From assembly GCA_951406725.2 (NCBI GenBank), contig OX597816.1:70804001-70868000 (forward strand): a stretch of 64,000 bases of DNA, read 5' to 3'. The notes under the pieces were generated by a model. The model was not told the origin of the DNA and ran no database searches. It was given only the letters and a program-made list of their open reading frames with translations. Positions 1 through 64,000 of the stretch are shown here, one piece after another. Numbering within the stretch: position 1 is the first letter of the stretch; every line of letters starts with the position of its first letter. Source of the stretch: Octopus vulgaris. Lineage: Eukaryota. Made by a program: the position numbers and the translations under genes.

Positions 1-144
1 CAAAACAATGGGAATAAATAAGCATCACATTTGGCAGAGAAATTTGAACGATAAAGGGTTAAATACATACTAAAACAACAACAGCAACAATATGGCAAGA
101 TTTGAAAGAGATAAAAAGATGAAGAAATGGAAATGATAACTTAC

Positions 145-465
145 TCCAGCCACTTCCAGAATGTCTTGCTTGGTGATCTGTTCCTCTCCTTTTAATCGTG
201 ACACACTCTGAAGAAGTGTAATAGCACGTCTTAAATCTCCCTCAGATACCTGTATTAATGCTTGCAAAGCATCTTCTTTACAGACCACTTGTTCTTTCTT
301 AGATATGTCTTGTAATCGTTTCAACAATATTTCTAAAGTGAGAGGTTTGAAGCGGAACTTGGCACACCGGGAAGTGATTGGATCAATAATTCTGCTCACA
401 TAGTTACAGATCAAACAAAACCGGGTGGTTTTTGATTCTTTCTCCATGGTTCGTCGCAATGCCGT
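145..465 (-). CDS. RFC4: RFC4 coding exon 6 (SRC motif, sensor 2 GDLRRA)
   Basis: TAG acceptor (AG at 466-467), GTAAGT donor at 139-144; 321 nt encoding TALRRTME...ILEVAG. Confidence 0.93.
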
Positions 466-3311
466 CTAGGAACACAAATAGAAATTAAACAAAATAATAA
501 AGGAGTTGCTGATATTAACACTATGTTCATCTTCATCATCATTAGCATGTAAAAAGCACCATGCGAACGTAGTTGATGCCAGCGTCCCCTGACTGGCTCC
601 TGAGCCGGTGGCACGTAAAAAGCACCATCCAAATGTGGTCGAAGCCAGTACCCACTGACTGGTTCCTGTGCCGGTGGCACATAAAAAGCACCATCCAAAT
701 GTGGTTGAAACCAGTACCCACTGACTGGTTCCTGTGCTGATGGCACGTAAAAAGCACCATCCAAATGTGGTCGAAGCCAGTACCCACTGACTGGTTCCTG
801 TGCCGGTGGCACATAAAAAGCACCATCCAAATGTGGTTGAAACCAGTACCCACTGACTGGTTCCTGTGCTGGTGGCACGTAAAAAGCACCATCCAAATGT
901 GGTCGAAGCCAGTACCCACTGACTGGTTCCTGTGCCGGTGGCACATAAAAAGCACCATCCAAATGTGGTTGAAACCAGTACCCACTGACTGGTTCCTGTG
1001 CCGGTGGCACATAAAAAGCACCATCCAAATGTGGTTGAAACCAGTACCCACTGACTGGTTCCTGTGCCGGTGGCACGTAAAAAGCACCATCCAAATGTGG
1101 TCAAAGCCAGTACCCACTCACTGGCTCCTGTGCCGGTGGCACATTAAAAGCACCATACAAATGTGGTGAAAGCCAGTACCCACTCACAGGCTCCTGTGCT
1201 GATGGCACATAAAAAGCACTATCCAAACATGTTTGATGCTAGAATGCCCTGACTGGCACCCGTGCAGGTAGCACATAAAAGCAACCACTACACTCTCGGA
1301 GTGGTTGGCATTAGGAAGGATATCCAGCTGTAGAAACTTTGCCAGATAAGATCGGAGCCTGGTGCACCCTACTGGCATGCCAGTCCTCAATCAAACCATC
1401 CAACCCATACCAGCATGGAAAATGGATGTTAAACGATAATGATAATGATAATGCTCCAAGCTTGCATGGGTTAGATGGAATTTACTGAGGCAGATTTTCT
1501 GTGACCAAATGTCCTTCCTGTTACCAACCCTCAGCTATTTTCAAGCAAGGTAATATTTTCCTAAGTCTGGACAGTTTCCATGGAAGATTGGAAAGGAATA
1601 ACACTGACTGCATGACAATGATACACATTTCCAACCATCTTGTGATGTCAAGACCAGAAGGCACAAACACATGCACAGGAGTGGCTGTGTGGTAAGTAGC
1701 TTGCTTACCAACCACATGGTTTCGGGTTCAGTCCCACTGCATGGCACCTTGAGCAAGTGTCTTCTACTATATCCTCGGGCCGACCAAAGCCTTGTGAATG
1801 GATTTGGTAGGCAGAAACTGAATGAAGCCCATTGTATATATGTATATGTGTATATATATATGCATGTGTTTGTGTGTCTGTGTTTGTCCCCCCAACATTG
1901 CTTGACAACCGATGCTGGTGTGTTTACGTCCCCGTAACTTAGCGGTTCGGCAAAATAGACCGATAGAATAAGTACTAGGCTTACAAAGAATAATTCCTGG
2001 AGTTGATTAGCTCGACTAAAGGCAGTGCTCCAGCATGGCTGCAGTCAAATGACTGAAACAAGTAAAAGAATATATGATGGGCTTAAAGCCGTTAGTCAGC
2101 CTGGGGCTATAACAGACTACACTTGCACAAGGTATGCAGTAGGACTCAGCCCACAATCTTGTGGTTAGGAAGCAAACCTCTTAGTCACACAGGAATTACT
2201 TGTGTCTATGAGTTTCTATTCTTTTATGTGTTTCAATCATTTGACTGCAGCCATGCTGGAGCACCACCTTTAGTCAAACAAATTGACCCCAGGACTTCTT
2301 TGTAAACCTAGTACTTATTCTATTGGTCTCTTTTGCCGAACCGCTAAATTATGGGGATGTAAACACACCAACATTGGTTGTCAAGCGATGGTGGCAGGTG
2401 GGAGGGGGGAACAAACACAGACACACAAATACATATGTATGTATATATATACATATATATATATATATATAGGTTATAAATTGAGATAGGGGTTGAAAAT
2501 TCAACCCACCATGGGATAATATATATCCAATATACTGCTAGATAGGTACCCAACAAAATTAATACATAGATGTTAAAAATTGTCAAACAATCAGTTCATC
2601 TATTGTATTATATGGGTAAAGGTAATAATATTACCGTAAATTAATACTACAAAATTAGAGAATGGAGAAACATACTTAAATCAGTAAAACATCAACTATC
2701 CGATGATACTCAATCCATACTTTAATACACCATTACATATGAGTAAAGGCAATATATAAAATGAAATGAGATATACAGTAATAGTAAAAAGATAAAGAGA
2801 TATAAGTAAAAAATTTCAAATATAATATGCAAATAAATCAAAAACTGACAGCTGTTTCGGCAGTGAGGGCAGTCATACCTCATTTAACCTATAAGCCATA
2901 AAGGCAGGTATAAATGAGGCATTAACAAGGATGCCCCACGGCCTCTTCAGAGAATTAAATTAAATTTGTTATAATAGTGAAAAATATTATATAATCATAT
3001 ACATATAAATATAAAAATATAAAAATGTAAAATATAAAAACTTATACATCATAATGCTACACTTATATAATATAATACACATTTGTACAAAAAAGGAAGG
3101 TAAACAGAACAAAATAAAACAAAATATATAACAGTGTATATATTAATATTAATAAGTACCGATATTATACATATTTGGCTAATAGTTTTTTTTTTTTTTT
3201 TTTTTTATTTTTTATAAAAAAAGGCTAACACATATGGAGATGAAAAATAATAATTAAAACCATGGTACAGTTCATAAAATTCTAAAGCTATAAAAGTTAA
3301 TAAAAATTAAT

Positions 3312-3353
<42 letters not shown>

Positions 3354-6300
3354 AAAAATAATAATAAAAATAGATACAGTTAAGTTAGCACCAAGTCCAT
3401 CCTTTCAAGATCGAAATGACTATGAGTTAAGAAATGCTGACCACTAGGTAAAGAAAATTTAGATTAATTCGATTGGCTATTGGTTTGAAATTTAAATCAC
3501 AAAAGAAAATTATACGGTTGGTTAGTCAGGGAACGCCAATATTCACACATGCATCTACAGATCAATCGCACATACACACATAGTTATATGTATATACATA
3601 CACTTATACACATACATAATCACAAGCAACAACTAGCACTTAGATAAACAAAAAAAGGGAAGCAACATTTAGTCCTTCAAAATTATAACTGTGCCTCAAT
3701 AACAAAAAAAGAACCATCCATGCATTCCATAAAATATTTAATTTAGATATAAATATATTTTTAAATATCAGTATGTTACTAAGTCAGATAATTATTTCAT
3801 GGGTAACTTAAAATTTATAACACCGGTTTGTTGCAGAGTAAACATACGGTTGTTAGATTTATCGTAAGTTTGTTATGATTTTAAGTACGCTAAATTATAA
3901 AATATAAAATATAAAATATATATTAATTTAAATATTATAAATAAGTCACTTATTAACTTAATAAATATAGTGCCATAATATACCAGTTTAGGCATTAAAA
4001 AATAGAAGGGGAAGTACTAATGTAAACGCTTATGAGAACATCACAGAAATTTTAAATAAATTTTATATTATAAAGACTTAAGATGAAAAGTGATAAAATA
4101 AATAAGAAGGAATAAATACGGTTATACACATAATTATAAGTACAAACCAGTATATATGTATTCATATATTATTAAAATTAAATAAAAATAAATGATAGAT
4201 ATGTATGTATAAAACTACCCCAGTATAAGTAAATAAGTAAAAAAATAAATAGGTAACAAATTAGATGACTTGATATGTATGTAAACATCTACACTTAAAT
4301 AGGCAAATAAATAAATAAATAGAAGACTAGATGCAAAGATTGATAACATTACAATAAAATGGAAAATAAATAAAAAAATAAATAAATAAATAAATAAATA
4401 AATAAAGTGAATATATATGTTATATTGTTGAATGTAAATATGTATGGAAGGATAGTTTAAAGTACAGATCCAGAGGACTATAGATATAAACTAAATATAT
4501 AAGGCTGGTAATAATTATAAAGCAAAATGCATGTAAATGAGAAAATGAAAAAAATGAAAAAGGTTTATCAGTGAATAGCATAAGATACAAATTAAGGTGA
4601 GTACAAAAAGACCAAATATACAATAAAAACCTTCCAAATAAACACATACAAAAAAACCTATAATCTTAACCTAAACCACCAAACTCACAAAAGGCTCTCA
4701 TATATTACATATTATACAATATCATTACATTATCCAGAGCTAGGTATCTAACCAAGATATATATACATACTATGCAATATACTATGCAATATTAGAAAAC
4801 TTCAATAACAACATTAATGAAAAAAACTTCTTTTGTATTCATAGGCTACCGTTCACCTTTTCTAGATTCAAATAGAACTTAGCACTTCCACTATTATTAA
4901 TTTTTTAATTCCCTTCTTTAACTAAATATACCTGTGGTCTTCTATAATTCTAAAGTATACAATTTATAAATTTTATAATTTTATAATTTTTATAGCTACA
5001 TTTGTATAATAATTAATGGATGTGTCTAGTATTATTGGTTTCTTGTTTTTTGTATGTGGGTTTTTGTTTGTTTTTTAAGAGAAATGCAATATGACATAAA
5101 ATAACATATTCATTTTGGTATTTGCCTTGTAATGTGTGATTTTTGAAGTTTTCTAATATTGCATAGTATATTGCATAGTATGTATATATATCTTGGTTAG
5201 ATACCTAGCTCTGGATAATGTAATGATATTGTATAATATGTAATATATGAGAGCCTTTTGTGAGTTTGGTGGGTTTAGGTTAAGATTATAGGTTTTTTGT
5301 ATGTGTTTATTTGGAAGGTTTTTATTGTATATTTGGTCTTTTTGTACTCACCTTAATTTGTATCTTATGCTATTCACTGATAAACCTTTTTCATTTTTTT
5401 CATTTTCTCATTTACATGCATTTTGCTTTATAATTATTACCAGCCTTATATATTTAGTTTATATCTATAGTCCTCTGGATCTGTACTTTAAACTATCCTT
5501 CCATACATATTTACATTCAACAATATAACATATATATTCACTTTATTTATTTATTTATTTTTTTTTATTTTCCATTTTATTGTAATGTTATCAATCTTTG
5601 CATCTAGTCTTCTATTTATTTATTTATTTGCCTATTTAAGTGTAGATGTTTACATACATATCAAGTCATCTAATTTGTTACCTATTTATTTTTTTACTTA
5701 TTTACTTATACTGGGGTAGTTTTATACATACATATCTATCATTTATTTTTATTTAATTTTAATAATATATGAATACATATATACTGGTTTGTACTTATAA
5801 TTATGTGTATAACCGTATTTATTCCTTCTTATTTATTTTATCACTTTTCATCTTAAGTCTTTATAATATAAAATTTATTTAAAATTTCTGTGATGTTCTC
5901 ATAAGCGTTTACATTAGTACTTCCCCTTCTATTTTTTAATGCCTAAACTGGTATATTATGGCACTATATTTATTAAGTTAATAAGTGACTTATTTATAAT
6001 ATTTAAATTAATATATATTTTATATTTTATATTTTATAATTTAGCGTACTTAAAATCATAACAAACTTACGATAAATCTAACAACCGTATGTTTACTCTG
6101 CAACAAACCGGTGTTATAAATTTTAAGTTACCCATGAAATAATTATCTGACTTAGTAACATACTGATATTTAAAAATATATTTATATCTAAATTAAATAT
6201 TTTATGGAATGCATGGATGGTTCTTTTTTTGTTATTGAGGCACAGTTATAATTTTGAAGGACTAAATGGTAGCATAGTTGCTTCCCTTTTTTTGTTTATC

Positions 6301-6586
6301 TAAGTGCTAGTTGTTGCTTGTGATTATGTATGTGTATAAGTGTATGTATATACATATAACTATGTGTGTATGTGCGATTGATCTGTAGATGCGTGTGTGA
6401 ATATTGGCGTTCCCTGACTAACCAACCGTATAATTTTCTTTTGTGATTTAAATTTCAAACCAATAGCCAATCGAATTAATCTAAATTTTCTTTACCTAGT
6501 GGTCAGCATTTCTTAACTCATAGTCATTTCGATCTTGAAAGGATGGACTTGGTGCTAACTTAACTGTATCTATTTTTATTATTATT

Positions 6587-6631
<45 letters not shown>

Positions 6632-8518
6632 AGTAATTTTTATTAACTTTTATAGCTTTAGAATTTTATGAACTGTACCATGGTTTTAATTATTATTTTT
6701 CATCTCCATATGTGTTAGCCTTTTTTTTTATAAAAAATAAAAAAAAAAAAAAAGAAACTATTAGCCAAATATGTATAATATCGGTACTTATTAATATTAA
6801 TATATACACTGTTATATATTTTGTTTTATTTTGTTCTGTTTACCTTCCTTTTTTGTACAAATGTGTATTATATTATATAAGTGTAGCATTATGATGTATA
6901 AGTTTTTATATTTTACATTTTTATATTTTTATATTTATATGTATATGATTATATAATATTTTTCACTATTATAACAAATTTAATTTAATTCTCTGAAGAG
7001 GCCGTGGGGCATCCTTGTTAATGCCTCATTTATACCTGCCTTTATGGCTTATAGGTTAAATGAGGTATGACTGTCCTCACTGCCGAAACAGCTGTCAGTT
7101 TTTGATTTATTTGCATATTATATTTGAAATTTTTTACTTATATCTCTTTATCTTTTTACTATTACTGTATATCTCATTTCATTTTATATATTGCCTTTAC
7201 TCATATGTAATGGTGTATTAAAGTATGGATTGAGTATCATCGGATAGTTGATGTTTTACTGATTTAAGTATGTTTCTCCATTCTCTAATTTTGTAGTATA
7301 TATATATATATATACCTGTCTTCATCTTTTGTTTTTCTGTAAATTCCAACTATATATATCTGTGTGTGTACGACAGGCTTCTTTCAGTTTCCGTCTATTA
7401 TATCCACTCACAAGGCTTTGGTTGGTCTGAGGCTATAGTAGAAGACACTTGCCCAAGGCACCACGCAGTGGGACTGAACCCAGAACCATGTGGTTGGGAA
7501 GCAAGCTTCTTACCACACAGCCACAGGGCCAGCAATTCAGAGTAGAATTCTGTAAAGTTTGGGCAGACTGCACACTTCAACATATGTTAAGTGAAGCCGA
7601 CAATGCAGGAGGATGAAAAACAAAATTAACTTCAGTGCATGTTTGTGTCTCCTTGTCTTGATGCTGTGTATGAACTGTAAACAATCATGACTGTCATGTA
7701 AGTGGTGTTGTTCATTTGCTATCTGCCATGAAAACATGCCTGACCATAGGTAACAGGAAAAGTATCTGGCCATAGAAAATCTACTGCAACGAATTACACC
7801 TGAGCCAACCAACCGTGAAAAATTGGATGCTAAGATGATGATGATGATGATAATGAAAAATATGTAATATATTTAAGCGTTTGGCATAAGAGAAGTATCA
7901 AACAGTGAAAAGATATATTTCATGTAAATATTTAAATTTGAAGAAATATGAAACCTACATAAGATTTGAAAAAGACATCCAAAGAAATTTTTTTGTTTGG
8001 ACTAAACTAAAAATGTCAAGAGCAAAATGGAAAAAATCTCACCTGAGCTGCTAGTGTCATAGAGTCAGCTTCATCTAAGATGATTATCTTAAAAGGAGGA
8101 CAAGGTTTTCCACTAAAGAAAAATAAAACAAATGATTCAAGATAATAAACTCTGTGATAGGTGTATGTGTGTGTATACACACACACTAGCAAGGCATCCT
8201 GGCATTGCCCAGGTGTTATGGCCTACAGCCAAATTGTATTATTTGTTTCTTTCTGTTGGGCAGAATCGGCACACGAGGTGTGTAAAGCAAAAACATTTAG
8301 AATGACAGCTTAGACTAGAATGAAATCTTAACATTGCCCCCAAAATGATCTAGACTTACGCAGGAGTGGCTGTGTGGTAAGTAGCTTGCTTACCAACCAC
8401 ATGGTCCCAGGTTCAGTCCCACTGTGTGGCACCTTGGGCAAGTGTCTTCTGCTATAGCCCCGGGCTGACCAATACCATGTGAGTGGATTTGGTAGACGGA
8501 AACTAAAAGAAGCCTGTC

Positions 8519-8576
<58 letters not shown>

Positions 8577-11500
8577 CTGTGTTTGTCCCCCTAGCATTGC
8601 TTGACAACCAATGCTGGTGTGTTTACATCCCCGTCACTTAGCGGTTCGGCAAAAGAGACTGATAGAATAAGTACTGGGCTTACAAAGAATAAGTCCCGGA
8701 GGCGATTTGCTCGACTAAAGGCAGTGCTCCAGCATGGCTGCAGTCAAGTGACTGACACAAGTAAAAGAGTAAAGAGTATATAACGAATTGGATGATGTGT
8801 GAGGATGTACAGGTATCCGTGTTGCAGAAAGTAAGGTACACGGAAAGAAAGCTGCTTCATTGTAAAAAGCATCATCTCTGTAAATGTTTGGGCAGACTGC
8901 ACACTTCAACATATGTTAAGTGAAGCTGACAATGCTTCTGGGTAAACTATGTTTTACGTAAGTCCAGTACTGGTAGAATAAATATACAAGTCATCTGCAC
9001 TGCTAACTCGAGAGCATGCGGTATATAGTTGTCCAGGAGAAAAGCAGGGTATTTGTAAATTGAGACCCCCAATTTTTAAAGTTTGACCATGGGTTTTGTT
9101 GATTATCATAGCAATGCACAACTGCATTGGGAACTGAAGGTGCTTAAATTGAAGTGGCACATTTGAGGGAATAAGGGGCATGCATGGAATGTATTCAATC
9201 TCTCCTCGATGGCAGTTGGCAATAATGGTTGCTTCAAGGACATGACTTGTCATTGCAGTTACAGTCAATTTTGTACCATTGCATAGTCATGGTGGATCCA
9301 AATTCCTCAAGAGCATGATAGGTGCACCTTTCTTTAGGAACAATTTATGTAGTGGCAGTCCTGTGGGTTGTATTGAGTTGAGAACTTCAACTGGATACCC
9401 AACTGTGGCATGTTTGTCAATGGTAGTATCAGTGGAGACAAACCTTGAAGCATCTCCAGGTAGAATGTAGAGGAGTTCACGGATTACTTTATCAATGCTT
9501 CCATTTCATGGTGCTACAATAGCTCTCTCTGCAAACCATGCTGTTTTTGAATTTGTCTTGCAATGTGGGAAATACCTTTTCGTTAAGCTCAGCCAATGTA
9601 GACACCATGTGCCCACATTCTATTCTATTCTACTCAAGGCACAAGGCCCACAGATTTTTGGGGAGTGGGGGGACAGTCAATTAGAGTGATCCCAGTTTGC
9701 AAAAGGATGAAAGGCAAAATTGACCATGGCAGAATTTGAACTCAGAATGTAAAGACCATGTGACCACATTGCAGTACATGCTATTGCAGGGTGTTATTCA
9801 ATGGTAAGGCATTATTTCCAATTTGTAGAAGTTCACAAGAGAATTCTTCGGGTAAGGAGTCATTGTAGAGATGAGCTCGCTTTTTCTTGCTTAATGAAAG
9901 CTGACAAACAACCCTTCACAGAGGTAAAGACTTCAGACACGCATAGATCTCGTCAGCTTGTGTACCCCATAGTATAACTGGCAATATTTGACGGAAATCC
10001 CCTGCAAGGACAACAGTCAAGCCCCGCCATAATGGCTGTATTGTTTCCCTTAGTGACCTATCTAGGGCTTCTAGTCCACTATGGTGTGCCATTGTGCATT
10101 CATCCCAGACAATAAGTGTAGTAAGTAGCTTGTTCCCGACCACATGGTTCTGGGTTCAGTCCCACTCTGTGGCACCTTGGGCAAGTGTCTTCTATAGCCT
10201 CGGGCTGACCAAAGCTTTGTGAGTGGATTTGGTAGACGGAAACTAAAAGAAACCCATTGTATATATATATATATATGTTTGTGCATCTGTGTTTGTCCAC
10301 CCACCATCACTTGACAACTGAAGTTGGTGTGTTTATGTCCCCGTAACTTAGCAGTTCAGCAAAGAAGACCACACACTTCTTTGTAGATGTAGCCGATGTT
10401 ACTGGGGCTTGGCTGGAAAGTTTTGCTTCAACTTCCAGGTTCACCTGACTTTTGCACCTTCAGATTTCCACCTGTTTCAGTCAACTTTGAAGAGGATATG
10501 AAAATTCACCTGGAAGAGTTCCTTGCCAGTAAAAACAAGAAACTCTTTGAGCAGGAAATAATGGAATTGTCCACAAGATGGCAAACGATACTGAAAGTAA
10601 ATGGTAATTATTTCATTGATCAAGGCAGTGATCTGGTAGTATTTCGTGTGCTTTTGCAATTGGAGTTCAAATTCTGCTGAGGTTGAGTATGTATTAAATC
10701 CTTTCGGGGTCAATTGAAAATATATCAGCTGAAAACTGGGGGTTGATGTAATTGATTCCCTGCCACCCAAAAATTGCTGGCCTTGTGCCAAAATTTGAAA
10801 GCAATTATCTCATTGATTGAATAAATCATATTATGTTTAAAACATGTGTCTTATTGTGTCTGGGGAGAGTCATTTTCTTTTTGTGCCTTATAATGTAACA
10901 CACTCACCGGTAAAATTTCCACGTTTTTCTTATTTTTATTGTCCTAAAATTTTTGTTGCGTCTTGCAACCTTCTCAATAGTTTTGACTCTGGTGAGTGTG
11001 TTACATTATAAGGCAAAAAAAGAAAATGACTCTCTCCAGACACAATAGAATATGCTTCAACACACGAACTCATATAAAGAATCTTGCAAACCAAATCCAA
11101 AAACGAAACATGTGTCTTATTTTCCCTTAAGAAAACAAATTAACTTACTTTTTGGCCAACTCAATAAATCCTCAGACTACTACAGTACCACCATATCACA
11201 CAACTACACCACCATGCCAGCCTACCACTACACTACCTCAACAACCCACTACCACAACATCACCACAGATCCCACCACTACACAATCACTACAACATAAC
11301 ATAACCACATGACACACCATCGCTATACTGCAACACTGCACCACCACATTATGCTATATTCGAGCGTGATCGTTACCAGCGTCGCCTTACTGGCACTTGT
11401 GCCCGTGCTAGTAGGATGCCAAGAGCACCATCCGAGCATGAGCGTTGCCAGAGCAGCCAGCTGGCTTCCGTGCCAGATGCACGTAAAAGGGGCACCATTC

Positions 11501-14500
11501 GAGCATGATCATTACCAACATCGCCTTACTGGAACCTGTGCTGGTGGCATGTGTAAAAGAATTTGAGCGAGGTCGTTGCCAGTACCGCCTGACTGGCCCC
11601 CATGCCGGTGGCACATAAAAAGCACCCACTACACTCTCGGAGTGGTTGGCTTTAGGAAGGGCATCCAGCTGTAGAAACTCTGCCAAATCAAGATTGGAGC
11701 CTGGTGCAGCCATCTGGTTTGCCAGTCCTCAGTCAAAATCGTCCAACCCATGCTAGCATGGAAAGCGGACGTTAAACAATGATGATGACTACCACATCAC
11801 ATTAGAACAACTTGTTGTCATTACACAACATTACACCACTACACTGCTGCTATATCGCACAACCCTACACAACACACCATTCCTTCCTTAAAAACACCAT
11901 CTCAATATGCTGCCGCTGCCATTATTGTTACCATCATCACAACGCTTGTTTCAGTACTTATATATCAAAAACCAAATGCAAGTGCACGAATGCACATCAT
12001 TCTGAATCTGTCTACTTACTCAGGTCGAACAGCGGAGGCACTAATCTGAGCAAATTTCTTCACTTTGTTTCGAATGACATCAATTCCTCGTTCATCGGAA
12101 GAGTTCAGTTCCAAGACACGGCTGCGGTACATATCATGTCTAAACAAAATAAAGAAAAAGGGAAAAAAAATTTTTTCTTTTAAATAGGAATCTTTAAAAG
12201 GGTAAAACTAGGGGAAATAAAAAGAAACTTCTATCTATGCAATTAAGAGGTAATAAATCTGTTCACATACATACCCAAACAATTCTCTGGCTGCTGCAAG
12301 TATTGTGGATGTTTTACCAGTACCAGGTGGTCCGTAGAACAACAGATTTGGCAACTGTCAAATGAGACAGGAGACTGAGAGATAGTGAAAAGTATACATA
12401 AGAATATATATATGAAAGTTACATGGCAAACCAGCTGGTGCCACATAAAAAGCACCCAGTACACTCTGTAAAGTAGTCTTAGCAGTGATTCTCTCTCTCC
12501 AATGCCCAGTCTCTTTTACAATCTCTTGAACAAGCCTCAAATTGTGTAGGTCTTTAACTCAATGAGTCCAAGACTGAATATGTAAACAAGTGCCTGTCCA
12601 ACAGTGATTTCATCATCCATACTCTCAACAATACGCCCTTAAATATGGTTTCTGATTACAAATATCTTGGGTCATACATATCATCATCTGAAAAAGATTT
12701 TCTAACGAGAAAGGGTATGGCCTGGTCAGCCTGTGATGATATGCATAAGATCTGGTCATCAAATTTAAGTAGAGATTTCAAACTTAAAATCTTCAAAGCC
12801 ACAGTCGAACCAATTCTACTATATGGCTCAGAAACCTGGATGTTATCAAAGAAGCTTGAGAGGTGGTTGGATGGAACTTACACTCGCCTCCTTATGAGAG
12901 CTCAAAATCTCTCGTGGAAGCATCATCCAACCAAAATACAAATATATGGGAAACTACCACCTGTATCATCTCTTGTGAAAGGTAGAAGAGTCCAGTTTGC
13001 TGGACATTGTTGTAGAGCTGAAAACGAGGTAATTTCTACTCTTCTCCTCTGGAAGCCATCTGCTCGCGATACCAGAGGGCGTACACTCTCCTACCCTGAT
13101 GTAATCTCCAGGGATACAGGCATCCAGCAACAGGACCTCCGTAATGCTAGGATGGACCATGAAGTCTGGTGTAACATAGTAAATTCCATTGTCTTGACCA
13201 CAGTCAAACAATGGTGATGAAAGCAGTCGGCATTAGGAAGGGCATCCAGACACAGAAACTATACCAAATAAGACAATAGGAACCTGGTGTAGCTCTCAGG
13301 TCTGTCAGCTCCTGTCAAACAATCCAACCCATAGAAAACAGACATTAAAAGATTATGAAGATGTGTACGTGTGTATGTATATTATCTCTGTAGCAAGACA
13401 CCTCTGCTTGTCCCTCTATCATATTTTAGTCTCCAAGACCTGGTATTAGGCCATCTCCCCACTATATATATGAATGGTTTTGCATAGACATCAAAGGGGA
13501 TGTAACATCAGAAGATGGTTTGTTTGAGTGGTTAATGAAAGCTATACATACAACAATAAGTAAATAGACACAAACACATCATGCCTATCAATGGTGTATG
13601 AAACATTAAGTATGATACATAGATGGCATGTTTCAGTAATCTGCAATTTAAATGATGATACATCAAAGGAGAACTAAACCATTTTTAAAAATAAAGATAG
13701 ATAAAGAAACTACTATACAAAGTAATTGATGTAAATATGACTGACCAAAAGAAGGCTGCAAGCTAGCAGAACTGTTAAATGCTGGACAAAATGTTTAGCG
13801 GCATTTTGTCCTTCTTCATGTTCTAAGTTCAAATTCCACTAAGGTTGACTTTTCCTTTCATCCATCTGGGGTCGATAGAATAAGTACCAGCTGAACACTG
13901 AAGTCGATATAATAGACTTAACCCTTCCCCTGAAATTACTGGTCTTGGGCGAGAATTTGAAACCAATGAGTGATCAAAATCCTTGAATACAGTGCCCCAG
14001 GATAGCCACTGACAAAGGACTGAAACCGGTGAAAGAGCAAAAGTATTAATGAGTAAAAGAATAAACTAGAACACTTACATCAGAACCCTGAAGAGATTTC
14101 TTTAGAACGTGCACAACTTCATCTTGGTAAGCAACATCATCAATTTGTCGAGGACGACTACACAGTAGAAACAATAAAAAAAAATAAACATTAATGACAA
14201 ACGTCCCAGGTGAGGCTCATATCAGCCCTAAAAAAGCTGTGGTTAAGGTATACAAGACTTGAAGGAGTGCCAGCCCTAGAAAAGTGACAAACGTCCCAGG
14301 TGAGTCTCATATCAGCCCTAAAAGAGCTGTGGTTAAGGTGTACAAGACTTGAAGGAGTGCTGGCCCCAGACAAGTGACAAATGTCCCAGGTGAGGCTCAT
14401 ATCAGCCCTAAAAGAGCTGTGATTAAGGTATACAAGACTTGAAGGAGTGCTGGCCCTAGACAAGTGACAAACGTCCCAGGTGAGTCTCATATCAGCCCTA

Positions 14501-15537
14501 AAAGAGCTGTGGTTAAGGTATACAAGACTTGAAGGAGTGCTGGCCCCAGACAAGTGTCAAACAGGCCAAATGTTATGTGGACATACGCTGATATCACATG
14601 AATTCAGTTTCCTAGTTTTGGGGTTAAAAATACAAACCCTGTAATTCAAGGATAAGCTTCGGAGGGCTATAGATCAGCAGAATAAATCATAAATGTAATG
14701 GCAAAAGGCAATGGAAAACCACTGTTATATCTTTTCTCATGAAAAATCTCGAATCTTCAGATTTCGTTTTGGAGACCAATGATTGCCAACACCTGAAGGC
14801 AAAGCATGAAGAGAAGACAGGGAGATTTCTACCTCATCAACAGATCACCAGTTACAAGCATACAAATCTGTTGTGTCCTTTCTGTACCTTTCACTGTACT
14901 ATAAAAAAATTATTTATTTGATTGTCAAACCTTCATTCACTTGCATTCTACAACCAATAACACACATATGTGTTGTTACTACTACATAGTCTGTTTCTTT
15001 GTACTAGCAAGCTTTGTACCATCCCCAGCATAAGTTTCTCTAATAGCTTGCTTTCACAATTCCTTACATTTCATCTTAAACCTCAAAGTTCATACTATTA
15101 AAAAAAAAATGCCCTCCAGTTGATCCTTGGATAATGTGGCAAGTATTCAGGCTGTCTCCAATCTAAGGATAATTTCTTCTCTTTAGTCACAGTGGCCCTG
15201 GAAAGAGTCATGAGCACTGCTTCTTTTCCAGACGAGGGAGAGAGGGAGAGCAAATAAAAAATGACACTTTCATCTTGGTTTTTTGACAGACTGATATGCT
15301 CTTAATCTTTCCATGACACACACCAACACAAACTTATTTTGTTTCAATAATATTAAAACCTTATATGTAATAATTTAAGTGGATGCTTACCCTTTAAAAA
15401 ACAATGTTAGGATTAGATTTAAACACTTACTATTTCTCTACCCAGGGTATATGTGCTTCTTTGGTCGTTTCTGTTGATACAGGCTTCTCTTTTCTCTTGA
15501 TGAAGCCAGAACTTCCAGGCTTGAGAAAAGCATGCAT
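145..15537 (-). CDS. RFC4: Replication factor C subunit 4 (RFC37-like), 3'-partial multi-exon gene: complement(join(145..465,8043..8112,12020..12139,12275..12354,14079..14157,15431..15537)), 259 codons in window
   Basis: Spliced translation MHAFLKPG...[21 protein letters not shown]...[27 protein letters not shown]...[20 protein letters not shown]...[65 protein letters not shown]...EGDLRRAIT. Shows RFC boxes, Walker A, DEAD Walker B and SRC. All introns are GT-AG and phases are consistent. Confidence 0.95.
545..1290. repeat. 66-bp minisatellite, about 11 units, expanded inside a family B retroposon
   Basis: Unit GCCGGTGGCACATAAAAAGCACCATCCAAATGTGGTTGAAACCAGTACCCACTGACTGGTTCCTGT; explains the 22-aa periodic ORFs. 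Confidence 0.93.
2845..2952 (-). ncRNA. Type I hammerhead ribozyme motif (mirror copy, sense to RFC4 pre-mRNA)
   Basis: Reverse complement of 6991-7098 with one substitution in stem II. Confidence 0.72.
6991..7098 (+). ncRNA. Type I hammerhead ribozyme motif with extended stem II
   Basis: CU-CUGAAGA-GGCCGUGGGGCA...UGUCCUCACUGCC-GAAA-CAGCUG-UC|AG. Palindromic stem III; internal hairpin AUGCCUCAUUUA(U)ACCU/AGGUUAAAUGAGGUAU. Confidence 0.72.
8043..8112 (-). CDS. RFC4: RFC4 coding exon 5 (Walker B)
   Basis: Encodes [23 protein letters not shown]; TAG acceptor, GTGAG donor. Confidence 0.93.
8186..10115 (-). mobile_element. Helitron remnant: degenerate Pif1-type helicase plus 3' terminus
   Basis: Peptides [24 protein letters not shown] and [21 protein letters not shown]...[10 protein letters not shown]. 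Subterminal hairpin CCTGGGCAATGCCAGG followed by CTAG|T at 8186. Interrupted by SINEs. Confidence 0.88.
10396..10622 (+). mobile_element. Mariner transposase C-terminal remnant
   Basis: LGWKVL..PGSPDF (decayed YSPDL) and [21 protein letters not shown]. Confidence 0.75.
10850..11110. repeat. Second fold-back copy of the 51.1-51.4 kb family
   Basis: Arms about 10852-10912 and 10990-11048; motif at 10944-10980 minus with core UUGAGAA and G12 changed to A. Confidence 0.75.
12020..12139 (-). CDS. RFC4: RFC4 coding exon 4
   Basis: Encodes [39 protein letters not shown]; GTAAGT donor. Confidence 0.93.
12275..12354 (-). CDS. RFC4: RFC4 coding exon 3 (Walker A)
   Basis: Encodes [27 protein letters not shown]; CAG acceptor, GTATGT donor. 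Confidence 0.93.
12560..13220 (+). mobile_element. 5'-truncated RTE-clade LINE (RT C-terminal region)
   Basis: [26 protein letters not shown] and RRVQFAGHC motifs; nested in a SINE-like repeat. Confidence 0.88.
14079..14157 (-). CDS. RFC4: RFC4 coding exon 2
   Basis: Encodes [26 protein letters not shown]; TAG acceptor, GTAAGT donor. Confidence 0.92.
14196..14556. repeat. 90-bp minisatellite, 4 units
   Basis: Units start at 14196, 14286, 14376 and 14466. Confidence 0.93.
15431..15537 (-). CDS. RFC4: RFC4 first coding exon
   Basis: ATG at 15537-15535; encodes [35 protein letters not shown](Y). A CAG acceptor at 15551-15553 implies an upstream non-coding exon. Confidence 0.9.
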
Positions 15538-16572
15538 TGTGTTAACAGCACTGAAATAAAGGGAAGGTCTTGTTAATTACTTAAAGCAGTGTCACTCATT
15601 AACATAATCAATTAATGTCTGTTTTTCATGCTGGCATGTGTTGGAAGGTTTGACAGGATCTGGCAATCACCAAGGCCAAGTTCAGCTTTGAAATGTTTTC
15701 TATGGCTGGATGCTGTTCCTAATGCTAACTAATTTACAGTGTGTACTGGATGCTCTTTTCATGCCACTGGCATTAATGAAATTGTCAAGAAAGACGAGAC
15801 CAGGTAAAAGGAAAAAAACCTCTCAGCTAAGAAGATGAGATAATATATATACATATATATATATAAAATTAACTTGGTGAAAAGTGCCCAGCAAGTAGTG
15901 CTACTCCTTGTCTATTTGTAATATGAGATAGTACATAATAAGGTGTGTTGTATGCAATGCTGTTTTAAAATTCATCAACAGCCTGCCCTTTTTTTCATAT
16001 CAAAAAAATTTGGAGTTGCTCGTACAGTATTACACCAGCTTCAGCATTGAATCGTCAAGAGAAGTGAGGTTGATAAACAAGCCAAACATGCTACTTTCAG
16101 TTTTTTTAACCCTTCTTGCTTTTGTTTATGAATGTTGGGTAATGTCCAAAAGAGTATGATTGTGAATAGAAGCAGGCAAATTGGGGTGAACATAAGCAAA
16201 TAATATATGATTAAACTAAAGGGCTCAGTGTTTAGAGTATTGGGCTCTCAATCACGAGGTATTGAGTTCAATTCCCAGACCGGGATGTGTGTTGTGTTCT
16301 TGAGCAAGACACTTTATTTCACATTGCTCCAGTTCATTTAGCTGTACAAATAAGTTGTGATGTCTTTGGTGCCAAACTGTATCAGTCTTTGCCTTTCCCT
16401 TGGATAACATCAGTGGCATGGAGACAGGAGGCTGGTATGCATGAGTGATTGCTGGTCTTCTATAAACAACCTTGCCCAGACTTGTGCCTTGGAGGGTAAC
16501 ATTCTAGGAGCAATCTCATGATCAGCCACTGTTTACTGGTAATGACATTCCTTTATCTTTTATAGGTTTCAG

Positions 16573-17225
16573 TCAGAGGGTGAGACCATGCTGGGACACC
16601 ACCTGGTTTTCTTCAAGGAATTGTTTCTGGTGAAGTAGCAAGTTGGACAGATGTAGTTTTCTTTGTGTCGCCAGCATTGATGTAGGTTTATCTGGTATGT
16701 CAGGTAAAAATCTGTGCAAACAATCTTCGAAAACCACACCATCTACACCTAACAGTTCTCTGATATTGTTTGGCAGAATGTTGAAAAGTTGTGGGCTCTT
16801 AAAACCTAAACCAGTGCTCTGCAACTTTTTTTTTTTTTTCACTTGTGGAACAGTTGCATTCTTTTCAAAATTCGGTGGCACACCTGAAAAATAATGACTA
16901 AAAGTATAGGGGAAAAAATTATTTTCTGGTTACAGGGCGACACACCGGTTGCAGAGCACTGAAACTAAACTGTTACATTAACCTGCACTTATTCCAAACG
17001 TAGAAGACAGGATCTTAGGTAATTTACAGTGTCGTCCAGTTCAGTGGGAGATAGACCTTTCAGGATCTTTCTTATGTATAATCACTCCGTATATTCCGCA
17101 TCTTCTTTTTAGGGAGTAAAACCTCAGTTCTTTTAGCCTCTCCCAGTAGATCATCTGTTGTACCAAAGCAATCTTCTCTGTGCAGTGTCTTTGGATTGCT
17201 CCAAGTTCCGCTATTTGACGCTCTG
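16573..17225 (-). mobile_element. Degenerate CR1-like LINE 3' fragment
   Basis: IQRHCTEKI..YWERLKELRFYSLKRR and PQLFNILPNNIR..FLPDIPDKP; interrupted by a MITE. Confidence 0.7.
16812..16961. mobile_element. hAT-type MITE
   Basis: TIR CAGTGCTCTGCAAC...GTTGCAGAGCACTG; imperfect TSD. Confidence 0.7.
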
Positions 17226-17335
17226 CGGCGACCTCAGATGGAAACAGTAACCAGGTGACTGAGAACGAATGTTCTCCATAGGAGTAGCATGGTTCCCTTT
17301 CCCACGCCCTTTTTCCTTTATTGTGTAGAACTGTT

Positions 17336-17990
17336 GGCATTCTTTCGATATAACTCGACAAAATCAAAACATTTCACTTCGGGTATTTCCGTGGAAGCAA
17401 ATGACAGTTCGAATTCTGTTTTCTGCTTGGAAATTTGCGGATTTTACATGCACACATGAAACAGGTTAGAACAAATATGCAAGGCGCAGGAGTGGCTGTG
17501 TGGTAAGTAGCTTGCTAACCAACCACATGGCTCCGGGTTCAGTCCCACTGCGTGGCATCTTGGGTAAGTGTCTTCTGCTATAGCCCCGGGCCGACCAATG
17601 CCTTGTGAGTGGATTTGGTAGACGGAAACTGAAAGAAGCCTGTTGTATATATGTATATATATATGTATGTGTGTGTGTGTTTGTCCCCCTAGCATTGCTT
17701 GACATCCAATGCTGGTGTGTTTACGTCCCCGTCACTTAGCGGTTCGGCAAAAGAGACCGATAGAATAAGTACTGGGCTTACAAAGAATAAGTCCCGGGGT
17801 CGATTTGCTCGACTAAAGGCGGTGCTCCAGCATGGCCGCAGTCAAATGACTGAAACAAGTAAAAGAGTAAAGAGTAAAAGGCTTTTTTTCTTCAAGTTTA
17901 AAATGAGACATTGCTGGCATAATTTCGTTATATCTATACTCCACAACTCAAGGAAATACCCAAAGTGAAATGTTTTGATTTTGTCGAGTT
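17336..17990. mobile_element. Second copy of the same MITE, opposite orientation, split by a SINE at about 17484-17880
   Basis: Same TIR; internal sequence is the reverse complement of 19095-19350. Confidence 0.8.
17484..17880 (+). mobile_element. tRNA-derived SINE, family A, full length. Other copies at about 1673-2070 +, 8359-8778 +, 10118-10370 +, 26655-27078 -, 37388-37700 -, 41700-42307 -, 48756-49075 +, 49330-49485 -, 50615-50921 +
   Basis: A box TGGCTGTGTGG, B box GGTTCAGTCC, CORE-like CTTGGG(C/T)AAGTG, internal (TA)n/(TG)n, GTAAAAGA tail. Confidence 0.88.
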
Positions 17991-18610
17991 GATCAGCCCT
18001 GATAAATTAGATATTTTTTTCCTTTCTCATACATAGTTCATTATTCGATGCATCCTTTTTATTTTAAAGACAACAGCGACTTGAGGGAGATTTTGGTTAC
18101 CACTATTTCTACGTCTAGTGATAAGTTATAGTGGCGTTGACTCGTTACTATGTACTAGTAGTTTATGCTGAACCTTGGATCAGCAAGTCAGCCTCCATTT
18201 AGTAATTCTACCTGTTAGAAACAGCAGCCAAATCTTCATCAAATTGAACCGTACTGTCTTTCCAAAAAAGCGCCGGAACACAAATACAAACACTTAATAG
18301 AATTGTCGCGACTGTGACACCTTTGATCACTGTAAGTTTGCTTAATCGGAGTAATTTACAGCTAAACAACAACAAAATAACAATAATCTAAGCGTTGGTA
18401 TATCTATAAATTTTAATTCAGTAACACTGTTGTGGTGCACCTGAGCACTGTATACAATAATTTCAATATTATTATTGAAATTATATTTCAATACACGAAA
18501 ATATAACATTTATACACACTTAAACGAAAGTTATATTGTTCTACAGAATAACTATTTCAACTTATTATATCAAACAACTTATTAATAAAAGGTGCGCGAT
18601 ATATATTTAC

Positions 18611-18760
18611 CTGATCAATAAGTAAATTATTACAAGAGTGTGATATAATATAAATATATTCAGACAACAATCAAGATTATTATTATACTGAATACACTTT
18701 AAACAGAGTTCCCGCCATTTACTAAATAATGGTAAACAGCTCTTTGAGCATGCGTGACCG
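18611..18760 (-). other. RFC4: Putative non-coding first exon of RFC4 (5' boundary approximate)
   Basis: CAG|GTAAAT donor at 18611/18610, next to the promoter-motif cluster. Confidence 0.5.
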
Positions 18761-18840
18761 GAACACGAAATTTGACATTTATTAGCGGAAGTTAAACAAA
18801 AGTTGTTCCCCTTTGTTTTCACTACGACGGAAGTTGTTTA
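18700..18840. promoter_or_regulatory. Candidate bidirectional RFC4/GTF2F2 promoter
   Basis: CpG-containing, repeat-free stretch between divergent genes. ETS-type CCGGAA at 18758 and CGGAAGT at 18786 and 18828; overlapping E2F-like TTCCCGCC and YY1-like CCGCCATTT at 18709-18720. Confidence 0.6.
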
Positions 18841-18979
18841 GTCCTTTTTGTGGACATTGTTTCTTTGAGTAATTCTATTGAAAAACTATATTGAAAGTGT
18901 GTTTATTTTAAAAAGAATTCTTTACATCCAGCATTGTTCTGGATATAAGTGTTTGTAGATACATACATATCAACTAGTT

Positions 18980-19051
18980 ATGAGTGAAATTGGACATGAA
19001 ACCAAAGAGGTCGATTTAACGGCTGCTGGCCGAGGTGTATGGTTAGTTAAA
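18980..19051 (+). CDS. GTF2F2: GTF2F2 coding exon 1
   Basis: Encodes MSEIGHETKEVDLTAAGRGVWLVK; GTAAGT donor. Confidence 0.92.
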
Positions 19052-22000
19052 GTAAGTAAAACTCCTTCCATAAACTATGCTTATATATATATATGGCATT
19101 CTTTCGATATAACTCGATAAAATCAAAACATTTCACTTTGGGTATTTCCGTGGGTTGTGGAGTATAGATATAACATGTCTCATTTTAAACTTGAATGAAA
19201 AAAAATCCTTGCATATTTGATCTTACCTGTTTAATGTGTGTATGTAAAATCCGCATATTTCCAAGCACATAACAATCGAACTCATTTGCTTCCACGGAAA
19301 TACTCGAAGTGAAATGTTTTGATTTTGTCGAGTTATATCGAAAGAATGCCCCTATATATGTATACACACACATATATAAGTATCTAAGTATCCATAAATC
19401 AAAAAGATTAGCTAGAATGTGCCTCTTGGGGTGAGACATCTTTTGCTCTGTTTGTAATGCAAATTTCAAACAGCTAGCACATCTAGAAAGTGGTCAAGGT
19501 TTGAACAGGAGCAGAGACCATTTATTTGACCATTCAAAAGTTGGATCATTTAGTTTAACATATCTGTTTTGTTCATCTCTGGTGAGCAAACTCCCGAACG
19601 CCTAGATTGGGTTTTTAACCCCTAAACTCATGTGAAATCGGATGAAATGGATCTATAATACATGAAGGGCATCCAGTTGTAGAAAATCTACCTAAAAAAA
19701 ATAGTCTGACCTATGCAAGCATAGAAAAATTATGATAAATCCTCGGTTCTTGTATGTAACGATATTGTTTAGCATGTCAAGTGCGATGTTATTGTGATTG
19801 AGGACAAAATTTTAACATCGTCGAACTTCAATATTAATGCTGTTGACCCTTCAGCGTGACTTTCATAGCTGTATGGTTTATTATTTATTATTATTTTCAG
19901 GTTCCCAAGTATTTGTCGGAGAAATGGAGGAAGGCTCCCTGTAGTTGTGAGGTGGGAAAACTGAAGATCACTAGATCAAGGTAAGTTGACGAACTTGCTT
20001 TTCTTACTATGGTGATGAGTAAAATAGATCATCAATCGGGTGGAGCCTTAGACTGATCTACTTGACACATGAGTGATAGTTTGCCATAATCTTAAGAGTG
20101 ACAGCAAATTGCTTTGCAGTATTTAACTCTGCCATTTTATGTTCTGAATTCATATTTTGCCAAGAAAGTGTTGGCATGGCTTATTGGTTAAAAAAGTTCT
20201 CGTCCCAACCACATTGTTTCAAGTTTAATATTACAGTGTGGCACCTTGGCCAAGTGTTTTTTTTTTTAGTATAGACAGGTGCTGATCCAAACTTTGTAAA
20301 GCGATTTGATAGATGTAAACTAACAAAAGCCTTTTGTGTATGTGTTTGTTTACATACAATTGCACCTCACTAAATATCAGCTACAATGTTGTCATTTCGC
20401 CTATCAACAAATTGCCTACTGTCTTTGCACCTTCAGAGATGTGTAAAACAAGATTCTTGTAAAACAAATAAGGGTTAGCAACTGGGAGGCCACCCAGCTG
20501 TAAACCAATACTTCAATAACACATTTATCTAACCCTTAGGGGATCCACTTATGATTTTACTGTTAAAATTTGTGTGATAAATTTGTTATACCTCACCAAT
20601 ACACAAAATATTTTAACAGTTTTTTGTTGTTTTTTTTTTTTTATACAATTCCCAATAATGTTCAATTATATCCAAAATATATTACGATTTTTTAAACATC
20701 GAATGGCTATGACGGCCCATTTAAGTAAACTAAGAAGTGAAGTGGTCCAAAGGCAAAAAAATAGTTGAGAACAACTGATCTACCCCATGCTAGTATGCAG
20801 AAAAGAGACATAAAAATAAACAAATGTATTGAATTTACCTTTCATCTTCGAGTGTCGGTGAAATATTAATGTCAGTATCTGTAATTGTTAGCCTCTTTAA
20901 AATTGGAGGGTCTTGAACATGTGTTAGAAACCGTCACTATCATTGTGATGGTTGTTAGCATACACTTTCAGTTTGATGTCTAAGAATGCTTAATCTAGCA
21001 CAGTGAGTGGTTTTGCAGATTGTCTGAGTGATAACCTAAATCCCTTGTGATATTTAGTTTCATTCTAAGCTCAAATTCCATTGAGGTCAATAAAATAAAT
21101 ACCTGTTAATCTCCAGAAGATTGTGGTCGTGTTAGAAATTTGTTTTTAATGGCATGATTATTGTTGTTATTTGTGTGTGTTGTTGTTTCTGGGCCCTTTA
21201 GAAATGTTCTACCTTTGATAGATCGACAAGAAACATTAATATAATCTAAATTAAACTACAGGTTTCCCTTGTGTAATCAAGTATGATTTGGTAGTGTATA
21301 CCATGCTTTCACTAATTGCTTTAGGTACCTGTGTAGTATGTAAACATAAGCACCTTCCAAGTCCTTGATTCATTGAGAATGGGACAGCTAGAGAGAGAGA
21401 GTGAAATGAGGCTGCATTTGACTACTAGTAAAGAATTCCAACCACGTTTCGTGGTCTGCTACTTCAACAGCTCCTTTATAAGATCCAGAGGCTAAAGACA
21501 TCATCAGGAGGAACTACATCTGGTTTCGGCCCCTACTCTTCTACTGTTTTCAACATGGTGGGGCCCCCTCCTTTCGGAAGTGTTTTCAGCTCTGGTGTTG
21601 AGTACATTTTTCTTTGGTCTTTTGTTCTTTGGTTTCTTCAATGCAGCATCAACAAATGTCAGCAGGCGAATGACCACCCTGCCAAATTTCTCTTCAATAG
21701 GCTCCAGCAACCAGCACCTGTTAACTACCATGTGACACAATCTAAGCTTGAACCGACCAATGGGGAGGAAGAGTGTGTAGTTTTGGCCTGCGCCCTCTCT
21801 ACCTTCCAACAGAGTTGTGTTAGCTTCAATTCCTGCTGCAGGAGCCAGCTAGCTGTTTGGTGGTACAAGCCTTTGAACCAGCAAATGTGAACCTTCAAAA
21901 ATGAAGTTGGTCTCATCAGAACTTGATCTCATCATCATCATCATTTAGCGTCCGCTTTCCATGCTAGCATGGGTTGGACGGGTCAACTGGGGTCTGTGAA

Positions 22001-25000
22001 GCTGGAAGGCTTCGTCAGGCCCAGTCAGATCTGGCAGTGTTTCTACGGCTGGATGCCCTTCCTAACGCCAACCACTCCGCGAGTGTAGTGGGTGTTTTTT
22101 ATGTGCCACCTGCACAGGTGCCAGACAGAGCTGGCGAACGGCCACGAACGGATGGTGCTTTTACGTGTCACTGGCACGGGGCCAGGCGATGCTGGCAATG
22201 GACACGAACGGATAGTGCTTTTACGTGCCACCGACACGGGGCCAGACAGAGCTGGCAAACGGCCACGAACGGATGGTGCTTTTACGTGTCACCGGCACGG
22301 GGGCCAGCCGAGGCTGGCAACGGATGGTGCTTTTACGTGCCACTGACACGGGGGCCAGGCAGAGCTGGCAAACGGCCACGAGCGAATGGTGCTTTTACGT
22401 ATCACCGGCACGGGTGCCAGACGAGGCTGACAGCGGACACGAACAGATGGGTCACTTAACCCCTGCTTTCTGATATATGATTTGATTTTGATTGTTCTCA
22501 CTGGTCTTGCCGGGTCTTCTCACGTGAGTACTGAAATGAATATCACAATGCATTTTATATGACACTCTGATAACTCTGCCATTATGTTCTGAGTTCAAAT
22601 TCCACCAAGGTCGACTTTGCCTTTCATCCTTTCAGGGTCGATTAAATAAGTATCATTTACACACTGGGGTTGATATAATCGACTTAATCCGTTTGTCTGT
22701 CCTTGTTTGTCCTCTCTGTATTTAGCCCCTTGTGGGTAGTAAAGAAATAGGTAGTAATCAAAGGAGTCCATAGGCAAAAAATGGTTGAGAACCACTTCTC
22801 TAGATAGTCCGATTATAGTTCATTTAGTGAATTATATCACTCATAGCCAAAATGGTGACCTCCCTTCAGTTAGGACCTTACTGAGCCAAAGAAAAAGCTG
22901 CTATGCAGTCCATCTCCCTCACTAACTAAATCTTCCTCAAGATGACTACTACAATTAATTTGGTTATTCATGATGTGTTTGGATTTTAAGTATAATACAC
23001 AAATGGTTATTTTGGTCTAATACTGCTTCTGTTACTCGTAACAGATTTTTAATTAAAGCAAATGAAATAGCTTGTGTGATAGTGACACTCTTCTACTATT
23101 AGGGTATCATGTCAAGACAAGGGGACAGTAACGAACACACACCTGCATATATATATATGTACAGACACACACACAATAGGCTTCTTTCAGTTTTCATCTA
23201 CCAGATCTACTCTCAAAGCTTTGGTCATCCCAGACCTATAGTAATAGTATATGACACTTGTCCAAGGTGACACATAGTGCGGCTGAATTCAAAATCATAT
23301 AGTTGAGAAGCAAGCTTCTTATTTCTTTCTTTATTGCACACAAGGGGCTAAACATAGAGGGGACAAACAAGAACAGAAAAAGGGATTAAGTCAACCCCCC
23401 CAGTGCTGGTACTTAATTTATCGACCCCGAAAGGATGAAAGGCAAAGTCGACCTCGGCAGAATTTGAACTCAGAACGTAACAGTAGACGAAATAATGCTA
23501 ATCATTTCGCCCGGCTTGCTAACGTTTCTGCCAGCTCGCCACCTTAGGAGTAGCTTCTTACCACACAGCTGCTCCTAATGGAGGTCAGTTATGGCTTGAA
23601 TCACTTTCATCTTCAGTGTACTATATCAGTACTGACCCGGGGCTAAACAACATGTCTGACAGCATTTATTCCCTGACCTATCATCACAGAATTCTTCAAA
23701 GCTTGCTCCCACCTAAAAGAATACGTTGGAATATTCAGTTCCTTGCATTCTTTAGTACTGCTCTAGAAATACAGGCCTTTATTTCCAAGGACTATTTTCA
23801 TTGAGAGAGAGCTTCATTCCCTCCTCATATGTTTATACTATGTTAACTGCTGTAATATTCCTTGTTTTTCTCAATAGAAACGAAATCAACTATATTAATT
23901 TTCTTAAAAGATCGTATTTTCCATATCAACCAATGTTCATTTAATTAACGATTTATCATTTATTAAATTGAGAATTATTGTTATTCATTAGAATAAAAAT
24001 TGAGTATATGCTTAGCAGAGAATATATATTTCTTTACTACCCACAAGGGGCTAAACACAGAGGGGACAAACAAGGACAGACAAACGGATTAAGTCGATCA
24101 TATCGACCCCACTGCGTAAATGGTACTTAATTTATCGACCCCGAAAGGATGAAAGGCAAAGTCAACCTCGGCGGAATTTGAACTCAGAACGTAACGGCGG
24201 TTTACCTGAGAATATAGAAAGACTAGAACAAAATGTTTTTATTTTTCATTCCCTTCGAAATTTTATCCCTAATATTTGTTTGGAATTTAACTGTCCTTTC
24301 TAGCGTGCATGGAATCCTATGATGGAATATCTCTTGTGTTTAAATGTACGCTGTATTTATATGAAAGACTAGAAAATGTAGAATTGTCTCCCATTAAAAT
24401 AACCTCAGTCATTGACTAACATATTCTCCTCGTTACGTGATTATTTCTGAGTTTTTAATTTTTCCTATTACTAAATATATTAACACCAACTTAATTATTG
24501 TTTTTCTTGAAGTTGGCATATTTAAATTATTTGACCTCTTAAGGGTTCTATTTTCATACACTATAAAACGAATAATATTCTATCAAAGATGATTGTATTA
24601 AGAAGTCTGCTATGAAACCATGTGGTTTCAAGTTTTATCTCAATGCTTGCCCTCTTGGACTATTGTCTTCTACTATAGTCCTGGCTGAACAATTACCATA
24701 TGAGTGGTTGTTTATTGATAGAAACTGTGAGGAAGTGTGTGACATCTATGTGTTTTTGTCTATCTTTATACATCTTGTCTTTGCTTGTCACGGCTTGACA
24801 ATTAGTGTTTACCTGGTTATGTCCCTTGAAACAGTCACCTTTTTTTTTTCCTGTTTTAACGTCTACTTTACCAAGCTAGCATGGGTTGCAGATTTTCTAC
24901 AGCTAGTCGCCCTTTCTGTTGCCAATCTTTACCTGTTTCCAAGCAAGGTAATATTTCCCCATGGTCAAACATGTTTTTGCGGAATATTAAAAACGAAATG

Positions 25001-26864
25001 CTTTAATTCTTAATAATCATGCAATGTGAACACATGGAGACACACACACACACGTGCGCGATGGGTTTCTTTCAGTTTCCATCTCCCAAATCCACTCACA
25101 AGGTTCTGATCAGATTGGAGTTAGGGTTAGAAGACACTCATCCATAGTTTTTCACGGAGTGGGATTGAACCTGGAACCATTTGTTTGGGAAGTAAACTTC
25201 TTAGCCACCCGGCTGCGTCTGCATCAGTGTTTTGGCAAAACAGAGAACTGATAAACTAATTACCAAATTTAAAAAGAAAATAAACCAAAACAAAGTACCA
25301 GGATTGATTTGATCAACTGAACTTGTCAAGGTAGTGCCCCAATATGGCCACAGACTGAAACTAACAAAGAGCGATTTGTTCATTACTGCTCCTGTCTTTT
25401 TAAACTGAAGAGGTCAGAATAACATTAGAACACGTCTTACCAATAATTACCAAAAATTTTTTTTCTAATTAGCCATTGACCAATATTTTTTTCTCTCATT
25501 GTTTATTTATTTCCAGTTGTCTTAAACATGTTAGCACTAACTTAACCATTCTGTTAACACTTTTACAGTCTTTGTGCAATTTTGCACCATGTAGAGCACA
25601 ATTATTGGTGTTGTTTAGTGTCTGCTCAGCCCTAGTATAGCAGACCTACAACTGAAGACATTCCAGCCATGTCTTTTTAATGGTATATAGCTCTACGTAA
25701 TTCAATGTGTCCTTTATTTAAGATAGTAATGTCTGTTTTGAAGGTGCACGACTCAGTGGATAGAGCATTGAGCTTACGATCGTGAGGTTGTGAGCTCGAT
25801 TCCCAGACCAGGCTGCATGTTGTGTTCTTGATCAAGACACTTTATTTCACATTGCCCCAGTTCACTCAGCTGTAGAAATGAGTTGCGACGTCACTGGTGC
25901 CAAGCTGTATCGGCCCCTTTGCCTTTCCCTGGGATAACATCAGTAGCATGGAGAGGGGAAGCTGGTATGCATGGGCGACTGCAGGGGAAACACATAGGTA
26001 ATTGTAATATGCTGTATATAACTGTAAAATAAAAATAGTGGATGTACAAGTCTCCATACTCATTATTATTATTATTATTATTATTCATTTAACGTCCACT
26101 TTCTGGGTTGGACGATTTGACTGAGGTCTGGCGAACCAGACTCCAATCTGATCTAGCAGTGTTTCTACAGCTGGATGCCCTTCCTAATGCCAACCACTCT
26201 GAGAGTGTAGTGGGTGCTTTTACATGTCACCGGTGCGAGTCCCAGTTTGGTGGTACTGGCAATGGCCACACCCAAATGGTGCTTTTTACTTGCCACCTGC
26301 ACAGGAGCCAGTCCAGCAGCACTGGCGACGACATCGCTCGAATATTTCACGTGCCACTAGCACAAGTGCTAGTAATGCGGTAATGATATTATTATTATTG
26401 TTATTATTATTATAACTCTGAGGAACTTTACATTCCTGAGTAGGACACTCTGAATTACCCAATGAGAGAACTTACTGGTGACTAACAATTCATTGCAAGC
26501 ATTGGCATTGGATACTGACCATTGTGGTTAGCCAACATCTGGAACCAGAGTATCTACTTGGATAATATAAATATGTTCCTACAAACTCACTTTTAATATA
26601 TATAGGCATACTCTCTCAGGTATACATACATAGATGTGCTGGCACATACATGTACTCTTTTACTCTCTTTTACTTGTTTCAGTCATTTGACTGTGGCCAT
26701 GCTGGAGCACCGCCTTTAGTCGAGCAAATTGACCCCAGGACTTACTCTTTCTAAGCCTAGTACTTATTCTATTAGTCTCTTTTGCCGAACTACTAAGTTA
26801 CGGGGATGTAAACACACCAGCATCGGTTGTCAAGTGATGTTGGGGGGGACAAACACACACACAC

Positions 26865-26914
<50 letters not shown>

Positions 26915-27214
26915 GACAGGCTTCTTTCAGTTTCTGTCTACCAAATCCACTCACAAGGTTTTGGTTGGCCCAAGGCGATGGTAGAAGACACTTGCCCAAG
27001 GTGCCACGTAGTGGGACTGAACCCGGAACCATGTGGTTGGTAAGCTAGCTACTTACCATACAGCCACTCCTATGCCTATACTAACATAGTCACAGGCATT
27101 TGTGCATATTTCCATGTGCACATACATCTATAGGTGCCGTTGTAGATGTAGACATTCTTGTAAAACAATCATGCATATACATATAGGGATACATATGCAT
27201 AAATGATATTCAGG

Positions 27215-27248
<34 letters not shown>

Positions 27249-30200
27249 AGTGCATAGACATAGATGTATATGTTAAATGAGATATAGCAACTGAGATGAA
27301 ACTTGGTTACTAAAGTGTATGATTTGTAAACATTTTTCTCTTTTTTTTTTTCTGTCAATAGAATCAGTGGTTCAAAACCTGAGGTGATTTTTACATTGGG
27401 TGAGGCTCTCTCTCGCCCTGAAGCTCCACAAAGAACAGATGATCCTGCAGGATTGGGAGTTCCCAAAGAGCACAAGTTTGTACTTACCGCTATAGGAAAT
27501 CAAAATCTTGTTGTTGTATCGCAGACACCAACTGCCGGTGAGTATTGTTACATTAGTGTTGTTTAATCCCACTTCTGGGTCACCTCACTCCTGATTCAGT
27601 AGATATTTGGTTGTTGGTGTTCTGGTAGTGGCCATCCCATCGATTTTCAGAAGTTGTTTATTTAGGATCAAATTAACTGTATCATTCAATTTTTTTTCTT
27701 TTTTTTTTTGTGACTGTAAGATGAGATGTGATTTTAGTAAAATTTTGCTGCTATTTCTGGAAGATTGAACAACCACATAGAGTCTCTTTCTGTTGGATTA
27801 TATTCCTAGTCATCATCATCATCATCATTTAACATCCATTTTCCATGCTGGTATGAGTTGGGCAGTTTGACAGGATCCAGGGAGCTGTGCTGAGCTCCAA
27901 TGTCAGGGGAAACAAGATTAAAACTAAGCAACCATGTAAACATGTATAGATTACAAATTAAAGATTCTATGTAATAAACATGTAGACATTTGTGCAAAAA
28001 AACAAAAAATTAAAATATTCTTCTAAAATGATCAGAATGATCAAATATGAAAGGCAAAAGAATACTTTATAGGAATTCTAAATCTGAAAATAAACCAGAA
28101 ATAGTTAACACTATTATTAAAAACAGCTTCCTCTATACACATTAGCGCAGAACACGTGTTTGGAAAGTTGAACAATACCAAGTACTTAAATACGAAATAC
28201 ACACTACACACAAAATAATATGCACGAGACACAAATTTCTGTCACAAAGGCTGACGACATTCAGTCACGTAAAAAATAAGTTTCTTTTTCAAGCAGTTAA
28301 TAATTTGCAAAAAAAAATCTTTTTTAATTATAGTGACATTATCTAGTATTTTTTATAGAAGCTCCTAAAAATATGTGTGTATATGATGAGCTTCTCTGAG
28401 GTTCCATCTCACAGCGTCATTCACAAAACTTGACCCATGGCCTTAGTAAACACTTAGCTAAGGTGCTGTGCAGTGGGACTGAACCTGAAACCATCTAACT
28501 GAGAAGCAAACTTTTTACCACACAGCATGCTTTTGCTTTGAATATAGTAATGTATGTAGTATAGAAAAACTGCTTGAAGATGAATTTGAAGATAAGATTA
28601 GTCAAGATATTCCATTTTCAAGCCTACTTGGAAAGATAGATCTGGTTTCATAGCAGCATTATAAAAATGCATTACTGTTGACAAGGTACTAAGAGAGCCT
28701 TTATAATGGTCATTCAAATTTTTTTCATATGAGTTAGTGAAAGGAGGAAAAACAGCATCCATGGGCCTTTCATCACTACCTGGGCAAGTCTAGTGAGGGT
28801 TACACCTTGTTGAGGTCAGAAGATAAGGTCTAAACTTCTCCGAAACTATTGCCAATATTTACCAAACAAATAAATAAAAAAAAAATCATTGAATTATTGA
28901 CTGTTGTTGTCATCAGAATGCAGACTTGATCCATATGCTTGCATCAGAGTGGGATATGTTAAAGGCATTTTAGGTCCAAGCAGTGGACCTTACATGCCTA
29001 CATATTTTAGACTTCTCAAGAACAAGAACTGACTCTGATGGGCTTCTATACAGTTTCTGTCCACCAAAGGTCACTTAGAAGAATTTTGTCTACGTAAGCT
29101 TTTGTTGGAGACAGTTTCCTCAGGTTAAAGTCAAATATATTCCAGAATGAAACTGTGTTACCAAGGGGTTTTAATGTAAACAATCTTATTATTGTAAATG
29201 ACCATATCACGTACATTATATAAGTTGATTTCTTTCTGTATATTATGCAGCCATAATAGCTCTGAGATTAAACTTCAGCACAGTCAGTGTGTTGTTAAGA
29301 ATCAAGTCAGTCTCATTATGTAGACATAACGATATTTCATCTGTGACTAGTCTGTCTTTTCTGCTAAACATAGTTTGTGTAAGACTGCATTATTATCCAA
29401 CATGTCCTTCATTTTTCAGACAGCAGGTATGAGTTGAAGGAAATTTTGCTGGGTCTAATTTTTTTTTATTTTCTAGCAGCAAGAACAGCCATGTAATCAC
29501 TCATTTGTTAGCTCATGTAACGTTTCTTTCTTTGCTGTTGTTGATGTATTATTAACCCCTTAATGGATTATCCCAAATTTACTTGTGCATCACAAATGTA
29601 TCTTTTTAGAACCAGACGAGTATATCTGGTCAAAATTAACTTTTAATTTTAGCACTCAAATGAGTTTATTTGTTTTGTGTCGTTTCATTTTTGAGCAATC
29701 ACGAATTTACTTGCGTTGCCGTACGCCTGGCAGCACATATTCTGGTGCCATTTCAAAGAATTTATGCTTCCAAGTTTTGAACTTTTACTTCAGTGCATGC
29801 ACAGATTCAGGAGGAGGTTGATGTCATTTTAGAACCATCTCGTTTTGATTCTCTATTATTTATACAAATAAGAGAATTATTTATGCATCAATCCCATATC
29901 CAACAGGATTTGCCCCAGCTTGTCACTTTCTCATGGAAATACCACCAAGTGATAAGAAAAAGAACCCTACAAGACGGTGTGCAAAATGCACAAGGAAAGA
30001 CGCTAAAGGAAAGAAGACTCGAAGAGAAAGCAGATACATGTGTGATGTCTGCAAGATAACTTTGTGTGTAACTCCTTGTTTTCAAAAAATTATCATTCTA
30101 AATAAACTGTCTATCTCGTTTTTAAAAAAATTTCCTTTGATTTAAAAGCAATACATCTTATAAAAAAATCGAAGATAGTTAAGTTACATGTATTTTTTTA

Positions 30201-30792
30201 AATATCCAAGTTAACTCGTTTAAATCCAAATGAGTGAAAGTACTTTTTAATTTCTATAATAAAAAATAAAGGAAACAAGATAAAAAATATTTTTTTTATA
30301 ATTAGCACAGTGTAGATAATTAAAAAAGGAAATAAAAAAAATATGCTTTGAAATGAAACGCCACATCAAAATAATTGATCCATTAAGGGGTTAATTAATG
30401 TCTTGTTAGTAGTAAGGGAGAATACATCTTGTTGTAAAAGCAATTTATGTAACAATAATATGCAAATATACAAAGTTGCAGACACCTTTCTAATCAAGCT
30501 TTCTAATTAGCAGAAGACGTAAAAGAATATAAATCTAAATGTTATTGTTTCGGAATATCAAATTGTAATATTGCTTTGTTTTATCTCTTTCAGATGTTGA
30601 ATTAGGTACCACTGGTGAGTAAAATTTTTCTCCAGTCATCTCATCATAGCTTTGAAGAATTCATGTGTGTGTGCATGCGTGTATGTGTGTGTGCATGCGT
30701 GTATGTGTGTGTGCATGTATGTGTACATACGTATGTGTGTGTGTATGCATATATTTTTTGATGTATGTATGGAAAATGGACATTAAGGCGTG

Positions 30793-30829
<37 letters not shown>

Positions 30830-33800
30830 GTTTCAGTTTCCATTTACTAAACAAACTGTTGAGGCTTTGGTCAGTCCTGAGCACAATGGGACTGAACACG
30901 AGACTAATATCATCATCATCATCATTTAATGTCTGCCTTCCATGCTAGCATGATGCTGATTAAGAATAAGAACACAATACATCAAATATTTATATTTTAT
31001 TAAACTGAATCTTCCTGTCTCATTGCTCAGACAATTGAAGGACAGATGCATTATAAAAATAAATGAGAGAAAACAATTGCAACCACATTGAAATATGATT
31101 AATCAGCAGTACATCATGATTTGATTTTTAAAAAATGCCTTTGCCAATTCATTGCTATATGCAGAGCATGTGATACTTCTCTCTATTTGTATGTGAAAGC
31201 AGATTTTTCAGTCCTCAGTACTCATAAACAAAAGTAGTTGCACTCATTTATAAAATTTTTTGTTGATGAATAAATGATTAATTTTTTCTTTAAATTGAAG
31301 ATCATAACAATAATTTTCTTGCTAACATAACAAAATTGTGAAATAGAGTTGGTAAAAATATTTTAGAGTCCATCATGTATTTAATTAAATATGCCACTTA
31401 TCTGTTACAGAATAAAAGTTTATCTATCATCAAACATGTAGATAATAAGTAAAGTACCTTTGTAAATTTATATAGTAGAATTCTATCCATCTGTTACTAA
31501 ATCTCTTATTGAAAAAGCCTTAAAATTCAGAAGAGGTTTTAATTCAATTAGTGATTGAGGTGGTGAAGCATGACCGTTAAATATTGAGCCTCATGGAGGT
31601 GCTGACTAGCGACCGAGACCTTTGGCGATATGCTGTGCTTTAGAAGACTCATCAAGCCAAGTGAAATCGTAGTTGTGACCGATGCTGGTGGCACATAAGA
31701 GCACCCATGCTGATGTCTCATAAAAGGCACCCATTACACTCTTGGAGTAAGAAAGGCATCCAGCCATAGAAACCATGTCAAATCAGAGTGGAACTTGATG
31801 CAGCTCTCTGGTTTACCAGTTCCAGTTAAACCATCTAACCCATGCCTGCATGGAAAGCAGATACTAAATGATAATGATGATGAGGATTCTTAGTTATTTA
31901 TGCCCTTTGCTCTCTATGAAGCATTGGCCAATGATAAATTTTTTCCACTTTGTTCAACTCTGGGCTATCCTTTCCTAGGTTTTGTTGCTTTAGAATTGTC
32001 ATTGATGCTTCTTTTCTAGGTAGGAGTGTTAGCTGTACACAAACCTATCATTATGCCAGGGAAGAGGTGGTCCTTATTAGCTTTGTCTATCTTTTGACCT
32101 TCCTGCATGGCAGGCACTACTGGTAACTTGCACCATCTGGGTCATTGAAGCACATAGCCAACACACTCCAACAAGGACTGGACCTTTGTGGTCAATTAAT
32201 GATTCAGATATGAGACCTTTGCTATGTTATGATAATTCTTTTGAAATTAAATGTAGTAGTCAGATATGGCCTGATGTTGCCATGGGATTATATGATAGGA
32301 CCTCATCAGCTATTATTCCACCTCACCAGTGCTGGTGTCATGTAAAAAGCCCCCAGATCACTATGTAAAGTGGTTGGCATTAGGGAGGGCGTTCAGCTGC
32401 AAGATCTATGCCAAACAGACCTCACCAGTACTGGTGCAGTCCTCTGGCTTGTGAGCTCCTATCAAACTGTCGAACCTTTGCCAGCATGGAAAATGGATGT
32501 TAACGATAGATGCTTGTGAATTATCATCATCGTTGTCGTTTAAAGTCTGCTTTCCATGCTAGCATGGGTTGGACGATTTTGACTGAGGGCTGGCGAACCA
32601 GATGGCTGCACCAGGCTCCAATCTTGGTTTGGCAGAGGTTCTACAGCTGCATGGCCTTGCTAACTCCAACCACTCCGAGAATGTAGTGGGTGCTTTTTAT
32701 GTGCCACCGGCACAGGGGCCGGTCAGGCAGTATTGGCAATGACCTCACATGAATCTTTTTACACATGCCACCAGCACAGGTGCCAGTAAGGCGATGTTGG
32801 TAACAATCGGTGACGTTGGTAAAGTATATACATCTTAGACGTACTTTTTGGAAAGATTCTGCTCTGCAGAGTACAGTTTTTTAGCTTGATGAACCGGCCA
32901 TCATCAGGTGGTATCATTATTACTTCTTTACAAATTAAGTTCCCCAATTTGAATTCGGTATGGAAGTATTTGTAGATCCACGAATAGGATGCATGATGAT
33001 GATCAAAAGTGTAGATATGTATGCTTGAATATTAGGCCAAATGAAAATATCAGAAATGGGTCAGCTGCTGAAACGGGCATGGTTATCATCATCATCATCA
33101 TCGTTTAACGTCCGTTCTCCATGCTAGCATGGGTTGGACGGTTCGACCGGGGATCTGGGAAGCCAGAAGGCTGCACCAGGCTCCAGTCTTATCTGGCAAT
33201 GTTTCTACATTGTAGTTAAGAAGGTTATGTAGTTAAGAAGGTTGCTTTGCAACTCTGTAGTTTCAGGTTCAGTCCCATTGTCCCTTTGTGAATGAGTTTG
33301 GTAGGTAGAAAGTGTATGGAAGCCGTGTTGTGTGTTTGTGTTTGTCCCCTCTCCGCTGCATGACAACTGGTGTTGGGTTGGGTTGCTTACACATCAATTT
33401 GGCTAAACAAACGAATAGGACATAATTTACAATGGACGGATAGGTGATAACAGCAAACAAGATGAGGATACCCATCCATCCATCGTAAATCATCATCATC
33501 ATTTAACGTCCACTTTCCATGCTAGCATGGGTTGTACAATTTGGTGAACCAGACTCCAATCTGATCTGGCAGAGTTTCTACAGCTGAATGCTCTTCCTAA
33601 CGCCGACCACACCGTGAGTGTAGTGGGTGCTTTTACGTGCCACCGGTACGAGGGCCAGTTTGGTGATACTGGCAACGGCCACGCCCAAATGGTGCTTTTT
33701 TATGTGTCACCTGCACAGGAGCCAGTCCAGCGGCACTGGTGACGACCTCGGTACATAATTCCTCATCCCAAAAATATAGAATAGTAAACGAATAGCATAA

Positions 33801-36800
33801 GTACCAAACATTTCGAAACAAGTACTGGTGTCGATTTGTTCGACATAACCCTTCAAAATGTGCCCCAGTCATTCTAATGTTTGAAATAGATAAAATTTAA
33901 AAATTACCAACTCATCTTTCATATTTTCACATTTTAATCAAGTCTGCGAATTCTTCTTCCCGTTGAAAGTAATTTCCCACTAAGAACCTTTTTAACATAA
34001 TCATACAAAGCCATTATGTATGAAGATATGCACGAAGTTGTGGTGGTCATACTTCTTCCTAAAGCATCAATGAAATAGCTGAAGTGAAACGAACTTTTAA
34101 CTTCGGATGACAGGTGTTATTTTTTATTTTTTTAATGTAATCGTATGTCAAGGGAGATAACTCTTCACTACAGCGATTTGTTATAACACTACGACGGAGA
34201 AAATACTGAATGGAATAGTTTGACTTTTATCGAAAGGGTTGATAAAATGTATCGATGAAGAGCCGTTGAACGATATGAACGTTGGAATGGATGCATCGCA
34301 GTATTTGCGTTTTGAGTTCAAATTCAACCTCACCCCACGTGAGTGGTAGATTTCATTAGTTATCTGGTGTAACACTTCCACCTTATGGCTTCAACGCCTT
34401 TAGTGGATGGAATCTACTGTGCTGGAAGCATACGAGCCAGGTTTTCAGGTTTCCTTACCACCAACCAGTCCTGTTGGTTTTTTAAACGGGTCATGGACGA
34501 TGCCTTCTTCCCTGATTAAAAGAGACAATATAAAAAAGTTAAATACAAATACAGAAGGATTTCATATAAATATTGTGAATGAAAGCTCATCATCATCATC
34601 ATCGTTTAACGTCTGACGTCCATGCTAGCATGGGTTAGACGGTTTCACTTGAGGAAAGCTCCTGTTAATCAAAATTATCTACACAATTTATTGGGAAAAC
34701 CTTCCTCTAGGAATGTTTAAAAGCTAAAAGCAACAAACAAGAGAGACAACTCCGATATCAATCGGATAAAATTTTAGGGTAGTTGAGATTGGAGTGGATC
34801 TGATCCTTAAAACGAACTGGTGAAAACAGTGGCTATGTTTCTGTCTTATTAGACCTTTTCAATGAAGCTTATATGTGTGTGTATAGTGGTGTAGGCATGC
34901 CTGTGTGGTGTGGTTGCAACTACTTTGTTTTTGGTATCATCCCACTGCATGGTATCTTGGTTAAGTGTCTTCCTCTAGCTGGTTCCATACTGACCAATGC
35001 CTTATGAGTGAATTTGGTTGACTGGTATTGCAGGAAGCTTGTCAAAATATATACCATTGTCATCATCATCATATGTCTGTTTTCCATGATGCCATGGGTT
35101 GGACAGTTTCACAGGACATGAGTTGGCAATTATTTACATTAATTACATTCGGCGGATATTTGTCCTCATCTTGTTTGTTGTTAACACAGAGGCTGGAGGG
35201 TATATCAGCCGAAACGTGTTAACAACAAACAAAATGAGGACAAATATCTGTCGAATGTAAATAATATACATAGTTCCTCATCTCTTAAATATAGAACTGT
35301 ATGAGTTAGCAAGTCTAAAGACTGCGCCAAGCTTTGCTCATTGCTTGGCATGCTTTTTACGGCTCGATGCCCTTTCTAATGCCAACCATTTTACAGAGTG
35401 TCCTGGGTACTTTTTATGTGGCACCAGCAACAGTGAAATCATTAAATTTACAAGGCAAGACCCCTTCAGTGAATGAGGGAGTAGTACTAAGGGAGGTGAT
35501 TTTGTGCCAGAGGAGAGGAGTATGAGTAGAAGGAACAGAAAGAGACATTTTGCAATGAAGAAGATACATGGCTATTTCAGTAGGATAGAGATGAGGGACA
35601 TGTACATAAGTGGAACCAAGGATTGGATGGGGTGAGCAAGTGGGTAAGTATGCAAGATTGGGAGGTGGAAGACTAGGTTTGTTAGGAGGATATGTTGTGG
35701 GGACAAGATCTAAAAGGAGAGATTGGGAGTTGAAGGAGAGAGGAATACAGTAGATGGTGAGTGCCAGCATGGAGAATGGGCAGTAAATGATGATGATCAT
35801 GAGGGGGTTAAAAGTATGAGAGGAGGTGGAAGAGCAGGTTCTTGTAGAAAAGTTGTATGGCTTCTCACATTTAGTAAGGAAAGGACAGAATGACGAGTAA
35901 GAGCTGTAAAGAGATAGTGGCAATGAGATGTCCAGCTGGCCCCTCAACGCATGAGGCGAATAGAATTGGGTGGAGGTGGGATTGCAAGATTGTGTGAGGA
36001 TGGAGAGGCAGCCTGCAATTATAAAAATTAGGTGGTGTTGAAAGGTGATGAGTCATGAGTTGGGGAAGATAGAGGGATGCAGAAGAGGGTCGGGGAACGG
36101 CATGACAGTAATGATGAAACAGTTGCTAGGGAGAGGGTGAGTGAGAGAGATGACAAGGTCAGGTAGGCTGCAGGAACAGCAGGGTGGGGTAAACATAGTG
36201 CATGACGAGAGAGATAGTTTGGTTTAGTAATGGAGGATGATCTTTCAATTCCTGTCTACTGAATCCCGGGGCTGAGTAGTATGATCAAAAGGGCAAATTG
36301 TTGTTGTTGTTCAGTTTTAGGCCATCTCTGATTGAGCAGGCCTGTCCTCAAAGTCACTCCAGTAGTGACCATTTTTTTTTTTCAGACATTATATGTGGGA
36401 ATATATTATCCAAAGTTTCCATCGTTTTGTTTTTGTTTTTAAAGCAAAAGTGTTAATAGCAAAAGTTGCTATTTCTATATGCTCTCCTTTGGCATCAGCT
36501 AGTTGGACATGATTGCTAAGTTCAGTTGGAAACCAACCATTGCCAACAAATTCTAATATATTCTGAAGGCGCAGGCATGGGTGTGTGATTCAGAAGTTCT
36601 TCTCGGCCACATTTCAACCACAGGTTCAGTCCCAATGTATGGCACTTTGAGCAAGTGTCATCTCCTATAGCCCTAGGCCAACCAAAGCCTTGAAAGTGGA
36701 TTTGGCAGATGAAAACTGAAAGAAGCCTATCATGTGCGTGTGTTGTATCTCTTTGTCTTTAAATTGCATGATTGTTGTAAATGGTTACCACTGACGTATG

Positions 36801-39800
36801 AGCAGTGTTCTGTGAAAACATTTTCGGTCATGAAGAAATGTTTATTTATTTGGAAACTATTGAGAATTGGTAACACGAACAGCATCCAGCCATACAGTCT
36901 TCTTTAATAAGCTCCACCTGACCCATTCAGGCATAAAAAAGTGGATGCTAAAGTAATAATAATAATAATAATGATGATGATGAGTAAGGACTTCTTATTG
37001 TTGTATTTGTAGAGGAAATTTGGTTGATTTGTAGACGTTCTATTTGACTATCTTGTGTTTCATTTCTTTATTTTCAGACAAACTTGCAATCGAGGGCAAA
37101 GTGATCCAACGTGCAGAATGTCGACCTGTGGCCAATGACACATACATGAAACTGAAACGGTTGGTTCCAGGTTCAATATCTATTTCATCCTGTGAAAAGA
37201 CATTGGGTCGTAGTAGGGTGGAACTGAAAGATTGAATGTGACCTGTGGGTCACTTTTTCAGATGTTATTCAAAAGAAATGGTGATATCCCATATCACATA
37301 TTTACCTAACTCGTAGTGGGGACGAAGAGAAAGATTGAATGTGACCCGTGGGTCACATTTTCAGATGTTATTCAAAAGAAATGGTGACCCCAGGACTTAT
37401 TCTTTGGAAGCCTAGTACTTAATCTATCGGTCTCTTTTGCTGAACCACTAAGTTACGGGAACATAAACACACCAGCATCTGTTAAGCAATGTTGGGGGGA
37501 GGACAAACATATACACACACGTACATATATATATATATGTACGACGGGCTCTTTTCAGTTTCTATCTACCAAATCCACTCACAAGGCTTTGGTCAGCCCT
37601 AGGCTATAGTAGAAGATACTTGACCAAGGTGCCATGCATCGGGACTGAGCCCGGAACCATGTAGTTGGTAAGCAAGCTACTTACCACACAGCCACTCCTA
37701 TGTTGGTTTGCGAAATTAAGATGCAAATTCCCAAGTGCTCCACAGACACACGTACTCTTAACGTAGTTCTTAGGAAGCTTCAGTGTAACACAGAATGGTC
37801 CTTTAAATTATGAGTACAACTCATTTTTGCCAGCTGAGTGGACTCGAGCAATATGAAATAAAGTGTCTTGCTCAAGCAGGGTTGGCCTTAAACCAATTGG
37901 ATCGATTGCTCCCAATCGGGCCCCACACTCAAGGAGGCCACATCCTATACTATGAAATTTTATGATGGTGGTCTCCCTGAAGTTTAAAAAAATCTATATA
38001 GAAATGCTCTTTAAAAAAACATACTTTTTACACTTTAGTGATGCAAGATACCAAAAGATAAACCCATTCATGCAAAATTGCCAGTCAGCCTTGCTCGTAT
38101 TTTTAGTGTAAGGGTCAGTTGTATGTATGCATGTATGTATGTGAATATTTGGGAGTGTTTATGGGTATGTTGGGGTAAAATATTTGTGTGTGTGATAGAG
38201 TATGTATGTGATTGTTTAAGTGTATGATGAATTATTAATTTGCTTTTTATGTATATCTCTTTTAGCTTAACATCCTGCAACAGATAAGCGTTTCTTTGGG
38301 ATCTTGTTAAATTTCTTTTCAATTTTTGCCAGAATATTTTTAAAAGGTGTAGTGTAGTTTAGATGTGGTTTCGCTTACTGATGGTGAAAATTTTTGGTAA
38401 ATTTATAGTTTAACACCCAACTCAATTTCAGTGGAAAATAATGCTTTTTCCTCATTTTTTTTTTTCCTTGTGCTATCAACTAATCTAATCTCCTAATATG
38501 CTGCAAATAATTTTTTCAACAGAAATCGGAGCAGGGTGGGGTAGAGTGGACTTCGGAAATTCACCCCCTCACGTCACCCAATTGGGCCCCACACTTCCTA
38601 AGGCCGGCCCTATGCTCAAGGACATAATGGACTGCCAGGAATTGAACTCACAACCTTTATGATCATGAGCTGGATACCCTAACCACAAAGCTATACACCT
38701 TCAGAAACTTACATAAATAAGCTAAGAGATTATGTATTGAAGATGCTTGCAAAAATTTTCAGTTCTCAAATATCAGATTTTTTCCCCCTAATTAATTTTG
38801 TGAATTTAATTCTCAACTTCTTGAAATTTTCTCCCTTTTACTCTGAGTATCACTCACAATTAACTACTAGATTTTTTTTTTTTCTGCGACTAAGAGGGGA
38901 ATTTTAATTGATTAAGGGTTTCATTGCATACATGATTCAGTACAGAATTCTATAATGTTCTTATAGATTTTATTGTGTTGAATAATTTAATCTGAAACTT
39001 TACCAAATCATCATCTTTACTACTTCATCTCAACAGCAGTAGTAATAGGATGAATGGAGTGAAATTTGAATCCATGACTACTTTGTGATCAATAGTCTAG
39101 TCCTTTCACCCTACAATCTCATTAGGTTCCATTCAATGAAAAAGCTTTTAACATGCCAAGATTAAAGCCTGAGGCAAGCTTTGAACTAGGTGGCAACAGA
39201 GCAAACTCTGATCAAGTTAAGACCAGGGAAAGAGACTAGCTTTGATCAAGTTGAGATTGAGGCAAGAGAAAAACTTTGTTCAAGTTGAGATTAGTGCAAA
39301 AGATAAGCTTTGATCAAGTTGAGATTAGAGCAAGAGAAAAACTTTGTTCAAGTTGAGATTAGTGCAAAAGATAAGCTTTTGTCAAGTTGAGATTAGAGCA
39401 AGAGATAATCTTTGGTCAAGTTGAGATTAGAGCAAGAGATAATCTTTGGTCAAGTTGAGATTAGAGCAAGAGATAATCTTTGGTCAAGTTGAGATTAGTG
39501 CAAAAGATAAGCTTTGATCAAGTTGAGATTAGAGCAAATGATAATCTTTGGTCAAGTTGAAATAAAGAGGCAAGCTTTGCATTTTAATTTTCTATTTCAA
39601 AGTCATTTTTGTATGGTTAATGCTTTCAGGGTAGACATGAATGTCACAACCCCTCATTGCATCCTTAAAAATATGTCTAGTCATAAGTTATTGACTCTAT
39701 TCATAATTAACTAAAACAGTCACATGAATTTAAATTAATATACACTAGAACTTTTGACAACATATTTCACATAAAGAAGAGTTGTTTGGGCATAACTGCA

Positions 39801-42800
39801 GACTGCAGTTTTAAAGAGAGATTGAAGTGAAGTCACACGAGCTGTAATTTACTTGACCGTCTTCCCCAGGAATTTGAAACGTGACGGGTATTATAGACTG
39901 AAGACAAAACATTTCCCCTATTAACTTCATCTTTGTTCACCTTTGTACACATGCAGGAAACTAGAATAAAATGTTTCTGTTTAAACAGTTTACAGCTTGT
40001 CTCAAAGAATAAACCAGCACGTCAAGTGAAACAGCTGGATATGGTGGTTAACAACTATAGACCAGTAACAGAGCACTCCTTCATGGTAAGAAACTTATTT
40101 TATTGTTGTTTTTTTTCTTTAGATTTTGTGGGTTTTTAAAAATTTTATTTGTTTGTTTTTTGTCACACTTGTATGGGTGGAGTTTTATTGTGTTTTTTCT
40201 ATTTATTTGTTTGTTTTAAATCCTTTGTTTCTATAGTTGGATGCCCTTCCTTCCTACTGTATAAACTAGACAACCATGAAGTAGTAGCAGAACCTGTTTT
40301 TCTTTTCTGTGCTTTAAAGAATTTTTAAAATTTTAATTAATCTCTACAAGCTGTGTTATTCGTATGCATTTACTTGCATTTCTCGGATGCAACAATGCAA
40401 ATGCTGGAATAAGATCTTAAACCTTACATCCATGTAGTTAGTGGCCCAGTGCCATCACCTCAGAAAACATTGCAAAGTTAAGCTCAGCTGTTGTTTGTTT
40501 TTAAGTGTAGACAAATTGAATGAAATTTGTATGGTTTACGGTTGTGTGATGATTTTATAGTCATGTGTGTGCATATGTATGCAGATGTATTTGTGTGTTT
40601 TGAGTTTGTGGGTGAAGCAAATAATTCATCTCATCTATAAAACATCTGCAGCTGTCAGTTTGAGATGTCAGTCTAGCAGCTAAAAGAATCGACAGCTTGT
40701 ATGTGTGTTGCATGTCATTGGTACTGCACAATCATCTCAACAAAGACACCTTAGCTGTCAAAGGAATAATCCACTTCTGACATATGTTGTTGGTGTTGAC
40801 AGGCCTCGAGGTCAGCTCTGATTGATCTAACAGGCTTATGATCAAGGTATTTCAGCCATGACCCTCCTGTCTATTTGTATTGTATTCGGCTTGGCTGTGT
40901 GGTAAGAAGTTCGCTTCCAAACCACATGGTTTCAGGTTCAGTCCCACTGTGTGGCACCTTGGTCAAATGTCTTTTACTGGGTCGACCAAAGCCTTGTGTG
41001 TGGATTTGGTAGATGGAAACTGTAAGAATATTTTTGTATATGTGTGTGTGTGTGTGTGTGTGTTACAGTCTCCTTGCCTTGACATTGCATAATGGTTGTA
41101 CATGAGTGTCACAGTTATGCTATTTTCTGTGAAAACATGTCCGGTCATGGGGAAATATTGTCCTTCTTGGAAACAGGTGAGGGTTGACAACTGGAAGGGC
41201 ATCCAGCCATAGAAAATTTACCTTGATAAATTCCATCCAGCCTATATGAGTATGGAGAAAGCAAACAATAAAAGATTAATGATGATTGCATATTCTTCCA
41301 TTTTTATGAAAATATGGTAGAGATTGAGATTTCAAAGAGACTTAGCTGGTATTTCTAACAGGTCGAGTAACCATGTAGAGGTTATGTTATTGGCTTGTTC
41401 TGCTCAATATAGACTGCTACAGTAGAAAGATACAATTGCACTGTTGTAAGCAGGAACACTCTATAATTGATGAGTGTTTTCACTGACTTAGTTGTTCTGA
41501 ACTCTAATTGCTCTGTAGACAAAACCTTTAGTAATCTTCCATTCTGTCATAGACATGAGCTGTTTCTCAGTTTCTTGTGTCTGTGAGGCACACTGCAACA
41601 TATCTTTCTCTGTTGCTTGTTCCTCATTGGATTGTGGCTCTGCCGAGGCACTCTCTTGAAAGGTTTCGGTTGAACAAATCAATCCCAGCACATACTCTTT
41701 ACCCTTTTACGCTTTTACCTGTTTCACTCATTTGACTGCAGCCATGCTGGAGCACCACCTTTAGTTGTGCAAATCGACCCCAGGATTTATTCTGTGGAAA
41801 CCTGGTACTTATTCTATCAGTCTCTTTTGCTGAACCGCTAAGTTACGGGGACGTAAACACACCAACATCGGTTGTCAAGCGATGTTGGGGGACAAACATA
41901 TATACACATAAAGTTAATCCAAACATGAAAACACAAAGAGAAAACACAACAACGCATGGACGTGGAACAAGCATAGTGTTATTGGACATTCAGGAAAGGA
42001 AAGAAAGAAGGAGGATTTAACGTTTCGAGCAGAGCTCTTTGTCAGAAACATAGGAAAAGGAAAGATCCAAGGAAGGGAAGACGGAGGAAAAAGAAAATTG
42101 CCAACGATACACACACAGTCACATATTGAATATACATACATACATACGGCAGGCTTCTTTCAGTTTCCGTTTACCAAATCCACTCAAGGCTTTGGTCGGC
42201 CCGAGGCTATAGTAGAAGACACTTGCCCAAGGTGCCACGCAGTGGGAATGAGCTCGGAACCATGTGGTTGGTAAGCAAGCTACTTACCATACATCCACCC
42301 CTGCGCCTGTATATATTTTTCTTTCAAGTCTGGTTCTTATTGATTTAATTTCTTTTTCTGAAAGACTAAGTTATGCAGAAGTAAACAAACCAACACCGTT
42401 TGTCAAGCAGTAAGGTGGGGGAAAACAGAAATAATGATATGCACACACACACACACATGTAAGTGCAAGTATCGCTGTTGGGGAAGTTTGTTTCTCAACT
42501 CAATTTATTGGTCAGCCTGGGGTTATAGTAGAAGAAACATACCCAAGCTACTGCACAGTGGGATTGAACTTAAAACTACATGCTTGCAAAGCAAGTTTCT
42601 TAACCACAGTCATGTCTTAGCTTATGTATCAACTGCTTCATTTCTGCTGGCTAATTAATCAAATATAAGGTGGTGAGCTGGCAGAATAGTTAACACATTG
42701 GACAAAATATTTAGTTGCATTTCACCTGACTTTTACATTCTGAGTTCAAATTCCTCCAAGGTCAACTTTACCTTTCATCTTTCTGGGGTGGGTAAAATAA

Positions 42801-45800
42801 GTACCGGTTGAACACTGGTGTCAATTTAATTGACTTGGCCCCTCCCCTGAATTTACTGGCCTTGTGCCAAAATTTGAAACCATATTAAATAAACACCAGC
42901 AAAGTAATTATCTAATCAAGCAAACTTGCCTGCAGGTGACTCTCATCCTTTTGCCATTCATTTTGTTCAGACAGGGTATCTAGGGGTACATTATCTAATC
43001 CAATGTATCCTCCCTTAAACATGATTGCAGTTTCAAGGGCATTTAAAAAACAAATTGATGTTTTAGTCCTCAAAGTGTGGCCACAGCTATCACCTTCACA
43101 GCATCTCTGAGATTAGATTTGACTCCTATTTCTAGCTGATTTTGCGACAATTTAAAAATTCCTCTCATTGGCTCATTTAGATTGTTTTTTTTTTTTGTTA
43201 TCTTGTGCTATTATATTCATCCATTTCAGTAAACAGACTTCAGAAAGTCACTGTAGATATTTTACTTTAGCTGTTGCACTACTAACCTTGTATTGTTTAG
43301 CTAATGGGGTATCTTCTGTGTAGTAATTTGACTTCCAAAATATAGCTAATGAATGTCCACCAAATTATTCATTATTATCTTAAAAAAAAAAACCGCACAT
43401 ACACATTTCATAATATGGTCCTAGTTATACCGTGTCTGGAAATAAAAGAATTTGGGATGAACATAGCTTGATTTAATTACATCTCTGTCTGGTTGGAACT
43501 GACCTGGGACCAAACGATATTTTTAATTTTTATGCTTTTGTGTTCAATGAAGCGTATGCTAATAATATGCTATTAATCTTTCCTATGATAGGAACAAGAC
43601 TTGAAATTTTGGGTGAAGGGGCTGGTCAATTATTTCAACCCCAATACTAAACTGGTACTTATTTTGTTGACCCTGACAAAATGAAAGGCAGTGTCAACCT
43701 CAGCAAAATTTGTTTGAGTGTTGGGCCTCACAGATGCTAGGTGGCTGAGTTCTTTTCAAGTGGAGCTCATGGAGGCGAGGTGACTGAGTTCCTTTCGTGC
43801 ATTGGGCCTCATGGAGGCAAAGTGGCTAAGCTCCTTTCGAGTGTTGGGCCTCATGGAGGCAATGACCAAGATCTTTGGCATTATGTTGTACTTGAGAAGA
43901 AGATCCATCAAGCTGAGAAAATTCGTAGTTGTGGCAGATACCAGAGTCACACAAATGGCACCTGTGCCGATGGTACGTAAAAGCACCCATTACACTCTTG
44001 GGGTGATTGGTGTTAGGAAGGGCATCCAGCCATAGGAAACCATGCGAAATCAGACTGGATCCTGGTGCAGCCTTCCAGTGTGCCAGCCCTGTCAAACAAT
44101 CCAACCCATGCCAGCATGGACAACGGATGTTAAATGATGATGAATGTCACAGAACAATTAAAAAAACACGATGTTTATTCCATCAAACAACAAAGTATCT
44201 CTTTACATTCACGTGGAAATTTCATGGAGATATGGTCCCGTACGATACCGGTGGGTTTCATTTATGTCGCATTCTCAACGCAGCTTCATCGTCCAAACAA
44301 TAACGCTGCTTTTAAAATTTTGACATTTAAATTTCTTTAAGAAATATGAATCCTAATGATGGTATCATAAGGTTGGCAGCATTGACAATTGAGCGGAAAA
44401 TGGTAATTTAAAGTCTGAAACAGAAAGGAAGCGTAGAGTGTGTGTGTGCGTGTGTACATATATATAAGTTGGACAAAATACTTTGCTAACAATTCTACTA
44501 TATTAATATTCAATCTATGACTATTACTACTACTACTACTACCATCTCTGTGCTACCACCACATATGTAGAGCGACAGTTGGCCGTAAAAACTTTGCTAG
44601 AATATTTGATATTCTCCTTTGTATTAACTTGCCTAAAGGCACAGGTGTTAGTATGTTACAGCAGATGGTTATGGATGCCAAATTTGAAATCAATTCATCT
44701 ACCATATATAATACAATATACATACATACACCCACACACATATATTTATATATATATATATACTTTATTTAAAAGCAGCAGAAATATAACAAAAGCTGCT
44801 ACTCGGAGTTTCATGTTCCTGTTCGTCAGACAGTTTTGGTAACAAAACTGTTCAACGAATGGGAACGTGAAACTCCAAGTAACAGCTTTTGTTATATTTC
44901 TGCTGCTTTTAAATAAAGCATATTACTCTACCTCCGGTATTTGAGTACTCTTTTTTCCACCTTGTTTCACATTTATGTGCTTACTCCGGTATATATATAT
45001 GTATATATACATACATACACACACACATATGCACACACACACTCACACAAGTGCATGTGCTAAATAGTTTGCTTCCCTTCCACATGGTTGTGAGTTCAGT
45101 CCCTCTGCAAGGCACCTTGGACAAGTGTATTTGGTAGGCAGAAACTGAAAGCAGCCCTTCATATGTGTATGTATGTGTGTTTGTGTGTGTGAGTGTATGT
45201 ATGTTTGTATCTGCTTGTCTTGACATCATGTGAGAGTCGTAAAATGATTGTCACTGTCATACAAGCAGCATCGTTCGCTTCTAGTATTCTGCATGAACAT
45301 GTCCCATCATGGGAAGATATTGTCTTACTTGGGATTCGATGAGGGTTGGTGACAAGAAGAGCTGCTGGCTGTAGAAAGTTTGCTTCAATAATCTCTGCCA
45401 AGGGCACCTGTGAAATTGTAATCGTGGCTGTTGCCGGTAGCATGATGTTCAAATGTTGGGCCTCATGGAGGTGCTGACAAGTGACCGAGACCATGGTGAT
45501 ATGCTGTGCTTGAGGAGACCAGTCAAGCCAAGTGAAACTAGTTGTGGCCATTGCCAGTGTCATGTAAATGGAACCTGTGAAGTCATAGCTGTGGCTGTTG
45601 CTGGTGTTGTGTAAATGGCACCTGTGTCGGTAGCACATAAAAAGCACCCATTACACTCTTGGAGTAGTTGGTATTAGGAAGGGCAGTTGTTGCTGTTTGG
45701 CCAGGGTTGTTTTGATTGCAAAAACTTTATGATGAAGGCCATATAATCATCTTGTCTTTCTTATATCAGAGATATGTGTCCTCTTCTGAGCTTGTAATTT

Positions 45801-47937
45801 ATGCTGTTTGAATGGATTTTGGCCATTGTTCTTGGTAGTTAGCATGGCTAATCAGTTCTTTTTAAGATAGTGTGTGCACACCTGCACATGCACACACATT
45901 GCTAGAGAAGGAGGGAAAGAGATTACAATGTTATAGATGGTAAGAGAGTACAAATGATTATATATATATGTGTGTATGTGTGTTAATTATTCATAATTTT
46001 TATGTTTGCTTTCCTTGCTGACATGTGTGAGATGAGTTGGCACTCATTCTGAGTCAGCTCTTTACTTTTATCTGTCAAATTTTAATGATGATAATACTGG
46101 GTCAAATATTTTATTCATTTACAGAAAGAACATGAGCAACGAAAGAAAGTTGAAGGCAAGAATATCCGTAAGGAGAAGAATGAAGTTACCGATATGCTGT
46201 TCAATGCATTTGAGCAGCACCAGTACTACAATGTCAAAGACTTGGTCCGTATTACCAAACAGCCCATTGTACGTAACATTTTAGTCTTCTTCCTTCTGTC
46301 ATCTGTATTCTTTGCTAGTGTTTCTCTTCCAGCAGCATCTCACTTTCACATACAATATGTAGTCTGGCATGTCTGTAGAGAGAAATCCTATTGACTTTGT
46401 TTTTCTTTTATCCTCTATTGCAGTGTTTTTCAACTATTTTACCCTTACATAACCCTTAAAATATACTACATGTCTCAACGGACCCCTGCACAAAAGATAT
46501 TATATACCATATCTTTCTCATATTTTTTATCTTAGTTCATGTGGAAAATATCATATATATATGTAGGGTGTCCATAAATTACAGACATCACTAAATATAT
46601 CCCCAGTGGTGGTTATATTTTTTTGATAACATAATGGGTTAGAGAGGATGATGTCTATATTACAATAACCAATAATATGTTGTGAATGTATAATATTATT
46701 ATGATCATGAAATTAGCATTAGCTTATCTCACTCTTCCTCATGAAACCCCTAGGAAACTTTTGCAGAACCCTAGGATTCTGGAGATCCCCGGTTAGGAAA
46801 CACTGCTCTAGTGCAAGACCTTTTTATCTGTTCATTAATACAACTCCCATCTTCAGTTGAGGATTCTCATCTTTCAAGTTATTTGAGGACCTTACTGCTG
46901 CTGTTGGTGACACTTAAAAAGCACCCAAGTACACTGTAAAGTGATTGGCATCAGGAAAGATGTCGAGTCATAGAAACCGCGCAGAGGCAGACAGCAAGGA
47001 TCAGAGCAGTCTTCTGACTTGGCAGTTGCTGTGGGACCATCCAACCCATGCCAGCATGGAAAACAGACATTAAATGATAAGGATGAGGGCTTCCTCAAAC
47101 GAAGAAGAGTGTCATCTATGTCAAGCTGTCCAACCCAATCCAGCATGGAAAATGGATATTAAATGATGGTGATGATGATGATGATAGCGATCTAGTTAAG
47201 AAACTCATTTAAGAACCATCTGATTTTGAGTTCAGTTCCATTGTGCAGCACTTTTGACAAGTATCTTCTGTTATGGTGTTGTGCTCACCAAAGCTTTGTG
47301 AGTGGATAGAAACAGAAACTGAAGGAAACCTGACACACACACATACATTATATATTGTTATCATCATCATTTAATGTCCATTGTCCTTGCTGGCATGGGT
47401 TGGATGGTTTGACTAGGGCTGGTAAGCTGGAAGGCTGCACCAGACTCCAGTCTGATTTGGCATGGTTTTCTACAGTTGGATGCCCTTCCTAATGCCAATA
47501 TGTGTATGTGTCTGCTTTTCTTGACATCACATGATGGTTCAAATCAAGTGTCATTGTCTATAAGTGTTGATTTTCATTCCTAGTCTTCTGCAAAAACCAT
47601 CTGGGCACGGGGAAATATTACTTTGCTTGGAAACAAGGGAGGGTTGGTGACAGGGAAGGCATCCATCCATGCCATGGAAAATCTGCATCAATGAATTGAT
47701 TCATGCAAGAAGCATGGATAAGTGGACATTAAAACAATGATAATAACCATGATCCTTTTCTCCCTTTGCCATTCTTAATGATGTTTATTGATCTAATAGG
47801 TTTTTCCCCCTTTTTTTTATCTCCAGATTTACTTGAAGGAAATTCTGAAAGAGATTTGTACATACAACATGAAAGCCCCACACAAAAACATGTGGGAACT
47901 GAAGCCCGAGTACAGACACTACAAGGAAAAAACTTGA
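18980..47937 (+). CDS. GTF2F2: General transcription factor IIF subunit 2 (RAP30): join(18980..19051,19901..19980,27362..27537,30594..30614,37078..37159,39989..40085,46125..46268,47827..47937), 260 aa (253 without microexon)
   Basis: Spliced translation ...VDLTAAGRGVWLVKVPKYLSEKW...EVGKLKI...PKEHKF...DKLAIEGKVIQRAECRP...YMKLKRLQ...VVNNYRPV...EGKNIRKEKNEVTDMLFNAFEQHQYYNVKDLVRITKQPIIYLKEILKEICTYNMKAPHKNMWELKPEYRHY. Matches RAP30 N-terminal and winged-helix domains; GT-AG introns, phases consistent. Confidence 0.95.
19095..19350. mobile_element. MITE with TIRs of about 59 bp (Tc1/mariner-like, TA context)
   Basis: GGCATTCTTTCGATATAACTCGA...TCGAGTTATATCGAAAGAATGCC inside a (TA)n tract. Confidence 0.8.
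19901..19980 (+). CDS. GTF2F2: GTF2F2 coding exon 2
   Basis: TTTTCAG acceptor; encodes VPKYLSEKWRKAPCSCEVGKLKITRS; GTAAGT donor. Confidence 0.93.
21931..22450 (-). mobile_element. Family B short retroposon with (GAT)n tail and internal tandem repeats. Other copies at about 545-1450 +, 11360-11790 +, 26085-26370 -, 31540-31885 +, 32525-32805 -, 33490-33750 -, 43720-44143 +
   Basis: Shared 3' end CCAACCCATGCTAGCATGGAAAGCGGACG(T/C)TAAA(C/T)GATGATG and GGCACGTAAAAGCACC repeats. Confidence 0.8.
23330..23545 (-). mobile_element. tRNA-headed SINE, family C. Other copies at about 13760-13970 +, 22590-22750 +, 24035-24200 -, 42670-42880 +
   Basis: GGCGAGCTGGCAGAAACGTTAGC...TGAGTTCAAATTC...GTCGACTTTGCCTTTCATCCTTTCGGGGTCGATAAA. 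Confidence 0.8.
27362..27537 (+). CDS. GTF2F2: GTF2F2 coding exon 3
   Basis: Long pyrimidine tract then TAG; encodes ISGSKPEVIFTLGE...VPKEHKFVLTAIGNQNLVVVSQTPTA; GTGAGT donor. Confidence 0.9.
29556..30390 (+). mobile_element. Internally deleted piggyBac DNA transposon
   Basis: TTAA TSD on both sides, TIR CCCCTTAATGGAT. ORF 29933-30145 has a piggyBac-type Cys-rich tail (RRCAKC...RESRYMCDVCKITLCVTPCF). Confidence 0.9.
30594..30614 (+). CDS. GTF2F2: Candidate GTF2F2 21-nt microexon ((D)VELGTT)
   Basis: ttgctttgttttatctctttcag|ATGTTGAATTAGGTACCACTG|gtgagt; phase 1-1, no stop, frame-preserving. Confidence 0.7.
35143..35260. repeat. Fold-back fragment of the 59.9-kb hammerhead family
   Basis: Arms 35143-35187 and 35216-35260 enclose GGCTGGAGGGTATATCAGCCGAAAC (stem II plus GAAA). 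Confidence 0.75.
37078..37159 (+). CDS. GTF2F2: GTF2F2 coding exon
   Basis: Encodes DKLAIEGKVIQRAECRPVANDTYMKLKR; TTTTCAG acceptor, GTTGGT donor. Confidence 0.92.
37877..38612. mobile_element. hAT-type non-autonomous element nested in a SINE
   Basis: Perfect 8-bp TSD TGCTCAAG at 37869-37876 and 38613-38620; imperfect TIR CAGGGTTGGCCTTA / TAAGGCCGGCCCTA. Confidence 0.85.
39207..39575. repeat. 34-bp minisatellite, about 11 units
   Basis: Unit TTTGGTCAAGTTGAGATTAGAGCAAGAGATAATC and variants. Confidence 0.9.
39989..40085 (+). CDS. GTF2F2: GTF2F2 coding exon
   Basis: Encodes LQLVSKNKPARQVKQLDMVVNNYRPVTEHSFM; GTAAGA donor. Confidence 0.9.
41913..42130 (-). mobile_element. Penelope-like pseudo-LTR fragment with decayed minimal hammerhead (42016-42048), nested in a SINE
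   Basis: UUU-CUGACAA-A-GAGC-UCU-GCUC-GAAA-CG-UU|AAA; interrupts the internal microsatellite of the SINE at 41700-42307. Confidence 0.6.
44763..44918. repeat. Fold-back repeat with two decayed head-to-head hammerhead motifs (44796-44833 minus; 44848-44885 plus)
   Basis: Arms of about 75 bp. Reconstructed consensus CUGU-CUGACGA-ACG-GGAA-CGU-GAAA-CUCCGAG-UA|ACAG. (TA)n flanks. Confidence 0.7.
46125..46268 (+). CDS. GTF2F2: GTF2F2 coding exon (winged helix start)
   Basis: Encodes KEHEQRKKVEGKNIRKEKNEVTDMLFNAFEQHQYYNVKDLVRITKQPI; GTACGT donor. Confidence 0.93.
46421..46805. mobile_element. hAT (Charlie-like) MITE
   Basis: TIR CAGTGTTT; TSD CTCTATTG / CTCTAGTG (7 of 8). Confidence 0.75.
47827..47937 (+). 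CDS. GTF2F2: GTF2F2 last coding exon
   Basis: Encodes IYLKEILKEICTYNMKAPHKNMWELKPEYRHYKEKT, then TGA. Confidence 0.93.
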   Translation: MYLKEILKEICTYNMKAPHKNMWELKPEYRHYKEKT

Positions 47938-48420
47938 GCAGAACACTCACTCATGTAGCTTTAGCTTTCTTTCCTAATACTCTATTTCACTTTTATTCAG
48001 TCCAGCAGTGCTGGTCACTACCATAAACTGCCAAAATTTCCTGTTTTTTTCTCTCTTTTATTGACCATTTTTATATGGTTCCAACTTAATTGTTTCTTTA
48101 TTTTTATTGTAAAAAAAAAAGACTAAATTAAAAAGATAATCTATTAATATAATTGGCAGTGTGTCATTCATATCTCTCTGTTTGTCCTTGCCCCCATCTT
48201 CCAAAAGAGATAACTCTGGTGCCATTGGATTTATCTATCTTGATTATTATATACAAACATATATAACAGATAATGTGAGAAGCAACTAAGCTACTGTTGG
48301 TAGTTACAGATGCAACACTTCTGCAATTTGATAGTTAATATTATTGTTGTTTTTGATATTTGTTGCAATATACAAATATATATATATATAGATAGATATA
48401 GATATATTTATATATATCAC

Positions 48421-48710
48421 CGTCACCGACCAGGCTATCAGATGTTGCTACACATCGCTGGTCACAATGCACTTCGCAGTGTTTTAGCCTTCAAATGACG
48501 CCATCCTGCTGGCTAAGCGGGCAGGCCAACAGAAGAAAGAGTGAGAGAAAGTTGTGGCAAAAGAGTACAGCAAGGATCGCCACCACCCCCTGCCGGAGCC
48601 TCGTGGAGCTTTAGGTGTTTTCGCTCAATAAACACAACGCCCGGTCTGGGAATCGAAATCGTGATCCTACGACCGCGAGTCCACTGCCCTAACCACTGGG
48701 CCATTGTGCC
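48421..48710 (-). mobile_element. tRNA-headed SINE, family E
   Basis: Head GGCACAATGGCCCAGTGGTTAGGGCAGTGGACTCGCGG...TTCGATTCCCAGACC, followed by a non-tRNA body; microsatellite flanks. Confidence 0.7.
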
Positions 48711-49911
48711 TACACACATACACACACACACACACACATATATATATATTTATAGGTGCAGGAGTGTGTGTGTGGTAAGTAGCTTGCTTACCAACCACAT
48801 TGCTCTGGGTTCACTCCCAATACATGGCACCTTGGGTAATTATCTTCTATAGCCTTGGGTTGACCAAAACCTTGTGAGGGGATTTGGTAGACAGGAACTG
48901 AAAGAAGCCCGTCGTGTATATATATATTATAAATAAGAGTGGTGTCTGTGTTTGACACCCCACCATCACTTGACAACCAATGCTGGTGTGGTTACGTCCC
49001 CATAACTTAGCGGTTCGGCAAAATATACCGATAGAATAAGTACTAGGCTTACAAAGAATAAGTCCTGAGGTCGATATACACACACATACATATATATATA
49101 CATACACACATATATTGTGCTGCCTTGAGACTGGCTTCCATGCCGGTGGCATGTAAAAAGCACACACTACACTCACGGAGTGGTGGCGTTAGGAAGGGCA
49201 TCCAGCTGTAGAAACACTGCCAGATCAGACTGAAGCCTGGTGCAACCTCCTGGCTTCCCAGACCCCGGTCGAACCGTCCAACCCATGCTAGTATGGAAAA
49301 CGGACGTTAAACGATGATGATGATGATATATACGACGGGCTTCTTTCAGTTTCCGTCTACCAAATCCACTCACAAGCCCGAGGCTGTAGTTGAAGACACT
49401 TGCCCAAGGTGCCACGCAGTGGGACTGAACCCGGAACCATGTGGTTGGTAAGCAAGCTACTTACCACACAGCCACTCCTACGCCTATTCCTCTCAATAAA
49501 GGTTTGAAAAGAAATTAATGAAAATGATGTACATATTTTGTTAATTTAGCTACAAGCTGTGAAGCCTGCTTACAGTTCAGTGGAGTGTGACTTTGAGATT
49601 TAAGGGACTTGGCTGAAGATATGTCGTACCGTTGGTAACGGGATGCAAAATTGATGGTTGTAAAGCGATTTCTGGATACAGCCATCTGCACAGTGTCAAA
49701 TACATAATAGTAAGGAGATAGGCAAGGCATTCCAGCTGTTATCATCTTGCCTTCGTTTTCAGATAGAATATATATATATATATACTTATTTATTTAACAA
49801 TTAAGGATAACTTCTTAATAAGGAATCTTAACAAGAAATTATCAGGTAGTTAGCGTGAAAAACCTCATAAGAGAAAAAAATTCGAAAATAATTTTTTTCT
49901 TTTGAAAATAT

Positions 49912-50129
49912 TAATTTATAGTGTATAGAGGGCATTATTACACATAAATGCCTCACACTAAGAGGAACATAAGTCATTACTACCAAAATTTCACTAATCG
50001 TACCTAATGCAGTTTTCGAAGCAAGACATTTAAAAATGTACGATTAGTGAAATTTTGGTAGTAATAACTTATGTCCCTCTTAGTGTGAGGCATTTATGTG
50101 TAATAATGCCCTCTATACAATATAAATTA
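49912..50129. repeat. Fold-back repeat, arms of about 92 bp, 34-bp spacer
   Basis: 49912-50003 is the reverse complement of 50038-50129; lies in a segment bounded by (TA)n runs. Confidence 0.85.
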
Positions 50130-50304
50130 TATATATATATATATATATAGGGCGTTATTGTCAAACGTCCCCTTTTCCGTCAAATAATTTGTGTGTGAAT
50201 CGAAGAAAATTTTGCTTTTATTATTTGTATTTCAAAGGTATATAAAGAGATTTCTCCGATAAATGTCACTTGACCGAAATATTGAGTAAAAATTAAAAGC
50301 AAGC

Positions 50305-50386
50305 CGACGAGGATGAGATTCGAACTCACGCGGGAACATCCCAATGGATTAGCAGTCCATCGCCTTAACCACTCGGCCACCTCGTC
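50305..50386 (-). tRNA. tRNA-Ser(GCU), copy 1
   Basis: GACGAGGTGGCCGAGTGGTTAAGGCGATGGACTGCTAATCCATTGGGATGTTCCCGCGTGAGTTCGAATCTCATCCTCGTCG; 82 nt, long variable arm, G73, downstream T-run. Confidence 0.96.
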
Positions 50387-51084
50387 ACTACGGGTGGTGA
50401 AGAATATTTTAATAATATACCGTTTCATTCGTGGCACGGAAGGCTCTCAGAAAATTCCTTATGATAAGCATCAGTAAGAAAGTAACTCACTTATGACAAA
50501 GAATTGCCAAGAGAAACCAGCTTCCTATTTCTTAATAGTTAATGGAATCGAGAATTATTTCAAGAAAAGACTGTATCTAATAGATTACGAGTTTTTATTA
50601 AAGATAGGTAAATAGGTGCAGGAATGGTTGTGTGGTAAGAAGCTTGCTTCCCAACCACACAGTTCCAAGTTCAGTGAGTGGACTTGGTAGACGAAAACTG
50701 AAAGAAGCCCGTCGTATATATATATATGTGTGTGTCTGTGTCCTTCCATCGCTTTGACAACCGATGTTGGTGTGCTTGCGTCCCCGTAACTTAGCGGCTC
50801 GGTAAAAGAGATCGACAGAATAAGTACTAGGCTAACAAAGAATAAGTCCTGGAGTCGATTTCTTCGACTAAAGGCAGTGCTCCAGCATGGCCGCAGTCAA
50901 ATGACTGAAACAAATAAAAGAATCCGAATACCAGCAAATGCACTCGTCCTTTGTACAGTGTGATTTATTGTAATGGTGCACTCCTGTGGACGGTTTAATT
51001 TGAATTAGCCTGCAGTTAAAAGTCGTTTCAAGTTGATAAGCGTAAAATGTATAATTACCATTTTCGTTAGTAGTTTATTTATTA

Positions 51085-51410
51085 TATGGTTTCGTTTTTG
51101 GATTTGGTTTGCAAGATTCTTTATATGAGTTCGTGTGTTGAAGCACATTCTATTGTGTCTGGGGAGAGTCATTTTCTTTTTGTGCCTTATAATGTAACAC
51201 ACTCACCGGTAAAATTTCCACTTTTTTCTTATTTTTATTGTCCTAAAATTTTCGTTGCATCTTGCAACCTTTTCAATAGCTTTTGAAAAGTTTGCAAGAC
51301 GCAACGAAAATTTTAGGACAATAAAAATAAAGATAAGTGGAAATTTTACCGGTGAGTGTGTTATATTATATGGCGCAAAAAGAAAATGACTCTCCCCAGA
51401 CACAATAGAA
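51085..51410. repeat. Fold-back repeat (arms about 51146-51276 and 51283-51410) with variant hammerhead-like motifs
   Basis: CUA-UUGAAAA-G-GUUGC-AAGAU-GCAAC-GAAA-AU-UU|UAG at 51243-51279 minus, mirror at 51280-51316 plus; same family at 10850-11110. Confidence 0.7.
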
Positions 51411-51865
51411 TTATTATATGGTATTAAGCAACTTGGGAAATGAATAACATTTTTTGAATACAAATTTGGCGGGTGGTAATAAATGAAAGTCCATGAAATG
51501 AGATCGTAATTGCAGTAGGCATTGGGGATCCTATATCTCTATCTCTTACTTGAAGCATCATGTAGTTATTTTTCTCGTAATGCCTCACACAACCGCATTG
51601 AAGCTTTTTTTTTTTTTTTTTCAATGAAAGTCATGTATGATAAAGAAAAACAAACGTTTATAGCAAACACGCAAATAGAATAATGCTATGTACAAAAATA
51701 AATGCCAGAGCATGCTTATGAGTGAACACCATGCGTGAAGTAAGAAGGGTCATTGAAGGTAATGTACCGTTAAATGAAGCAAAATATCAATGAAATGCTT
51801 GCAGGAAGTCTGATTGCTAACGGCTACAGTTTAGTGTAGATGTGAAGATTGCAGTAGAGGAGTAA

Positions 51866-52345
51866 CTACTCTAGGGCTGTTTTGTAGACGACGATTTTGG
51901 TTTTTCCTTCAGGAGTATAGATGAATAAGCTGTCCAGATAGACAACTCTGGAACAACTGACGTAGAACTGTCCATCTGAAAAGCACGACGTTCAAAAGTC
52001 CAATCCGACAACGTTCAACGACAGACCTTGTGCTTTGTTAATTGTCATGGCGAAGCTGAGTTTGAGAAGGAACTGATGTCTCTGCATAGGGTATGGACAT
52101 AGGGTGGGGTTAGCAGAATTTTTTCGGAATGAAAACGATATCGTTTTTTGCCTTGTCCCGTGATAATTTGAGATTCAATGACGTGGTCCATCATTTGTTT
52201 GGCCACAAGGCAATTCTATTGCCTAGTTTTGGTGCATTTAGATTGCGTAGGACGATGACAGGGCAACCGATTTTAAGTGAAGTTCATGGGGAGGGAGTCC
52301 TAGAGGATCTTGGGAGTTGAGAAATTCTGTTGGAAAATGTGTTGG
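51866..52345 (-). mobile_element. Helitron helicase C-terminal remnant
   Basis: FPTEFLNS..GLPPHELHLKIGCPVIVLRNLN and LSFAMTINKAQGLSLNVVGLD..GQFYVSCSRV..PEGKTKIVVYKTALE*, with stops and frameshifts. Confidence 0.85.
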
Positions 52346-53024
52346 AACAATGTTAAATAAAGATTCTGCTGACAGTAAACTGGCCATATTGTTTTAAACC
52401 AGATAATCTGTCACGGAAAGGTGATATAGAATCAGCTTTATGTTCTTGCGGAGAATATCCAGAAACAATGGTGGTATTTATTCCAATATAAGAACTATCA
52501 CTCTGAATGGGAGGGAAAGAGCGAGCGAACATTGGGCCAAGTTTTCATTCAACGATAGGTAAGTTTTATCTCGTAGTTTCAACCTATCAAATAAATTTCC
52601 CTCCCAAGGCTTTGGTAGACTTGAAATTACGGTAGATGTTTGACTAATGAATATGTCACGAAGTAGGAGTAATCCTGAAGCCGTTTACTTACAAAGTGCT
52701 CTTAGCCACTTAGCTTCTAGAGATGTTCAAGCTTAAACTAAACAACACTGACCACTAGTCTCATACCACCTGCAGAGATCGTGAGCGACGCGTCCGGCCA
52801 CACTAAATATAAAAAGCGTAGACTTCAACATCATTGTAGGAACATTTTCCCATATTTGTAAGAGTTGGAAATGTTTCACGGATTCTCGCCACCATTCAAG
52901 TACTTCGTTATTTGCCTCATGCACCAAGAGGGAACGCAATCGACTTTCGACAATGATTTTGCGATTGGATATCAAAAAGGATCGACCAAATCTAAATATT
53001 GGTTTAAAAATTTAATAAAAGAAC

Positions 53025-53106
53025 CGACGAGGATGAGATTCGAACTCACGCGGGAACATCCCAATGGATTAGCAGTCCATCGCCTTAACCACTCGGCCAC
53101 CTCGTC
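53025..53106 (-). tRNA. tRNA-Ser(GCU), copy 2
   Basis: Identical to copy 1. Confidence 0.96.
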
Positions 53107-53880
53107 GTTACAAGTACTGGCCAATATTTTAACAATTTACTGTTTCATTCGTGGTAAGCGAAATGAGGAGTTCCAAAATTAAAAATATGTAACAATTATC
53201 TGGTTTACGAAAAGAAACAAAAGACAAAGATAATATACCAAATTTATCACAAACTAAATTAATTAACAAAACTGAACGCCGTGAACAGTGACAGTATGAA
53301 GAAGCACCAACAAATGAGCTATCAAACTTTAATCCTCCATTGTCTCAACCAGATTTATCAACAAAAGAAATACATCGGTTCCTGAACAATGTTAAACAAA
53401 AATTATACTGGAAATAATCTACCCATAATGTCTTAAAGCTTATCATCTGTCACGAACGGGTCATATCGAATCAGGATTATTTTCATGTGGAGAGTATCCG
53501 AGAACACAATGACCCTTATTTATTCCAATGTTAAAAAACACTATCACTCTGAACGAGATATAGCGGGAGTGATATATATATATACATATATATACATACA
53601 TATTCAGAGAAAGTGGGCGAGAGAGGATATTGGGTAAAATCTTCATTCAAGGGTTTGGTTGACTTAAAATTATAGTAGAAAACGATTGGCCAATAAATAT
53701 GTCATGAGATAGGAGCCATGTAGTTACAAAGTGAACTTATCAACAAGAGATGTTCAAGATTAAGTTAAACGGTTCTAAATGACCAGCAGTATCGGACAGC
53801 CTGCAGAAATCATGGCTGACGCAATGAATCAATCAAGACAGATCAGACCTAAACATTGATTTATAAATTAAAAAGCAGAC

Positions 53881-53962
53881 CGACGAGGATGAGATTCGAA
53901 CTCACGCGGGAATATCCCAATGGATTAGCAGTCCATCGCCTTAACCACTCGGCCACCTCGTC
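53881..53962 (-). tRNA. tRNA-Ser(GCU), copy 3
   Basis: Intact; variable-arm loop UAU instead of UGU. Confidence 0.96.
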
Positions 53963-54647
53963 ATGACATTGGTCGAGCAAAATTTAAACAACTTACTGTT
54001 TCATGCGTGGAACAGAAGCCTCAAAACGTTCGTTATGGTAAGCGTCGGCAAAAAGAGCAATACACTAATAATAAACGAAGAGTTGCCATGAGAAACTAGC
54101 TTCTTATTGATCGACCGAGGGAGGGAGAGACAGAGAAGGAGAGAGAGGTGATTGGGTAAAGACTCCATTCCAGAACAGGTAGTCTTCATCTCACGAGTAT
54201 GGCCGTAGTTTCAACTTATCAGATAACCTATCACAACGTGTTAATCGATTTGAAATTAAGGAAACAACCGTTTAGGAAATCAATATATCATAAGTATCAT
54301 GAAGTAAGTATGAACCAAAAGCCATTTAGTTACAAAGAGAACTACACAAGATGTTCATGCTGAAGCTAGACACATGACCACCACTATGAGACAGCCTGCA
54401 GGGATCACCTGTGGCGCGTCCCGTCATACTAAGAATAATATAGAAGTATTCATCATCGCTAAAAATGTAGGAACATTTTTATTTATATGCAAGAATTGGA
54501 AATGTTTCACGGTTTCTTGCCACCATTCAAGTACTTCGTTATTTGCCTCATGCACCAAGAGGGAACGCAATCGACTTTCGACAATGATTTTGCGGTTGGA
54601 TATCAAAAAGGATCGACCAAATCTAAATATTGGTTTAAAAAAAGAAC

Positions 54648-54729
54648 CGACAAGGATGAGATTCGAACTCACGCGGGAACATTCCAATGGATTAGCAGTC
54701 CATCGCCTTAACCACTCGGCCACCTCGTC
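54648..54729 (-). tRNA. tRNA-Ser(GCU), copy 4, variant (G4:U69 and a variable-arm mismatch)
   Basis: A and B boxes intact; two substitutions versus copy 2 (3' strand CCTTGTCG; variable arm GGAATGTTCCC). Confidence 0.85.
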
Positions 54730-55501
54730 GTTACAAGTACTGGCCAATATTTTAACAATTTACTGTTTCATTCGTGGTAAGCGAAATGAGGAGTTCCAAA
54801 ATTAAAAATATGTAACAATTATCTGGTTTACGAAAAGAAACAAAAGACAAAGATAATTTACCAAATTTATCACAAACTAAATTAATTAACAAAACTGAAC
54901 GCCATGAACAGTGACAGTATGAAGAAGCACCAACAAATGAGCTATCAAACTTTAATCTTCCATTGTCTCAACCAGATTTATCAACATAAGAAATACATCG
55001 GTTCCTGAACAATGTTAAACAAAAATTATACTGGAAATAATCTACCCATAATGTCTTAAAGCTTATCATCTGTCACGAACGGGTCATATAGAATCAGTGT
55101 TATTTTCATGTGGAGAGTATCCGAGAACACAATGACCCTTATTTATTCCAATGTAAAAAAACACTATCACTCTGAACGAGATATAGCGGGAGTGATATAT
55201 ATATATACATATATATACATATATTCAGAGAAAGTGGGCGAGAGAGGATATTGGGTAAAATCTTCATTCAAGGGTTTGGTTGACTTAAAATTATAGTAGA
55301 AAATGATTGGCCAATAAATATGTCATGAGATAGGAGCCATGTAGTTACAAAGTGAACTTATCAACAAGAGATGTCCAAGATTAAGTTAAACGGTACTAAA
55401 TGACCAGCAGTATCGGACAGCCTGCAGAAATCATGGCTGACGCAATGAATCAATCAAGACAGATCAGACCTAAACATTGATTTATAAATTAAAAAGCAGA
55501 C

Positions 55502-55583
55502 CGACGAGGATGAGATTCGAACTCACGCGGGAATATCCCAATGGATTAGCAGTCCATCGCCTTAACCACTCGGCCACCTCGTC
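55502..55583 (-). tRNA. tRNA-Ser(GCU), copy 5
   Basis: Identical to copy 3. Confidence 0.96.
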
Positions 55584-56285
55584 ATGACATTGGTCGAGCA
55601 AAATTTAAACAACTTACTGTTTCATGCGTGGAACAGAAGCCTCAAAACGTTCGTTATGGTAAGCGTCGGCAAAAAGAGCAATACACTAATAATAAACGAA
55701 GAGTTGCCATGAGAAACTAGCTTCTTATTGATCGACCGAGGGAGGGAGAGACAGAGAAGGAGAGAGAGGTGATTGGGTAAAGACTCCATTCCAGAACAGG
55801 TAGTCTTCATCTCACGAGTATGGCCGTAGTTTCAACTTATCAGATAACCTATCACAACGTGTTAATCGATTTGAAATTGAGGAAACAACCGTTTAGGAAA
55901 TCAATATATCATAAGTAAGTATCATGAAGTAAGCATGAACCAAAAGCCATTTAGTAACAAAGAGAACTTAACCTTTAACTACACAAGATGTTCATGCTGA
56001 AGCTAGACACATGACCACCACTATGAGACAGCCTGCAGGGATCACCTGTGGTGCGTCCCGTCATACTAAGAATAATATAGAAGTATTCATCATCGCTAAA
56101 AATGTAGGAACATTTTTATTTATTTGCAAGAATTGGAAATGTTTCACAGTTTCTCACCACCATTCAAGCACTTCGCTATTTGCCACAAGGAATGCAATCA
56201 ATTTTTTGAGAACGATTTTACAGCTGAGTATCAATAACGACAGAACGAACCTAAATATTGATTTTAAAAAAATTTTAAAGCAGCA

Positions 56286-56367
56286 TTCCGAAGGTGAGAT
56301 TCGAACTCACGTTGGGATATCACAATGGATTAGCAGTCTATCGTCTTAACTACCCGGCCACCTCATC
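56286..56367 (-). pseudogene. tRNA-Ser(GCU) pseudogene
   Basis: Colinear with the intact copies, but acceptor stem, D arm and variable arm are disrupted. Confidence 0.85.
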
Positions 56368-56377
56368 TCTACAATTA

Positions 56378-56747
56378 TCTCTCTCTCTATATATAAACGG
56401 CAAAATGTCTGCTGTGCATGTCCTTTGTACAAACCCACAATTTTTCAGTTGGAGGGCTCGCACTTTCTATGGTCATTCAAAACCGTCCAAAGGTGATCGT
56501 GCACATCTTTACATTTCCCCAGTCACCCCGCAAAGCCATTTAAAAAATCAACAGAAGTGACTTTTTTGTGAATTTTCTATCCAAAACCCAATCAAAATGC
56601 CCGAAACTTGATACGCCAATTGAATGCCAGCTAGCTGTATGTGATTGGTCGGGGATTTGGACAGTACTCGCGTGCATGTGCGCACTCACGCAGCTGTATA
56701 TGCGTGCACTAGCACTATGGCCCGACGTTGCCGGGTTATAGTGCTAG
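56378..56747 (+). mobile_element. Non-autonomous Helitron-like element
   Basis: A|TC 5' end, terminal palindrome ending CTAG|T, no TSD; second copy at 57696-58067. Confidence 0.8.
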
Positions 56748-57378
56748 TCAATTAATATTTTGGCAATTTTGTACCTAATTGCTGCAAGAGAAGAACGCCA
56801 AGGATTTACTGTAAGAGATAGTAAATAAAGTACGTAATAATAAAGAATTGCCTTGAGAAACTTACTTTCTATTTATTGATAGTTCATGGAATTAAGAATT
56901 GTTTTAAAAAAGAAAAGATTGTATGTAAAAGATTAAGAGTTTTCGCTTTAAATTGGTAAATTATTCATCAGAATACTTAAGTAGCAATGATGTGGATACC
57001 TCATCATACACAGCTTCATGGAAATGAGAGGTACGGCGTGGTGGGGGGAGGTCATTAAAGATTTCCCCTGACCCACTTCCGGTTATCGCTGAAAAACGGA
57101 TCGGGTACAGGTATAATCATACATCACACTGTAAATTGCAGCCTTCCACTAGAGTTCGTTTGTCTTTTACGGCTGCTGAAACGTTATCGCAGTTGAAATA
57201 TTTCTCCATACCAGCAAGGGTTGGAAATGTTTTCTAGTTTCTCGCCGCTATTCCTGGTCTTCGTCATTTGCCAAATACGCTAACAGGAATGCAATCAATT
57301 TTCGCCAACGATCTTACAGCTATGTGTCACACGTGAGAGAACAAGGCCAAAATATTGATTTAAAAATTTAAAACAAAC

Positions 57379-57460
57379 CGACGAGGATGAGATTCGAACT
57401 CACGCGGGAATATCCCAATGGATTAGCAGTCCATCGCCTTAACCACTCGGCCACCTCGTC
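57379..57460 (-). tRNA. tRNA-Ser(GCU), copy 7
   Basis: Intact, UAU variable loop. Confidence 0.96.
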
Positions 57461-57695
57461 GACACAAACACCAAGGAATTTTTTAACACTTTACTGTTTC
57501 ATTCGTGGAACAGACAACTCAAAAACCTCGTTACGGTAAGCGTCAGTAAAAAGAGTAATACACTAATAACAAGCAAAGAATTGCTTTGAGAAAGCAACTT
57601 CATATTTATTGATATTTTATCGAACCTAAAAATAAATGTTTGTAACGACCTGATTGAGAGTATTCGTTTAAAATAGGTAAATATTTATTAATATA

Positions 57696-58067
57696 CTAGC
57701 ACTATGACCCGGCACGCTGGGTTATAGTGCTAGTGCAAGCATATACAGCTGCGTGCGTGCGTGCGCACATACACGCGAGTACTGTCCAAATCTCCGACCA
57801 GTCACATACAGCTAGTTGGCATTCAATTGGCGTATCAAGTTTCAGGCATTTTGATCGGGTTTTGGATAGAAAATTCACAAAAATGTCACTTCTATTGATT
57901 TTTTAAATGGCCTTGCGGGGTGACTGGGTAAATGTAAAGACGTGTACGACCACCCTTGCACGGTTTTCGATGACCATAGAAAGTGCGAGCCCTCTAACTG
58001 AAATATTGTGAATTTGTATAAAGGACACGCACACACACACACATTTTGCCGTTTATATATATAGAGA
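57696..58067 (-). mobile_element. Non-autonomous Helitron-like element, inverted second copy
   Basis: Same termini; the empty site is visible in the paralogous array unit near 59610-59665. Confidence 0.8.
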
Positions 58068-58455
58068 TATATAAGTATTAATGATTTGGATACTTGATCG
58101 TACATATATTAATAGAAATACGAAGTAATTGTATAAGATGGATTAGGAAAAGAAATGATAGATAAAGATTAAACTAAATTAATTGATAAAACACTGTGAA
58201 CACCGGAGAGAATATAAGGAAGCCTCAATAGATAAGTTATCAAACTTTAATCCTCCTTTATCTCAACTAAATTTAACAACGTATGAAACAAGCCAGATAC
58301 TGAACAATGGTAAACAAAGATTCTGTGGGCAATAAACGGACCATGTTGTTTTAAAACTGTCACGAACAGGTCAGATAGAACCAGATTTATGTTCTTGTGG
58401 AAAATATCCGGAAACAATGGTATTATTTATTTGAATGTAAAACGAACTATCACTC

Positions 58456-58535
<80 letters not shown>

Positions 58536-59297
58536 TAGGCTTTGGGTCTTCATTGAAAAATAGATAGTCTTCATCGAACGAGACTGCTCGTGGTTTCAAG
58601 TAATGAAATTGTGGTGTTAGTAGTGTTATGGGCTATGATGGAGCTATGTGGTGTTGGTGGAGGGGATTGCAGATGAGGTGGACGGAAGTAAGGCTTGCAG
58701 GGGCCAGCGGAAGAATCACAGGGGCATGCGTGGGCAGGAAGCACGTGTGGTCAGTTCGAGCACAGGCGGCAGAGAGCCTAGACGTGTTTAATTCGTGAGA
58801 GTGACCGCTCATTCTGCCGAGGTCAACAGGTAAGGCCTTTTGTATTTCTTTCTCCCGTTTGCTTCTTTTTCTGTTGTCCTTTTCCTCCATCACACTACAG
58901 AAATGAATTTCCCTCACAAGAAATTGGTCGACTTGAAGTAAGTTTGAGCCTGAAGCCATTAGTTACACAGTGAACTTTACCACTCAGCTACAAGAGATGT
59001 TGAAGCTCAAGCTAAACAGCACTGACCATTACTACTAGACAGCCTGCAGAGATCAAGGGTGATGCGTGCCGCCATATTAGATACAAAAAGAGGAGAATTC
59101 ATCATCATTAGCAAAGTAGGGACATTTTTTTTCCATATTTGAAATGTTTCACGGTTTCTCGACACCATTCATGGTCTTCGACATTTGCGACATGCACCAA
59201 CAGGGAATGCAATTAATTTTCAGCAACGATTCTACAGCTAGGCGTCTTATCATGACAGAACAAACCCTAGATGTTGATTTAAAAATAAAAACAAGAA

Positions 59298-59379
59298 CAA
59301 CGAGGATGGGATTCAGACTCACGCGGGAATATCCCAATGGATTAGCAGTCCATCACCTTAAACACTCAGCCACCTCGTC
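59298..59379 (-). pseudogene. Probable tRNA-Ser(GCU) pseudogene
   Basis: B box/T loop altered (GTCTGAATC for GTTCGAATC), D-loop GG changed to GT, several CpG-type transitions. Confidence 0.8.
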
Positions 59380-59880
59380 ACTACGTCCGCCGGCCAAATA
59401 TCTTAAGAATTCACTGTTTCGGTCGTGGAACGGAAGACTGTCAAAAACTTCGTTGTAGTAAGCGTCAGTAAAAATGGAAATACAATAATAACAATGAATT
59501 GCCTGGAGAAACTAAATTTCTAACTTTCTATTGACTGGAATTTTATGGAACAGAGAATTATTTTAAACAAGAAAAGACTGTATGGAATAGAATTAGAGCA
59601 TTCAGGTAAAATAGGTAATTGTTTATTAAAATATATGTAAGTGTCAATGATTTGGTTACTTGATCATACACGTATATTAATGGAAATGAGATGTACTTGC
59701 ATCAAATGGATTACAAAAAAAAAAAAAATATTGATAAACACTATATTGCAAATCTACTACAAGATAATTAATTTGTTAAATTATTGTCAAGGGTGGGAAA
59801 TATATAGGTTTCTGATTTTGGTTCAAGGGTAGCAGTTTAGGTGGACTCTAATATTCAACAGGTATTTTTTTCAGTTCAAG

Positions 59881-59924
59881 ACACCTGATGAAGGCCGGAG
59901 GGTATATCAGCCGAAACGTTGTGT
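59881..59924 (+). ncRNA. Minimal Penelope-type hammerhead motif
   Basis: ACAC-CUGAUGA-A-GGCCGG-agggUAUA-UCAGCC-GAAA-CG-UU|GUGU; 4-bp stem I, 6-bp stem II with one mismatch. Confidence 0.68.
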
Positions 59925-60095
59925 TAACAACAAACAAGATGAGGGCAAATATCCGTCAATTGTAAATAATGTAAAAAATGAGGCATTTAATATGTCGTGA
60001 AAAAGTAATTTGGAATCGGTTTTATGTTCTTGTGGAAAATATCTGGAAATATAACGCTATCATTTATTTCAATACATAAACTACCACACTGAACG

Positions 60096-60096
<1 letters not shown>

Positions 60097-60144
<48 letters not shown>

Positions 60145-60168
60145 CATACACATACACATACACACACA

Positions 60169-60233
<65 letters not shown>

Positions 60234-60414
60234 ATACATACATACATATATATATGTCTCCCCCTCTCTCTCTATATATATATAAATATGTATATATTAT
60301 ATGTAGAAAAATACAAACTGGTACAAGAACGTAAAACATTTAGAAGACGATACAAAAAACACGGACGGGACATTCGAAGCCTTCAATCTTCAGTCAAGAA
60401 CCGGATCATCCTCG

Positions 60415-60459
<45 letters not shown>

Positions 60460-60556
60460 TATATATGTATGTATACATATATATATATGTATATGTATAC
60501 ATATATATATATATATATATATATGTCTCTCTCTCTATATATATATGTATGTATAC

Positions 60557-60629
<73 letters not shown>

Positions 60630-60715
60630 TATATAGAGAGAGATACATACATACATACATAGTGAGGGAGAAAAGGAAGAAAGGGGAGGAGAGACGGAAG
60701 AGGGAGGGAGAGTGA
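60097..60715. repeat. Compound microsatellite block: (CA)n, (TA)n, (GA)n, (GATA)n
   Basis: Directly visible; encloses a roughly 105-bp insert (60311-60416) also seen near 63350-63460. Confidence 0.9.
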
Positions 60716-61262
60716 GTGGACGTTCTGCCAAGTCTTCATTCAAGAATAAGTAGTGTTCATCCAACGAGAAAGCTCGTAGTTGCAATTTTTCAAATGAATT
60801 TCCTTCATAAGGATTTGGTTGACTTGAAATTAAAGCAGAAAGCACTTGACCAATCAATATACCATGAAGTAGGAGTGAACCTGAAACCTTGTGGTTACAA
60901 ATTAAACTTTGCCACTTTGCTACTAGAAGTGTCCAAACACAAGTTAAACAGCACTGACCTCCAGTATGAGACATCCTGCACAGGTCGTGGGTTACGCGTC
61001 CCACCACTCTAGATATTTAAAAAAAAAAAAAGCAACTTCACCCTCGTTAACAGAGTTGGAACATTTTCTCCATATCGGCAATGTTTGGAAATGTTTCACA
61101 GTACCTCGCCACCATTCATGATCTTCGTTATTTGCCACATACGCCAACATGGAATGCAATTAATTTTCGGATATGATTTTACAGCCAGTTCTCACTCATA
61201 ACAAAATAAATCCAAAATATTGATTTATAAATTTTTTTAAAAATCCCCAAAAATACACAGGT

Positions 61263-61344
61263 CGACGAGGATGAGATTCGAACTCACGCGGGAATATCCC
61301 AATGGATTAGCAGTCCATCGCCTTAACCACTCGGCCACCTCGTC
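61263..61344 (-). tRNA. tRNA-Ser(GCU), copy 9
   Basis: Intact, UAU variable loop. Confidence 0.96.
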
Positions 61345-62135
61345 GCTGTAAGCCTGAAGTAATATCTTAATTTAATATTTCATTCATTCGCCTAAAAAAT
61401 TCGTTATGCTTAACTGTAAGTAAAAAAAAGTAATACACTGATAAAGAATTACCATGAGAAACTAACTTTTTATTTGTCGATAGTTTATCGATCCTAAAAC
61501 TATTTTAATCAAGAAAAGTTTGTAACGAACAGATTGAGAGTATTTGTTTAAAATAGGTAAATGTTACTAAAAAATATATTTATCAACGATCGTTCATATA
61601 TTAATAAAAACGAGAAAAGCTTGCTTAAAATGGATTACGAAAAGAATTAATAGATAAATATATGAACAAAATCTACATTAATTAGTAAAACCATTGTCAA
61701 CAGTGGAGAATATATAGGTTTCCGATTTTGGTGTATGGTCAACAATTTCGGTGGCGGGGCTAAGTCGATTACAGAAAGGGAATGTCAACACCCAGAACGT
61801 AAGGACGGACGAAATACCGCCTGACATTGTGCCCGAAGTGTTAACGATTCTGCCAGCATGTCGCCTATTTGTGGATAATATATTGGAAAGAATCGAGAGG
61901 TCAGCAATGAAATTTCAATCCTCCGTTATTTCAACCAGATTTAGTAACGTATGAGACACATAAGTGCCTGAATATTGTTAAACAAAGATTCTCCGAGCAA
62001 TAAACTGGAGATACTGTTTTTTAAAGTATATAATCTGTCACGAAAAGGTCATGTAGAATCAGCTTTATGTTCTTGTGGAGAATATCTGGAAACAACCTCT
62101 TTATTTATTCCAGTGTACAAACTACCACTCTGAAC

Positions 62136-62193
<58 letters not shown>

Positions 62194-62761
62194 GAAAGAG
62201 AGAGAGAGAGAAAGGAAGAAGAGGGAGACAGGGGTATGGGGGAGGAAGGGAGAGCGAGTTGGGTGAAATCTTCATTCAAGAATAGGTAGCCTTCATCCTA
62301 CGAGATAGCTCGTAGTTGAAATTTCTCGAATAAACTTCTTTCATAAGGATTTGGTGGACTGGAAATTAAGGCAGAAAGCGTTCGACCAATCAATATATCA
62401 TTCGGTAGGAATGAACCTGGAACCATGTAGTTACAAAGTGAACTTTACTACTTCGTTACTAGAGATTTCAAGCTCAAGCTAAACAGCATTGACCACTAGT
62501 GTCAGGCAGAACTCATCGGCGAAGCATCCCAACATACTAGATATAAAAAAGAAAGTTGAATTCATCCTCCTTAACATAGATGGAACATTTCTCCTTGTCG
62601 GGAAGGGTAGGAAATGTTTCACGGTTTTTCGCCAACATTTATGGTCTTCGCTACTTGCTACATACGCCAACAGATATGCAATCAATTTTCGCCAACGATC
62701 TTACGGCTAGGTGTCACTTATGACAGAACAAGGTCAAAATATTGATTTAAAAATAGCAAAC

Positions 62762-62843
62762 CGACGAGGATGAGATTCGAACTCACGCGGGAACATCCCA
62801 ATGGATTAGCAGTCCATCGCCTTAACCACTCGGCCACCTCGTC
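62762..62843 (-). tRNA. tRNA-Ser(GCU), copy 10
   Basis: Identical to copy 1. Confidence 0.96.
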
Positions 62844-63641
62844 GACACAAACACCAAAGAATTTTTTAACACTTTAATGATGCATTAATTAGTAAAATTA
62901 TGACATCTACCCCAGTATTTAACAGGTACCTATGTTACTGACCCCGAAATGATGAAAGGCAAAGTCGACTCCCGTCGCATCTAAACCCAGAACGTAAAGA
63001 CGGACGAAATGCTGCACGACATTTTTCTCGAAGTGCTAACGATTCTGCCAACTGGCCGCCTTACGGTGGATAATATATTGCCAAGAATCAATAGGTAAGT
63101 TATCAGACTTTAATTCTCCATTATCTGAACCAGATTTAGCAACGGATGAAACCCATCAGTTCCTGAACAATGTTGAACATAGTTTCTGCCGGCAATAAAC
63201 GGGCCATATTGTTTTAAAGCATATAATTCATCACGATCAGGTCGTAAATAACCAGATTTATGTTCTCGTGGGGGATATCTGGAAATATAACATCACTGTT
63301 CATTCCAGTGTACAAACTACCACTCTGAACGATATGTGTATATATATATATAAATACAAAATGGGACAAGAACGCAAAACATTCAAATAGGCGATACAAA
63401 AAACGCGGACGGGTCATTCGAAGCCTCTAATCTTCAGTCAAGAACCTGATCATCCTCGTATTTTCGGCTGATTAATCTTGCGGTTGCTCCAATCTGGCCA
63501 GCCCCAAGGAAAAACTAAGCTACGAGCATTAGATTTCTTGGAAAAAGGATCGAATGTATACAAAACAAGGACAGAAAAACGGACGATGTTACACGAATAT
63601 AAATACAAAAAAAAAAAAAAACGAATATAAGTACAAAAAAC

Positions 63642-63702
<61 letters not shown>

Positions 63703-63719
63703 GAACATAACAACACTGC

Positions 63720-64000
63720 TGAGACCCCCCTTCGGTCATGACTGAATTGTACCTAGAAAGTTACCTTCCCAGGCACAAATCCGGGCAAGGTTGCTTATGG
63801 AAGGTCGGCAGTCGCCCATGCTTACCGGGCTTCCTTCTCCACGCCACCAGTATTATCCAAGGGAAAGGCAAAGGGGCCGATACTGCTTGGCACCTGTGAC
63901 GTCGCAACTCATTTCTACAGCTGAGTGAACTGGAGCAACGTGAAATGAAGTGTCTTGCTGAAGAACACAACACGCAGCCTGGTCCGGGATTCGAACTCAC
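63720..64000 (-). mobile_element. tRNA-headed SINE, family D, cut by the window end. Other copies at about 16221-16530 + and 25742-25985 +
   Basis: B box GAGTTCGAATCCC followed by GTGTTGTGTTCTT(C/G)AGCAAGACACTT, not a tRNA 3' end. Confidence 0.8.

Follow-up and report, generated by a model that had tools for sequence, protein, structure and literature searches.

A young head-to-head Penelope-like element insertion in an RFC4 intron of Octopus vulgaris, from a family whose inverted pairs combine two different ends

Introduction

How did two long inverted arms, each with an intact hammerhead core, come to lie in an intron of RFC4 in Octopus vulgaris, and does the gene depend on their arrangement? 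The window analyzed here is a stretch of 64,000 nt (assembly GCA_951406725.2, contig OX597816.1, positions 70,804,001 to 70,868,000), and all coordinates refer to it. An original prediction, made from the sequence alone, described a fold-back of Penelope-like origin at 2644..7299 and proposed that pairing between its arms lets an essential gene tolerate a self-cleaving motif. We find that the locus is what a known class of retrotransposon ordinarily produces, and that the fold-back is no device special to RFC4. The origin of the inverted structures formed by Penelope-like elements (PLEs) is itself named as an open question in the discussion of PMC8557442.

Results

Structure of the insertion in the RFC4 intron

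RFC4 was correctly recognized as the host gene, on the minus strand. The features of the locus are as follows.

130..467, minus strand: RFC4 coding exon, downstream of the host intron (human RFC4, E 2e-40; AG acceptor at 468)
468..8040, minus strand: RFC4 intron of 7,573 nt (frames of both exons contiguous; GT donor at 8040, AG acceptor at 468)
2217..2471, minus strand: 3' portion of the target SINE, whose terminal (TA)n run forms the left junction (83% to positions 170-413 of the SINE copy at 8359-8778)
2472..4805, minus strand: left arm, a 5'-truncated PLE copy ending at site B, with 3' UTR, hammerhead and tail; sense in RFC4 pre-mRNA
2472..2643, minus strand: tail of 172 nt between end A and end B, in the left arm only (matches unit positions 5430-5601)
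2829..2968, minus strand: type I hammerhead motif, sense in RFC4 pre-mRNA (core start 2950, predicted cut 3' of 2847)
4806..7299, plus strand: right arm, a longer 5'-truncated PLE copy ending at site A, "spacer" included (compared with the family unit)
4807..4875, plus strand: final 22 codons of the PLE ORF with its stop, where the endonuclease region ends (22/22 identical to residues 926-947 in the ORF at locus L051)
6975..7114, plus strand: type I hammerhead motif, antisense in RFC4 pre-mRNA (core start 6993, predicted cut 3' of C7096)
7300..7350, no strand: (TA)n target remnant and a 36-nt stretch of no assigned origin (weak 22-nt matches, two fetched loci)
7351..7524, minus strand: 5' part of the same target SINE (85% to positions 8-181 of the SINE copy at 8359-8778)
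8041..8117, minus strand: RFC4 coding exon, upstream of the host intron (translation; GT donor)

The predicted inverted arms, 2644-4805 and 5143-7299, aligned with 2139 of 2174 columns identical (98.4%), and their differences were as few as had been described: six substitutions and 29 gap columns, including a 9-nt indel at 3665/6269-6277. The predicted extent holds for the arms but not for the full size, as the left arm continues for 172 nt to 2472. The full insertion (2472-7299, 4,828 bp) lies within a (TA)n run, splits a SINE and accounts for 4,828 nt of the 7,573-nt intron, with 0.74 kb and 2.0 kb between the arms and the RFC4 splice sites. Both outer ends adjoin (TA)n, and the TA repeat hides any target-site duplication. 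The arm junction at 4805/4806 is blunt. Each arm differed from the copy at locus L042 at just one of 1,480-1,704 unmasked sites, and the insertion is, judging from its sequence, extremely young. When assembled short contigs from four runs were aligned to 6400-8300, coverage was high over the element and the SINE, at depths that do not equal copy numbers, and no piece crossed the junction.

What had been taken for a spacer is the overhang of the longer, right copy. A minus-strand peptide from it had been likened to the start of a Penelope GIY-YIG region; instead, the plus strand carries the end of the ORF, and the peptide is antisense to the element's 3' UTR (best match to the family ORF, E 0.43). 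An 11-residue frame in the tail was also considered as a PLE N-terminal motif and rejected, as the ORF starts ~138 nt past end B. The 172-nt tail folds as several hairpins (-39.8 kcal/mol, a value without a shuffle control).

The element belongs to the Hydra clade of Penelope-like elements

The Penelope-like origin was borne out by a genome search with the arm, which linked the arms to an ORF encoding reverse transcriptase (RT) and a GIY-YIG endonuclease (EN) elsewhere in the genome (L051). When 6960-7299 was the query, all 40 scored candidates, out of 1600, were 98-100% identical, and 32 regions around search matches were fetched for the initial family analysis. The full unit is 5.6 kb long (5,610 bp), with a tandem period of 5.61 kb at L031 and L051 and a 3' UTR of ~2.4 kb. 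At L051 the open frame of 960 codons (947 aa from Met) is intact and encodes RT followed by a C-terminal GIY-YIG domain, with the motifs RWR, DKT, YRDD, CxCx5C, VYQ..YIG, CxxC and CxH; the L031 ORF carries one frameshift. The L051 ORF had no match in Pfam, and its C-terminal part was nearest to Atlas GIY-YIG clusters (0.95-0.96). It has 75 homologues, some of them labelled reverse transcriptase and one from Argonauta. These are ~700 aa long versus 947 aa here, the surplus being two Asn-rich inserts lying between RT and EN (residues 500-640 and 710-810, 23% Asn). Penelope ORFs of Adineta vaga are likewise reported to contain in-frame N-rich segments there (PMC3846280), whereas the octopus element is of the Hydra clade and is massively amplifying.

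The family has the features of EN+ PLEs: a single ORF with RT and GIY-YIG endonuclease (YRDD, VYQ..YIG), partial tandems that form pLTRs (L031, L051, L101 and L105), and inverted 5'-truncated copies with an optional tail (42 inverted pairs, tail of 172 nt). Assignment to the Hydra clade was made by the diagnostic motif list in section 11 of Craig et al. (2021, PMC8557442). RT precedes a C-terminal GIY-YIG endonuclease, and DKG is replaced by DKT (SDKT, in the N-terminal region). The RWK motif, without a conserved GxKF/Y, is represented by RWR at the aligned position, which reads RWR, RWK or RWE in eight aligned homologues, one being truncated there. A CxCX5C linker (CNCRNKNKC) is present, and CxxC and CxH flank E and N (CSLC..E..N..CIH). 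No CCHH was seen by eye in the L051 ORF, as in the Hydra clade, insertion is into (TA)n, and a hammerhead lies near the 3' end. By eye, the RT blocks also resemble the protein of Hydra-1_Obim, the 2,507-bp element of Octopus bimaculoides described in the same paper. The 5,610-bp unit departs from the clade's "generally <3 kb", a descriptive rather than diagnostic trait, because of the long 3' UTR and the Asn-rich inserts. The family differs from the clade as there described also in RWR for RWK and in its clear pLTR, its tail and its more than 1,300 copies, many of them near-identical. On these characters the element is best regarded as a young Hydra-clade PLE, representing a newly described, recently amplified family of a known clade.

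Each arm carries a conserved type I hammerhead motif

As predicted, each arm has an intact core, CUGAAGA...GAAA-CAGCUG-UC, at 6993-7096 on the plus strand and 2950-2847 on the minus strand. Of the two kinds of hammerhead search, a strict core scan of the 64 kb returned both arms and nothing else, while Rfam models gave no hammerhead at the gathering threshold nor at E<=10; an unusually long stem II of 86 nt is the likely reason for this miss. In both arms, as in type I hammerheads, three helices surround a core of CUGANGA, GAAA and NUH; proximal stem I has 2 bp, and the 8-nt stem III is palindromic. The predicted cut lies 203 nt before end A and ~510 nt before the ATG, and it is because the motif sits upstream of A that each arm carries one. 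One arm mismatch, 2869/7074, falls in stem II as G-C versus G-U and segregates 31:19 among other arms.

Pairing in the motif is well kept across 23 variants of several subfamilies, with 95% of cells paired over the whole motif versus 27-43% in slid controls. Stem II is 99% paired, with five pairs changed on both sides, and distal stem I is 75% paired; stem III (2 bp, palindromic) is fixed by the search pattern and uninformative on pairing. Six pairs change on both sides, a number that 40 of 500 shuffles reach, and there are 26 such cells, which none of 500 shuffles reach; because these related sequences also served to derive the structure, this covariation is support rather than proof. Selection appears to act on the element's RNA and to preserve the hammerhead, which likely serves dimeric or protein-assisted processing of that RNA. 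The active fold was computed to lie 5.2 kcal/mol above an inactive fold in which the core pairs with stem III, in agreement with published findings that motifs of this kind depend on a dimer or on the PLE protein. Related monomeric PLE hammerheads showed no cleavage in the experiments reported by Cervera and de la Pena (2014, PMC4209133), and a PLE hammerhead of Anolis needed PLE protein to cleave (PMC11167929).

The octopus motif shares with the metazoan PLE hammerheads of PMC4209133 its type I form, the G10.1-C11.1 pair, the short palindromic helix III, the short proximal helix I (2 bp, as in D. virilis) and the occurrence of dual motifs on opposite strands. It differs from them in a helix II several times their 6-8 bp and in having no bulged base at 9/10.1. 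The difference from Hydra-1_Obim is also in stem II, which spans 86 nt here versus 7 bp and an 8-nt loop.

Head-to-head pairs are frequent and combine end A with end B

The hammerhead pattern had 1,368 exact matches in the genome, and a reversed control had none. Among the first 100 matches along C1, 19 open a head-to-head pair within 12 kb, six have same-strand neighbours and none is tail-to-tail; the pair at L113 is same-strand and was excluded from the 19. This geometry was thus found at 19 of 75 clusters, about a quarter of hammerhead-bearing insertions, and extrapolates to ~260 fold-backs with two intact cores genome-wide (95% interval, 12-28% of matches). Every outer arm end inspected runs into a (TA)n-type repeat.

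Over all fetched loci there were 42 head-to-head pairs, made up of 37 from the first set (with the end at L094 confirmed as A) and those at L097, L039, L048, L075 and L088. Forty-one pairs combine one arm ending at A with one ending at B, and none is AA or BB. In the single exception, L097, B is joined to an end 40 nt short of A; it is one of the 19 pairs taken in order along C1, the other 18 being A+B. If each arm chose its end freely, the chance of 41 mixed pairs would be near 5e-13. Single arms end at A or at B, and each site therefore works alone. At L039 and L075 no part of the B arm extends beyond the tail, which excludes that it was copied from the A arm.

The two arms of a pair also share a haplotype. 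Across 36 pairs, only 12 of 865 shared polymorphic sites were discordant, versus a mean of 25% when B arms were permuted, and none of 2000 permutations was as low; the old pair at L101 (~80% identity) and L043, a duplicate of L051, were left out. The discordant sites fall in seven of the 36 pairs (e.g., L032, 3/55; L034, 4/48; and the RFC4 locus, 1/53, at 2869/7074), and to explain them one must invoke a second template, switching between templates or recurrent mutation. Inverted copies, one-sided tails (PMC8557442, PMC3846280) and pLTR hammerheads are published PLE traits; what is new is the A+B regularity and the sharing of haplotypes between arms. In the accessible literature, which omits the early Penelope structure papers, no counts of either and no link to double priming were found.

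In 14 of 36 pairs, that at the RFC4 locus among them, the A arm extends further 5'; in 21 the B arm does, and one pair is a tie. Loci were chosen by similarity to the hammerhead end, which biases arm lengths. The 5' ends of the arms correlate (rho 0.49, p 0.003), a value that selection bias and a truncation hotspot make unfit for inference. Clean junction microhomology, an overlap of 0-6 nt, was seen in nine of 35 scored pairs (0 at the RFC4 locus), the remainder being confounded by fillers or microsatellites and two further pairs being unscorable. Small palindromes are present at the junctions of L103 and L108.

Discussion

The RFC4 locus carries a Hydra-clade PLE that inserted very recently into a (TA)n run, 5'-truncated and head-to-head, and we consider it probable that both arms were made from one RNA primed twice, by the two nicked target strands, at fixed sites 172 nt apart. 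The unequal outer ends and the shared arm haplotype point to double priming on one RNA as the simplest reading when taken with the biochemistry in PMC11167929, for a mechanism read here from genomic scars. The endonuclease would cut both strands of the TA run, one target 3' end would prime at A and the other at B on one element RNA, and the two cDNAs would halt at different points and then join in the middle. The products would be mirror-image arms, a spacer where the longer arm overhangs the shorter, and a one-sided tail. In L1 twin priming, two target nicks prime two cDNAs and yield a 5' inversion; the second site is variable and lies upstream, and the parts do not overlap. The octopus insertions would share the two nicks, the two cDNAs and the inversion with L1, but they use two fixed sites, and as much as 3.7 kb is duplicated between their arms.

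In vitro work on PAc Poseidon, an Anolis element, showed cleavage and extension of both strands of AT-rich DNA, with RT initiating at two internal positions that delimit the tail (Frangieh et al. 2024, PMC11167929). The octopus family resembles it in its AT-rich target and its hammerhead within the pLTR, and presumably also in the cutting and extension of both strands from two RT starts bounding the tail. It belongs to a different clade, and the PAc Poseidon hammerhead overlaps the start of the ORF, whereas here the predicted cut is ~510 nt before the ATG. The accessible text of PMC11167929 does not tie the two start sites to inverted insertions. Published tandem and inverted PLE insertions (PMC8557442, PMC3846280) are similar in that a 5'-truncated inverted copy abuts the 5' end and the tail is at one end; their tails are 30-40 nt versus 172 nt here, and it is for 30-40 nt that the two-site result was shown. 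A more specific proposal, that PLE fold-backs are made by a dimeric RT-endonuclease bound at the tail, which primes one strand at A and the other at B on a single RNA, is a possibility that we would lean slightly against. Two RNAs of one source locus, bound asymmetrically by a dimer, are also possible and would likewise yield shared haplotypes, as would later gene conversion between the arms.

The same element might instead have integrated from a self-primed or folded-back intermediate in which both arms are already present, the endonuclease trimming one side at A and the other at B, and we regard this as improbable. Self-priming has been put forward to explain PLE repeats in head-to-head order (PMC3846280), and resolution by the endonuclease to explain the tail (PMC8557442). 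A folded intermediate predicts one haplotype per insertion, as found, and palindromes at junctions, as seen at L103 and L108; the many junctions with fillers or small palindromes rather than clean microhomology also fit self-priming. But simple self-copying cannot yield an A arm that is longer at its 5' end, as at the RFC4 locus and 13 of the other pairs, nor a B arm wholly in the tail, and in vitro the tail ends coincide with RT start sites (PMC11167929). Far less credible still is an assembly or chimeric-read artefact, which the 98.4% identity of the arms might suggest. The mirror ends exactly at element end A without host DNA, one arm alone has the tail, and both SINE halves flank the insertion in register; the arms differ at a family-polymorphic site and by a 9-nt deletion seen in none of 20 other arms, and 41 other loci have the same design.

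The original prediction held that the antisense arm masks a harmful ribozyme, so that essential RFC4 can carry it and the fold-back matters for RFC4 expression. Its physical premises stand: a 2.16-kb duplex is expected in the pre-mRNA, the antisense hammerhead is transcribed first, the computed duplex (-261.8 kcal/mol) far exceeds the hammerhead's self-fold (-46.6), and octopus combines very high hyper-editing with much predicted dsRNA (PMC5625713). The role given to the fold-back gained no support from comparison with the family, in which the same geometry is the default wherever insertions land (the 19 of 75 clusters). The active hammerhead fold is the less stable one, and related motifs barely cleave alone, showing no cleavage singly (PMC4209133) or needing protein (PMC11167929), so masking need not be invoked. 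The insertion also appears extremely young, and splicing can proceed on discontinuous nascent RNA (review, PMC5126111). Masking is plausible as a side effect of the duplex in our folding calculations; that it is needed or selected for RFC4 finds no support here, and we rate the proposal as a whole very unlikely. The RFC4 insert is most likely a tolerated passenger that would form a 2.16-kb hairpin and leave with the spliced intron.

The A+B rule and the shared haplotypes narrow the options for the mechanism and offer a modest, testable lead. With an intact ORF, two sharp ends and many young copies, the family is useful for testing models by counting. If the double-priming reading is true, this family, given its 172-nt tail and its hundreds of nearly identical fold-backs, would be a natural test system, and it would also be a recent source of ~260 ready-made long hairpins for ADAR in a heavy editor. 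Editing of the RFC4 duplex is likely, by analogy, because the host is a heavily hyper-editing animal (PMC5625713). If transcribed, the fold-backs would increase the amount of dsRNA driving hyper-editing, and a lizard Penelope has been reported as a dsRNA source for hyper-editing (PMC5625713). At 2.2 kb, the duplex at the RFC4 locus is the fourth longest of 37, which range from 0.18 to 3.7 kb.

Arm composition and neighboring sequence at other copies of the family

At L032 and L034, two of the genomic loci with copies of this Penelope-like element (PLE) family, the two inverted arms of the pair differ at three and four shared sites (family-polymorphic positions compared between arms), respectively, and the differing sites cluster in the 5' parts of the arms. 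This clustered disagreement may reflect a template switch or the use of a second RNA.

At L035 and L094, foreign DNA separates the two arms of the PLE pair (L035:3840-5163 and L094:2522-3614), and the stretch between the L035 arms contains a 323-codon frame of LINE-like appearance. Hydra-like ORF remnants that are older or unrelated adjoin young PLE copies at three loci (L051:433-3104, L039:4784-6338 and L035:576-1607), which suggests that several Hydra families are present and that the same TA-rich sites have been used repeatedly.

RFC4 intron and other features of the window

The right junction of the PLE insertion in the RFC4 intron includes a 36-nt stretch (window 7315-7350) flanked by two TA runs; compared with the reference copy of the target SINE and with the PLE unit, this stretch was missing from both. 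The same intron carries a 66-bp unit in approximately 11 tandem copies (window 545-1280), which is akin to a dispersed repeat at window 11358-11788. Further repeats in the window are as follows.

14195-14562, 90-bp tandem repeat
17336-19350, clustered short repeats of 60-150 nt in both inverted and direct orientation (90-99% identity)
39192-39563, ~69-bp tandem repeat

At window 50303-62844 the minus strand carries nine genes for tRNA-Ser(GCU), arranged as a dispersed tandem array in which the spacers are also duplicated.
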